NCBI GenBank assembly: GCA_964243385.1 | Contig: CAXTFU010000007.1 | Location: 1 to 36,732 of the forward strand | Origin: an uncultured bacterium | GTDB lineage: Bacteria; Actinomycetota; Actinomycetes; Mycobacteriales; SCTD01 | Length of the DNA: 36,732 bases | Direction: 5' to 3' | Shown here: piece by piece, positions 1 through 36,732 of the stretch | Position numbering within the stretch: the first letter of the stretch is position 1 | Layout of the letters: each line of letters begins with the position of its first letter | Notes under the pieces: model-generated | What the model was told of the DNA's origin: nothing | Database searches by the model: none | The model's input: the letters and a program-made list of their open reading frames with translations, nothing else | Translations under genes and position numbers: made by a program

Positions 1-1182
1 GAGCAGAGCGCAGCCGAGGGCGGTGGTCGTCGCCAGGACCGGCGTCCATTGCTGGACAAGGGAGACGACGACGACGGCGGCGACCCCGAGCGACGCGCCG
101 ACGAGGCCGCCGAGCAGGCCGATGACGACGGACTCGACGATGAACTGGCTAGCGATCTGTTTCCGAGTAGCCCCCATGGCCCGCCGCAGACCGATCTCCG
201 CGACCCGTTCCATCACCGACAGCAGGGTGACGTTAGCGATGCCGAGCCCGCCGACCAGCAGCGCGACGGCGCCGAGCGCGAGAAACGTCGCGTTCAGGTC
301 CGCCTGGACGGCGCCGCGGGCGGCGGTCTGATCGGTGGGCGACTCCACTGCGAAGAGCTCGGGGGCGTTCGGGTCCAGCGCCGTCGGGGCCTGCCTGGCG
401 ACCAGCGGGCCGGCTCCGACGTCGATCCGGGCGTGCAGCTCGGTGTCCGCGTTCAGCCGGTGGTCGGCGCGCGCGGTCCCGGTCGGCATGAGGACCGCGT
501 CGACGAGATCGACCCGCCGCTGCGGGTCGTCGACGACGCCGAGCACGGCGTACGGGTCGGCGCCGACGAAGATGGACGGCTGCCGGTCGACCCGGCTGAC
601 CCCCAGGCGCCGCGCGGCGTCAGCGCCCAGGACGACAACCCGGTCGCCGCGGGCGTCGTGGCCCCGGTCGAAGGTGCGGCCGGTCACCAGCCGGGCGCGG
701 ACCGCATCGAGCAGCCCGGGCGAACCGGCCAGCACCGGGGTCGGGACCAGGTCCGGGGCGGACGGGTCATTGACAGCGACCGCGGTCACCGCGGCGCCCC
801 CGGTGTCCACGCTGCTGACGGTGCCTGCCGCCTCCACGCCCGCAAGACGCTGGACCCGGTCCTGGGCGTCCGCGGGCAGCCGGCTGCTCGCGGGCCCGTC
901 GTCGCCGGCCGCGCCCGGCCGGGTCGTCACGACGACCTGGGTCGCCGCCTCCGCGTCGAACGACCTGCCCACCTGACCGGCCGAGGTCTGCGCCAGCCCG
1001 ATCGTGACGACGAGCGAGGCTATGCCGAGCACCGTGCCGAGGACGGTCAGCAGCAATCGGCCGGGGCGCGCTCCTACGCTGTGCGCGCTCTCTGCCAGCA
1101 GGTCGCGCAGGTCGAAGCCGTCGGACCGGCGGCCGGGACCCCGCCGCCGGCGCTGTGACGCCGTCGCGCCCGCGCGCCTCAC
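1..1182 (-). CDS. ABC transporter permease, FtsX/MacB-like (partial; the C-terminus runs off the window)
   Basis: This gene is absent from the ORF track because it is open at the window edge. My minus-strand translation from the GTG at 1180-1182 gives ...RPGRLLLTVLGTVLGIASLVVTIGL... (N-terminal TM helix). A long extracytoplasmic segment follows, then ...FLALGAVALLVGGLGIANVTLLSVMERVAEIGLRRAMGATRKQIASQFIVESVVIGLLGG..., which is the FtsX-type permease core. The start overlaps the ATPase stop (GTGA). Confidence 0.85.
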   Translation of the reverse strand, partial: MRRAGATASQRRRRGPGRRSDGFDLRDLLAESAHSVGARPGRLLLTVLGTVLGIASLVVTIGLAQTSAGQVGRSFDAEAATQVVVTTRPGAAGDDGPASSRLPADAQDRVQRLAGVEAAGTVSSVDTGGAAVTAVAVNDPSAPDLVPTPVLAGSPGLLDAVRARLVTGRTFDRGHDARGDRVVVLGADAARRLGVSRVDRQPSIFVGADPYAVLGVVDDPQRRVDLVDAVLMPTGTARADHRLNADTELHARIDVGAGPLVARQAPTALDPNAPELFAVESPTDQTAARGAVQADLNATFLALGAVALLVGGLGIANVTLLSVMERVAEIGLRRAMGATRKQIASQFIVESVVIGLLGGLVGASLGVAAVVVVSLVQQWTPVLATTTALGCALL

Positions 1183-1991
1183 GCCGGCTCCAGCAGGCCG
1201 TCGCTGATCCGGACCAGGCGCTGGGCGCGGGCCGAGACGGCGGGATCGTGCGTGATGACGATCAGCGTCATGCCGTCGGCGTGCAACTCGTCGAACAGGT
1301 CCATGACGCCCGCCGAGTTGGCGGTGTCGAGATTGCCGGTCGGCTCGTCGGCCAGCAGCAGGCTCGGCCCGGCCGCCACGGCACGTGCGATGGCGACGCG
1401 CTGACGCTCCCCGCCCGACAGCGTGCTCGGCAGCGCAGTCATGCGGTGCCCGAGACGGACCCGGTCGAGCGCCGCCCTGGCCCGGCGGTCCCGCTCGGCG
1501 CGCGGGACCGCGCTGTAGAGCATGGCGAGGAGGACGTTGTCGAGAACCGTTCGGTTCGGCAGCAGATGGAACTGCTGGAACACGAAACCGATCTGACGGC
1601 CGCGCAGCACCGCCCTGCGGTCCTCGGGGATGCCTGCCGTCGGGATCCCGTCGAGCAGGAAGTCGCCGTCGGTCGGGCGGTCGAGCAGCCCGAGCACGTG
1701 AAGCAGCGTCGACTTGCCGGAGCCGGACGGGCCGGTGACCGAGACGTACTCGCCGGCCTGGACCACCAAGTCGACCCCGCGCAGCGCCTGTACCGGCGGC
1801 GTGCCCGGGTACGCGCGGGCCAGCGCCCGAAGGTGCACGACGGCGGGGACGGTGGCGGGGACGGCGCACGAAGGGCCGGCGGCGGCGCCGTCCGCCGAGC
1901 CCGCCTCCGGTGCGGCCAGCAAGTCCTCGAGCGGGGCCGTCCCGCTGTCCTGCCGCGGAGCGGCGCCCGGTGACCGGCCCAGCCGTCTCAC
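1179..1991 (-). CDS. ABC transporter ATP-binding protein (MacB/LolD-like)
   Basis: Walker A is GPSGSGKST. The ABC signature is LSGGERQRVAIARA. Walker B is LLLADEPTGNLD and the H-loop is VITHD. The GTG start overlaps the upstream stop (GTGA at 1988-1991). Confidence 0.95.
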   Translation of the reverse strand: MRRLGRSPGAAPRQDSGTAPLEDLLAAPEAGSADGAAAGPSCAVPATVPAVVHLRALARAYPGTPPVQALRGVDLVVQAGEYVSVTGPSGSGKSTLLHVLGLLDRPTDGDFLLDGIPTAGIPEDRRAVLRGRQIGFVFQQFHLLPNRTVLDNVLLAMLYSAVPRAERDRRARAALDRVRLGHRMTALPSTLSGGERQRVAIARAVAAGPSLLLADEPTGNLDTANSAGVMDLFDELHADGMTLIVITHDPAVSARAQRLVRISDGLLEPA

Positions 1992-3541
1992 TGGCCGACG
2001 ACGACAAGGTCGCCGGCACGGACGCCCCTGCCGGTGATCTCGGCGAAGCCTCCGGCGGACAGGCCGGTCGTGACGGTGACGAGTTCCGTCGCGCCGCCGC
2101 CGGTCGCCCGCTCGATGCGGGCCTCGCCGCCCGGGCCGGCGGTCAGGGCGGCCAGCGGCACGGCCAGCACCTCGCCGTCAGTGGCGGCAACGGGCACGGA
2201 CAGGCGGACGTTGCTGCCCTGCAGGGCAGCGGCCTGCGCGGCCGTCAGTGGCTGCGGCAGCAGGACCACCTCCGACCGAGCCGGGCTGGACGGAGCCGGC
2301 GCGGCCGGCTCCCCCGGCTCATCGGGACGGGCGGCGGCTGGGACGTCCGCGCCCTCCGGCGCCAGGGCGGCGGCGCGCACCGCCTGGACCGTCGCGCGCA
2401 ACGGCGCGCCGCCCGGCACGGTGAAGGTCGCCTCCGTCCCCGGCCTGAGCAGCGCGGCCTGCTCGGCATCGGCGGCGGCGACGATCTGCAGCGTCGCACC
2501 GGACACCTGCATAACCGGTCCGTCGACGGTGCTGCCGCGCCGGACATCGACCGCGCTCACGCGCCGCGGGACAGACGACAGGTAGGCGACCTCGCCGGCG
2601 GGCAGCGCTGTCACGACGCCCTCGGCGGCCACCCGTCTCGCGAGCACCGCCGCCTGCAGCTCCTTCTCGGCGGCCTGCAGCGCGATGCGCTCCTGCGGAG
2701 CCGGGGGCGCAAAGGACAGCGCCTGCCGCTCCGCGACTGCCAGAGCAAGCGCGTCCGCGGCGGCGGCGGCCGCGTCAGTGTTGCCCGCCGCCAGCGCGGC
2801 GTGCCGCATCCGCTGCTGCTCGCGGACGGCGTTGTCGGCTGCCAGCCGCCCGGCCCGGGTCGGCCCTGCGGTCGCCGCGGCCAGCGCCGCCCGGGCCGTG
2901 TCGACGCCGACGCGGGCGGCGCGCACCGACCGGTCGGCTTCCTCGGCTGCCAGCCGGTCCGCCTCGGCCGGCGCCGGCGGCTGGTAGCCGGCGCGGCGAT
3001 AGAGCTCGACGACGCCCGCGGCGGTCGCGGCGTCGTACGTCCCGTTGCTGCCCGTACGGATCCGCAGCGCTCGCAGCGCGTCCTGCAGCTGGCGGACGTC
3101 GGGCCCGACGGCACCGACGCGCAGCGTCCGATAGACCGGCAGCTGGCCCGGCAGCACGATCAGGGGCCGACCGGTGACCTCGAGCGCGACCGAACCCGCC
3201 CGCAGCAAGGCGCCGACCGCGGGGACGGCGCCAGTGACCACGGCCGGACCGCCCGACGCCTCACCGCCCGCCGCCGCCACGGTGAGCGCCTGCGGGTCGT
3301 CGTAGCGCACGTCGCCGCGCAGCACGATGTCGTTCGAGATCCGACGGAGCTCGATCGGGACGGTGATGAAGCCGGCGGCCGGGGCGGCGGCGTCCGCGGC
3401 GGCCTGCGCCGGGCTGACCACAAGACGGCCGAGCAGCAGCCCGACCGTCAGCGCCAGCACGGCCACCGCAGCCATCCCGGCGATCGTGCGGTTGCCCGAG
3501 CTCCGCCGCCACCAGGAGGGTCCGGGCTGCTGCCCGCTCAC
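1988..3541 (-). CDS. Membrane-anchored periplasmic adaptor-like protein (HlyD-like) with a peptidoglycan-binding domain
   Basis: Only the 3' third of the 1311-aa track ORF 1988..5923 looks real. It has an N-terminal TM helix (MAAVAVLALTVGLLLG). It has a PG_binding_1-like segment (GPDVRQLQDALRALRIRTGSNGTYDAATAAGVVELYRRAGY). An Ala-rich coiled-coil stretch and a beta-rich C-terminus follow. The proposed GTG start overlaps the lipoprotein stop (GTGA). The start is uncertain, and the ATG at MAAVAV is an alternative. Confidence 0.72.
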   Translation of the reverse strand: MSGQQPGPSWWRRSSGNRTIAGMAAVAVLALTVGLLLGRLVVSPAQAAADAAAPAAGFITVPIELRRISNDIVLRGDVRYDDPQALTVAAAGGEASGGPAVVTGAVPAVGALLRAGSVALEVTGRPLIVLPGQLPVYRTLRVGAVGPDVRQLQDALRALRIRTGSNGTYDAATAAGVVELYRRAGYQPPAPAEADRLAAEEADRSVRAARVGVDTARAALAAATAGPTRAGRLAADNAVREQQRMRHAALAAGNTDAAAAAADALALAVAERQALSFAPPAPQERIALQAAEKELQAAVLARRVAAEGVVTALPAGEVAYLSSVPRRVSAVDVRRGSTVDGPVMQVSGATLQIVAAADAEQAALLRPGTEATFTVPGGAPLRATVQAVRAAALAPEGADVPAAARPDEPGEPAAPAPSSPARSEVVLLPQPLTAAQAAALQGSNVRLSVPVAATDGEVLAVPLAALTAGPGGEARIERATGGGATELVTVTTGLSAGGFAEITGRGVRAGDLVVVGQ

Positions 3542-4506
3542 CGGCTCCCGCCCCGGGCGGCGAGCATCGCGTCGAGCTCGGTGCGGTGGTCGTCGACGAA
3601 CTCCTGCTCGGCGGCGAAGCGCAGCCGCTGCGCTGCCGCCAGGTAGTCGACGTCGCGCTGGCACTCGGCGTCCGCGACGGCCGTCGCGATCTCGACCTTG
3701 GTCAGCTCCGCGTACGCCGTTTCGTCCGGGACGTCCTGGCCCTCCGGGAGGGCGGCGAACAGCGCGGCGTCCTGAGCGGAGATGTCGGCGCGCGCGTCCT
3801 CGAGGGTGCTGTACCCGGCGAAGCCCTTGTCGGCCATGCAGTCCGCCCACCTCGCAGCCAGCGCCAGCCGTCCAGAGTCCTTCGCCTGCGCGTCGTAGAA
3901 GCGCGCGACGTCCTCGCCGAGCGAGGCGAACGCCGCCGTCGCGAGCGGGTCGCCGCCGTCGACCTCCTCGGTGGCCTTGCCGCGGCAGCCGCCCGTCTCG
4001 GCGTTGATCAGCGCGTTCGAGTCCGCTTCGGTCGGCTTGGAGCCGTTGAGAGTCTCGTTGTAGGCCGTGCGCTGGCCATCCGACATCGCTGCGACGGAGG
4101 CTTCGTTCGGGTCGACGTACTGCTCGGCGGGGCCGGCGTCGTACGTGGTGATGAGGTAGCCGTTCTTCGCGGCCCTCCGCAGCTGCGCCTCGTCCGTGAC
4201 GGCGGCGTCGAGCGCGTCGACCTGCGCGCTGTTGTCGATGGCGGCGGGGTCGGTGACCTTGTAATCGAAGCCGGCCGCCTTCATGCAGGCTGCCGTCACT
4301 GCCTCGTAGCGGCGGGTCCGGTCGTCGCGCTGCTGCTCGTTGCTCTTGGCGGTCCCGGTGAAGTACCGCTGCAGCGGGCCGACGGCGGCCGGGTCGTAGG
4401 TCCCGTCGGCCGTCGCCGCTGCCGGCCCGCCGGAGCCGCTCGCGGACGAGCAGCCGGCCAGCAGGAGGGCGGCGCCGCTGGCCAGGGCGGCGGTGCGGAG
4501 TCTCAT
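3538..4506 (-). CDS. Secreted lipoprotein of unknown function
   Basis: The signal peptide carries a lipobox (MRLRTAALASGAALLLAGCSS). Composition is balanced and acidic, and third-position GC is high. It is the first gene of the minus-strand ABC operon. Confidence 0.75.
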   Translation of the reverse strand: MRLRTAALASGAALLLAGCSSASGSGGPAAATADGTYDPAAVGPLQRYFTGTAKSNEQQRDDRTRRYEAVTAACMKAAGFDYKVTDPAAIDNSAQVDALDAAVTDEAQLRRAAKNGYLITTYDAGPAEQYVDPNEASVAAMSDGQRTAYNETLNGSKPTEADSNALINAETGGCRGKATEEVDGGDPLATAAFASLGEDVARFYDAQAKDSGRLALAARWADCMADKGFAGYSTLEDARADISAQDAALFAALPEGQDVPDETAYAELTKVEIATAVADAECQRDVDYLAAAQRLRFAAEQEFVDDHRTELDAMLAARGGSR

Positions 4507-5122
4507 GGGATACGTCCTTCGCTCGTCGGGGGGGGCCTGTCAAGCGTGGCGACGGCGGGGTCCGGGCGCATCGGCCGTGGGGACGAGGGCTGCCCTCCTC
4601 CGAAAGGTGGGCCTCGCTGCGGACGCGCCGACCGGCGCGGTCCGGCGGTGCCGCTACGGCACGGAGCTGAGCACCGGTCACGCTCGTTGCTCCTGGCCGG
4701 GCGGCGCGGGTGACAGTCCCGGCGCGGCGGCGCGGCACGGGCCTTGGCGCCGTCGCCAGGCAGCGGCGGCTCACGGACCAGCAGCGCCGCCGGCCCGGCC
4801 AGCCAAGCGCGGCGCCGGCCATGCCCGGCGCCCGCCCGCCAGCCACCGAGCGGCAGGACGTGCGTCGCCCGCGGCGCGTTCTTCCGACGCCCCTCGGCCG
4901 CACCCCCGGCCCCTCGCCCGACCGCCGGCGCCTCGCGCCGCGCTCGGACCCCTGCGGGTCCGCACCTACGCCTTGCGACCGCCAGGACGTTGCTGGAGGG
5001 CCGGGATCAGGCAGCCGGCCGCCCGCGGGCGGCCCGTCGGCGAGGCGCCCGGAGCCGCCCAGGACGGGCGCCTCCACCGAAGGGAGGACGACGGGTCCGC
5101 GGCCCGCGATTACCGTGGCCGG

Positions 5123-6418
5123 GTGGCGCAGCGGTGGGACCGGCGGTGGACCGACTCGGTCCTGGCCGCGGTGTTCGCCGCCGGCTGGTTCGGGACCATG
5201 CAGTGGGCGCTGGCGCAGGGCTGGAACCCGCGGGCCCCCGGGCTGTACGTCCTCGCCGGCGGCTGGACGGCCGTCCTGCTGCTGCTCGGCGGCCGGTGCG
5301 CGCGGACGGCGTTCGCGGTCACCCTCGTCGGCTACCCCGTCGCGTGGGAACTGCTCGGGCCCTCGTTCGGCCTGTACGAACAGCTCCTGCTGCTGCCGTT
5401 GCTCGTCGTCGCCTACCGGGTCACGTCCGGTGGCCGGCTGCCGGCCAGCTGGGCGCTGCCGCCCGTCCTGCTGGTCACCGCGTGTCTGCCGCTGCGTGTG
5501 CTCCACCTGGCGAGCGCGCCGATCCCGACCGCGCCGTACTACGTCCCGGAGCCGGTGCGGCTGGCCGACCTGGACTTCTCGCAGCTGATGTTCCAGGCGG
5601 CGGTGATGACGGCGCTGGTGCTCCTCGGCCGGGCCGAGCACCGCCGCCGCCTGACGCTCGCGCTGCTCGAGACACGAAACGCCGAGCTCGAGCGGCTGCG
5701 CCTGATCGAGGCCGGCCAGGTCGTCGCCGCGGAGCGGACCCGCATCGCACGCGAGCTGCACGACGTCGTGGCCCACCATGTCACCGCCATCGTGCTGCGC
5801 TCCCAGGCCGCCGACCGGATCGCCGAGGCGCGCCCGGCCGAGCCGCGGGAGGCCGTGCGCTGGATCGCCGCCGCCGGCCAGGAAGCGCTGAGCAGCATGC
5901 GCCGCGTCGTCGAGGTGCTGCACGCCCCGGCCGAGGGGACGGCCGCCCCGCGCGCCCCGCGCGCCCCGGACGCCCGGCTGTCCGAGCTGCCCGACATGGC
6001 CGCTCGGGTCAGCAGCGCAGGGGTCCCGGTGAGCCTGACGGTCGGCGCGCTGCCCGATCTACCGGCGCACGTCGAGCTGGCCGCGCTCCGCATCGTGCAG
6101 GAGTCGCTGACCAACGTGCTGCTCCACGCCGGCGCCGGCAGAGCGGCCGTCGACATACGTTGCGCGGACGGCGACCTGCTGGTGACCATCGACGACGACG
6201 GGCGCCCCGTCGCCACGAGGCCGGACGGCGCCGGGCGCACCGGCCACGGGCTGCCCGGCATGAGGGCCCGGGCGCTGCTCTGCGGCGGGACTCTGCGGAC
6301 CGGGACCGGTCCTCTGGGCGGCTGGCGCACCCGCGCCCTCCTGCCGCTCGACGGACGGGCGCACGAGACCTCGGGCGGGACCGCCGCCTTGTGCGGGACC
6401 GGACCCGGCGACCGGTGA
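5123..6418 (+). CDS. Sensor histidine kinase (HisKA_3 / NarX-DesK type)
   Basis: Several N-terminal TM helices are present. The H-box is ERTRIARELHDVVAHHVTAIV. The HATPase_c G-box is GHGLPGMRARALLCGGTLRTG. The start is uncertain: I chose the in-frame GTG at 5123, and ATG 5198 is an alternative. The track ORF beginning at 4493 is over-extended. Confidence 0.85.
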   Translation: MAQRWDRRWTDSVLAAVFAAGWFGTMQWALAQGWNPRAPGLYVLAGGWTAVLLLLGGRCARTAFAVTLVGYPVAWELLGPSFGLYEQLLLLPLLVVAYRVTSGGRLPASWALPPVLLVTACLPLRVLHLASAPIPTAPYYVPEPVRLADLDFSQLMFQAAVMTALVLLGRAEHRRRLTLALLETRNAELERLRLIEAGQVVAAERTRIARELHDVVAHHVTAIVLRSQAADRIAEARPAEPREAVRWIAAAGQEALSSMRRVVEVLHAPAEGTAAPRAPRAPDARLSELPDMAARVSSAGVPVSLTVGALPDLPAHVELAALRIVQESLTNVLLHAGAGRAAVDIRCADGDLLVTIDDDGRPVATRPDGAGRTGHGLPGMRARALLCGGTLRTGTGPLGGWRTRALLPLDGRAHETSGGTAALCGTGPGDR

Positions 6419-7134
6419 GCGTCCCGGTACGTGTGCTCGTGGTCGACGACCAGGCCGTGATCCGTGCCGGCCTGCGGATGATTCTGGACCACGAGCCCGA
6501 CCTGCTCGTGGCCGGGGAGGCAGCCGACGGGCAGCAGGCCGTCACGGCGGCGCGCCGGCTGCGCCCTGACGTCGTTCTCATGGACGTGCGGATGCCCGGC
6601 ATGGACGGGCTCGCGGCCACGCGGGCGCTCACTGCCGGTCCGGGAACCGACCGGCCCGCGGTGCTCGTCCTCACGACGTTCCGGGACGAGGAGTACGTGC
6701 TCGGAGCCGTCCGGGCCGGCGCCAGCGGCTTCCTGCTCAAGGACGCCGGGGCCGACGTGCTCGTCGACGCCGTCCGCACAGTCCACCGCGGCGACTCGCT
6801 CGTCGATCCCGTCGTCACCCGCACGCTCATCGCCCGCTGCCTGGAGCTGGAGGGCGCGCCCCCCGCGCCGGCCGGCCCGGCGCCGCCCGCCAGGTGGCGG
6901 ACCTCGCTCTCGGTCCTGTCCGACCGTGAGCGCGAGACCCTCGTGGCCCTCGCCGGCGGGCTGTCCAACCGCGACCTCGCCCGGCAGCTCTACATCAACG
7001 AGACGACCGTCAAGAGCCACATCAGCAGCATGCTCGGCAAGCTCGGCCTGACCAGCCGGGTGCAGGCGGTGGTCATGGCGTACGAGAGCGGCCTGGTCAT
7101 CCCGGGCCAGCCCTCCGCCCCGCCCCGCCCGTGA
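6415..7134 (+). CDS. Response regulator, NarL/LuxR family
   Basis: The REC domain reads VLVVDDQAVIRAGLRMIL...VVLMDVRMPGMDG. The LuxR-type HTH reads LSDRERETLVALAGGLSNRDLARQLYINETTVKSHISSMLGKLG. The GTG start overlaps the kinase stop (GTGA at 6415-6418). Confidence 0.95.
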   Translation: MSVPVRVLVVDDQAVIRAGLRMILDHEPDLLVAGEAADGQQAVTAARRLRPDVVLMDVRMPGMDGLAATRALTAGPGTDRPAVLVLTTFRDEEYVLGAVRAGASGFLLKDAGADVLVDAVRTVHRGDSLVDPVVTRTLIARCLELEGAPPAPAGPAPPARWRTSLSVLSDRERETLVALAGGLSNRDLARQLYINETTVKSHISSMLGKLGLTSRVQAVVMAYESGLVIPGQPSAPPRP

Positions 7135-8839
7135 CAGGTCCGGTCGGCGACGTCGCCGCACTGGGCTGGCCGCCATGCTCGCAGCGCGCCCGCGAGTCCA
7201 GCCGCCGCAGCTGCGCACCGGTCCTCAGCAAGCCGCCGTTTCGGCCGGTCCGTGTCCGTGTGCCTGGTTCGCCCGCCGGTGAGGCGGACGAGGTGCCGCC
7301 GTCCGGTGGAGCCCGTGCGCCCCCCGGGTGCGCCGTTGCCAGGCAGCTGAAGGGCCGTCCCCGTCCCCGTCTCGGTCCGCCCGCCGTCATGGTCGCAGCA
7401 CTCACCGCGAGGCGGGTGGCCGCGCTGCCGTCGTCGCGCCACTCCATCCGCGCGCCGCTCCCGCGCAGTCATCTTCGCCGGCGCAGGCGTGCGCGACGAC
7501 CGCGCCAGGACCGCTGCCCGATCGCGTCAATCGCGGTCGATGCGACACTGCCGACGGGCGGCGCACGCCCCACCACGCTGGCCGCTGTGACGGCGGCGCG
7601 CCTCCGTCCCGTGGCCGGGGGAGGCCCGGCCAGACCGTCCGCGCGACGGGTCACCGGGCAGACGCCCACCACGCGGCCGGGACGTCGACCTCCACCGCGG
7701 CCCCGTGGGGACGAACCCTCAAGTCCCGCCTCGCCGGGCCGACCCGACCCCCGGCGCGTCATCGGCGCGACGCCGGTCCCAGCGTCGGACCGCGGCCAAT
7801 CGTTGCCGCGACCCGGAAGGCCGCACGACGCGGACCGTCCTAAGGTCCCCTGCAGCGCTCGCCGCGAGCCCCCGCACGACCCCGGCCGCTCCTGACGCCC
7901 GCCGGCCCGGCCCCGTCCATTCCGTCCATTATCAGCAGGAGCCGCCCGCGTTCCGGCGCCCGCCTTTAGCCCTCGGCCCGTCGGCCACGCCGCCGGCCAC
8001 GGTCGGCGACAGCACCCCCACGGCCGCGTGTGCGGTCCAGGACGGCGACGCGCGAACCGATCGCTGTCCCACCCGGACAGCGCGCCTTCCCTCATCCACG
8101 CCGACGCACGCCGACGCGTTCGGTGCGGCCCCGGCCTCAAGGCCGCTGGCCGATCCCCGCTGGGCTCGCGTCCGCATCGTCGTCGCCCCGTCCGCGCTCG
8201 GCCCGCCGTGCCCGTGCCCTATGCGCGACGGGCTCGCCGCCGACCCGCGGCCGAGCCGCGGCGCGCCGCCGCCGCCAGGGCCGTCCGCTGCACGCCTCCG
8301 CCGAGGAACAACCGCCGAACAGGAACTCCGGCTCGACACCCGCCGTCCCGGACACCGCACGCGCGCCCGTCCGCACCCCTCCTGGCGCCTGCGGACGCTC
8401 GGCGCTCAACCCCGCACGCATCGGACAGCGGGCCCGCGACCCGTCGCCTTTCGCCGAGCACCTGGTCCACCTGGCGCGACGGCGCCTTCGCCGGCAGGGC
8501 CGTGACAGGCAGCACGCGTCCGCGTTGGTCAGGGCCCGGGCCCGGCGTAACCGGCAGGCGACGCCCCCCCGCATCGCCGAAGCCCTGCACACGCGATGGC
8601 CGGACTCCGCCGCCCATGCAGGCCGCGCCCGGACGGCGCAGTCCGCGTGCGAGGAGCCGGCTGGCGCTGGCCGAGGGCGCCACCGGCCGCACCGACGCGC
8701 CGCGCCCGGCTGGCCGACGATCGTCCCGGAGCGCGGTCCGGCTGGGCATGCCGTCCTGGTGCGAGTCCCGCCGGCCGCCGTACCTGAGCAGGTCGTCGAG
8801 CAGGGCGTGTTCACGGCGGAGCAGGGCAGTCGTCGCCGC

Positions 8840-10078
8840 TCAGGGAAGGCGGCTGAGCAGGGCCTGGGCCGCTGCGCTGACCAGAACCGGGTCGAACGTC
8901 AGCGCCATGTCCAGCGTTCTCGACGACGACTCAAGGGTCGGGCGGGCGACCACGGCGGCGGTGTAGTACCCGCCGACGACGACCACGGCGAAGTCCTCGC
9001 TGGCGGGGTCGTCGGGCTGCAGGACCCCGCAGCGCAGGCCGGTCAGCCGAGCCAGCGCCGCGGCCACGCCGACCGTGCCGGCGGCTGGGGCGTCGGCTAG
9101 GGCCTCCAGCAGATCGCACAGCGCCGGAGGCAGCAGGTGCGGGTCATTGGCGCAGACAAGCACCACCGGGGGCGGGTCGAGCTCGCGGGCCTGGGCGAGC
9201 AGCTGCCGGGCGACTTCGAGCACGGACGGGTAGTCGGCGCGGCGTGTGCCGGTCGCCCCGGCGACCACTGTGAAGGGTCCGGGCGGGACGCTGCGGTCCA
9301 GGGTGCGGGGGAGCAGCGGCACGGGGTGCGCCGGGCTGGTCAGCTCAGCCGGAAGCGGCCCGGGCCTTCCCAGGAGGTAGCCCTGGCCGTAGTGAGCCCC
9401 GTAGGCACGGGCCAGGTCCAAGTGCTCCTCGGTCTCGATGCCCTCCGCGACCACGACGGCGCCTGTGTCGGCCGCGTGGCGGAGCGCCGAGTGCAGGACG
9501 CGGGCGACGGTGACGTCGCCGGGCGTGCGCGGCCGGGTGTGCAGGAGCGCCAGGTCGAGCTTGATGACGTCGGGACGCAGCAGGGGCAGCAGCGCGAGGG
9601 AGTCGGGGTCGGAGCCGACGTCGTCCAGCGCGATGCCCCAGTCCTGCTCCCGGACCTGGTCGACAGCGCGCATCAGCGCTGCCGGGCGCGCCGCCAGTGC
9701 GCGCTCGGTCAGTTCGGCGTAACAGCGCAGGTCGGCGAACTGTCCCCACCGCTCGGCCTCCTGGTCGGTTGCCAGCAGCGTCTCGGGTTCGGCGTTGACG
9801 AACAACGACAGCGGATAGCGCAGGCCGCCGGCGCGGGCGGCGCCGACGGCCTGCTCCCGGCATAGCCAATCGAGCTCGGTCAGCCGTCCTGCGGCCCGGC
9901 CCGCCTCGAACAGCGCCGACGGCAAGGCGAGGGCGCCGCTGACGTCGGCTCGGGCGAGAGCCTCGTACCCGACGGCGGTCCCGCGTTCCAGGTCGACGAT
10001 CGGTTGGAACACCGGCCGAACCAGGCGCCCGTCGAGGACCTCCCGCAGGGAAGCCGTCTGGGACGGTGCGGATGCCAC
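8840..10078 (-). CDS. EAL-domain protein (putative c-di-GMP phosphodiesterase) with an uncharacterised C-terminal domain
   Basis: EAL-domain motifs are present: FQPIVDLERGTAVGYEALAR, LFVNAEP, ALDDVGS, IKLD, AEGIETEE and GQGYLLGRP. The C-terminal ~160 aa (VVLVCANDP...EDFAVVVVGGYYTAAVVAR...LTFDPVLV) may be a DICT-like sensory domain, but that call has low confidence. Confidence 0.9.
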   Translation of the reverse strand: MASAPSQTASLREVLDGRLVRPVFQPIVDLERGTAVGYEALARADVSGALALPSALFEAGRAAGRLTELDWLCREQAVGAARAGGLRYPLSLFVNAEPETLLATDQEAERWGQFADLRCYAELTERALAARPAALMRAVDQVREQDWGIALDDVGSDPDSLALLPLLRPDVIKLDLALLHTRPRTPGDVTVARVLHSALRHAADTGAVVVAEGIETEEHLDLARAYGAHYGQGYLLGRPGPLPAELTSPAHPVPLLPRTLDRSVPPGPFTVVAGATGTRRADYPSVLEVARQLLAQARELDPPPVVLVCANDPHLLPPALCDLLEALADAPAAGTVGVAAALARLTGLRCGVLQPDDPASEDFAVVVVGGYYTAAVVARPTLESSSRTLDMALTFDPVLVSAAAQALLSRLP

Positions 10079-10709
10079 CCCGCAGCACCTGCCCGGTCGC
10101 GCCCCCGCTCACTCGTCCGCGACCCGCCCGGACGGCGCACAGTCGCTCACCGGCTTGTCCTGGCCCGTCTCCGCCCCGGCTCGGGCTCGGGCGGCCGGCT
10201 GCCCGCGCTGCCCGAACTGCGGGCGCGCGCGCGGCCGGCCGCCGTCGCGCTCGGGACGCGCGTAGGCGGCAGCTCGGCTGAGGCTTACGCCGCGCACGAG
10301 GCGCAGCACACCGCGGACCCGGTCTTCGCCACGCTGTGCAACCTCACCTGCGGCGCTATGGACGGCGGACAAGCCATGTCGGCGATGCAGCCAGCCCTCC
10401 CCACTGCGGTGACCGGGCCGGCCGCTACGCGCCGGTACGGCTTCGGGCAGCCCCCGCGACGCGGCGGTCACGGTCCACGCTCGCCTCGACGCCGCGTTCC
10501 GGGCAGGCTGGCGCAGGCAGTTCCACGACCCGGACAAGGGGTCGGCGGCGGCCACGGCAGCGGCGGACCGCCCGGACCGCGTCTCGTACGGCTGTTCCTG
10601 CCCAGCCCGTCTCTCTCACCGGCTAGCCGGGCGCACGGCCAGCCGCGCCCAGCAAGCAGCCCTCCCGCCCGGCGGCCTACTTGCCCGCTTCACCTCGGCT
10701 TCACGGGAG

Positions 10710-11153
10710 TCAAGGCGCGACGGGTGGCCGGCCTGTTCCGCGGTGTCGGTGCGAGCTCACGCTCGCCGGGTCGGCGCCGGGTGGACGGCCGGGCTCGGTT
10801 GCCCGTCCGGCCGTCGGCCCCCGGACGGGATGCACCGTCGGAGGTCCGAGGCTGGCGGACGGCCGGCCGAACAAGTCGTCCGCGTCGCACTCCTTGACGC
10901 TGCGCACCACCTCGCTCGCGCCGTGGTGGTGCACGAGCCGGAAGTGATGGGTCCCGGGCTCGCCTGCGCCCGATAAGGCAAACGCCGGTCGCCAGTCCGT
11001 GACCCCGCGCGTCTTCGTGACCTGCTTGCCCGGATCGCCCCAGCCGGAGCCCTGCGTCCAGGGGCGGAGGGGCTGAGGGACGGGAGGCCAGGGGGCGGAG
11101 GTCGTATGCCGAGGTCCGCTGGCAGCGCCGCCGCTGCAGCGGCCCGCCGACAA
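10710..11153 (-). CDS. Hypothetical ORF, or a relic of a decayed gene
   Basis: Only the central ~70 codons (GWGDPGKQVTKTRGVTDWRPAFALSGAGEPGTHHFRLVHHHGASEVVRSVKECDADDLFG) show coding-like third-position GC and composition. Both flanks are Pro/Arg/Gly-rich junk. I recognise no family. Confidence 0.2.
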   Translation of the reverse strand: MSAGRCSGGAASGPRHTTSAPWPPVPQPLRPWTQGSGWGDPGKQVTKTRGVTDWRPAFALSGAGEPGTHHFRLVHHHGASEVVRSVKECDADDLFGRPSASLGPPTVHPVRGPTAGRATEPGRPPGADPASVSSHRHRGTGRPPVAP

Positions 11154-11229
11154 GGCCGCGGCCGCCGCCCGGATCCGACGTGCACCGTCACGAGCGTGCG
11201 TGGCGCAGGCCCACCTGACCCGCCAAGCG

Positions 11230-12750
11230 TCAGGCGGCGGCCGGTGCGGCGTGCTCGGCCAGCACGGCGGTGCGGTGGCGGGCGCGCAGCCGGTAGTACG
11301 CCAGGCCGCCGAGCACGATCGCGCCGATGAACACGAACGCGCCCCAGCGCAGGTACCAGTGCTGCGGTCCGGCCGCGTTGTAGACCTCCGCCCGCGGCCA
11401 CGCGAGGTTCAGCGCCATGGCGCTGCCCCACAGGACGGCGACGACGTTGACGGGCAGGCCCCAGCGGCCGAGCGAGAAGCCCGGCGTGCGCCCCGGCCGA
11501 GGCCACTGCCCGCGCAGCCGGGCCAGCAGCATCGGCACGGTGACGAGCAGGTAGGCCAGGTAGATCATGATCACGGCGATGCTCGTCACCACGGTGAAGA
11601 TCTGCGGCTGGCGGACGTTCACCACCAGGATCGCGACGGCCAGCGCGCCGATGACGACCGCGGCGGTGACGGGCGTCTTGAAGCGGGGGTGCACCGTCGC
11701 GAGCCGTCGGCTCGCCGGGAGCCGGTCGTCGCGCGACATCGCGAACACGAGCCGGATGGCGGCGCTCTGCACGGCCAGCACGCAGACGGTGATCGCCAGC
11801 GCGACGGTGACGAGGAACGCCTTGCCGACGCCGGTGCCGAGCGCCTGGAGCACGATGTGCTGCAGGCCACCGGTGAACTCGCCCGCCCGCGGGTCGGCGA
11901 GGTCCTCCACCGCCATGACGGCCAGCAGGATGATGAGCCCGCCGAGCAGGAAGCTCGCGACGATGGCCCGCAGGATCGCGGTCGGAGCGGTCCGGCGCGG
12001 GTCGACGGTCTCCTCCCCCAGCGAGCTGGCGGTGTCGAAGCCGTACATGACGTAGCCGCTGGCCAGCGAGGCGACGAGGAACGCGCCCAGGAAGCCGAGG
12101 TCGCGGGCCTCGCCGGTCCCGTTGGTCTCGAGCACCGCGCCGGGCCCGCGCACCGCGGCCGTGGCGAGTGCGCCGATGAGCAGCACCGCGGCGACCAGCT
12201 CGATGACGACGCCGGCGCTGTTGATGCGCGTCATGAGCTTGACGCCGAAGGCGTTGACCGCCGTCGTGACGAGGATGAGCGCGCTACCGAGCACGACGGC
12301 GTTGGCGGCGACGTCGTACTGCCCGCCGCCGTCGCCGTACAGCTGGAAGCCCGACCAGATCTGCGGCAGCGTCAGCTGGTAGGCCAGCGCGACGGCGGCG
12401 ATCGACACGATCGAGGCGAGCATCATCACCCAGCCGGCGAGCCACGCCGTGCTCGGGCGACCCAGCTTCTTGGACCAGTTGTAGACCGAGCCGGCGACGG
12501 GGTACTGCGCGGCCAGCTCGGCGAAGCACAGGGCCACGAGCAGCTGGCCGGCGAACACGATCGGCCAGGACAGGACGTACGCCGGACCGGCTGCCCCGTA
12601 GCCGAACGAGAACAGCTGGAAGGTCCCGGTGAGGATCGAGATGTAGCTGATCCCGGCGGCGAAGCTGGCGAACCGGCCGATCGACCGGTCGAGCTTCTGC
12701 ACGTAGCCGAAGTCGGCCAGCTCGTCCGGCGGCGGTGCGGTGGCGGTCAC
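11230..12750 (-). CDS. APC-family amino acid permease
   Basis: It has about 12 TM segments. The family-typical N-terminus reads LDRSIGRFASFAAGISYISILTG...FAELAAQYPVAGSVYNWS. I chose the in-frame GTG at 12750 because GAGGAG lies 6 nt upstream. The track start at 12939 adds an Arg/Ala-rich 63-aa leader that is unlikely to be real. Confidence 0.9.
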   Translation of the reverse strand: MTATAPPPDELADFGYVQKLDRSIGRFASFAAGISYISILTGTFQLFSFGYGAAGPAYVLSWPIVFAGQLLVALCFAELAAQYPVAGSVYNWSKKLGRPSTAWLAGWVMMLASIVSIAAVALAYQLTLPQIWSGFQLYGDGGGQYDVAANAVVLGSALILVTTAVNAFGVKLMTRINSAGVVIELVAAVLLIGALATAAVRGPGAVLETNGTGEARDLGFLGAFLVASLASGYVMYGFDTASSLGEETVDPRRTAPTAILRAIVASFLLGGLIILLAVMAVEDLADPRAGEFTGGLQHIVLQALGTGVGKAFLVTVALAITVCVLAVQSAAIRLVFAMSRDDRLPASRRLATVHPRFKTPVTAAVVIGALAVAILVVNVRQPQIFTVVTSIAVIMIYLAYLLVTVPMLLARLRGQWPRPGRTPGFSLGRWGLPVNVVAVLWGSAMALNLAWPRAEVYNAAGPQHWYLRWGAFVFIGAIVLGGLAYYRLRARHRTAVLAEHAAPAAA

Positions 12751-13127
12751 GGCAGGCTCCTCAGCGGCGTGCGGACGGTCGGCGCGCCGAGCGGCGAGTC
12801 TGGCACCGGCCGCCCTAGCGGCGGGGCGGCGGGCTCTTCCTCGGTGGTACGTCTCCCCGTCGACGGCTCTGTCAAGCGAGGATGACGACCGGCTCGCGGC
12901 GTCCGGTGCCCGCCCCCGGTCGGCTGCTCCCTCCGGCACCCCGGGCGTGCTCGTCGAACGCAGGCCCGTCGCTTGCAGCGGCCCTCCCGCGCCGCGTCCG
13001 CGTCCCCGGCCCGGGCCACGGCCAGGACGAGGCGCGAGGGCAGTCCGACCGCGGGCGGCGCGCGCGCCTCAGCGCCCGGGTCCGCGAACAGCCCGTCCGA
13101 CCAGCCCGACGTGCCAATATTGACTCC

Positions 13128-13140
13128 TTAACCGGGTTAA
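13128..13140. promoter_or_regulatory. Perfect inverted repeat TTAACC-G-GGTTAA upstream of hipB (candidate HipB operator)
   Basis: The 6-bp arms with a 1-nt spacer are seen directly in one of the few AT-rich patches of the window. A TTGACT hexamer lies at 13120-13125. The repeat sits 30 nt upstream of the hipB start. Confidence 0.4.
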
Positions 13141-13169
13141 GACGCCAGGACTGGCAACAAGGAGGCGCG

Positions 13170-13484
13170 GTGCCGACGAACCGTAGGACCCCCACCGCGG
13201 TAACCCGGGCGCTCGTGCGCCTGGGGGAGCAATTCGGCACATGGAGGCGGCTGCGGCAGCTGACCGTCGAAGAAGTGGCCGACCGCGCCGACGTCGGTTC
13301 GAGGACCGTGGCAAGGCTCGAGGACGGCCAGGGAGTCACCCTCGAGAACGCGCTGCGGATAGCGCGGGCCCTCGGCGTCCTCGACGTCCTGCTTGAGGCC
13401 CTCGACCCGTACGCGAGCGACGTCGGCCGCCTCCGGGCCGACGAAGCCCTTCCGGACCGCGTCCGCCGGGTCCGACGGCCATGA
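13170..13484 (+). CDS. hipB: XRE-family HTH antitoxin (HipB-like)
   Basis: The HTH reads LTVEEVADRADVGSRTVARLEDGQGVTLENALRIARALG. The GTG start has AAGGAGG upstream. Its stop overlaps the hipA ATG (ATGA at 13481-13484). Confidence 0.85.
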   Translation: MPTNRRTPTAVTRALVRLGEQFGTWRRLRQLTVEEVADRADVGSRTVARLEDGQGVTLENALRIARALGVLDVLLEALDPYASDVGRLRADEALPDRVRRVRRP

Positions 13485-14731
13485 CCGAGGCGCAGGTGTG
13501 GGCCGTCGCAGCAGGACAGGACCTGCGGGCCGGGACGCTGTACTCGCATCGCCGCCGGGGCGTCGAGTCGTCGACCTTCGCCTACCTGCCGGAGTACCTG
13601 GCCGCGCCAGGCGCCTGGTCCCTGGACCCCGAGCTGCCGTTGCGCAGCGGCGCCTTCCAGACGAGGGCCCGTGCGCCGTTGTTCGGCGCCTTCACCGACT
13701 GCGCACCGGACCGCTGGGGACGCACCTTGATGACCCGCCGGGAAGCCGCGCTGGCCCGCGCGCAGGACCGCGCCCAGCGCTCGCTCGGAGAAGCGGACTT
13801 CCTCCTGGGGGTCCGGGACGACCTCAGGCAGGGCGCCCTGCGGTTCCGGGACACCGGCGGCGACGGCCCGTTCCTGGCCGACGACGAGACGGGGGTCCCA
13901 GCGCTCACCGACCTGCCCGTCCTGCTCGACCTCGCGGCCCGCGCGGAGCGCGACACCGCGGACCTGCCCGACCTGCAACGGCTCATCCGGGTCGGCAGCT
14001 CGCTGGGCGGCGCCCGCCCGAAAGCGCACGTGCTCCGCCCCGACGGACGGGTCGCCATAGCCAAGTTCCCGAGCGCGGACCGCGACACCTGGAACGTGAT
14101 GGCGTGGGAGAAGGTTGCGCTCGACCTCGCGGACCGGGCGGGCATCACCGTCCCGGCGTCGACGCTGCTGCGCCTCGCGGACCGGAGCGTGCTCGTCCTG
14201 GACCGGTTCGACAGGGACCGCTCAGGCGGCCGCGTCGGCTACGCCAGCGCGATGACGATGCTCGAGGCTTCCGACGGGGACAGACGGTCCTACCTCGACA
14301 TCGCCGAGGTGGTGGAGTCCCGGTCCGGCAGGGCCACCGAGGAACTCGCCGAGCTCTGGCGCCGCGTCGTGTTCTCCGTCCTGATCTCCAACACCGACGA
14401 CCACCTGCGCAACCACGGGTTCCTTCATGTCAAGGGCGACGTGTGGCGCCTGGCCCCGGCGTTCGACCTCAACCCGGACCCGTCGCCCGGCCCGACGTAC
14501 CTCGCGACGGCCATCGACGACTCCGACGACGTCGCGAGCATCAACGCCGCCCTGGCGGTCGCCGACTTCTTCCGGCTGACGGATCAGCGGGCCCGGTCGC
14601 TGCTCGACGAGGTCGCGGGCGCCGTCTCCGCGTGGCAGGCGGTCGCCCGGTCCCACGGTCTCAGCCAGCGAGAGATCGACGGCATGGCGCCGGCCTTCGC
14701 CGCGCTGCGGGACGCGTCGACGCCTGCGTAG
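13481..14731 (+). CDS. hipA: Type II toxin-antitoxin system HipA-family serine/threonine kinase toxin
   Basis: HipA motifs are present: SLGGARPKA, NTDDHLRNHGFL (catalytic loop) and LAPAFDLNP. The N-terminal coupling domain includes FGAFTDCAPDRWGR. Confidence 0.95.
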   Translation: MTEAQVWAVAAGQDLRAGTLYSHRRRGVESSTFAYLPEYLAAPGAWSLDPELPLRSGAFQTRARAPLFGAFTDCAPDRWGRTLMTRREAALARAQDRAQRSLGEADFLLGVRDDLRQGALRFRDTGGDGPFLADDETGVPALTDLPVLLDLAARAERDTADLPDLQRLIRVGSSLGGARPKAHVLRPDGRVAIAKFPSADRDTWNVMAWEKVALDLADRAGITVPASTLLRLADRSVLVLDRFDRDRSGGRVGYASAMTMLEASDGDRRSYLDIAEVVESRSGRATEELAELWRRVVFSVLISNTDDHLRNHGFLHVKGDVWRLAPAFDLNPDPSPGPTYLATAIDDSDDVASINAALAVADFFRLTDQRARSLLDEVAGAVSAWQAVARSHGLSQREIDGMAPAFAALRDASTPA

Positions 14732-15447
14732 CCCGAACCGTCGCAAACGACCAGCAGCCACGCGGAGGGGCCGCCGTCGCCTGGCCGGTGCGGACCGCTG
14801 CCGGGAGCGGTGGTGCTCCCTCCTCCCGACCGATCCGTGCCCGCGGCGCGGCGCACGGGTGCCGCCGGACGTGTCTCGCAGCATGACCGGTCGACACGTG
14901 TCCGAAAGCGGTCGGCGAGCAGCCGCCGCCCCCGCTGGCGCCGAGCCCCGTGACGGCTGATCGACCCAGGGCGCCGCCGGACGACCCGTGACCTTGCGCG
15001 CGACCCGTCGCTCGCGCCCCCCCCCCGGCAGTCCAATGCCGTGGCCAGCCGACGGACGGGCTCGTCGGAGCGGACCGCTTGACTCGAGGCGGCTGTGACC
15101 GTCAGCACCGCCGCGGACGCATCGAGCGCCGCCCAGGCCCGCGCCCGGCGACCCGCAGCCACTTCCATGGCCCGCTGGCCGGCCCACTGACCCCCTGGCC
15201 ATCTCGACGGCGGCGTCGGGTCACAGACTTCAACGAGCAGCAGCGGGGCGCGCGCCGTCCAGATCAGACACGCGCGCGGGCCCCGGACGTCCGTCCGGGT
15301 CCGCTGCTGGCGAATACTGAGCGGCGGTGGCTGTTCGCCGCGCCGCGCGCTCGCCCGGCAGCGGCCAGACCGAAAGGCGCCCGCCCGCGCAGCGTCAGGT
15401 CCGCCCGCCGGCCCTGGTCGCCCCGAGCGGTGAGGCAAGATGTCGCC

Positions 15448-15762
15448 ATGGGCGCAGCAACCGGTCCGGCTGCCGGAACGGGTTGGCGACGGCGGCTCGC
15501 GTACGGGCTGGAACGCCGCCCGCTCGAGCCGCACCGCCCCTTGCCCTGGGTGCTGCGCGGCTTGTCGTGGCTTGCCGTGGCGACCGCCTGCGTCGGGTTC
15601 GGCGCAGTCGCGCCGCTCGTCGCCACCGACGCGTCCGCCGGCGCGACAGCAGTCGCGGCGAATGCGGGGGTCGCCTTGCTCGGAGCGGCCGCGGTCCTGC
15701 GGACATGCGCTCACCTCAGCCGACCGCTGCCGGTCGCGCTGGCGCCTGAGGACCGATCCTGA
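15448..15762 (+). CDS. Small hypothetical membrane protein
   Basis: It is the internal ATG-initiated part of track ORF 15079..15762. It has two hydrophobic helices (LSWLAVATACVGFGAVAPLVA and AVAANAGVALLGAAAVL). Third-position GC is coding-like. I recognise no family. Confidence 0.45.
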   Translation: MGAATGPAAGTGWRRRLAYGLERRPLEPHRPLPWVLRGLSWLAVATACVGFGAVAPLVATDASAGATAVAANAGVALLGAAAVLRTCAHLSRPLPVALAPEDRS

Positions 15763-15763
15763 C

Positions 15764-16279
15764 GTGATCCGCGTCTGGGCTGTCGCCTCCCTCGTGTCGG
15801 TGGTCATGTCCTCCGCGGCTTTCCTCAGCGCGCGCACAGGTCTGCGGAACCTGCGGGAGGCCGCCAGCGCACGTCGGCGCCCGCCGCTGGAGCCGGCGGA
15901 GGTCGCAGCAGGCGCGCGCCCGGTGTCCAGCGCGCCGACCGGATGGCCGCGACCGGCAGACATAGGCGACGCACCGCTGGCCGCGGCCTACCGCGACTAC
16001 GCCCGCGACCGCCGCGAGACGGCCGTCCTTCTCGGCGAACTGCTCATCCTCACCGCGGGCGCAGCCCTCGGCGCATCAATCCCTGATGCGCTCCGCGGCG
16101 GTTGGGAGAGCTGGCCGTTCCTCGCGGCGCTTCTTTTCGGTGCGCTCGGCGTGATACTCCGGCGTCGGGGCGAGGTCTGGTGGGTGCACGTGGCCGCGAT
16201 CTACGCGCGCCGTCTCGGGGACCTCCAGACGCCGCCCGTTCCACCGCCGGCCGTGCCGCCGTGGTGGCGCCGACGCTGA
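15764..16279 (+). CDS. Hypothetical membrane protein
   Basis: The GTG start lies 1 nt after the previous stop. It has TM helices (VWAVASLVSVVMSSAAFL, LLGELLILTAGAALGA and WPFLAALLFGALGVIL). I recognise no family. Confidence 0.5.
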   Translation: MIRVWAVASLVSVVMSSAAFLSARTGLRNLREAASARRRPPLEPAEVAAGARPVSSAPTGWPRPADIGDAPLAAAYRDYARDRRETAVLLGELLILTAGAALGASIPDALRGGWESWPFLAALLFGALGVILRRRGEVWWVHVAAIYARRLGDLQTPPVPPPAVPPWWRRR

Positions 16280-16802
16280 GCGCGCCCGTCAAGCCGGCCA
16301 CAGGACGCACCCCGGCAGCCAGACATCGAACTCCGGCCGCGGCCGCCGCGACGCGAGGGCGGCCCGGTCGCGGCGGGCGGGCCCCGAAGATGGGGCGCCC
16401 TGCCAGGCCAGGCGCATGCCCACCCGCTTGCTGTCCGTCCCGGACGCCGCAAGCGGCTGAACAGACGCAGACGCAGACGCGGCTGCGGACCTGCGGGCGG
16501 AGCCGCCGCGCCGGTTGCCGGTGCTCGCAGCGCACCGGCGGGAGCGCACGGGACCGGCCGCACGGAGCGCCGCCGCCCGGCTCGCACCACCGGGCGGGCA
16601 GGATGGGGCGCCGCACGGGCGTCCGCGACAGCACAGCGGTCGGCCGGCCCGCGGCGGCGCCCAGCCGCGATGCCGACGCCCGGGTGCCGCCCGGCGCCCG
16701 TCCACGCCTCCTGATCGGCAGATGCCCGCGACGATGCCTCCGCCCGGACCAGCCCGCACGGCCGACGCGCCCGTCGACCCCGGGCGGCCCGCCGGTCGGC
16801 GC

Positions 16803-17510
16803 TCAGCGCCCCGGCGCGTCCTCCCACAGCAGGACATGCCACCGGGGCGTGAGCGACCAGCCCCGTCGCAGGACGTCGTCAGCGATCCGGCGCGACGTGG
16901 ACAGGACGCCGGCGCCGGTCGTGCCCTCGGCCATGACGGTCACCCGTCGCATGCCGTGGCGGTCGACGAGGACCTGGGCTTCGTCGAGGTCGGCAGCGTC
17001 CCGGGCCACGAACTTGAACCAGACGTTGTCGCCGCCGGCGAAGGCGGCTAGCGCGTCGTCCCTTACGCGCCGTCGCAGCGGGACACCGCTGTGGGCGAGC
17101 TTCGGGCTGACGACGACCGTCTCGAAGGCCGAGAGCAGCCCGCCGGCCGGTACGTGCACGCCGGCCGTCTCGAGGTGCACGCGCCGGCCGGCCAGCGCGG
17201 GTTCGGCGAGGAGCGCCCGCACGCCGTCCTGCTGCGCCAACGGCTCGCCGCCGGTGACCACGACGATGCCGTGCGGGCCGGCGCGGCGGTCCGCCTCGAC
17301 GGCGGCCCGTCCGGTGTTCAGCGTCCGCGGAGGGGACGTCATGCGTGACGGGTCCCAGCTGTACGCGGTGTCGCACCAGGAGCAGGCCACGGGGCAGCCG
17401 GACAGTCTGATGAACGACGCGACGTGGCCGACGGCTGGGCCCTCGCCCTGGACCGTCGGCCCGAAGATCTCGCTCACCCTCAGACTCGGCTTGGTCGGGC
17501 CTCCGGTCAC
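16803..17510 (-). CDS. queE: 7-carboxy-7-deazaguanine synthase (radical SAM, QueE)
   Basis: The N-terminus reads SEIFGPTVQGEGPAVGHVASFIRLSGCPVACSWCDT, which contains the CX3CX2C radical-SAM cluster. VVVTGGEPL is also present, and the length of about 235 aa is typical. The GTG start overlaps the queD stop (GTGA at 17507-17510). The track ORF start at 17786 is over-extended. Confidence 0.9.
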   Translation of the reverse strand: MTGGPTKPSLRVSEIFGPTVQGEGPAVGHVASFIRLSGCPVACSWCDTAYSWDPSRMTSPPRTLNTGRAAVEADRRAGPHGIVVVTGGEPLAQQDGVRALLAEPALAGRRVHLETAGVHVPAGGLLSAFETVVVSPKLAHSGVPLRRRVRDDALAAFAGGDNVWFKFVARDAADLDEAQVLVDRHGMRRVTVMAEGTTGAGVLSTSRRIADDVLRRGWSLTPRWHVLLWEDAPGR

Positions 17511-17857
17511 GCCCGGGCCGCGGCTCTGCTCGTGGCGGTCTCCCAGACGGTGACCTCGCTCGCGGGGAGCCCGGCCGTCCTGAGCCAGTCGAGGAAGGTC
17601 ACCGCGAGCACCTCGGCGGTCGGGTTCGGCACGAGGTCGTTCAGGAGCGTGTGGTCGCACTTGTCGACGACCTCGCGTCGGACGACGGACCCGAGGTCGG
17701 CGAAGTCCATGACGATCCCGTTCGCGTCGAGGTCGCCGCTCACGGTGACCTCGATGCGGTAGCTGTGCCCGTGGAGCCTGCCGCACTTCCCAGGGTGCCA
17801 GGGGAGGACGTGCGCGGCCTCGAAGCGGAACGCCTTGGTGATGGATACGGAGGGCAC
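17507..17857 (-). CDS. queD: 6-carboxy-5,6,7,8-tetrahydropterin synthase (QueD)
   Basis: The sequence ITKAFRFEAAHVLPWHPGKCGRLHGHSYRIEVTVSG...MDFADL...DH fits the T-fold QueD/PTPS family, including the CxxxHGH zinc and catalytic motif. The protein is 116 aa. It is the 3' end of the 511-aa track ORF 17507..19042, most of which is artefact. Confidence 0.9.
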   Translation of the reverse strand: MPSVSITKAFRFEAAHVLPWHPGKCGRLHGHSYRIEVTVSGDLDANGIVMDFADLGSVVRREVVDKCDHTLLNDLVPNPTAEVLAVTFLDWLRTAGLPASEVTVWETATSRAAARA

Positions 17858-17881
17858 CGGGGCAGGGTACCCACGACAGAA

Positions 17882-17891
17882 ATACATGTAT
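17882..17891. promoter_or_regulatory. Perfect 10-bp palindrome ATACATGTAT in the 43-bp divergent queD / XRE intergenic region (candidate operator and promoter core)
   Basis: It is seen directly and is the only AT-rich patch in the locus. TATAGT (17889-17894) fits an actinobacterial TANNNT -10 element and ends 6 nt before the ATG at 17901. That spacing suggests a leaderless transcript for the XRE gene. Confidence 0.4.
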
Positions 17892-17900
17892 AGTAATCGC

Positions 17901-18203
17901 ATGGCGCGATCAGGGCAAACGGAGGCGGACCGGGAGTACGGGGCCAGGCTCGGGCGGGCGCTGGCGGCGGCCCGAGCCGGCACCGGCCTGAGCGGCGGGC
18001 AGTTGTCGGACCGGTGCGGGGTCAGCGTCGACGCGATACGCAGCGTCGAGAGCGGCCGCGTCGCCAGCCCGGGCTTCCCGCTCGTCGCCGCGCTCGGGGG
18101 CGCGCTCGGGGTCTCGCTGGACGCCTTGGCGCTGCAGGCCGCGGACTCCGACCACCGGACCGCCCGCGCGACGGCCGCCGGCCAGACCCGGGGCCGGCGA
18201 TGA
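17901..18203 (+). CDS. XRE-family HTH transcriptional regulator
   Basis: The XRE-type HTH reads LSGGQLSDRCGVSVDAIRSVESGR. The protein is 100 aa. Its stop overlaps the next ATG (ATGA at 18200-18203). Confidence 0.8.
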   Translation: MARSGQTEADREYGARLGRALAAARAGTGLSGGQLSDRCGVSVDAIRSVESGRVASPGFPLVAALGGALGVSLDALALQAADSDHRTARATAAGQTRGRR

Positions 18204-19063
18204 GCGCCGCCGCTGCGCTCCGGCCGACGCTCCCAGCGGGCGCCGGGCACGGCCCGCACGGGTCCCGAGGACGTCTGGAGGGCTTGCGCGTATCGCCCGA
18301 CCTGCGGCGCGACGTCTGGTGGGGCCAGCCCTGGCAGCTCGCCACCGCGTCCTACTGGACGGCGCTCGCGCTGGCGCTGCCGGGCCCGGCCACCTACCGG
18401 CTCGGCCGCACGCTCGACGAGGAGGTCGCCGCGTGTCTCCTGGGCGGCCACGGCATCCCGGGACCGATCGGGAACGCCGCGTTCCGCGCGGTGCGGGACG
18501 CCGGCCTCCTCGACGGAGCTCCCGTCCCGGGGCCCGAGCCAATCGAGCGCCTGCTGCGCCAGCCGCTCACGGTCCGCGGAGCAACCATGAGATACCGGTT
18601 CCCTCGCCAACGGGCGCGGCGGCTGTCGGCCGCGCTCGGCCACGTCCGATCTTCGGCGCCGCCCGAGGACGACGTCGAGCTCCGGGACTGGCTCACCGGC
18701 GCCCCTGGCATCGGAATGAAAACGGCGAGCTGGGTCGTCCGTAACCACCGCGCCAGCGACCGCGTCGCGATCATCGACGTCCACGTGCAGCGGGCCGGGA
18801 CCGCCGCCGGCGTCTTCGATCCGGCGTGGCGGCTGCCCCGCCAGTACACGCTGCTCGAGCGGGCGTTCCTTGCCTGGGCGGCGGCAGGCGGGGTCTCCGC
18901 GGCCCGCCTCGACGCCTGCATCTGGGCCGAGCTGGCCGGGGCCGGTGCCCACGCGCGCGACGTCCTCGGGGTCGCGCGCCTGTCCGACACGCCCGTTCCG
19001 GTATGGCCGTGCGCGCAGAGCGCTGGCTTCGGCGCCCCGCATCCGGCCGGGCCGCCGACGTGA
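18200..19063 (+). CDS. HhH-GPD superfamily N-glycosylase/DNA lyase, Ogg2 type (COG1059-like)
   Basis: From memory it aligns block by block with archaeal Ogg (M. jannaschii type). The blocks are CLLGGHGIPGPIGN, YRFPRQRARRL, LRDWLTGAPGIGMKTASWVVRNHRASDRVAIIDVHVQRA (HhH, with Lys in GMKTAS and Asp in IIDVH) and LPRQYTLLERAFLAWAAAGGVSAARLDACIW. Confidence 0.8.
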   Translation: MSAAAALRPTLPAGAGHGPHGSRGRLEGLRVSPDLRRDVWWGQPWQLATASYWTALALALPGPATYRLGRTLDEEVAACLLGGHGIPGPIGNAAFRAVRDAGLLDGAPVPGPEPIERLLRQPLTVRGATMRYRFPRQRARRLSAALGHVRSSAPPEDDVELRDWLTGAPGIGMKTASWVVRNHRASDRVAIIDVHVQRAGTAAGVFDPAWRLPRQYTLLERAFLAWAAAGGVSAARLDACIWAELAGAGAHARDVLGVARLSDTPVPVWPCAQSAGFGAPHPAGPPT

Positions 19064-19133
19064 CCGCCGAGCGCGCCGGCCGGCAGCGGGGCACTATCTT
19101 CCCGCAGCGGACCACGGCGGGGGACGGAGACGG

Positions 19134-19460
19134 GTGAGCGGTAGCGATCCGAGCGTGCAGCGGACGGGCTCGGGCGGGGAAGGGGCCGACGAGTGCCCCG
19201 GGCAGGCCTTCGAAACGGTCCTGGCATCGCCGGAACCTGATGCGGTCGCCGGGCTCGAGGCAGACGACCTCCTGGACATCGTCGCGGTCGACGCCCCCAC
19301 CCGCGGCGTGCACGCCCGGACACTCGACGGCGCCTACGTGGGCGCCGTCGTCAGGGACATCGCCCGGCTGCGTCGCTGCATCGCGTCCGGCAGCCGCTAC
19401 GAGGCGGACGTCGTGCGCGTGGCAGGCGGATCAGTGACAGTCGTGGTGCGGTCCGCGTGA
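19134..19460 (+). CDS. Small hypothetical protein (108 aa)
   Basis: The in-frame GTG has GGAG 5 nt upstream. Composition is acidic and balanced (ETVLASPEPDAVAGLEADDLLDIVAVD...YVGAVVRDIARLRRCIASGSRYEADVVRVAGGSVTVVVR). Its stop overlaps the next start (GTGA at 19457-19460). I recognise no family. Confidence 0.5.
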   Translation: MSGSDPSVQRTGSGGEGADECPGQAFETVLASPEPDAVAGLEADDLLDIVAVDAPTRGVHARTLDGAYVGAVVRDIARLRRCIASGSRYEADVVRVAGGSVTVVVRSA

Positions 19461-20683
19461 TCGTCGTCGGCGGCACCTACCGCGAAGAGGTCGCGCTCCC
19501 GTCCTGGGTAGCGCTCGCAGGCTCCGGCCTGAGGGCCGCCGCCGCGCTGAGCCAGGCTCCCGTGCCCCCCGGGCTCCTCACCGCGCTTGACGACGACACG
19601 CAGGACGAGGCGGAGCTGGTCTGCGACGCGCTCGGCGTCGTCGTCAACAGCGCGGTCGATCGCACCGAACCGGTCGGCTTCAGCTACTTCACGCCGCTCA
19701 GCGCCCCCCGGGTGAACGGGCCGAAGTCGCGCCTGCGCAACGGCCTGCGCGGCGAGGACGACACGGTCCTGGCGTTCGGGCTCGTCGAAGCCGGAGACGT
19801 CGTCCTGCGCGGCCGCACCGTCGTGCTGGACCCGCAGCGCCCGCGCGACCTCGCGCCGTTCTCGGCGGACAACGTCGAGGCTGACCGCTTGGTCGTGGTC
19901 GCCAACACGAGCGAGATCCGTCAGTTCGGGGAGGCGACCGGTGAACGAGAGGCGGCCGAGGCGCTGCTCGGGCGGGGCGTCGACGCCGTGATCACGAAGC
20001 GTGCCGCGGCCGGGTGCACCGTGAGCTGGCTGGAGGGCTCCGCGGCCCGGCACGAGGACGTCGGGGCTCGCCCGACCGCCAGGGTCTGGCCGATAGGCAG
20101 CGGCGACGTGTTCTCCGCCGGGCTCGCGCACGCCCTCGACCGCGGCGCGGACCTCGTGGAGGCGGCGCGCGTCGGGTCGGCCGCGGCCGCGCACTGGTGC
20201 TCTACGCAGGTAGCGGCCCTGCCCGGGCCGATCCTCGCCGGAACCGCCGCCGACCTGCCAGCCCCGCTTCCGCCCGCCCGGCCGCTGGTCTATCTCGCCG
20301 GGCCTTTCTTCTCGGCAGGCGAGCGGTGGCTCGTCGAGGAGCTGCGCACGAGCCTGCGCAGCCTCGGCGTGGACGTCTTCTCGCCTCTGCACGACGTCGG
20401 CACCGGAGGGCCCGAGGTGGCGCAGGCAGATCTGGACGGCCTGCGCCTGTGCGACTCCGTCCTCGCCCTCCTCGACGGCGCGGATCCCGGCACGGTCTTC
20501 GAGGTCGGCTGGGCCGTCCGTGACGGGACGCCCGTCGTCGGCTACGCGACCGCGCTCGACGCGGAGGTCAGCAAGATGATGTCCGGCACCGAAGTCGAGC
20601 TGCACCGTGACCTTTCCACCGCCTGCTACCGCGCGGCGTGGGCGGGCATGGGCATGCGCGTCGTTCCCGGCTGGGCCGGATGA
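19457..20683 (+). CDS. Fusion protein: PfkB-family sugar/nucleoside kinase domain plus nucleoside 2-deoxyribosyltransferase-like domain
   Basis: The N-terminal ~265 aa have the ribokinase/PfkB fold signature WPIGSGDVFSAGLAHAL (GxGD catalytic motif). The C-terminal ~130 aa carry NDT-family motifs VYLAGPFFSAGER and DGADPGTVFEVGWA, which retains the conserved Glu. That motif is followed by GTPVVGY. Confidence 0.85.
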   Translation: MIVVGGTYREEVALPSWVALAGSGLRAAAALSQAPVPPGLLTALDDDTQDEAELVCDALGVVVNSAVDRTEPVGFSYFTPLSAPRVNGPKSRLRNGLRGEDDTVLAFGLVEAGDVVLRGRTVVLDPQRPRDLAPFSADNVEADRLVVVANTSEIRQFGEATGEREAAEALLGRGVDAVITKRAAAGCTVSWLEGSAARHEDVGARPTARVWPIGSGDVFSAGLAHALDRGADLVEAARVGSAAAAHWCSTQVAALPGPILAGTAADLPAPLPPARPLVYLAGPFFSAGERWLVEELRTSLRSLGVDVFSPLHDVGTGGPEVAQADLDGLRLCDSVLALLDGADPGTVFEVGWAVRDGTPVVGYATALDAEVSKMMSGTEVELHRDLSTACYRAAWAGMGMRVVPGWAG

Positions 20684-21324
20684 CCGCCGCGGACGGCCGT
20701 CGCCTCTCCCTGCTGCTGCTCTCCGGCGGGCTCGACAGCACCGCGCTCGCCGCCCGTGACCGCCCCGACCTCACCCTGTTCGTCGACTACGGGCAGCGCC
20801 CGGCGCGCGCCGAGGCGAGGGCAGCCGGTGCTGTCGCCGCAGAGCTCGGGCTGCCGCACGCACGCGTGCGCGTCGACGCGACCGCCGTCGGGTCCGGGCT
20901 CATGTCCGCGACCGAGTCCTCGGCCAGCAACGCCCGTCCCAGCCCCGAATGGTGGCCATTCCGCAACCAGCTCCTCGTCACGGTCGCCGCCGCCTGGCTC
21001 GTCCGGTCCGGCCACATAGGCCCGGACGGCCCCGGCGCCGACATAGCCGTCGGCTCCGTGCGGCAGGACGGCAGGCGCCATCTCGACGGAACCGCCGCTT
21101 TCTACGCGGCGCTCGACGCGCTGCTGCGGACCCAGGAATTCAGCATCGGCTGCGTCGCGCCCGCCCTGGACCAGTCGACGGAGGACCTGGTCACAGCCGG
21201 CGCGACCACCGACGCCGTACTCGGGTGGACCCACTCGTGCCATGTCGCCGACGCCCCGTGCATGGCCTGCCCCGGCTGTCACAAGCGCGAGCAGGTGCTC
21301 GATGCCGTCGGGCGGCTGAGATGA
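20680..21324 (+). CDS. queC: QueC-like 7-cyano-7-deazaguanine synthase family protein (PP-loop ATPase)
   Basis: The PP-loop is LLLSGGLDSTAL. DYGQR and WWPFRNQLLVTVAAAW (compare FVPGRN in QueC) are present. The C-terminal zinc cluster SCHVADAPCMACPGCHKR follows C-x6-C-x2-C-x2-C. It has ATGA overlaps at both ends (20680 and 21321). Confidence 0.85.
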   Translation: MTAADGRRLSLLLLSGGLDSTALAARDRPDLTLFVDYGQRPARAEARAAGAVAAELGLPHARVRVDATAVGSGLMSATESSASNARPSPEWWPFRNQLLVTVAAAWLVRSGHIGPDGPGADIAVGSVRQDGRRHLDGTAAFYAALDALLRTQEFSIGCVAPALDQSTEDLVTAGATTDAVLGWTHSCHVADAPCMACPGCHKREQVLDAVGRLR

Positions 21325-22253
21325 AGGAATCGGCTGCGAGCCCGACCGTCGCCCCGCTTGCCCCGGAAGGCGACCACCTGACGATCCGGCTCGACGCCAA
21401 CGGGGCAGCCGCAGGCACCGATGACGGCACCATGTGGGCGCTCGGCCACGAGACGGCCGCCCGGATCCGCGAGCTCGCGTCCTCGCTTCGCCCCGCCGTC
21501 GGCGCTGAAGGCCCGACTCCCGCCGCGCGGGCGTCCTACGGCGAGGCCGACCGGCTCCGGATCGTCGACTCCGCGGACGCCCCCGCCGTCGCCACCCCGA
21601 CGGACCACTGGGTCCAGCGACTCGCCGCCGACGTCTGCCGACCGGTGCCGTCGCCGCCCCGCCGGCCCCGCGCGCCGTCGCGGCCGCTCGACCAGGTGCT
21701 CACGGAACGCGCCTCGCGGGCCGGCACAGGCCCGGTCCCCGGCGACACCCTCCACGTCCTCCTCGAACGGCTCCGCGAGCCGAGGCAAACCGCCCTGGAC
21801 GCCGCCGGACGGGCCTGGGAGAGCCGCCCCTACCCCTCGGCCGGAGGCACCCACAGCCTCGACGTACTCGTCCTCGCCAGGCACGTCACGGGCTGGCGCA
21901 ACGGCTGGTACAGGTGGCAGCCCCACGACGGCCCGGTGCCCGTCCTCCCGCCGCGGACCCGCGACGCCGTCACGGCCATCGGCCTCGCGCTCCGCGGCCG
22001 GGAGACCAGCGCGTACCTGCTCGCGGTCGCCGACCTGCCGCTCCTGCACGCCCGCTACCCGAACGGCGCCGCCCTCGGCTGGCGCGACGCGGGCTGCCTG
22101 CTCGCGACCGCCCACCTCATCGCGACCGACCTCGGCCTCGCTTCCACGATCGTCGGCGCGACCGCCGCGCTCGACCCTGCCTGCGGCAGCGCCCGTCCCG
22201 GCGACATACGCCTGCTCGGCGCGCTCGCCCTCGCCGGCCCTCCGGCCACGTGA
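21321..22253 (+). CDS. SagB/ThcOx-type nitroreductase-superfamily protein with a ~140-aa N-terminal extension
   Basis: The sequence RPYPSAGGTHSLDVLVLARHVTGWRNGWYRWQP...YLLAVADL...GWRDAGCLLATAHLIATDLGLAS matches the SagB-type dehydrogenase pattern (R-x-x-PSAG...Y.Y). I do not recognise the N-terminal part. Confidence 0.7.
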   Translation: MKESAASPTVAPLAPEGDHLTIRLDANGAAAGTDDGTMWALGHETAARIRELASSLRPAVGAEGPTPAARASYGEADRLRIVDSADAPAVATPTDHWVQRLAADVCRPVPSPPRRPRAPSRPLDQVLTERASRAGTGPVPGDTLHVLLERLREPRQTALDAAGRAWESRPYPSAGGTHSLDVLVLARHVTGWRNGWYRWQPHDGPVPVLPPRTRDAVTAIGLALRGRETSAYLLAVADLPLLHARYPNGAALGWRDAGCLLATAHLIATDLGLASTIVGATAALDPACGSARPGDIRLLGALALAGPPAT

Positions 22254-22801
22254 ACGCCAGGAAGCACCGCCGCGGTGAGGACGCTCCCGCCAAGGACGCC
22301 GCCGAGCTCGACCTCCTCCCGCGCGGCCCCCAGCCCAGGACGGTCACCGTCACCCGAGACGGCGTGGAGGGCGCGGCGCCCCAGGCGCCCGAAGGCAGCG
22401 TCGACGTCGCCTCCGTGACCGTGGCCGGACGGAGCGTCAGGGCTTACGAGCTGATGGCCCTCGCAGCGGGACGGCGCACAACCGAGATCAGCAGCCGCCA
22501 GGCGGTGCGGGCCTTGCAGGAGATGGGCTTCGCCGTCACCGGCCCCGCCGGCGGCGCACGCCCGCCGGCAGCCTCACCGCAAGGGCCCGGAGCGCCCGCG
22601 CCGTCCGAGCAGCCGGTACTTGACCCGCGAACGGCCAAGGACCTGCGGCGTTACCCGGGCGAGTGGGTCGCCGTGCGAGGACGGCACATCGCGGCGCACG
22701 GCCCGAGCCTTCGGGCCGTGCTCGCCGAGGCCCGGCCCAGCGAGGACGACCCGGCAACGGTGCTCTGGGTGCCGCGCGGCGCCGGCGAGGCACGCGCATG
22801 A
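22250..22801 (+). CDS. Hypothetical protein with a DUF5678-like C-terminal domain
   Basis: The GTG start overlaps the previous stop (GTGA). The C-terminus YPGEWVAVRGRHIAAHGPSLRAVLAEARPSEDDPATVLWVP fits the W-V-A-h...G...h-h-A-x-G...L...h...A pattern I associate with DUF5678. The central part is low-complexity. Confidence 0.55.
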   Translation: MNARKHRRGEDAPAKDAAELDLLPRGPQPRTVTVTRDGVEGAAPQAPEGSVDVASVTVAGRSVRAYELMALAAGRRTTEISSRQAVRALQEMGFAVTGPAGGARPPAASPQGPGAPAPSEQPVLDPRTAKDLRRYPGEWVAVRGRHIAAHGPSLRAVLAEARPSEDDPATVLWVPRGAGEARA

Positions 22802-23205
22802 AGTTCCCGTTCGGCACGCTGCCGCTGCAAGCGGCCCGCAGGCCAATCGTCAGCGTCACCTTCCCCGGACTGCCCGGCGTCCGCGTCCCGGCGCTCGTAG
22901 ACAGCGGAGCCACAGCCAACCGCTTCGACGTCGCGTTCGCCCAGCAGCTCGGGCTCGACCTGACCCAGGCCCGACAGCAGACGCTGAGGATCGCAGGCGG
23001 CCAATACTTCGCCCACGTCCTCGAGACCCGGCTCCGCGTCGGACGATGGGAGTGGCAGGCGCCCGTCGGATTCGTCGAGGGATGGACGCACCCTCACGGC
23101 GTCCTAGGCATCGACGGCTTCTTCGACCGCTTCACGGTCAGGTTCGAGGCCGCGTCGTCGTATCTCGTGGTCCAGAGCAGGTCCCGGCAGGGCAAGGACC
23201 TCTGA
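22798..23205 (+). CDS. Retropepsin-like (clan AA) aspartic protease
   Basis: The active-site motif is ALVDSGATAN (D-S-G-A), and the downstream motif is GVLGIDGFFDRF (hhG-x-D). The size of 135 aa fits a single-lobe, homodimeric retropepsin-like fold. The start overlaps the previous stop (ATGA at 22798-22801). Confidence 0.7.
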   Translation: MKFPFGTLPLQAARRPIVSVTFPGLPGVRVPALVDSGATANRFDVAFAQQLGLDLTQARQQTLRIAGGQYFAHVLETRLRVGRWEWQAPVGFVEGWTHPHGVLGIDGFFDRFTVRFEAASSYLVVQSRSRQGKDL

Positions 23206-23213
23206 CCGTCCCG

Positions 23214-23236
23214 GGCGACGTCAGGACATCGTCGCC
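23214..23236 (+). terminator. Weak candidate terminator hairpin after the operon
   Basis: The structure is GGCGACG-(9 nt)-CGTCGCC, a 7-bp stem that starts 9 nt after the stop at 23205. No U-tract follows. Confidence 0.25.
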
Positions 23237-23980
23237 GAGACCCGGTCGCGCATGAGCCTGCCAGGGCGCACGTCAGGCCTGACCAGCCGGTGGGGACGAA
23301 CCGGTCAAGCCGCACCGTGCCGCCGGGCCGCCTCGCCGACCGGTCGCCGCTCAGCGCCCCGTGCGCCAGACGGCATTCGTGCGGGATAGGCGGAGCGAGG
23401 ATCCGCCCAGAACCGTTCCGCTCAGCGGCCGTTCACCAGCCCGAACCTGGCGCGGGCCTCCCGGGACAGACGCCGGACCGGCTCCGCTGCTGCGGCCCGC
23501 GACAAGCCGGCGGCCGGCGGTCGGCACGTATTCGGCCGAGCCTGGCGACCCGCCTGCCGTGGCGCGGGGCGCGGGGCGCGGCCAGCGTGACGACCCGGCG
23601 GGTCGCCGCAAACGGACAACGAGCCCTGGCGGCGCAGCCGACCGCGTCGAAGGAGGGCGCCCTCCCGCGGCGACGGCGGGCCGCAGGCCGCGTTCGGCAC
23701 CGGGGCGCACTCCGGAGGGCTGGGCCGCCGCCGCAGCAGCCGCACGACGACCGCTCCTCGCCCGCACCGCGAGCCGCTCAGGAGCTCAGGTTGTTGTAGT
23801 GGTCGGCCCCGGCAGCCGCGCGAGGAGCCTAGCGCCGCGCAGGGAAGCAGCAGGCGGCGGCCCGAGCTCTCGATCCGTTAACTGAGCCGGTCGCGGCTCC
23901 TGCGGGACCGGGTTCCTGGACGACGCCGGCGGTGAGCCAGCGGTGGGCCGCGGTGGCAGCGGCCGGGGGCTGCACCCGAG

Positions 23981-24973
23981 TCACCGGGCGTCGAGGGCGA
24001 GCTCCCTGCGGTCGCCGAACAGGCCCTGCGGCCTGAAGATCATGAGCAGCATGAGCCCGAGGCCGACGAGCATGAAGCGCACCTGGCCGATCTCGGAGGT
24101 GGTGAGGACGGTGTCGGAGATGTACCCCGCCGACTTGGCCTGCGTGAGGACGTTGTCGGTGAGGGACAGCAGCGTCCAGAAGATCATGGCGCCGATGACC
24201 GGTCCGAGCACGCGGGCGGCGCCGCCGAGGATGACGATCGTGTAGGCGAAGAACGTCGTCTCGGTGCCGAAGAAGTCGGGCTGGACGGCGGCGTTGCCCC
24301 AGGCGGTGACGAACCCGGCGAGGCAGCCGAGCGTGCCGCCGAGCACGAGGCTCTGCAGCTTGTACGAGTAGACGTCCTTGCCGAGGCTGCGGACGGCGTC
24401 CTCGTCCTCGCGGATGGCCTTCAGGACGCGTCCCCACGGGCTGCGCATGAGCATGAACACCAGCAGGCACGACAGGGCTACGAGCGTCCAGCCGACGGTG
24501 AGCGCCCAGGTCGCCCGTTCGTTGAACGCGACGCGGCCGATGCCGTAGCGCCCCTCGCCGTAGGGGTTGATGGAGTAGAAGCCTGCGGCGAACCGCCCGA
24601 GGCCGTCCGAGCCGCCGGTGTACTCCAGCAGCGTGGCCGACCGGAACAGCATGCGGACGATCTCGGCGGCGGCGATCGTGACGATCGCGAGGTAGTCGGC
24701 GCGCAGGCGCAGCGTCGGCGCGCCGAGCAGCACCGCCAGCAGGACCACGCCGAGCAGGCCCACGGCGACGCCGGCCAGGGTCGGCAGGCCGAACGTCGCC
24801 ACTGTGATCGCGAGCCCGTACCCCGCGACGGCCAGGAACGCCGACTGGCCGAAGTTCAGCAGGCCGGTGTAGCCGAAGTGCACATTCAGGCCGATCGCCG
24901 CGAGGGCGAACACGACCGTGTCGAGGCCCACCATCGCGCGCAGCGCGTTGGTGATGATCAGTCCCCAGTCCAT
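23981..24973 (-). CDS. livM: Branched-chain amino acid ABC transporter permease (LivM-type)
   Basis: The sequence GLNVHFGYTGLLNFGQSAFLAVAGYG...REDEDAVRSLGKDVYSYKL... is typical of LivM/BraE permeases, and there are multiple TM segments. Confidence 0.9.
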   Translation of the reverse strand: MDWGLIITNALRAMVGLDTVVFALAAIGLNVHFGYTGLLNFGQSAFLAVAGYGLAITVATFGLPTLAGVAVGLLGVVLLAVLLGAPTLRLRADYLAIVTIAAAEIVRMLFRSATLLEYTGGSDGLGRFAAGFYSINPYGEGRYGIGRVAFNERATWALTVGWTLVALSCLLVFMLMRSPWGRVLKAIREDEDAVRSLGKDVYSYKLQSLVLGGTLGCLAGFVTAWGNAAVQPDFFGTETTFFAYTIVILGGAARVLGPVIGAMIFWTLLSLTDNVLTQAKSAGYISDTVLTTSEIGQVRFMLVGLGLMLLMIFRPQGLFGDRRELALDAR

Positions 24974-25317
24974 GACGCCCGCCCGTCAGCCGGCGCGGCC
25001 GGCGCGGCGCGAGGTCCCCTGGGGCCGAGCGAGCAGGACGGTCGAGGTGGTCGGCGCGCAGGCGGCCCGGGACCGGCCGTGGACGGTCGTGCCGGAGGCG
25101 CCCGGCGCCGCGGGCGGGAGCGGCTCGCCGGGCGCTACGGGCGGCGCCGCGGCTGTGGCGCGAGAGGTTTTAGGCACGCGAGATCTCCTGTCGTCGGGGC
25201 TGTCCGTCCGCGTGGGACTTCCAGCGAGAAGCCGCCGGGCCGGTGTCCGGCCAGGCGGTTGGTACGCCGCTGCCCTCGGGCAAGAGCCGGGGGCGCGTCC
25301 TGGCGGCACGCCGGCCG

Positions 25318-26163
25318 TTAGCCGACCATGCGGTTGCTCAGCACCCCTAGTCCTTCGACCTCAACCTCGACGACATCCCCGTCCCGCAGCCACGGCTGCC
25401 CGGCGCGACCCTCGGCGACCCCGGCCGGCGTCCCCGTGGCAATGATGTCGCCCGGCTCGAGGGTGAAGTACGCGCTGCAATAGCTCACCAGCTCCGCGAC
25501 CCCGAAGATCATGTCTGCCGTGCTGCTGCTCTGCACCTGGACCCCGTTGACGCGGCAGGAGACGTGCAGCGACTGCGGGTCGTCGACCTCGTCGGCGGTG
25601 ACCACGTGCGGTCCCAGGGGCAGGAACTGGTCGGCGGTCTTGCCGAGCAGCCACTGGCTGCTGCGGAACTGCAGGTCCCGGATGCTGAGGTCGTTCGCGT
25701 TGCAGTACCCGAAGACGTGTCCCAGAGCGTCCGACGGGGATACGGCGCGGGCTCGTGCTCCAATGACGACGCACAGCTCGGCTTCGTAGTCGAACTGCTC
25801 GGACGCGCCGGTCGGCAGCACGATGTCTTCTCGGTGGCCGGCCAGGGCGTTGGAGAACTTGCCGAAGACCACCGGCTGAGCCGGCAGCTCGGACCCGGTC
25901 TCCTTAACGTGGCCCCGGTAGTTCAGGCCGATGCAGACGATCTTTCCGGGAGCGGGGACGCACGGCGCGTGCACGACGGTCGAGGGGTCGAGGACGACCG
26001 CGCCGGCCAGCCCGGACGACAAGGCGTCCCGCGCCGCGCCGCCGCCGTCGATGAGGGCCCGAAGGCTCCGCGGACCGCCCGCGGCTTCCGCGTCGACCAC
26101 TCCGGACCCGGTGACGACGCCAAGTCGGTCGCCGTGGGCCGTGCGCATCGTGACGAGCTTCAT
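25318..26163 (-). CDS. Fumarylacetoacetate hydrolase (FAH) family protein
   Basis: FAH-family motifs are present: KIVCIGLNYRGH, DYEAELCVVIG, GYCNANDLSIRDLQ and LEPGDIIATGTPAGV. GGGAGG lies upstream of the ATG. Confidence 0.92.
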   Translation of the reverse strand: MKLVTMRTAHGDRLGVVTGSGVVDAEAAGGPRSLRALIDGGGAARDALSSGLAGAVVLDPSTVVHAPCVPAPGKIVCIGLNYRGHVKETGSELPAQPVVFGKFSNALAGHREDIVLPTGASEQFDYEAELCVVIGARARAVSPSDALGHVFGYCNANDLSIRDLQFRSSQWLLGKTADQFLPLGPHVVTADEVDDPQSLHVSCRVNGVQVQSSSTADMIFGVAELVSYCSAYFTLEPGDIIATGTPAGVAEGRAGQPWLRDGDVVEVEVEGLGVLSNRMVG

Positions 26164-26184
26164 CGGGGCCTCCCGGCGCGGGAA

Positions 26185-27336
26185 TCAGGCATTGCGGGCG
26201 GCGAAGTCGACGATTCGGCGACAGCCCTCGATGATGTCGTCGTCCGAGGCCGCGAGGGAGATCCGCACGAGGCCCTCGGCGGACTCGCCGAACGCGCTCC
26301 CCGGCACGCACGCGACGCGTTCCTCCTGCAGGAGGGCCAGCGCCAGGTCGCGGCTCGTCGATCCGGCGCGGCGGAGATCGACCATCGCGTAGAAGGCTCC
26401 GTGCGGCCGCACGGGAAGCAGGCCGGCCGGGCCCAGCAGTGCCTCCGCCGCGCCGCGTCGCCGCCGGTAGGTGTCGCGCATCATTTCCGCGTCGCCCTGG
26501 GGTCCGGACAGCGCCGCGAGCGCCGCGGCCTGCGACACGGACGACGCGCAGGTGACGAGGGGTTCCTGGACCGTCCCCGCGAGCCGCACGAGCTCGGGGG
26601 CCGCGACCAGCCAGCCCAGCCGCCACCCCGTCATGGCGTAGGTCTTCGAGACGCCCGAGACGCTGACGACGCGCCCGTGCGGATCCTTCGCGCGGGCGGG
26701 GACGTGCGCCCCGTCGAAGACAAGGTCCTCGTAAATCTCGTCGCTGATGACCCAGAGGTCGTGCTGGTCCGCGAAGCCCATCACGGCCGCCACGGTCGCC
26801 TCGTCCCACACGGACCCGGTCGGGTTCGACGGGTTGCACAGCAGGAGCACCTTGGTCCTCGGGGTCAGGAGCCCGGCCATCTGCGTCAGGTCGGGGCGGT
26901 AGCCGTCAGCGGCCGCGAGCCTGTAGGGAACAGCAGTGGCGCCGGTGAGCGCCGCCACGCTGCGGTAGTTCGGCCATCCCGGGTCGGGCACGAGCATCTC
27001 GTCGCCTCGGTCGAGCAGCGCGAACGCCGCAGCGGCGATGGCGTTGACCGCCCCGTGCGTCACCAGGACCTCGTCAGGGGAGACGTCCGTCGACCACTTC
27101 CGTGCGTACCGCTGGGCGATCGCGGCCCTGAGCGACGGCAGGCCGAACGACGACGTGTACCCGGTTCCGCCTGCCAGCGCAGCGGCCAGCGCCGACTCGA
27201 CGATGTGGTCGGGCGTGCGGAAGCTCGGCTGCCCGACCTCGAGGTGGACAACCCCCGGGAGCGTGCTAGCGAGCTCGATGATCTCTCGGATGCCGGACCC
27301 CGGCATGGACTGAGCGGACGAAGACAGCGGCTTCAA
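26185..27336 (-). CDS. Class I/II PLP-dependent aminotransferase (aspartate/aromatic type)
   Basis: The motifs are LLLCNPSNPTG and the PLP-lysine motif SVSGVSKTYAMTGWRLGW. The track start is a TTG at 27336, and ATG 27306 is an alternative. A 21-nt gap to the FAH gene suggests an operon. Confidence 0.93.
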   Translation of the reverse strand: MKPLSSSAQSMPGSGIREIIELASTLPGVVHLEVGQPSFRTPDHIVESALAAALAGGTGYTSSFGLPSLRAAIAQRYARKWSTDVSPDEVLVTHGAVNAIAAAAFALLDRGDEMLVPDPGWPNYRSVAALTGATAVPYRLAAADGYRPDLTQMAGLLTPRTKVLLLCNPSNPTGSVWDEATVAAVMGFADQHDLWVISDEIYEDLVFDGAHVPARAKDPHGRVVSVSGVSKTYAMTGWRLGWLVAAPELVRLAGTVQEPLVTCASSVSQAAALAALSGPQGDAEMMRDTYRRRRGAAEALLGPAGLLPVRPHGAFYAMVDLRRAGSTSRDLALALLQEERVACVPGSAFGESAEGLVRISLAASDDDIIEGCRRIVDFAARNA

Positions 27337-27874
27337 CTGTGACCCTCAGGACAAGCGGACCCGCGATGTGGCTGGTCGACGCTGGCCGGGACGGTAGCAC
27401 CGCTGGCGGCGACCGGCGGACCGGCGGATGCGGAACGGCCCGACGCGGGGCTGCGAATGCGAGGGCACGGCGCGCGTGCTCCTCCGCGCGCCCGGCGACC
27501 ACGGACGACGAAATGGACGAACTGCTCCCGCCCGGACCGGGGCCGCCGCCCTACTTGCCAGCGACGGGGACGTCTGAGCCCGTCAACGGCCGCGTCCGGC
27601 GCGTCGACGGCCGTTGCAGGCAAGCAAAAGGCAGGTCAGGGCAGCGGACGTGCGACGGACGACTCGGTTCAGGCTCCGTCGAACGAAGTCAGCTGACGCG
27701 ACCGAGTTGCGCGGCCCAGTGGTACGGCCGCTGCAGGCTTTGCTGGCGAACACTTGCCGATCAGGCACGGCTACCGGCACGAGACGTCGAGCAACTAGTC
27801 GGCTGACGGTCCACGTCGAGAAGCGCGCGGCACACCTGGGACAGTCGGCCCTATCTGGGTCTTGTCGGCGCATT

Positions 27875-27882
27875 TGTGCGCT
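27875..27882. repeat. Left copy of the 8-bp target-site duplication TGTGCGCT
   Basis: It is identical to 28924-28931 and lies immediately outside the IS inverted repeats. Confidence 0.85.
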
Positions 27883-28923
27883 CATGCTTATCCGCTTCGC
27901 TCCGCCCGCCCTTGTCGTGTCAGGGCGTTGACGGATCGAGGACGGGCGGGCGGTTGCCAGGGCCGTCGGCGTAGATCTGGCGGTAGGTGGTGGGCGCCTG
28001 CTGTCCGCCGAGGCCGAGCAGTGACTGGAAGGCGGCCATCGGGGTGCGACGTCGGTTGAACCGGAACACGTACTCGTCGAGGTAGACCTGCAGGTGCTCC
28101 TTGGACACGCCCCGGTGGGTGCCCTGGAGCCAGGTCTTGAGGTGGCTGATCACCCGGTGGACGCGCGGCAGGATCTCGTCCAGGTCGTCCGCCGCCACCC
28201 GCCGGGGCCGCTGCGTGCGCGGGCGGTGCTCGTATCCGAGCTTGGCGAGTCGGCGGTAGGAGCTCCAGCCATCGGTGTGCACAACGGCGCCTGCCTGTAC
28301 GACCTCGCGGACGAAGCCGGTCAACGTCGCGGTCGAGGCGTCCTCGACAACTTGCATGCGCACGCGACCCGATCCGGCCCCACGGACCTCGACCGCCACG
28401 ACGACGAGGGCCTTCGTGCCGTGCTGGCGGCCACCGCGCAACTCGCGGTCGAGCCCTCCGACGAAGCACTCGTCGACCTCAACGGCTTGAGTGAGCAGCG
28501 TCCGTTCCGGGTTCACCGTCGCGCGGCGCAGCTTCTGCAGCATCATCCAGGCGGTCTCATAGCGGCTGAGCCCGAGCTGACGCTGCAGCTGCGTCGCCGA
28601 GATCCCTGGAGTGCTGGTCGTCATCAGGTACGCCGCCCAGAACCACAGGTGCAGGGGCGTCCGCGTGCCGTGCAGCACTGTGCCGGCGGTCAGCGACACC
28701 TGATAGCGGCACGAGCCGCACTGCCAGAGCAACCGCTTGCGCAGCACCGTGGCCTCGAGGCCGAAGCAGCGCGGGCACCGGTAGCCCTCCGGCCAGCGCG
28801 ACAGGATCAGGTGCTCCCGGCAGGCGTCATCGTCGGGGAACCAGCGCTGGAACTCGACGATGCTGCGAGGGAAGTCAGGCCGCGGCACACCCCAACGCTA
28901 GCGGAGCGAAGCGGATAAGCATG
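27883..28923 (-). mobile_element. Intact IS1595-family insertion sequence (1041 bp)
   Basis: It has 23-bp perfect terminal inverted repeats: CATGCTTATCCGCTTCGCTCCGC at 27883-27905, and its reverse complement at 28901-28923. An 8-bp direct repeat TGTGCGCT flanks the element at 27875-27882 and 28924-28931. It carries a single full-length transposase ORF. Confidence 0.92.
27920..28888 (-). CDS. IS1595-family transposase
   Basis: The N-terminal zinc-ribbon reads CPRCFG...WQCGSCRYQ. The DDE_Tnp_IS1595-type core includes VEVDECFVGG, VHTDGWSSY and LDEYVFRFNRR. Confidence 0.95.
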   Translation of the reverse strand: MPRPDFPRSIVEFQRWFPDDDACREHLILSRWPEGYRCPRCFGLEATVLRKRLLWQCGSCRYQVSLTAGTVLHGTRTPLHLWFWAAYLMTTSTPGISATQLQRQLGLSRYETAWMMLQKLRRATVNPERTLLTQAVEVDECFVGGLDRELRGGRQHGTKALVVVAVEVRGAGSGRVRMQVVEDASTATLTGFVREVVQAGAVVHTDGWSSYRRLAKLGYEHRPRTQRPRRVAADDLDEILPRVHRVISHLKTWLQGTHRGVSKEHLQVYLDEYVFRFNRRRTPMAAFQSLLGLGGQQAPTTYRQIYADGPGNRPPVLDPSTP

Positions 28924-28931
28924 TGTGCGCT
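28924..28931. repeat. Right copy of the 8-bp target-site duplication TGTGCGCT
   Basis: It is identical to 27875-27882 and lies immediately outside the IS inverted repeats. Confidence 0.85.
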
Positions 28932-29093
28932 ATCTGTACCGGCCAGGCCGGCACAACGAGTACATGGACCAGCGGCTGGTGGCCTGCCGGAGCGGCGCAG
29001 ACGCGCAGGCTCTAGCGGAGCCCGCCCCAGCCCGACGCGGGCCTGGTGAAAGCCACAAGCACGGCCAGTACCACAACCTGATCGCGACGCCGG

Positions 29094-29122
29094 TTGACTG
29101 ACTGGCCACTCTCTTATAGGGT
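29094..29122 (+). promoter_or_regulatory. Candidate promoter for the TetR gene (TTGACT-17 nt-TAGGGT), probably leaderless
   Basis: The -35 element TTGACT is at 29094-29099 and the -10 element TAGGGT (TANNNT) is at 29117-29122. The GTG start at 29129 lies 7 nt downstream of the -10. The surrounding patch is AT-rich. Confidence 0.3.
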
Positions 29123-29128
29123 GTCGTC

Positions 29129-29737
29129 GTGGCAAGGCCGAGGAGCACCGACCGCCGAGAAGCGATCCTGGCGGCGGCGACCGTTGTCATCGCGGATCGA
29201 GGACTAGGTGCTCCGACGGCCGTGATCGCCAAGGAGGCCGGCGTCTCGAACGGGTCGCTGTTCCTCTACTTCGCCACGAAGACCACCCTGCTCAACGAGC
29301 TGTACGTCGCCCTGAAGTCCGAGATGGGTGCGGCCGCGGTCCAGGGCTTCCCGGCCGAAGGACTTCCGCGCGAGCAGGCGCGTCACGTGTGGGACGAATG
29401 GCTGCGCTGGGCGACGTCCTGCCCACAGAAGCGCCGGGCGCTCGCGCAACTGGAGGTCTCCGACGAGGTTACCGCGGAGAGCCGCCGGATGTTCGGCCCC
29501 GACTTCGCCAGCGTGACGGCCCTGCTGGAGCGTGTTCGGGTCGACGGGCCGGTGAGGGACGCGCCGCTGGGCTTCGTCCTGGCATTGACGACCGCCATGG
29601 CCGACACGACCGTCGACGCGGTCATCCGTGACCCGGATCGCGCCGACGTCACCCGCCGTGCCGGGTTCGAGGCGCTGTGGGGAGTCCTTGCCGGGCCGTC
29701 CCCATGCCGTTGCTGTCCTACCGAGCCCAGGAGCTGA
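29129..29737 (+). CDS. TetR/AcrR-family transcriptional regulator
   Basis: The TetR HTH reads REAILAAATVVIADRGLGAPTAVIAKEAGVSNGSLFLYFATKTTLL. Confidence 0.9.
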   Translation: MARPRSTDRREAILAAATVVIADRGLGAPTAVIAKEAGVSNGSLFLYFATKTTLLNELYVALKSEMGAAAVQGFPAEGLPREQARHVWDEWLRWATSCPQKRRALAQLEVSDEVTAESRRMFGPDFASVTALLERVRVDGPVRDAPLGFVLALTTAMADTTVDAVIRDPDRADVTRRAGFEALWGVLAGPSPCRCCPTEPRS

Positions 29738-29905
29738 CTTGTCCCGACGCGCCACGACCCCCACGGCAACAAGGGCCCGGGTCACCGGCGGGCGTCCGTC
29801 CCCCGCCCGCCATGGCCCCGTCATCGCGGCGGCGCGTCAGGGCACAGTCGCCCCCCGCGCGACCGGCCCCGCCAACCGGCTCCAGCCCGTAGGGCAGCGG
29901 CCGGC

Positions 29906-30751
29906 ATGAACGCGGGGACGAGTCAGAGACCGGATCTTCCGCTCGCCGTCGTCGTTGGGGCAGGAGCAATGGGGATGTCGGCGGCTCGCCGCCTCGGGGA
30001 TGACTACCGGGTACTGCTCGCGGACATCGACGCCGAGAGAGTGGAGAAGCGAGCCGCCAGCATGCGTGACGACGGGTACGACGCGCAGAGCCAGGAATGC
30101 GACATCACGGACCGGGCCTCCGTCGACCGACTCGCTGAGAAGGTTGCCGCAGCCGGTCCGCTCCGTGCGGTCGCCCACGTGGCGGCCAAGTCGCCCAGCA
30201 TGGGGTCGTGGCAGGAGATCCTGGCGCTCAACCTGGTCGGCGCAGCGCATGTTGAGAGCGCGCTGCTGCCCGTGGCAGGCCTCGGGACCGCGGCGGTGTT
30301 CGTCTCATCCATCGCCGCCCACCTCGTGCCTGACCCCGGTCCCGAGGCACTTGCCGCACTCGACGACCCGCTTGCGCCCGACCTCCTGGGCAGACTGGAC
30401 CGTGCCGTCACGGAGCGGACCCCGGGCGCGGCCTACTCCCTCGCGAAACTGGCCCTGAACCGCATGTGCGCGCGCCGCGCGGCCGCCTGGGGCCGACGCG
30501 GAGCGCGGATCGTGTCCATGTCCCCCGGCCTGATCGCGACCCCGATGGGCGCGCTGGAGTTCGCCGGGGACAACCGCGGGCCGAAGCTGGCACTGCTGCA
30601 GCGCACGCCGCTCGGACGTGAGGGGACCATGGTCGAGACCGCCGACGCGATCGCCTTCCTGGTATCCGCCCGCGCGTCCTTCATCACCGGCGTCGACCTC
30701 CTGGTCGACGGCGGCGTCACCGCCGCGTCGCGGTTCCCGCCCGCCGGCTGA
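29906..30751 (+). CDS. SDR-family oxidoreductase
   Basis: The Rossmann motif is VVVGAGAMGMSAA. The catalytic YSLAK fits YxxxK. The SDR C-terminus reads FITGVDLLVDGG. Confidence 0.9.
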   Translation: MNAGTSQRPDLPLAVVVGAGAMGMSAARRLGDDYRVLLADIDAERVEKRAASMRDDGYDAQSQECDITDRASVDRLAEKVAAAGPLRAVAHVAAKSPSMGSWQEILALNLVGAAHVESALLPVAGLGTAAVFVSSIAAHLVPDPGPEALAALDDPLAPDLLGRLDRAVTERTPGAAYSLAKLALNRMCARRAAAWGRRGARIVSMSPGLIATPMGALEFAGDNRGPKLALLQRTPLGREGTMVETADAIAFLVSARASFITGVDLLVDGGVTAASRFPPAG

Positions 30752-30838
30752 ACCCCCCTTCGACCGGAACCGCCGACCAGGCCACGGACGACGCGCCCGT
30801 GCCGCAACACCCTTCCGCGCATCCAAGGAGAGCTGATT

Positions 30839-32044
30839 GTGGACATCGAGCCGTTCAAGATAGCGATACCCCAGCGTGAGGTCGAGGCGCTACGCACCCG
30901 GCTGGGGGACACCCGCTGGGCGCCGGAGCGTGACAACGAGGACTGGTCGCTCGGGGTGAACGGGACCTACCTGCGCGAACTGACGGATTACTGGCGGGAC
31001 GGGTTCGACTGGCGGGCGCAAGAGGCGCGGATCAACGAGCTCCCCCAGTTCCGCGTGAACATAGACGGCGTACCGATCCATTTCATCCATGTCCGCGGCA
31101 AGGGGCCCAACCCGGTCCCCATCGTCCTGAACCACGGCTGGCCCTGGACGTTCTGGGACTTCAAGGACATCATCATGGCGCTGGCCGATCCTGCCGCACA
31201 CGGCGGTGACGCGGCCGACGCCTTCGACGTCGTCGTCCCTTCGCTGCCGGGCTTCGGCTTCTCGGGCCCGCTGCCCGGAGCCGCGCTCGGGTACGTCGAG
31301 ACAGCCGACCTGTGGGTCACGTTAATGCGGGGACTCGGCTACGAGAAGTTCGTCACTCATGGCGGCGACGCCGGCGCGTTCGTCAGCGCCCGGCTCGGCC
31401 ACGCGCACCCGGACTCGCTCATCGGCGTCCACTTCAGCATCCCGATCCTGCCAGGGGTGCCGCACGACGCGGGCGACCCTGCTGACTTCACGCCGCAGGA
31501 ACGCGCCATGGTCGAAGGGCAGGACCTGGGCCCGGCGGCGTTCGTCCACGTCCTGATCAACAGCTTCGACCCGCAGACCCTCGCCTGGGCCATGCACGAC
31601 AGCCCCGTCGGCCAGGCCGCGTGGCTGCTCCTTCGTCGACGCGCGTGGAGCGACTGCCACGGCGACCTGGAGAGCGCCTTTGACAGGGACACGCTGCTCA
31701 CGCACCTGTCGCTGTACTGGTTCACCGACAGCTTCCTCGGATCCGAGATGTTCTGCCGGGCCTCCGAGTTCACCGCCCCCATGGCGCTGGCCAACGACGT
31801 GAAGCCCGAGATCAGCGTGCCGACGGCCGTCGCCGTGATGCCCAAGGAGGTGATGCACAGGCCACGGGCGCTCGTAGCAGCGCACAGCGACCTGCGCCAG
31901 TGGACGCTGTTCCCGCGCGGCGGCCACTTCGCGGCGGCCGAGGAGCCCGAACTAATCGCCGAGGACATCCGGTCGTTCGTCCGTCCCCTTCGCCCGGCCG
32001 AACGCCGCGCCTCGGGCTCCGCGCAGTCCGGGCCGTTGACGTGA
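30839..32044 (+). CDS. Epoxide hydrolase (alpha/beta hydrolase with an EHN N-terminal domain)
   Basis: The N-terminus reads PFKIAIPQREVEALRTRL...NELPQFRVNIDGVPIHFIHVRG. The oxyanion-hole region is HGWPWTFWDF. AAGGAGAG lies upstream of the GTG start. Confidence 0.9.
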   Translation: MDIEPFKIAIPQREVEALRTRLGDTRWAPERDNEDWSLGVNGTYLRELTDYWRDGFDWRAQEARINELPQFRVNIDGVPIHFIHVRGKGPNPVPIVLNHGWPWTFWDFKDIIMALADPAAHGGDAADAFDVVVPSLPGFGFSGPLPGAALGYVETADLWVTLMRGLGYEKFVTHGGDAGAFVSARLGHAHPDSLIGVHFSIPILPGVPHDAGDPADFTPQERAMVEGQDLGPAAFVHVLINSFDPQTLAWAMHDSPVGQAAWLLLRRRAWSDCHGDLESAFDRDTLLTHLSLYWFTDSFLGSEMFCRASEFTAPMALANDVKPEISVPTAVAVMPKEVMHRPRALVAAHSDLRQWTLFPRGGHFAAAEEPELIAEDIRSFVRPLRPAERRASGSAQSGPLT

Positions 32045-32058
32045 GCAGGAGGGCTCGC

Positions 32059-33621
32059 GTGAGCGACGTCCGCCGGTCGCTGGACACGATGAGCTTGCTG
32101 GTGAACGCGCTCAACCAGGACCCCGACCGGCCGCTCCTGCACCTGCTCAGCGGCCATACGCTGACCGTGGGCGAGACGCGCGACGCCACTTCGCAGTTCG
32201 TCCAGGCCCTGACCCGTTTGGACGTCGTCGAAGGGACACGCGTGGGGTTGCTCTCCAGCAACCTGCCGGAGGTCCTGCACGCGAGCCACGCCGCCCAGAT
32301 TCTCGGAGCCGTCTACATACCGTTGCATCCGCTGGCGTCCGAGTCCGACCACCTGGACATCCTGCGCGACGCCCAGGCCGACCTGCTGATCTTCGAGGGT
32401 GGCCGTTACGACGAGCGCACCGCCGCGCTCGTCGGCCGGCTGCCCGGCATCAGGGTCGTCGCGCTCGGGCGGTCGGGGCTCGCCGAGGACCTGTGCGCCC
32501 TCGCGGCCTCCCTGCAGCCACTGTTGCTCGAGACGCCACTGCTGGACTCCGACGGCGTCGAACGGATCTCCTACTCGGGCGGGACGACAGGGCGGCCCAA
32601 GAGCATGGCGACGCGCCGGACGACCAGCGCTGCGGTCCTGAGCATCATGCTGGCGGAGTGGGAATGGCCGACGCGACCACGCGTCCTGTCCTGCGCCCCG
32701 CTGAGCCACGCGGGCGGCACCATGTTCCTGCCGACCCTGCTGAGAAACGGCTCGATGCTGGTGCACCCGCGATTCGACCCGCTGGCAGTCCTGCAGGCAA
32801 TCCAAGAACACGAGATCAACTGCATGATGCTGGTCCCGACCATGATTTATGCCCTGCTCGACCACCCACGCTTCGAGGAGTTCGACCTCTCGAGTCTCGA
32901 GACCGTCTTCTACGGCGCGGCCATTATGTCGCCCGTCCGGCTCCAGGAAGCGATCCGGCGGATCGGCCCTGTGTTCTTCCAGTTCTACGGCCAGGCGGAA
33001 GCCCCGATGACCGTCGCGGTGCTTCGCAAGGCGGAGCACGATGTCGACGACTTGGCAAGGTTGAGCGCTTGCGGACGCGCGGTGCCGTGGCTGATGGTCG
33101 AGCTCCTGGATCCTGAGGACCGTCCGGTGCCGCCCGGGGAACGGGGGGAGCTGTGCGTCCAGGGCCCCATCGTCATGGACGGCTACCGGGACAGCCCGGA
33201 GCTCAACGAGGAGGTGTTCAGCGGCGGCTGGCTGCACACCGGTGACGTGGCGATCCGGGACTCGGACGGCTTCCTGCGGATCGTCGACCGAAAAAGGGAC
33301 GTCATCGTGTCGGGAGGCTTCAACATCTACCCCCGCGACATCGAGGACGCGCTGGCGCTGCACCCCGCGATTGCGCAGTGCGCGGTGATCGGGGTGGCCC
33401 ACCCCAAGTGGGGCGAGGCCGTCAAGGCGCTGGTGGTGCTGAAGCCGGGAAAAGTCGCGTCGGCCGAGGAGCTCACTGCGCTGGTGGCCGAAAGGAAAGG
33501 CGGCTTCCAAGCGCCCAAGACCGTTGAGTTTATCGCCTCGATCCCCCACACCGCTGTCGGCAAGCCGGACAAGAAGGCCCTGCGGGCGCGGTACGACCCT
33601 GACGGCATCGAGGGGACGTAA
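32059..33621 (+). CDS. AMP-dependent acyl-CoA synthetase/ligase (FadD-like)
   Basis: The AMP-binding motif is [45 protein letters not shown] and GKPDKKALR are also present. I chose the GTG at 32059 because AGGAGG lies upstream, and ATG 32089 is an alternative. Confidence 0.9.
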
Positions 33622-33770
33622 CGACGCAGCCCGTGCCCGCAGGCCGTCGGCCGTTCCAGTCGTGAACTGGCGACTTGCTGGCCGCCAACAGAGCACCCAG
33701 AGCACCCAGCGCAGTCCGTGGCTCCGGCCACCGGACCGGCGCGATCCTGTCGATGACCAAGGAGGAACAC

Positions 33771-34427
33771 ATGCCGAGGATCGTTCTTGTCGAGTCAATA
33801 CCGGACGAGGTCCTGGCGCCGGCGCTGCAGACGAACCTGGGGCGCGCACTGTTCAACAACCCGGACCTCTGCCTGGCGTTCAAGGCGCTCGCGTCGAGCG
33901 TGCACTTCAAGTCACACCTCGACCCGCGGTTGCGTGAGCTCGTCGTGCTGCGCATCAGCGCCGTGCTGCAGTCGGACGTCGAGTGGGGCCAGCACTTCCG
34001 GATCGCCACTACGGCGGAGGTCTACGGGGAGGTCAGCGTCTCCGTGGCAGAAGCGCGCGCCGTCCGCGACGGCGAGCTCGACGGGTTCCCGCCGAAGGAG
34101 ATGGTCGCGATGGAGTACGCCGTCGCTTTCGACAGCAACGCCGTCGACGACGACATGTGGTCGCGCGTCTCCGGTCACCTCACCGACATCGAGGTCCTCG
34201 ACCTCACTGTTCTCGCCGGCGTGTACGGCATGGCGGGACGGCTGACCAACGGTCTCGCAGTACCTATGGACGAGGGCATGTCGCCACTCGCTGCTCTGGA
34301 CGAGGTACACGGGTCCGGCGCGGAGCCCGCTTCGCGGGACAGTCCGGCGCTGCGACAGTTGCCCGTGGGCCGCGTGCAAAGGTCACTGGCGGCACAGCGC
34401 CCCACCGAGAACGGGAGGGATCTTTGA
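33771..34427 (+). CDS. Carboxymuconolactone decarboxylase (CMD/AhpD-like) family protein
   Basis: The CMD-type helical repeat reads LDPRLRELVVLRISAVLQSDVEWGQHF...KEMVAMEYAVAF. AAGGAGGA lies upstream of the ATG at 33771. Confidence 0.8.
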   Translation: MPRIVLVESIPDEVLAPALQTNLGRALFNNPDLCLAFKALASSVHFKSHLDPRLRELVVLRISAVLQSDVEWGQHFRIATTAEVYGEVSVSVAEARAVRDGELDGFPPKEMVAMEYAVAFDSNAVDDDMWSRVSGHLTDIEVLDLTVLAGVYGMAGRLTNGLAVPMDEGMSPLAALDEVHGSGAEPASRDSPALRQLPVGRVQRSLAAQRPTENGRDL

Positions 34428-34834
34428 GCGACAAGTGCCTTCCTGGCCCGACGCCCGAGACGCAGCCGTTCTGGGACGGCGCACGACGCGGGGAGCTCTG
34501 GCTTCCGACTTGCGTCGACACGGGAAGGACGTTCCTCCCGCCGCGCGCCCTCTCGCCGTTCACCGGCGGGCAAGTGCGCTGGAGCAGGGCAAGCGGGCGG
34601 GCGACGTTGGCCTCCTACGTCATCGTTCACCGTCCCGCCCCCGGCTTCGAAGAGGAGACGCCGTACGTCGTGGGGCTGGCGGCGCTCGACGAGGGGGCGC
34701 ACATGCTGACGAACCTGCCCGGTGCCTCGGCCGACCCGGACCGGCTGCCCATCGGCGCAGCGCTCGAGGTCGTGTTCGAGCAGCGGGGCGACCTGGCCGT
34801 GCCGCAGTTCCGCCTGGTGGACGCGTCGGCATGA
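34424..34834 (+). CDS. DUF35 OB-fold / zinc-ribbon protein (thiolase partner)
   Basis: The sequence PFWDGARRGELWLPTC...GRATLASYVIVHRP...PYVVGLAALDEGAHMLTNL fits DUF35. The TTG start overlaps the previous stop (TTGA), with GGGAGGGA upstream. Confidence 0.85.
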   Translation: MSDKCLPGPTPETQPFWDGARRGELWLPTCVDTGRTFLPPRALSPFTGGQVRWSRASGRATLASYVIVHRPAPGFEEETPYVVGLAALDEGAHMLTNLPGASADPDRLPIGAALEVVFEQRGDLAVPQFRLVDASA

Positions 34835-35976
34835 GCGGCGGTTCGCAGGACGTCGTGATCGTCGGGGCGCAGGAGTCCGCGCGCCTGGGCGTCGTGCCCG
34901 ACCTGACGGCCATGTCGCTCGCCTGCGAAAGCGCTGGCCTCGCTCTCGCCGATGCGGGTCTGCCGATGGCCGCCGTGGACGGCCTGGCCGCGGTGCTGCC
35001 GCCCGTCGAGGTCGCTTTCATGCTGGGGATTCGTCCGCGCTGGCTCGACGGCACCAACGTGGGCGGCTGCTCGTACATGCTGCACGTCAGGCATGCGGCG
35101 GCCGCGCTCTTGGCAGGCCACGCCAGTGTCGTCGTCGTTGCTCATGGCGAGTCGGGCCGGACGGGCCTGGGCAGGCCGGCCTACGCCGTAGACCCAACGA
35201 GCCTCGAGGGACAGTTCGAGACGCCGTACGGGGTCGCCGGCGCCTACTCCCGGTTCACGCTGCCGGTGCTGGCTTACCTGCACAAGCACGGGTTACAGCC
35301 CGAGGATCTCGCGGAGGTGCCGGTCGCGCAGTCGCGCTGGGCGAACCGCAACCCGCGTGCTGTCCGACCGGGCCTGCTCACGACCGAGGACGTGCTGGCC
35401 TCACCACTCATCGCCTGGCCGTTCCACCGGCTGCAGTGCTGCCCGTTGAACGACGGCGGCGGCGCGCTCGTGCTCACGACCCGGGATCGGGCGGCGGATA
35501 TGGACCTGACATTCCCGCCCGTGACTGTGCTGGGCTCAGGTGAGAGTGGGGAAGGACCAAGCGCGCTCTTCATGGAAGACCTCACGTCATCCAGGGCCTT
35601 CCGCGACGCCAGCGCAGAGGCCATGCGGACCGCCCAGGTCACCCACGACGACATCGACCACCTGATGATCTACGACGCGTTCGCGCACCTGCCGCTCTAC
35701 GGCCTGGAGGACACAGGCTTCGTGCGACCCGGGGAGGCCGTGGACTTCATCAAAAGCGGCGCGACCAGCCCGGGGGGGAGGCTGCCCCTGAACACCAACG
35801 GCGGAGGCCTGCTATACGCGCACACCGGCATGTACGGCATGTTCGCACTCCAGGAGGGCGTCCGGCAGATGCGCGGAACCGCGCCCGCGCAAGTCGAGGT
35901 CGCCCGTACCAGCCTCGTGCTGGGCGTAGGCGGCATGTTCAGCGCGGCGGGCGCCGTGGTGCTTGCCGCGGGCTGA
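34831..35976 (+). CDS. Thiolase-like protein (SCP-x / nonspecific lipid-transfer type)
   Basis: The thiolase-fold C-terminal motifs are NTNGGGL and GVGGMF. It has an ATGA overlap with the DUF35 gene, which is the standard DUF35-thiolase pairing. Confidence 0.9.
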   Translation: MSGGSQDVVIVGAQESARLGVVPDLTAMSLACESAGLALADAGLPMAAVDGLAAVLPPVEVAFMLGIRPRWLDGTNVGGCSYMLHVRHAAAALLAGHASVVVVAHGESGRTGLGRPAYAVDPTSLEGQFETPYGVAGAYSRFTLPVLAYLHKHGLQPEDLAEVPVAQSRWANRNPRAVRPGLLTTEDVLASPLIAWPFHRLQCCPLNDGGGALVLTTRDRAADMDLTFPPVTVLGSGESGEGPSALFMEDLTSSRAFRDASAEAMRTAQVTHDDIDHLMIYDAFAHLPLYGLEDTGFVRPGEAVDFIKSGATSPGGRLPLNTNGGGLLYAHTGMYGMFALQEGVRQMRGTAPAQVEVARTSLVLGVGGMFSAAGAVVLAAG

Positions 35977-36059
35977 ACCGGTGGTCCGGCTCCGGTCAGA
36001 GTCCAGCGCAGACGGGTCGAGCAGCCAAACAGGACGAGACCGCCATCGCGGGCGAGCTC

Positions 36060-36357
36060 CCAGCGCCGCCGGGCAGGACGGGCTCCCGTGACTACCAGTC
36101 GGCCTGGGCCGACGTGCTCAAGCCCGACCCGGCCGGGCGCCACGCGCTGCTGATCCGCCGGCACCGTCGCGCCCCGAGCCGCGTCCTTCCGCGCCTACGC
36201 CGCCCACCGCCGGCCAGCCCGGTGAGGGTCGTCGGACGACGCAAGGCCGACAAGGCGTCCTTCCGGTCCGGCGAAGGATCGCCAGCCCGGACCAGCACCA
36301 AGTACGCCGCTGTACCTCGTGGCACCGCGTAACCGTCCTCTCGGCGCGGCGCGGGTG
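36060..36357 (+). pseudogene. Decayed C-terminal relic of an IS701-like DDE transposase
   Basis: Reading across all three plus frames recovers consecutive family-typical blocks. They are AGQDG..DYQSAWADVLKPDPAGRHALLIRRH (frame of track ORF 36114..36332), ASFRAYAAH, VRVVGRR...ASFRSGEG and PDQHQVRRCTSWHRVTVLS. At least three frameshifts separate them. The N-terminal two thirds of the gene are absent. Confidence 0.45.
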
Positions 36358-36402
36358 AGGCGGCTACCGACCCCCGCCCGCACCGATGACTGGTTCGTGT
36401 CC

Positions 36403-36732
36403 TCAGACGCTGGTGTATCCGCCGTCAAGGACACACTCGGCGCCGTTGACGTGCGTGGCCTGGTCGGAGGCCAGGAGCAGAGCCGCCGCCGCGAGGTCGT
36501 CCGGGTCGCCGAGCTGTCCTGTGGGGATCATGCTCGCCATCGCCCTCGCGAACCCGTCCTGCTGGTCCTCGGGACGATGCCGAGCAGGCCGGGGTCCGGA
36601 CCGCCCCGGGGCTGAGCACGTTGATCCGGAAGCCGTCCTTCTGCGCGTTGAGCGTCCAGCTGCGGGCGAAGTTGCGCAGCGCCGCCCCGGTCGCTCCGGA
36701 GACCTCCAGCCGCTGACTGGGACGCCTGGACG
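36403..36732 (-). pseudogene. SDR-family gene, 3' part, apparently disrupted by two single-base frameshifts (partial at the window edge)
   Basis: The minus strand reads ...GAALRNFARSWTLNAQKDGFRINVLSPGAVRTP in one frame. It then reads GLLGIVP in a second frame and EDQQDGFARAMASMIPTGQLGDPDDLAAAALLLASDQATHVNGAECVLDGGYTSV* in a third. The frame breaks occur at short C and G runs near 36586 and 36565. The expected YxxxK position reads SGATG. Confidence 0.5.

Follow-up and report, generated by a model that had tools for sequence, protein, structure and literature searches.

In type IV CBASS, the enzyme Cap9 ligates 7-carboxy-7-deazaguanine (CDG) to the N-terminus of a CD-NTase from which the methionine has been cleaved. 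The product has a free N9, which has been noted as permitting the addition of ribose, and the OGG protein Cap11 has been proposed to reverse the transfer. Protein deazaguanylation has also been proposed for QatC, acting on QatB, a protein with a long disordered N-terminus and an essential MGTS motif.

The locus described here is a ten-gene module at positions 16803-23205 of a 36,732-nt stretch of DNA (the window) from contig CAXTFU010000007.1 (GCA_964243385.1), which belongs to a bacterium of the Mycobacteriales (SCTD01) with a high genome GC content of 75%. It is a self-contained mobile module, and the most likely reading is that it adds a third member to the QueC-based defence systems, one that needs neither TGT nor CD-NTase. 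Five of its genes form a conserved core, encoding an Ogg2-like glycosylase, a protein of ~110 residues, a PfkB::NDT fusion, a QueC-like enzyme and a SagB-like enzyme. The core probably couples a 7-deazaguanine base to the N-terminus of the small, putatively DNA-end-binding protein, and a role in conflict with phages or mobile DNA of other kinds by such a mechanism is given a probability of roughly 0.45.

An earlier note on this DNA had placed ten genes around a 43-bp divergent spacer, with seven 4-nt overlaps at their junctions. All of these are confirmed by a GC3 frame plot and by the translations, and Pfam and NCBIfam reproduce every annotation that the note had made. The overlaps (17507, 18200, 19457, 20680, 21321, 22250 and 22798) have the sequence ATGA or GTGA, or TCAC in the minus-strand form; the single junction of the plus-strand operon without one is the 70-bp gap between the Ogg-like gene and the small ORF. 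As the note had stated, the window encodes no TGT, QueF, FolE or phosphoribosyltransferase, which agrees with its proposal of TGT-independence. No Rfam family, the preQ1 riboswitch included, was detected in the window. Its hipBA genes (13170-14731) and IS1595 transposase (27920-28888) are present, and in the surroundings that the note called gene-poor, no Pfam-recognisable gene lies in the ~2 kb upstream or the ~0.8 kb downstream of the module.

The spacer between queD and the XRE gene (17858-17900) contains a palindrome, ATACATGTAT, at 17882-17891; the hexamer TATAGT lies 7 nt ahead of the XRE ATG. The core of the palindrome, AATACATGTAT, is kept in a 79%-identical relative, L081, despite diverged flanking bases. 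A sigma-70 consensus scan found no match, so that the spacer is only a probable promoter/operator. The regulator that follows (17901-18203, plus strand; Pfam HTH_31 and HTH_3) matches the PADLOC models HTH_VI and capH weakly, and its gene precedes the Ogg-like one in the majority of actinobacterial loci and not in other lineages. At the other end of the operon are a DUF5678-domain protein (22250-22801, plus; PF18929, 6e-6), limited to the closest relatives L081 and L002, and a retropepsin-like aspartic protease (22798-23205, plus; PF13650, PF13975), with homologues downstream of the cassette only in close relatives (L001-L005, L024 and L081). These three genes are lineage-specific regulatory or accessory parts.

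Evidence for mobility is provided by L081, which has all ten genes in unchanged order between unrelated flanks. Nucleotide similarity between the two is restricted to 16817-23159; thus the module moves as a unit. The core is found in at least 197 species genomes from at least nine phyla, with loci in Actinomycetota, Pseudomonadota, Acidobacteriota, Verrucomicrobiota, Planctomycetota, Bacteroidota, Chloroflexota and others. A neighbourhood search shows that the gene combination is conserved, recurring in all 80 loci that were fetched, out of 197 found. Catalytic motifs are conserved in all five core proteins. In E. coli, the cassette occurs in only 22 of 5426 complete genomes (0.4%).

The QueC-family PP-loop ATPase (20680-21324, plus; PF06508, 3e-22), a member of PF06508 cluster 4, is a predicted CDG-activating ligase. 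Its score of 54.7 bits, against an equivalog cut-off of 150.3, bears out the description of the locus as non-canonical. It has the motifs SGGLDS, YGQ...E and CHVADAPCMACPGCHK, the last being the exact cluster-4 motif CH(x)5CxxCxGCxK, and lacks the canonical signature YxQxHxxE, VPxRN and YPDC needed for preQ0 synthesis. Its best solved-structure match is Cap9 (9NTO), and the likeness to the QueC and OGG accessory genes of type IV CBASS suggested earlier was apt. The Cap9 residues that contact NDG (protein-linked 7-amido-7-deazaguanine), R86, Y115 and D117, correspond to the invariant R95, H134 and D136 of the QueC-like enzyme.

The substrate is probably supplied by the two genes on the minus strand. 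The first, queD (17507-17857; 6-carboxytetrahydropterin synthase; PF01242, 6e-32), exceeds the TIGR03367 equivalog cut-off (102.3 bits versus 89.25); its GTG start at 17857 was set by aligning the QueD N-terminus. The second encodes a queE-like radical-SAM enzyme (16803-17510; 7-carboxy-7-deazaguanine synthase; Pfam Radical_SAM and Fer4_12) with a CxxxCxxC motif, whose best NCBIfam matches are all QueE models, although under the cut-off (96 bits versus 206). Both are accessory parts of the module, QueD as supplier of the QueE substrate and the QueE-like enzyme as supplier of CDG. They lie beside the cassette in 22 of 35 Actinomycetota and Chloroflexota loci versus none of 45 others (p = 5e-11) and are therefore a lineage-specific add-on outside the core. 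None of the loci examined has a second, canonical queC. Since queD and queE accompany the core and a canonical queC never does, the pattern points to CDG as the substrate.

The most informative gene of the module is the one that the earlier note had called a small unknown. It encodes a core protein of 108 residues (19134-19460, plus; GTG start after a GGAG ribosome-binding site), which begins with Met-Ser-Gly. Residues 1-25 form a tail that is disordered and rich in Gly, and the globular domain contains two conserved cysteines. The small ORF is found in ~95% of loci, and HMMER recovers 834 cluster representatives. In all of the 71 loci compared, the N-terminus reads M-[S/T]-G (Ser in 65, Thr in 6), followed by a variable linker of Gly, Ser and Pro. 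Among distant homologues, 5 of 36 sampled (14%) begin with MGG or MAG. The protein matches no Pfam family. Its AF2 model has a pLDDT of 85, with residues 6-17 below 50, and the best Foldseek matches are HIRAN domains (PDB 3K2Y, 4XZG and 6KCS; probability 1.0, TM 0.57-0.69), which also top a BFVD structure search. The resemblance is limited to the fold (TM about 0.6, from a shallow 15-sequence alignment), and there is no sequence-level HIRAN match. The combination of Met-Ser/Thr-Gly N-terminus, disordered tail and HIRAN-like domain suggests that the deazaguanine is joined to a protein and is not only a free base or nucleoside. The earlier note had not foreseen this reading, in which the small protein is the predicted deazaguanine acceptor.

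Directly 5' of the QueC-like gene, in 80 of 80 loci, lies the gene for a PfkB-family kinase fused to a nucleoside 2-deoxyribosyltransferase (NDT) (19457-20683, plus; PF00294, PF05014). Across 81 sequences there is no variation in the kinase motifs GG, NxxE and GSGD (D217) or in the NDT motifs YLAxPFF, SPxH and DxGTxxExG (E349). Profile matches are to ribokinases and bona fide NDTs, and in the AF2 model (pLDDT 92) the kinase domain is like ribokinase, pseudouridine kinase and nucleoside kinases.

These intact, fused domains may instead act on free compounds, as the earlier note had proposed first. The QueC-like enzyme would make a free 7-deazaguanine base (for instance ADG, preQ0 or another amide), the NDT would put it on deoxyribose and PfkB would phosphorylate it. 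The resulting 7-deaza-dG nucleotide would poison phage replication or enter DNA. Protecting or editing the DNA of the host would fall to the Ogg-like enzyme, and the small protein would do no more than bind DNA as an accessory. NDTs known so far use free bases, CDG is provided in cis in Actinomycetota, the QueC-like enzyme retains the deazaguanine-binding residues, and nucleotide-pool defences (dGTPase, dCTP-deaminase-like) repeatedly adjoin the cassette. The route is possible though unlikely: it leaves unexplained the M-[S/T]-G start and disordered tail (71/71), hallmarks of QatB and CdnD substrates, as well as the azoline-oxidase-type flavoprotein, and the QueC-like enzyme is without the motifs that preQ0 synthesis needs.

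A kinase paired with an N-glycosidase is also an established catabolic logic. Under a housekeeping role, in which deazapurine or other modified nucleosides are salvaged or broken down, the kinase would phosphorylate the nucleoside, the NDT-like domain would release the base (as in YeiC/YeiN or DNPH1) and the QueC-like enzyme would process it. The similarity of the PfkB domain to pseudouridine and nucleoside kinases fits this scheme. PF06508 cluster 4, with its PfkB-NDT neighbour, was already catalogued in 2026 (PMC13329287), with the fusion adjoining in 89% and a nitroreductase in 23%; the authors defining the cluster, Libby et al., suggested purine salvage, which counts against attachment to protein. 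Nevertheless salvage is improbable here. The genes queD-queE, which serve de novo synthesis, have been recruited in just those lineages whose hosts are presumed to be without the pathway, the distribution is sporadic (0.4% of E. coli genomes), the locations of the cassette include islands, plasmids and defence islands, and neither a DNA glycosylase nor an N-terminally conserved HIRAN-like protein would be necessary.

The Ogg2-like HhH-GPD DNA glycosylase/AP lyase (18200-19063, plus; PF22175 Ogg-HhH), whose gene was found in 76 of 80 loci, has Ogg2 (9O00, 1e-7) as its best solved-structure match. Its K174 and D193 occupy the positions of the Lys and Asp that were mutated for entries 9O02 and 9O01. 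Both are retained in 76 of 77 homologues, which favours a rival reading in which the enzyme would remove guanine at specific sites and a deazaguanine derivative would be installed instead, marking self DNA or damaging foreign DNA. The predicted DNA-end-binding fold of the HIRAN-like protein could target such TGT-independent modification, another of the note's proposals, and the cassette is found in defence islands. Some lineages might add a second mark with a Dam-like methyltransferase: 8 loci, as well as E. coli and Citrobacter, have a D12-class methyltransferase-like gene that points the same way as the Ogg-like gene. The idea is nonetheless doubtful, and unlikely to be correct: the methyltransferase-like gene occurs in a minority of loci only, there is no conserved restriction nuclease or helicase partner, and the kinase and SagB-like protein are left unexplained. 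To our knowledge, no HhH-GPD glycosylase performs base insertion.

The SagB-like FMN dehydrogenase (21321-22253, plus; TIGR03605 SagB domain, 9e-13) belongs to the azoline-oxidase clade. Its family profile matches CyaGox 5LQ4 (7e-17), 8PZ5, BmdC 7LY4-7 and McbC 6GOS; the top of the list consists of azoline oxidases only, with the K/R-Y motif aligned, and RxS, R..PSxG, Y246 and R255 are conserved. It is core in about three quarters of loci, being detected in 61 of 80; L019 has another, cut off at a contig end. The 19 loci in which it was undetected (about a quarter) include a Methylobacterium clade whose small protein keeps MSG.

Elsewhere, the core lies mostly in islands of phage-defence genes. 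In Yersinia, it is flanked by type II CBASS and by HD-dGTPase and Gabija-like genes; in Pseudomonas amygdali, it lies amid AAA_15, OLD-TOPRIM and HNH genes; in E. coli H6, it shares a tRNA-Sec island with genes for an integrase and a dGTPase; on a Citrobacter plasmid, its neighbours are a Gabija-like pair on one side and an "anti-phage dGTPase" on the other; and in Mycobacteroides abscessus, it adjoins a 510-residue DCD/dUTPase-type protein. Across 25 diverse loci, neighbours match models for type I REase, GajA, RmrA, bSEFIR/TIR, AriA, MADS and Mrr. Together with the unrelated flanks in L081, these islands and the plasmid support the earlier view of an accessory or defence-island element. It counts against the favoured explanation that the cassette is listed as a defence system neither in PADLOC v2 nor in searchable literature, and that it contains no classical effector (nuclease, NADase or pore).

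This context, and the spread over at least nine phyla, fits poorly with the note's third proposal, a cluster for a cadeguomycin-like deazapurine nucleoside; its first two survive both as parts of the protein-attachment model and as rivals to it. A related possibility is a RiPP-like product whose modified N-terminal residues are cut off by the aspartic protease. The CDG made by queD and queE is the cadeguomycin base, the source genome is GC-rich, and the protease, SagB-like enzyme and precursor-like small protein occur together in this subclade. A secondary-metabolite role is, even so, very improbable, as most phyla have the core without queDE or protease, no transporter, phosphoribosyltransferase, cluster-borne GTP cyclohydrolase or YcaO was found, and the small protein is modelled as a well-folded conserved domain, not a leader/core peptide.

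Protein deazaguanylation, the favoured explanation, could proceed in five steps, of which the first uses the established functions of QueD and QueE and the other four are proposed. First, host GTP cyclohydrolase I would feed QueD and QueE to give CDG; hosts that make queuosine precursors would provide their own, and actinobacterial versions carry queD-queE in cis. Second, the QueC-like enzyme would adenylate the CDG carboxylate, which would then be linked to the HIRAN-like protein through the amine of Ser2, exposed once Met has been cleaved off; this is the chemistry of Cap9 and, by proposal, of QatC. Third, in loci with the SagB-like enzyme, the side chain of the Ser or Thr may close a ring with the carbonyl of the newly formed amide, with energy from a second ATP-dependent activation comparable to the amide-to-nitrile step of QueC, and the azoline oxidase may convert the ring to an oxazole. 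Because of the MGG and MAG starts and the loci in which SagB was undetected, this step cannot be general. Fourth, since the tethered base would keep N9 free, the NDT domain could add a 2-deoxyribosyl group and the fused kinase could phosphorylate it, yielding a nucleotide tethered to the small protein, whose HIRAN-like domain would bind DNA 3' ends. It counts against this step that NDTs known so far act on free nucleosides, not protein-tethered bases. Finally, the Ogg2-like enzyme would act on DNA, either removing adducts or, alternatively, making the lesion or end that is recognised.

What is new here are the features of the small protein, the conservation of the Cap9 residues, the lineage pattern of queD-queE and the defence-gene context. 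In its N-terminus, disordered tail and HIRAN-like fold, the small protein resembles both QatB, the substrate of QatC, and the CD-NTase, the substrate of Cap9. Relative to type IV CBASS, the NDT domain could stand in place of the TGT-like Cap10, and the Ogg-like enzyme, if it removes adducts, might have a reset or self-protection role like the one proposed for Cap11.

Raw lists of open reading frames (ORFs) are useless in this window because its G+C content is 70-79%. Coding frames between 16.8 and 23.2 kb were fixed segment by segment with a codon-position GC plot, followed by translation. The plot gives one frame per segment and the translations back it, so the ten-gene set proposed in the earlier note is real. 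Two genes lie on the minus strand, queE (16803-17510) and queD (17507-17857), the latter with a GTG start that is needed to take in the conserved FRFEAAH N-terminus. XRE (17901-18203) is on the plus strand. Next come the genes for an Ogg-like protein (18200-19063), a small protein (19134-19460; GTG start, 6 nt after GGAG), a PfkB::NDT fusion (19457-20683), a QueC-like protein (20680-21324), a SagB-like protein (21321-22253), a DUF5678 protein (22250-22801) and an aspartic protease (22798-23205). Each annotation in the note is recovered by Pfam and NCBIfam, and every one of its seven 4-nt overlaps is present in the sequence.

The divergent spacer between queD and XRE is indeed 43 bp long and occupies exactly 17858-17900. 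It contains a perfect 10-bp palindrome, ATACATGTAT, at 17882-17891, which was spotted by inspection and in an alignment. After it comes TATAGT, 7 nt ahead of the XRE ATG. The palindrome core, AATACATGTAT, is kept in the related metagenomic contig L081 despite diverged surrounding bases. A sigma-70/terminator scan and an inverted-repeat tool gave no match in the spacer. The palindrome is a candidate operator for XRE, whose transcript may lack a leader.

The surroundings are gene-poor, as had been described, and the immediate flanks hold no recognisable gene. About 2 kb upstream (14731-16803) and 0.8 kb downstream (23205-23981), long ORFs occur in several frames with no clear GC3 frame signal; these regions may be decayed or novel genes, or scars of module insertion. 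Pfam finds no match in the flank ORFs at 14.2-16.8 kb and 23.3-24.5 kb. Both reported neighbours are found nearby. A toxin-antitoxin pair of hipB (HTH_31/HTH_3, 104 aa) and hipA (HipA_C, 416 aa), overlapping by 4 nt at 13481-13484, lies 2 kb upstream of the module at 13170-14731. An IS1595-family transposase gene (DDE_Tnp_IS1595 plus zinc ribbon; 27920-28888) lies 4.7 kb downstream, with a lone branched-chain amino-acid permease gene, an FAA-hydrolase gene and an aminotransferase gene in the interval. An Rfam scan of the window finds neither a preQ1 riboswitch nor any other family, and a tRNA scan of it is negative.

A canonical queuosine locus can be excluded, in agreement with the original description of the locus as non-canonical. 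The QueC-like protein scores 54.7 bits against an equivalog cut-off of 150.3 bits (TIGR00364). It also fails the motif test: its motifs are YGQ...E, WWPxRNQ and H-x-D-G, not the signature YxQxHxxE, VPxRN and YPDC of cluster 1 in the family PF06508. That family has been split into clusters, of which cluster 4 is slightly shorter than QueC and carries SGGxDS, YGQ(x)6E and CH(x)5CxxCxGCxK (Libby et al. 2026, PMC13329287). The window protein, of 214 aa, has SGGLDS, YGQRPARAE and CHVADAPCMACPGCHK. The last of these matches CH(x)5CxxCxGCxK exactly, and the protein therefore belongs to cluster 4, although the YGQ...E spacer is five residues long here and six in the published motif. These three motifs are invariant across 81 homologues, and WWPxRNQ, D130, H134, D136 and the Zn-binding cysteines are conserved as well.

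The best solved relative of the QueC-like protein is not canonical QueC but Cap9 (9NTO), and the PADLOC QueC model also matches it (1.2e-13). The Cap9 residues that contact protein-linked 7-amido-7-deazaguanine (NDG), R86, Y115 and D117, align with R95, H134 and D136. All three positions are invariant in 81/81 homologues, with Tyr replaced by His.

The substrate of this enzyme can be approached through the genes that accompany it. QueD passes TIGR03367 (102.3 bits, cut-off 89.25). The five best NCBIfam matches of the QueE-like protein are QueE models, all far under their cut-offs (best 96.2 against 206.1 bits), and its radical-SAM CxxxCxxC motif is present. One or both of queD and queE adjoin the cassette in 22 of 35 loci from Actinomycetota and Chloroflexota, compared with 0 of 45 from other phyla (Fisher p = 5e-11). 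A second, canonical queC is found in none of the 80 loci, and Tgt, QueF, QueA and FolE are not found among the window proteins. Queuosine synthesis is generally absent from Actinomycetota (cf. PMC6063277, indirect). The module imports the pathway to 7-carboxy-7-deazaguanine (CDG) and no further, and therefore needs CDG itself. CDG is thus the likely substrate of the QueC-like enzyme. The fact that modules in Actinomycetota recruited queD and queE but no queC speaks, on comparative grounds, for CDG and not preQ0 as the shared currency.

For cluster 4, which they describe as mostly proteobacterial, Libby et al. suggested a role in "purine salvage" (PMC13329287). Such a role conflicts with de novo recruitment of queD and queE, and also with the patchy mobile distribution of the cassette and with its DNA-acting parts.

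Evidence that the ten genes move as a unit can be found in L081. Its PfkB::NDT protein is 79% identical to that of the window, and the same ten genes occur in the same order. The neighbours are MMPL and AMP-binding genes, not hipBA, and nucleotide similarity to the window is confined to 16817-23159. Since the similarity covers the module only and the neighbours differ, the interval 16803-23205 bounds a transferable module.

To follow the core more widely, a PfkB::NDT profile was searched against one genome per species (GTDB). This gave 197 relatives, from which 80 loci were fetched; genes were counted in them by tblastn with the ten window proteins and a second query set from Yersinia. In all 80, PfkB::NDT is followed immediately downstream by the QueC-like gene, and in the window the two overlap by 4 nt. 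An Ogg-like gene accompanies them in 76/80, mostly some 1.1 kb upstream and in some cases convergent on the downstream side. Co-occurrence of Ogg, QueC and NDT genes in other genomes, which the earlier note had proposed to look for, is therefore the rule among the fetched PfkB::NDT loci. A SagB-like gene is detected in 61/80, and a further copy, interrupted by a contig end, exists in L019, another of the fetched loci. An ORF ends at or overlaps the PfkB::NDT start in about 95% of loci. The remaining genes have a narrower range: XRE occurs in actinobacterial loci only, the aspartic protease only in the six closest relatives and L081, and DUF5678 only in the fetched locus L002 and L081.

Carriers of the core include Actinomycetota, Alpha-, Beta- and Gammaproteobacteria, Geobacter/Myxococcota, Acidobacteriota, Verrucomicrobiota, Planctomycetota, Bacteroidota, Chloroflexota and Gemmatimonadota. 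For PfkB::NDT, more than 1000 cluster representatives came up in one word-indexed search and more than 1800 in another. The locus is very probably a conserved mobile five-gene system, made up of the Ogg-like, small, PfkB::NDT, QueC-like and SagB-like proteins.

This distribution bears on one of the functions suggested in the earlier note, a cadeguomycin-like nucleoside cluster. Whether taken as a nucleoside antibiotic or as a RiPP cluster, that explanation conflicts with a phylum-wide core that lacks a transporter, a phosphoribosyltransferase (PRT) or a protease. None of the marks of toyocamycin/tubercidin-type clusters was found: a phosphoribosyltransferase, a cluster-borne GTP cyclohydrolase I, or the canonical QueC ToyM. 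The earlier interpretation is partly supported: the cadeguomycin-like reading fits poorly, and the locus is non-canonical and TGT-independent, with a conserved combination of genes. The window encodes no TGT, QueF, FolE or phosphoribosyltransferase, and Pfam and PADLOC give no TGT-family match, Cap10-like or otherwise, in either the module or the window.

Several variations on the cassette occur. In L068-L079, the Methylobacterium/Methylorubrum loci, there is no SagB-like gene, and a second small MSG-protein and a second PfkB::NDT follow directly after the QueC-like gene; this tandem duplication of the predicted acceptor/NDT-kinase pair lies at about 11.7-13.5 kb of each locus. In some loci a short (about 190-225 aa) D12-class methyltransferase-like gene (Dam-like, DPPY motif) is co-transcribed with the Ogg-like gene. 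It is carried by gammaproteobacterial, two acidobacterial and one verrucomicrobial versions and is absent from the window and most loci. Among the fetched or compared loci it lies, on the minus strand, at 13285-13956 in L085/L086, 13233-13910 in L083/L084, 15186-15755 in L087 and 12566-13234 in L088, and it occurs also in L038, L041, L062 and L064. A Dam-like methyltransferase was rejected as a core part, being present in only 8/86 loci. The DUF5678 protein and the retropepsin-like protease (22250-23205) are restricted to a subclade that also has XRE (17901-18203). XRE gives a weak match to the PADLOC capH model (1e-4). By analogy, XRE and the protease could conceivably form a repressor-protease control pair like CapH/CapP of CBASS.

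The small protein has a highly conserved N-terminus. The 71 sequences derived from the loci all begin with Met, have Ser (65) or Thr (6) as the second residue and carry Gly at position 3 (71/71). A variable linker of 10-50 residues, rich in Gly, Ser and Pro, leads to a domain of about 85 residues with two conserved cysteines. A word-indexed search retrieved just 15 close relatives, and a full HMMER scan of 1.84 billion representatives was needed to find the family, which numbers 834 members at E<=1e-3. Their length is nearly always 102-128 aa, and none has a Pfam domain. Sampled homologues mostly start with MSG and in a minority with MGG or MAG, all of which permit removal of the initiator Met.

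In the AF2 model of the small protein (pLDDT 85), residues 1-25 are disordered (6-17 below 50) and the rest forms a small beta-rich domain. Its best Foldseek matches in the PDB are HIRAN domains, namely lp_0118 (3K2Y) and HLTF (4XZG, 6KCS), with probability 1.0, TM scores of 0.57-0.69 and TMt of 0.52-0.69; the top two matches in the BFVD viral library are annotated HIRAN. The small protein has no sequence match in Pfam (including HIRAN), NCBIfam or the PDB chains, and because of this the HIRAN assignment is at the level of fold only. The modelled globular part superposes on HIRAN domains of HLTF, lp_0118 and phage proteins, but it differs from them in two family-specific conserved cysteines and a long N-terminal tail, and it shares no sequence similarity with them. 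HIRAN domains bind 3'-OH ends of single-stranded DNA. Some small proteins have two tandem HIRAN-like domains behind a single tail (9237-10004 in the compared locus L089; also the small proteins P0142, P0148 and P0221). The Mycobacteroides abscessus protein has an acidic insertion besides its two tandem HIRAN-like domains.

That QueC-family enzymes can write a nucleobase onto proteins became known only in 2025-26, from type IV CBASS and Qat. In type IV CBASS, Cap9 adenylates CDG and joins it to the N-terminus of a CD-NTase from which Met has been cleaved; in the structure 9NTO the tail of the CD-NTase CdnD reaches into the ATP/CDG pocket. The Qat counterpart is QatC, which binds QatB; both the long disordered N-terminus of QatB and its MGTS motif are essential. 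The small protein shares three hallmarks with these partners: it is co-encoded with a QueC-family enzyme, its N-terminal tail is disordered, and the tail ends in an invariant terminal motif. Protein deazaguanylation is therefore the best reading of the cassette, with the N-terminus of the small protein as the predicted acceptor (probability roughly 0.55).

The SagB-like protein may act on the product of this reaction. It matches TIGR03605 (9e-13), and its family profile matches, in order, CyaGox (5LQ4, 7e-17), 8PZ5, BmdC (7LY4-7) and McbC (6GOS), with the K/R-Y motif aligned. These are thiazoline/oxazoline oxidases, and the azoline oxidases of TOMM, cyanobactin and NRPS systems (SagB, McbC, CyaGox/ThcOx, BmdC) are thus its closest solved relatives. 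The family retains their K/R-Y motif and the FMN-binding motifs RxS and R..PSxG, as well as Y246 and R255. The ORF in the window encodes 310 aa, compared with 224-246 aa in most homologues, and its first 80 or so residues are poorly conserved (21321-21700). Either these residues are an N-terminal extension specific to the clade, or translation starts further downstream than the ATG in the 4-nt overlap.

TOMM systems differ in having a YcaO or E1-like cyclodehydratase and a recognisable precursor peptide. Neither is found in the module, and the conserved neighbourhood also lacks a YcaO cyclodehydratase or E1-like partner; the QueC-like protein is the only ATP-dependent amide-activating enzyme nearby. 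The second half-reaction of QueC is an ATP activation of an amide oxygen, which on a CDG-Ser amide would give an oxazoline, and the SagB-like oxidase would then aromatise this to an oxazole. The idea fits the strong preference for Ser or Thr at position 2 of the small protein. An oxazole step could not be universal, because some homologues have Gly or Ala at position 2 and about a quarter of loci have no SagB-like gene. The step is regarded as doubtful. Ser/Thr at position 2 does not correlate cleanly with a SagB-like gene, as the Methylobacterium clade has MSG without SagB-like.

Further steps are suggested by the fusion protein. The closest solved relatives of its NDT domain are true nucleoside 2-deoxyribosyltransferases, and the motifs YLAxPFF, SPxH and DxGTxxExG are conserved. 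The PfkB domain (AF2 pLDDT 92) resembles ribokinase, pseudouridine kinase, adenosine kinase and other nucleoside kinases, and retains the GG, NxxE and GSGD motifs. In the Ogg-like protein, K174 and D193 are conserved; they correspond to the Ogg2 Lys and Asp that are mutated in 9O02 and 9O01. The authors of the Cap9 study noted that NDG leaves N9 free for addition of ribose, and proposed that transfer to a target is undone by the OGG-like Cap11. In the present cassette the NDT-kinase fusion would take the place of the TGT-like Cap10. Such a nucleotide-building step is put forward tentatively and is rather unlikely to be correct as stated.

Production of a free 7-deaza-deoxynucleotide, another suggestion of the earlier note, accounts for the fusion of kinase and NDT as well as for the linkage to queD and queE. 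It explains only part of the cassette, leaving the N-terminus of the small protein and the azoline oxidase without a role. TGT-independent modification or restriction of DNA, also suggested there, fits the Ogg-like enzyme, the HIRAN-like fold and the accessory Dam-like methyltransferase gene of 8 loci, but there is no restriction partner and the kinase goes unexplained. Under protein deazaguanylation, the partners (a base exchanger-kinase, a DNA glycosylase/lyase and a predicted DNA-end-binding acceptor) suggest conversion of the tethered base into a nucleotide or its entry into DNA.

A complete scheme for a protein-nucleotide hybrid of a kind not known before can be drawn up from these parts. 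CDG would be placed on the N-terminal Ser or Thr of the HIRAN-like protein, and the junction converted to an oxazole by the QueC-like enzyme, in a YcaO-like role, together with the SagB-like oxidase. N9 would be deoxyribosylated by NDT and the 5' position phosphorylated by the kinase. Ligation or exchange would next bring the tethered 7-substituted 7-deaza-dG nucleotide to the 3' ends of replicating phage DNA as a covalent protein cap that stops replication, with the Ogg2-like enzyme erasing caps from host DNA. Taken as a whole, this scheme is a long shot.

The cassette is repeatedly found among defence genes. In Yersinia enterocolitica it lies between a type II CBASS (SAVED, CD-NTase-like, ThiF, JAB) and an HD-dGTPase plus an OLD-TOPRIM/UvrD (Gabija-like) pair. 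In Pseudomonas amygdali it is surrounded by AAA_15, HNH and OLD-TOPRIM genes, and in Xanthomonas by toxin-antitoxin and helicase genes. E. coli H6 (NZ_CP010170.1, 227.7-231.9 kb) carries it on a tRNA-Sec island that also has an integrase, a dGTPase-family gene and IS elements. On a Citrobacter plasmid, one of several plasmids with the cassette, it is flanked by an AAA-ATPase/helicase pair on one side and by an annotated anti-phage dGTPase on the other. In M. abscessus a version containing queD and queE is followed by a gene for a 510-aa DCD/dUTPase-type protein. The 138 nearest neighbours of 25 diverse loci include strong matches to type I restriction, GajA, RmrA, bSEFIR/TIR, AriA and MADS, along with Mrr, SNF2, integrase and relaxase matches.

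Nucleotide-pool defence genes thus recur beside the cassette, as dGTPase-family genes in Yersinia, E. coli and the Citrobacter plasmid and as a DCD/dUTPase-type gene in M. abscessus (L086 16111-17481, L087 16140-17555, L088 13660-15024 and L089 13263-14795, in coordinates of the compared loci). The recurrence could reflect a shared island or a functional link.

The accessory-island character proposed for the locus is borne out by its placement on islands, on plasmids and among defence genes, and by its presence in only 22 of 5426 complete E. coli genomes. No INPHARED phage genome contains the PfkB::NDT fusion, the only matches being isolated NDT domains of Enterococcus and Geobacillus phages; an origin in phage DNA modification is therefore rejected. 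A PADLOC v2.0.0 scan of the ten module proteins matches only QueC and generic HTH models and no catalogued system; the Ogg-like, small, PfkB::NDT and SagB-like proteins give no match. Neighbourhood and distribution are typical of defence systems, and it is fairly likely that the cassette functions in defence or conflict.

If deazaguanylation of the small protein is correct, the cassette represents a third, widespread and independent use of protein-nucleobase chemistry. The labels "7-cyano-7-deazaguanine synthase", "PfkB carbohydrate kinase" and "8-oxoguanine DNA glycosylase", attached to these genes in thousands of genomes, are misleading for the cassette. Native versions exist in E. coli, Yersinia and Citrobacter, and the idea can therefore be tested by genetics and mass spectrometry.

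Among described families, cluster 4 of Libby et al. is identical to the family studied here, with PfkB-NDT fusions (89%), nitroreductases (23%) and HTH proteins as neighbours (PMC13329287). The paper makes no mention of the Ogg-like gene, of the HIRAN-like small protein and its conserved N-terminus, of the queD-queE linkage in Actinomycetota or of the defence-island context. In a literature search the family was mentioned only there, and the Ogg-like gene, small protein, queDE linkage and defence role were undescribed. The locus is a member of this catalogued family, recast here as a probable third QueC-based defence system.

Dpd and phage DpdA systems likewise use a queD/queE/queC-type pathway for a purpose other than tRNA, are carried on genomic islands and share an anti-restriction or defence theme (PMC6884629). 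They differ in possessing a DpdA (TGT-family) transglycosylase, DpdB and DpdC-K, all absent from the module.

QatABCD resembles the cassette in combining a QueC-family enzyme with a small non-enzymatic partner whose disordered N-terminus carries a terminal motif, MGTS in QatB and MSG[S/G] here. The module has no domains of the QatA KAP NTPase or the QatD TatD nuclease. While QatC has about 400 aa, with extensions and with its Tyr and Asp base-binding residues replaced, the QueC-like protein has 214 aa and keeps His and Asp. QatB is all-helical, whereas the small protein is predicted to be beta-rich and HIRAN-like.

Type IV CBASS (Cap9/Cap10/Cap11) shares with the cassette a QueC-family enzyme that keeps the deazaguanine-binding Arg, aromatic residue and Asp, an OGG-type glycosylase with a base-exchange enzyme, a partner protein whose flexible tail bears a short conserved motif at the N-terminus, and placement in defence islands. 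Unlike it, the cassette has no CD-NTase, TGT-like protein or cyclic-nucleotide effector, and neither Pfam nor PADLOC finds a SMODS/CD-NTase match in the module or window proteins. As base exchanger it has an NDT domain in fusion with a PfkB kinase. Its predicted acceptor, a HIRAN-like protein, starts with Ser/Thr-Gly, not Gly; an azoline-oxidase-type flavoprotein is added; and the Ogg-like protein falls outside the PADLOC models. The locus is probably independent of both TGT and CD-NTase, with a HIRAN-like protein as the predicted acceptor, and its partners offer a concrete possibility for the step after conjugation in type IV CBASS and Qat.

Follow-up and report, generated by a model that had tools for sequence, protein, structure and literature searches.

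Organization of the locus

The window (the whole stretch of DNA that was analyzed, 36,732 nucleotides from an uncultured actinobacterium) contains an operon in which the gene for an Ogg-like protein is flanked by regulatory and putative deazaguanine-related genes. The relevant features are as follows:

16803–17510, minus strand: QueE-like radical-SAM enzyme of the 7-carboxy-7-deazaguanine synthase type (Pfam Radical_SAM, Fer4_12)
17507–17857, minus strand: QueD/6-carboxytetrahydropterin synthase (PTPS family), 116 amino acids (Pfam PTPS, E 1e-31)
17858–17900: 43-nt divergent spacer between the QueD and XRE genes, read from the sequence
17901–18203, plus strand: XRE-family HTH regulator (Pfam HTH_31, 9e-10; HTH_3)
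18200–19063, plus strand: Ogg2-fold HhH-GPD glycosylase/lyase-like protein, 287 amino acids (Pfam, PDB profile, AF2 model)
19134–19460, plus strand: small protein, 108 amino acids (GTG start, GGAG 6 nt upstream)
19457–20683, plus strand: fusion of a PfkB (ribokinase-family) kinase and a nucleoside 2-deoxyribosyltransferase (NDT), 408 amino acids (Pfam)
20680–21324, plus strand: QueC-like PP-loop ATPase, 'Cluster 4' member (Pfam QueC, 79 bits)
21321–22253, plus strand: SagB-type (nitroreductase-fold) flavoprotein dehydrogenase-like protein, 310 amino acids (TIGR03605 SagB domain, 9e-13)
22250–22801, plus strand: DUF5678-containing protein, a lineage-specific add-on at the operon end (Pfam DUF5678, 6e-6)
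22798–23205, plus strand: retropepsin-like aspartic protease (DSGA), a lineage-specific add-on (Pfam Asp_protease_2, 4e-8)

The Ogg-like reading frame runs on the plus strand from an ATG to a TGA and displays a coding signal in its codon-position GC content (~0.84–0.98 at the third position and ~0.58 at the second). Its start codon (18200–18202) overlaps the stop codon of the XRE gene (18201–18203) as ATGA, so the translational coupling to this HTH_31 gene proposed in the original prediction can be read directly in the sequence. Downstream, the stop codon of the small-protein gene overlaps the PfkB-NDT start as GTGA, the QueC-like gene is joined to the PfkB-NDT gene upstream and to its downstream neighbor by ATGA overlaps, and the DUF5678 and protease genes overlap the genes before them as GTGA and ATGA, respectively. 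The operon is indeed shared with QueC-like and NDT-like genes, as had been predicted, with QueD and QueE divergent; the NDT-like portion, however, is one half of a fusion whose PfkB half had been missed. The small gene at 19134–19460, the SagB-like gene and the membership of the QueC-like protein in a published subfamily were absent from that prediction.

On the opposite strand, the QueE-like gene starts at 17510 or 17477 and overlaps the QueD stop codon as GTGA, while a GTG start at 17857 gives QueD the same length as its homologue in the related locus L001. The XRE reading frame opens at a TTG (17835), with the ATG at 17901 as the probable start. The spacer between the two divergent units holds a perfect 10-nt palindrome (ATACATGTAT, 17882–17891) that was recognized by eye and is a candidate operator; the inverted-repeat finder reported nothing in this spacer. 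A sigma-70 consensus scan of 16600–23700 found no promoters, and a terminator scan of the same region gave a pair of overlapping, intragenic sites that resemble terminators no better than expected by chance. Neither Rfam nor tRNA scans of the window produced a match, and thus no preQ1 riboswitch or tRNA integration site is present in it. The XRE regulator, which would be expected to repress the operon, matches the HTH_VI and capH models of PADLOC weakly. In four related loci (L001–L004), the gene immediately preceding the Ogg-like gene encodes an HTH protein, and tblastn detects an HTH gene at ~29 of the 80 genome loci compared (the 80 best among 348).

Fold and active site of the Ogg-like protein

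The Ogg2-type fold that had been anticipated is borne out. The protein matches Pfam PF22175 (Ogg-HhH; E 1.3e-10, 41.5 bits, cut-off 27 bits), and a profile of its family retrieves from the PDB the Ogg/AP lyase 9o00 (E 1e-16) and MjOgg (4e-11). The AF2 model (pLDDT 92) has as its best PDB matches TM1821, MjOgg and SsoOgg, all of them Ogg2 enzymes (probability 1.0, TM-score 0.60–0.65 on the target, 182–207 aligned columns). It adopts a two-domain HhH-GPD fold without the A-domain of OGG1 and, as in the structures of MjOgg (3FHF/3KNT), SsoOgg (3FHG) and TM1821 (3N0U), a hairpin lysine is followed ~19 residues later by an aspartate. Sequence identity to Ogg2 is ~24%, with alignment confined to approximately residues 110–247 and the N-terminal half recognizable by fold only; the motifs RF, K..AS..RN, AIID.H..R, Y...E and D...W are common to both. 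Compared to Ogg2, the protein also possesses an extra N-terminal ß-hairpin and a C-terminal extension (the additions span residues 1–40 and 257–287). In PHROGs, its C-terminus matches one family of unknown function.

The two catalytic residues expected from the original prediction are intact: Lys174 lies in the motif GIGMKTAS (codon AAA at 18719) and Asp193 in IIDVH (codon GAC at 18776). Neither varies in any of the 98 relatives, and in alignments they fall on the catalytic pair of solved Oggs and on the Lys and Asp mutated in PDB entries 9o01/9o02 and 3knt. The opposite holds for the base sensor. Ogg2 enzymes end in a strictly conserved lysine whose carboxylate senses the N7-H of 8-oxoG, and truncating it abolishes 8-oxoG excision while leaving the lyase activity (PMC3397491). 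None of the 98 relatives ends in Lys; instead, 9–68 residues (median 23) follow the invariant Trp242. Because this sensor is absent and the protein scores only 49.1 bits against the Ogg2 equivalog model NF002305 (cut-off 183), it does not appear to be a canonical Ogg2. We infer that it is a catalytically competent Ogg2-fold glycosylase/AP-lyase distinct from the ordinary 8-oxoG repair Oggs, and that its remodelled position-7 sensor would suit a base carrying a C7 substituent.

A conserved and mobile cassette

Comparison of related loci reveals a conserved cassette with the order [XRE]–Ogg-like–small HIRAN-like protein–PfkB/NDT–QueC-like–SagB-like, to which some loci add QueD/QueE or a YhhQ-like transporter. 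When genomes were sampled from the Ogg-like gene outwards (80 loci, the best among 348 hits), the small protein was present in 78, PfkB-NDT in 77, the QueC-like enzyme in 75, the SagB-like protein in 60, QueD together with QueE in 29 and the YhhQ-like transporter in eight. When the sampling was reversed and anchored on the QueC-like gene in metagenomes, the Ogg-like gene was found in 29 of 36 fully flanked loci. At least three relatives with adequate flanks lack the cassette (L070, L165 and L171). The divergence of the Ogg-like protein correlates with that of its QueC-like (r 0.77) and PfkB-NDT (r 0.80) partners (Mantel p <= 0.001), a trend that could partly mirror the species phylogeny.

The cassette is rare, patchy and horizontally mobile. 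Relatives of the Ogg-like protein occur in 348 of 185,579 species genomes (0.19%), spread over several phyla, and among 1.84 billion representative clusters just 275 have a match at E <= 1e-30. The flanks are variable, with an abundance of integrases, methyltransferases and restriction enzymes; they include D12 methyltransferases, Mrr, MmeI, SduA_C, AAA_15/21, TIR, relaxases and plasmid genes. An archaeal-type variant possesses the core trio but lacks the Ogg-like gene, and many Proteobacteria and Acidobacteria have the latter in convergent orientation, set apart from the other cassette genes. The phage contig L171 carries only the Ogg-like gene together with a protein starting with MSGSGGGG; this protein was considered as a member of the small-protein family and rejected, since the match is limited to its first 11 residues.

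These observations bear on the possibility of a housekeeping 8-oxoguanine glycosylase that merely adjoins deazaguanine genes. In its favor, Pfam and the source annotations name relatives as 'N-glycosylase/DNA lyase' or 'thermostable 8-oxoguanine DNA glycosylase', and many active-site residues are shared with Ogg2. However, Ogg2 is an archaeal housekeeping enzyme, whereas the Ogg-like clade is mostly bacterial and tied to the cassette: the partners are retained in 75–78 of 80 genomes (the best 80 of 348) across phyla, the gene is translationally coupled within its operon, and neither the small fraction of species that possess it nor the missing sensor lysine and the score far below the equivalog cut-off fit a repair role. 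Ordinary repair is therefore highly improbable, and the recruited role favored in the original prediction gains support from the same partners, their correlated divergence, the scarce and patchy occurrence of the clade and the loss of the 8-oxoG-sensing lysine.

The small protein encoded next to the Ogg-like gene begins with M-S-G-S, continues with a disordered Gly-rich tail (residues 1–20) and ends with a HIRAN-like ß domain. In the AF2 model (pLDDT 86) residues 1–20 are likewise disordered, and the best Foldseek matches are HIRAN domains in the PDB and BFVD (TM-score 0.6–0.69, probability 1.0, E 4e-3 to 6e-3, ~10% identity). No Pfam family, HIRAN included, matches this protein or two of its relatives, so that the HIRAN assignment is one of fold only. 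HIRAN domains of the HLTF type bind DNA 3’-OH ends. The N-terminus follows the pattern M-S-G-[SGN] in 61 of the 78 small proteins; two alignments (61 and 59 sequences) agree on an unchanging Gly3 and Cys82, while Cys21 and Gly70 are invariant in the larger one and, in the smaller, conserved in <90% and >=90% of the sequences, respectively. Residue 2 is Ser in the window protein and in the great majority of relatives, Gly, Ala or Val in 10 of 78 genome loci, and Gly or Cys in 10 metagenome loci. A SagB-like gene was never found where this residue is Gly, Ala, Val or Cys, a co-variation that may reflect only a few evolutionary events. We propose the small protein as the acceptor of a deazaguanine.

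The putative ligase would be the QueC-like protein, which scores 54 against TIGR00364 (cut-off 150). It carries LSGGLDS, DYGQRPARAE and a CH(x)5CxxCxGCxK motif (SCHVADAPCMACPGCHK; CHVADAPCMACPGCHK) that is kept in 72 of 75 relatives; SGGxDS, YGQ...E and WPxRNQ are conserved in the family. Also retained are two residues that are essential in E. coli QueC, the YxQ tyrosine and the PxRN arginine. Since no canonical QueC is encoded, preQ0 is not obviously made. The signature motif and the PfkB-NDT, HTH and nitroreductase neighbors place the protein in Cluster 4, a published and uncharacterized QueC subfamily for which PfkB-NDT (89%), HTH and nitroreductase neighbors were reported and a function in purine salvage was proposed (Libby et al., Biochem J 2026, PMC13329287). 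Neither the Ogg-like gene nor the small protein is mentioned in that study or was found in its neighborhood table (PMC13329287), apart from which we found no published description of the cassette; in contrast to its purine salvage proposal, the link to protein N-terminal modification is our own. The PfkB-NDT fusion matches Pfam Nuc_deoxyrib_tr (4e-17) and PfkB (3e-12), and its family keeps the kinase motif GsGD as well as YlA.PFF ... Gt..E.G of the NDT nucleophile region; the SagB-like protein matches Pfam Nitroreductase weakly. PADLOC returned only its generic QueC model and weak HTH models for the operon proteins, and the cassette is not a system in PADLOC v2.0.0; beyond the C-terminal match described above, PHROGs returned only generic NDT and QueC-like families.

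A proposed deazaguanine eraser

QueC-family enzymes that attach a nucleobase to a protein N-terminus have recently been demonstrated in type IV CBASS and are strongly suspected in Qat, where the published N-terminal motifs are MGGS on CdnD and MGTS on QatB. [quoted passage not shown] 2025 preprint, 10.1101/2025.04.06.647259). Both are OGG-family proteins beside a QueC-family enzyme in a 7-deazaguanine-using system, and both are accessory rather than universal, although the Ogg-like gene occurs in ~80–100% of cassettes compared to about one third for Cap11. The parallel does not extend to the proteins themselves. The PADLOC OGG model PDLC00910 gave no match at E <= 10 with the window protein or two relatives (an archaeal Ogg fragment matches weakly, 1.5e-3), and no CD-NTase, Cap10/TGT or CBASS effector is encoded in the operon, nor does a CD-NTase or TGT turn up repeatedly around the 80 loci compared (the 80 best among 348); the TGT-like partner of type IV CBASS is replaced here by the PfkB-NDT fusion. 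Judging from this lack of a PADLOC OGG match and of a CD-NTase or TGT gene, the Ogg-like protein is an analogue of Cap11 and not an orthologue. With Qat, the cassette shares the pairing of a QueC-family enzyme with a partner that has a disordered tail and a conserved extreme N-terminus (MGTS there, MSGS here). It differs in the absence of the QatA ATPase and the QatD TatD nuclease, in the ß fold of the HIRAN-like protein as opposed to the helical fold of QatB, in a short QueC-like enzyme that retains the YxQ and PxRN motifs lost in QatC, and in the acceptor residue, which is Gly2 in both Cap9–CdnD and QatC–QatB and would be Ser2 in the window protein.

Taken together, these comparisons suggest to us, with a probability of roughly 40%, that the Ogg-like protein is a dedicated component of the cassette acting as a deazaguanine eraser or regulator. 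The whole cassette would most likely serve as a conflict (anti-phage) system. By homology, QueD and QueE with a host GTP cyclohydrolase would produce 7-carboxy-7-deazaguanine (CDG). After removal of the initiator Met, the QueC-like ATPase might ligate CDG to the α-amine of residue 2 of the small protein, as Cap9 does on CdnD and as QatC has been suggested to do on QatB; what points to this step is that the disordered tail of the small protein begins with a conserved M-S-G-S/G. In cassettes with Ser at this position, the product could then be oxidized further by the SagB-like flavoprotein (e.g., an oxazoline to an oxazole), a speculative step suggested by co-variation. Judging from their domain chemistry, the NDT domain would add 2’-deoxyribose at N9 of the protein-borne base and PfkB would phosphorylate it; to our knowledge, NDT enzymes act on free nucleosides and nucleotides and not on protein-borne bases, and the order of ligation and NDT step could be reversed. 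The HIRAN-like fold would guide the conjugate to DNA 3’ ends. The Ogg-like enzyme may recognize the guanine-like face of a 7-substituted 7-deazaguanine in DNA and cleave the N-glycosidic bond using Lys174 and Asp193. The adduct would thereby be erased or limited, with the Ogg-like protein serving as a negative regulator or self-protection factor, as proposed for Cap11.

The cassette could instead encode a small-molecule pathway that yields a free 7-deazaguanine (deoxy)nucleoside or nucleotide, as salvage or as an antiviral or antibiotic analogue: the QueC-like enzyme would modify CDG, NDT would form the nucleoside and PfkB the monophosphate, and the Ogg-like protein would strip the analogue from host DNA (self-immunity) or free the base from nucleotides. 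The progression from base to nucleoside to nucleotide suits the PfkB-NDT fusion, QueD/QueE or a YhhQ-like transporter are adjacent, purine salvage is the published interpretation (Libby et al., PMC13329287), and excision of an incorporated deazaguanine would equally explain the loss of the N7-H sensor. Nevertheless, such a pathway accounts neither for a near-universal small protein with a nearly invariant N-terminus and disordered tail nor for the association of the SagB-like gene with the identity of residue 2; the flanks contain no conserved export or resistance gene, and a rare, patchy, mobile distribution is unlike that of salvage. We consider it unlikely. A deazapurine nucleoside antibiotic cluster of the toyocamycin/tubercidin type was rejected, since a phosphoribosyltransferase and purine-salvage-like tailoring genes are missing, genes for export or resistance are not conserved, and the cassette spans many phyla.

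An eraser is favored over a more active role of the Ogg-like protein because the core trio persists without it in the archaeal-type variant, because its gene is convergent and apart in many Proteobacteria and Acidobacteria, because the phage contig carries it without the rest of the cassette, and, by analogy, because deleting Cap11 raises toxicity without loss of defence. The first of these points weighs against the Ogg-like protein as a triggered effector that depurinates and nicks phage or host DNA in abortive infection while the deazaguanine module only regulates, as another component must then be able to act as output. Moreover, a phage is unlikely to carry its host's toxin. The invariant glycosylase/lyase residues and the defence-island-like surroundings would suit such an effector, and coupling to the XRE gene could be taken as tight repression; its coupling partner is, however, the operon's first gene, which suggests co-expression with the repressor, and we hold an effector to be very unlikely.

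Alternatively, the Ogg-like protein might be a writer that opens a guanine site in DNA (via a Schiff base at C1’) so that a deazaguanine, either free or carried by a protein, is swapped in or becomes cross-linked; it would thereby take over the function of transglycosylases of the TGT/DpdA type (Cap10, DpdA). The HhH DNA-binding motif and catalytic dyad are conserved, the HIRAN-like fold of the small protein points to DNA, and no TGT or DpdA gene is present in the window or in Ogg-containing loci, whereas in the Ogg-less locus L104 the core trio directly adjoins a DpdA-family gene (PF23859, 71 bits) and a gene for an Mrr-like nuclease. DpdA as a general substitute for Ogg was rejected, however, as only one of seven Ogg-less loci has it, and the phage-borne gene and the Cap11 phenotype suit an eraser better. 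We also know of no HhH-GPD enzyme with base exchange activity, and a writer seems to us quite unlikely. A tblastn search with the L104 DpdA found no clear homologue in the other loci fetched, with one marginal match in L016 (24% identity, E 3.6e-4, ~9 kb from the Ogg-like gene). As in Dpd systems, the QueD/QueE pathway lies next to DNA-directed proteins, but DpdA, DpdB, DpdC and TGT are all missing from the window's operon genes.

If the eraser reading is correct, the Ogg-like proteins would define a new Ogg2-derived subfamily with a specificity shifted away from 8-oxoG, the 'thermostable 8-oxoguanine DNA glycosylase' annotation of some named relatives would need correction, and the purine salvage reading of QueC Cluster 4 would be revised. 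Next to type IV CBASS and Qat, the cassette seems to represent a third type of conflict system based on protein deazaguanylation. It touches on two questions in the field of QueC conjugation, the fate of the free N9 on the conjugated base and the role of Cap11, as it pairs a QueC-like enzyme with two activities that make or break the N9-glycosidic bond (NDT-kinase and Ogg-like) and adds a candidate acceptor with a DNA-end-binding fold; being compact, free of the CBASS signalling layer and often equipped with its own CDG supply, it would be a tractable model. In its most complete form, which as a whole must be regarded as a long shot, the cassette would be an unrecognized anti-phage system and the third QueC-based family of protein–nucleobase conjugation, with oxazole, 3’-end and eraser parts. 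The N-terminal Ser of the HIRAN-like protein would be acylated with CDG, the QueC-like and SagB-like pair would cyclize and oxidize the conjugate to a deazaguanine-oxazole, and PfkB-NDT would deoxyribosylate N9 and phosphorylate the sugar, giving a protein-borne nucleotide to be positioned at the 3’ ends of DNA. As the dedicated eraser of the resulting protein–DNA adduct, the Ogg-like enzyme could also be stolen by phages as a counter-defence.

The two add-ons at the end of the window's operon are seldom seen elsewhere: among 84 loci screened by tblastn, homologues of the DUF5678 protein were detected in only two (L001 and L006) and of the aspartic protease in five (L001, L005, L006, L012 and L027). 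HipBA adjoins the cassette in the window.

The Ogg-like protein and its departure from Ogg2

Because the window has a G+C content of ~75%, the raw lists of open reading frames were crowded with shadow frames, and the real ones were picked out by codon-position GC. The frame at 18200-19063 on the plus strand shows 0.84-0.98 G+C at the third codon position and ~0.58 at the second, and its ATG at 18200 shares bases with the stop codon (TGA) of the HTH gene upstream (ATGA), which agrees with the coupling to an XRE gene noted in the original prediction. The 287-residue product matches Pfam family PF22175 (Ogg-HhH; E 1.3e-10, over the gathering score), and the solved structures nearest to it by sequence are the 8-oxoguanine glycosylase/AP lyase 9o00, MjOgg, SsoOgg and TM1821. 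The same Ogg2 structures were the top matches of an AlphaFold2 model (98 sequences; pLDDT 92.3), with probability 1.0, target-normalised TM values of 0.60-0.65 and ~24% identity. These results bear out the earlier assignment to the Ogg type, with sequence-level similarity to Ogg2 confined to residues ~110-247; the N-terminal half is Ogg2-like by fold only, and residues 1-40 (a disordered stretch and a beta-hairpin) and 257-287 are additions. The catalytic pair that had been described as intact consists of Lys174 (in GIGMKTAS) and Asp193 (in IIDVH), which are invariant in 98/98 relatives and correspond in the alignment to the Lys and Asp that PDB entries 9o01, 9o02 and 3knt carry in mutated form.

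By fold and catalytic residues the protein belongs to the Ogg2 branch of HhH-GPD enzymes, but it lacks the family's defining specificity feature and scores only 49 bits with the NCBIfam Ogg2 equivalog (cut-off 183), and for these two reasons we do not class it among the Ogg2 8-oxoG glycosylases. Ogg2 enzymes are marked by a strictly conserved lysine at the C-terminus, whose carboxylate reads N7-H of 8-oxoG; when this lysine is removed, 8-oxoG excision is abolished while AP-lyase activity is kept (review PMC3397491). None of the 98 members of the Ogg-like family ends in lysine; their chains run 9-68 residues (median 23) beyond the invariant Trp242, the counterpart of the ...IW motif near the Ogg2 C-terminus. 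The motifs common to the two families (RF, K..AS..RN, AIID.H..R, Y...E and D...W) suggest that the catalytic core resembles that of Ogg2, and we infer a pocket that has remained guanine-shaped but differs in the region beside base position 7.

A conserved deazaguanine cassette

In the window, the Ogg-like gene is part of a run of translationally coupled plus-strand genes extending from an XRE/HTH_31 gene to an aspartic protease gene, with two divergent genes on the minus strand:

16803-17510, minus strand, QueE-like radical-SAM gene, divergent, coupled to QueD
17507-17857, minus strand, QueD gene, divergent, 43 nt from the plus-strand run
~17901-18203, plus strand, XRE/HTH_31 gene
18200-19063, plus strand, Ogg-like gene
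19134-19460, plus strand, small-protein gene (108 aa), GTG start with GGAG 6 nt upstream, after a 70-nt gap
19457-20683, plus strand, PfkB-kinase/nucleoside 2-deoxyribosyltransferase (PfkB-NDT) fusion, GTGA overlap
20680-21324, plus strand, QueC-like gene, ATGA overlap
21321-22253, plus strand, SagB-type nitroreductase-fold gene, ATGA overlap
22250-22801, plus strand, DUF5678 gene, GTGA overlap
22798-23205, plus strand, retropepsin-like aspartic protease gene, ATGA overlap

The 108-residue gene at 19134-19460 had been missing from the original list. Canonical QueC, QueF, TGT and DpdA are not encoded in the window and, given the established roles of QueD and QueE, the part of the pathway encoded here ends at 7-carboxy-7-deazaguanine (CDG).

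Several further features surround these genes. A 10-nt perfect palindrome, ATACATGTAT (17882-17891), lies 10 nt before the XRE ATG in the AT-richer spacer of 43 nt that separates the divergently transcribed QueD and XRE genes; it is a candidate operator. The DUF5678 and aspartic protease genes (22250-23205), which continue the translational coupling at the operon's end, recurred in 2 and 5, respectively, of 84 loci screened by tblastn. About 2 kb upstream of the cassette lie a HipB-like HTH gene and a HipA-family kinase toxin gene (HipA_C, 8e-46; 12819-14731), the latter with a weak match to the PADLOC candidate PDC-M03A. The ~2 kb between HipA and QueE (14732-16800) contain long ORFs on both strands, yet no frame shows clear codon-position GC periodicity; this stretch at the cassette edge may be decayed or non-coding. 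To the right (24000-36732) G+C drops from ~0.75 to ~0.69-0.71, and an IS1595-family transposase gene (DDE_Tnp_IS1595, 7e-32) lies at 27920-28897; ordinary transport and metabolic genes are found farther from the cassette.

Relatives of the Ogg-like protein are rare, occurring in 348 of 185,579 species-representative genomes, and only 275 of 1.84 billion cluster representatives reached E <= 1e-30 in an exhaustive profile search. The best 80 of the 348 genome loci, surveyed around the Ogg-like gene with HMMs built from the cassette genes, come from Actinomycetota, Acidobacteriota, several proteobacterial classes, Planctomycetota and Chloroflexota, and two are on plasmids.

Table. Cassette genes in the best 80 of 348 genome loci, anchored on the Ogg-like gene
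Ogg-like: 80/80
Small protein: 78/80
PfkB-NDT: 77/80
QueC-like: 75/80
SagB-like: 60/80
QueD and QueE: 29/80 each
YhhQ-like (queuosine-precursor transporter family): 8/80

Most of the missed genes fall where a contig ends. Two gene orders recur: one is that of the window, with all genes co-directional and the Ogg-like gene first; in the other, common outside Actinomycetota, an operon of small protein, PfkB-NDT, QueC-like and SagB-like genes, in this order, converges on an Ogg-like gene that is transcribed separately. Pairwise divergence of the Ogg-like protein correlates with that of the QueC-like enzyme (r 0.77) and PfkB-NDT (r 0.80; Mantel p <= 0.001), about as strongly as the latter two correlate with each other (r 0.81).

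Reverse sampling of metagenomes from the QueC-like gene recovered an Ogg-like gene in 29 of 36 fully flanked loci. The remaining seven represent a low-GC, archaeal-looking variant whose small protein has two HIRAN-like repeats and begins MGGG or MCGG; all seven are devoid of a SagB-like gene. In two such loci, L104 and L141, the small protein carries a long acidic linker. Alongside the cassette core, L104 (1603-6582) encodes a DpdA-family protein and an Mrr-like nuclease, and L141 (288-10882) sits between McrB/McrC-like genes and a Dam-type methyltransferase gene. Taken together, the forward and reverse samplings define a minimal core of small protein, PfkB-NDT and QueC-like enzyme. The Ogg-like gene accompanies this core very frequently as an accessory and is near-universal among bacterial cassettes. 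Not every member of the Ogg-like clade is bound to a cassette, since in L070 (10001-10615, a Rhizobiaceae MAG) and L165 (165-788, a viral contig) no cassette genes were detectable across several kb of flanking sequence.

No further conserved partner was found in the immediate flanks of the 80 genome cassettes. They contain nuclease and methyltransferase genes (D12 adenine methyltransferases, Mrr, MmeI, AspBHI-type and Shedu-type), AAA_15/AAA_21 ATPases, a CAP12/Pycsar TIR domain and DUF4917, as well as phage integrases, relaxases, resolvases and plasmid partition genes. An Ogg-like relative is present on 9 of 2.9 million IMG/VR contigs, four of which carry the whole cassette. Such rarity, patchiness and mobile, defence-rich surroundings are typical of conflict systems and unlike housekeeping repair or salvage, and the cassette is probably a conflict or defence system.

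The original prediction had favoured a recruited role over repair, and the partners retained in the best 80 loci, the rarity of the clade and the absence of the 8-oxoG sensor lysine all argue in the same direction. We conclude, with a probability of about 0.9, that the Ogg-like protein is a dedicated component of the cassette rather than an 8-oxoG repair enzyme; a plain repair function is highly improbable.

The QueC-like enzyme and its putative acceptor

The QueC-like signature CH(x)5CxxCxGCxK, present in the window protein and in 72/75 relatives, defines QueC 'Cluster 4' of Libby et al. 2026 (PMC13329287), whose published neighbourhood overlaps the cassette (PfkB-NDT 89%, HTH genes 31%, nitroreductases 23%) and for which purine salvage was suggested; the paper mentions neither an Ogg-like gene nor the small protein, and they do not figure in its neighbourhood table as searched. 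The enzyme keeps the P-loop as well as the Tyr of YxQ and the Arg of PxRN, both essential in E. coli QueC, and, judged by motif position, the YPDC aromatic residue appears to be replaced (H-x-D-G). According to the QueC-family literature, Cap9 of type IV CBASS ligates CDG to the N-terminal amine of the CD-NTase once Met has been removed, and QatC very probably does likewise to QatB, both acceptors having disordered N-terminal tails that begin with a conserved motif (MGGS and MGTS, respectively).

The small protein is of the same design as the CBASS IV and Qat acceptors, with conserved small residues at the N-terminus of a flexible tail. It matches no Pfam family and is labelled only as 'hypothetical protein'. 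Its N-terminus reads M-S-G-[SGN] in 61/78 genome loci and M/V-[SG]-G-[SGT] in nearly all, with Gly3 invariant; beyond a Gly-rich segment of variable length lies a domain containing two strongly conserved cysteines, of which Cys82 does not vary in either alignment and Cys21 is invariant in one of the two. In the AF2 model (pLDDT 86) residues 1-20 are disordered, and the best matches of the folded domain in two independent libraries are HIRAN domains (TM 0.6-0.69, probability 1.0, E 4e-3 to 6e-3), namely HLTF HIRAN with and without DNA and the bacterial lp_0118 in the PDB, and 'HIRAN domain' proteins of phage and giant viruses in BFVD. HIRAN modules bind 3'-OH ends of DNA. That the small protein is deazaguanylated at its N-terminus is, in our estimation, slightly better than an even bet.

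The second residue of this protein co-varies with the SagB-like gene, which occurs only where that residue is Ser (or Thr). In genome loci a SagB-like gene accompanies Ser/Thr2 in about 53/61 cases and Gly/Ala/Val/Cys2 in 0/10; the corresponding metagenome figures are about 32/41 and 0/10, and those for both samples pooled (L005-L164) about 85/102 and 0/20, a co-variation that may rest on few independent events. Genome loci with Gly, Ala or Val at this position mostly have a YhhQ-like transporter gene in place of QueD/QueE. SagB-type enzymes oxidise azolines formed from Ser, Thr or Cys in peptides, and the second half-reaction of QueC is an ATP-dependent amide dehydration; by the same chemistry, N-acyl-Ser of the small protein could, speculatively, undergo cyclodehydration to an oxazoline, which oxidation would turn into an oxazole.

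In the literature searched, four elements appear not to have been described: an obligate Ogg-like partner of the QueC Cluster 4 cassette, its acceptor-like HIRAN-fold protein, the Ser2/SagB link, and the reading of the cassette as a third protein-deazaguanylation system. The cassette is of high interest for the phage defence, 7-deazaguanine and DNA glycosylase fields.

A possible role for the Ogg-like enzyme

The most economical model is that of a protein-deazaguanylation system, in which CDG would be supplied to a QueC-like ligase acting on the acceptor-like small protein, and the NDT and PfkB kinase would carry out textbook chemistry from base to deoxynucleoside to nucleotide at N9. These last two activities could also belong to a free-nucleotide pathway with the Ogg-like enzyme as self-immunity, which we consider improbable; in the protein-deazaguanylation model the HIRAN-like fold of the small protein would in addition bind DNA ends. 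The deazaguanylated conjugate would become, or be attached to, a nucleotide or DNA, and its glycosidic bond would be cleaved by the Ogg-like enzyme, which has kept the catalytic dyad and HhH DNA-binding motif of a glycosylase/lyase and lost the N7-H sensor. Action on a deazaguanine glycosidic bond is put forward tentatively, at somewhat less than even odds.

A parallel is offered by Cap11, an OGG-like protein found in about one third of type IV CBASS operons, the deletion of which abolishes neither defence nor the modification and increases toxicity; the authors of that study proposed that Cap11 undoes a subsequent transfer of the base borne by the protein, N9 of which is still free (10.1101/2025.04.06.647259). 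The Ogg-like protein resembles Cap11 in genomic context and probable role but is not orthologous to it: the PADLOC OGG model gave no match to the Ogg-like protein, and CBASS genes are absent here. An eraser or regulator is favoured over a writer or effector, because the core works without the Ogg-like gene in one lineage, this gene is often a separate transcription unit, a phage contig (L171) carries it alone, and the Cap11 phenotype fits. A writer is a poor candidate and an effector a poorer one still; the eraser role specifically is put forward at well below even odds.

The phage contig L171 (5657-6822; from IMG/VR, GC 0.39, with ThyX and terminase) has an Ogg-like gene without QueC-like or PfkB-NDT genes. 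Directly after it is encoded an unrelated 103-residue protein that shares with the small protein only the N-terminal MSGSGGGG, and the pair could represent counter-defence, an eraser together with a decoy.
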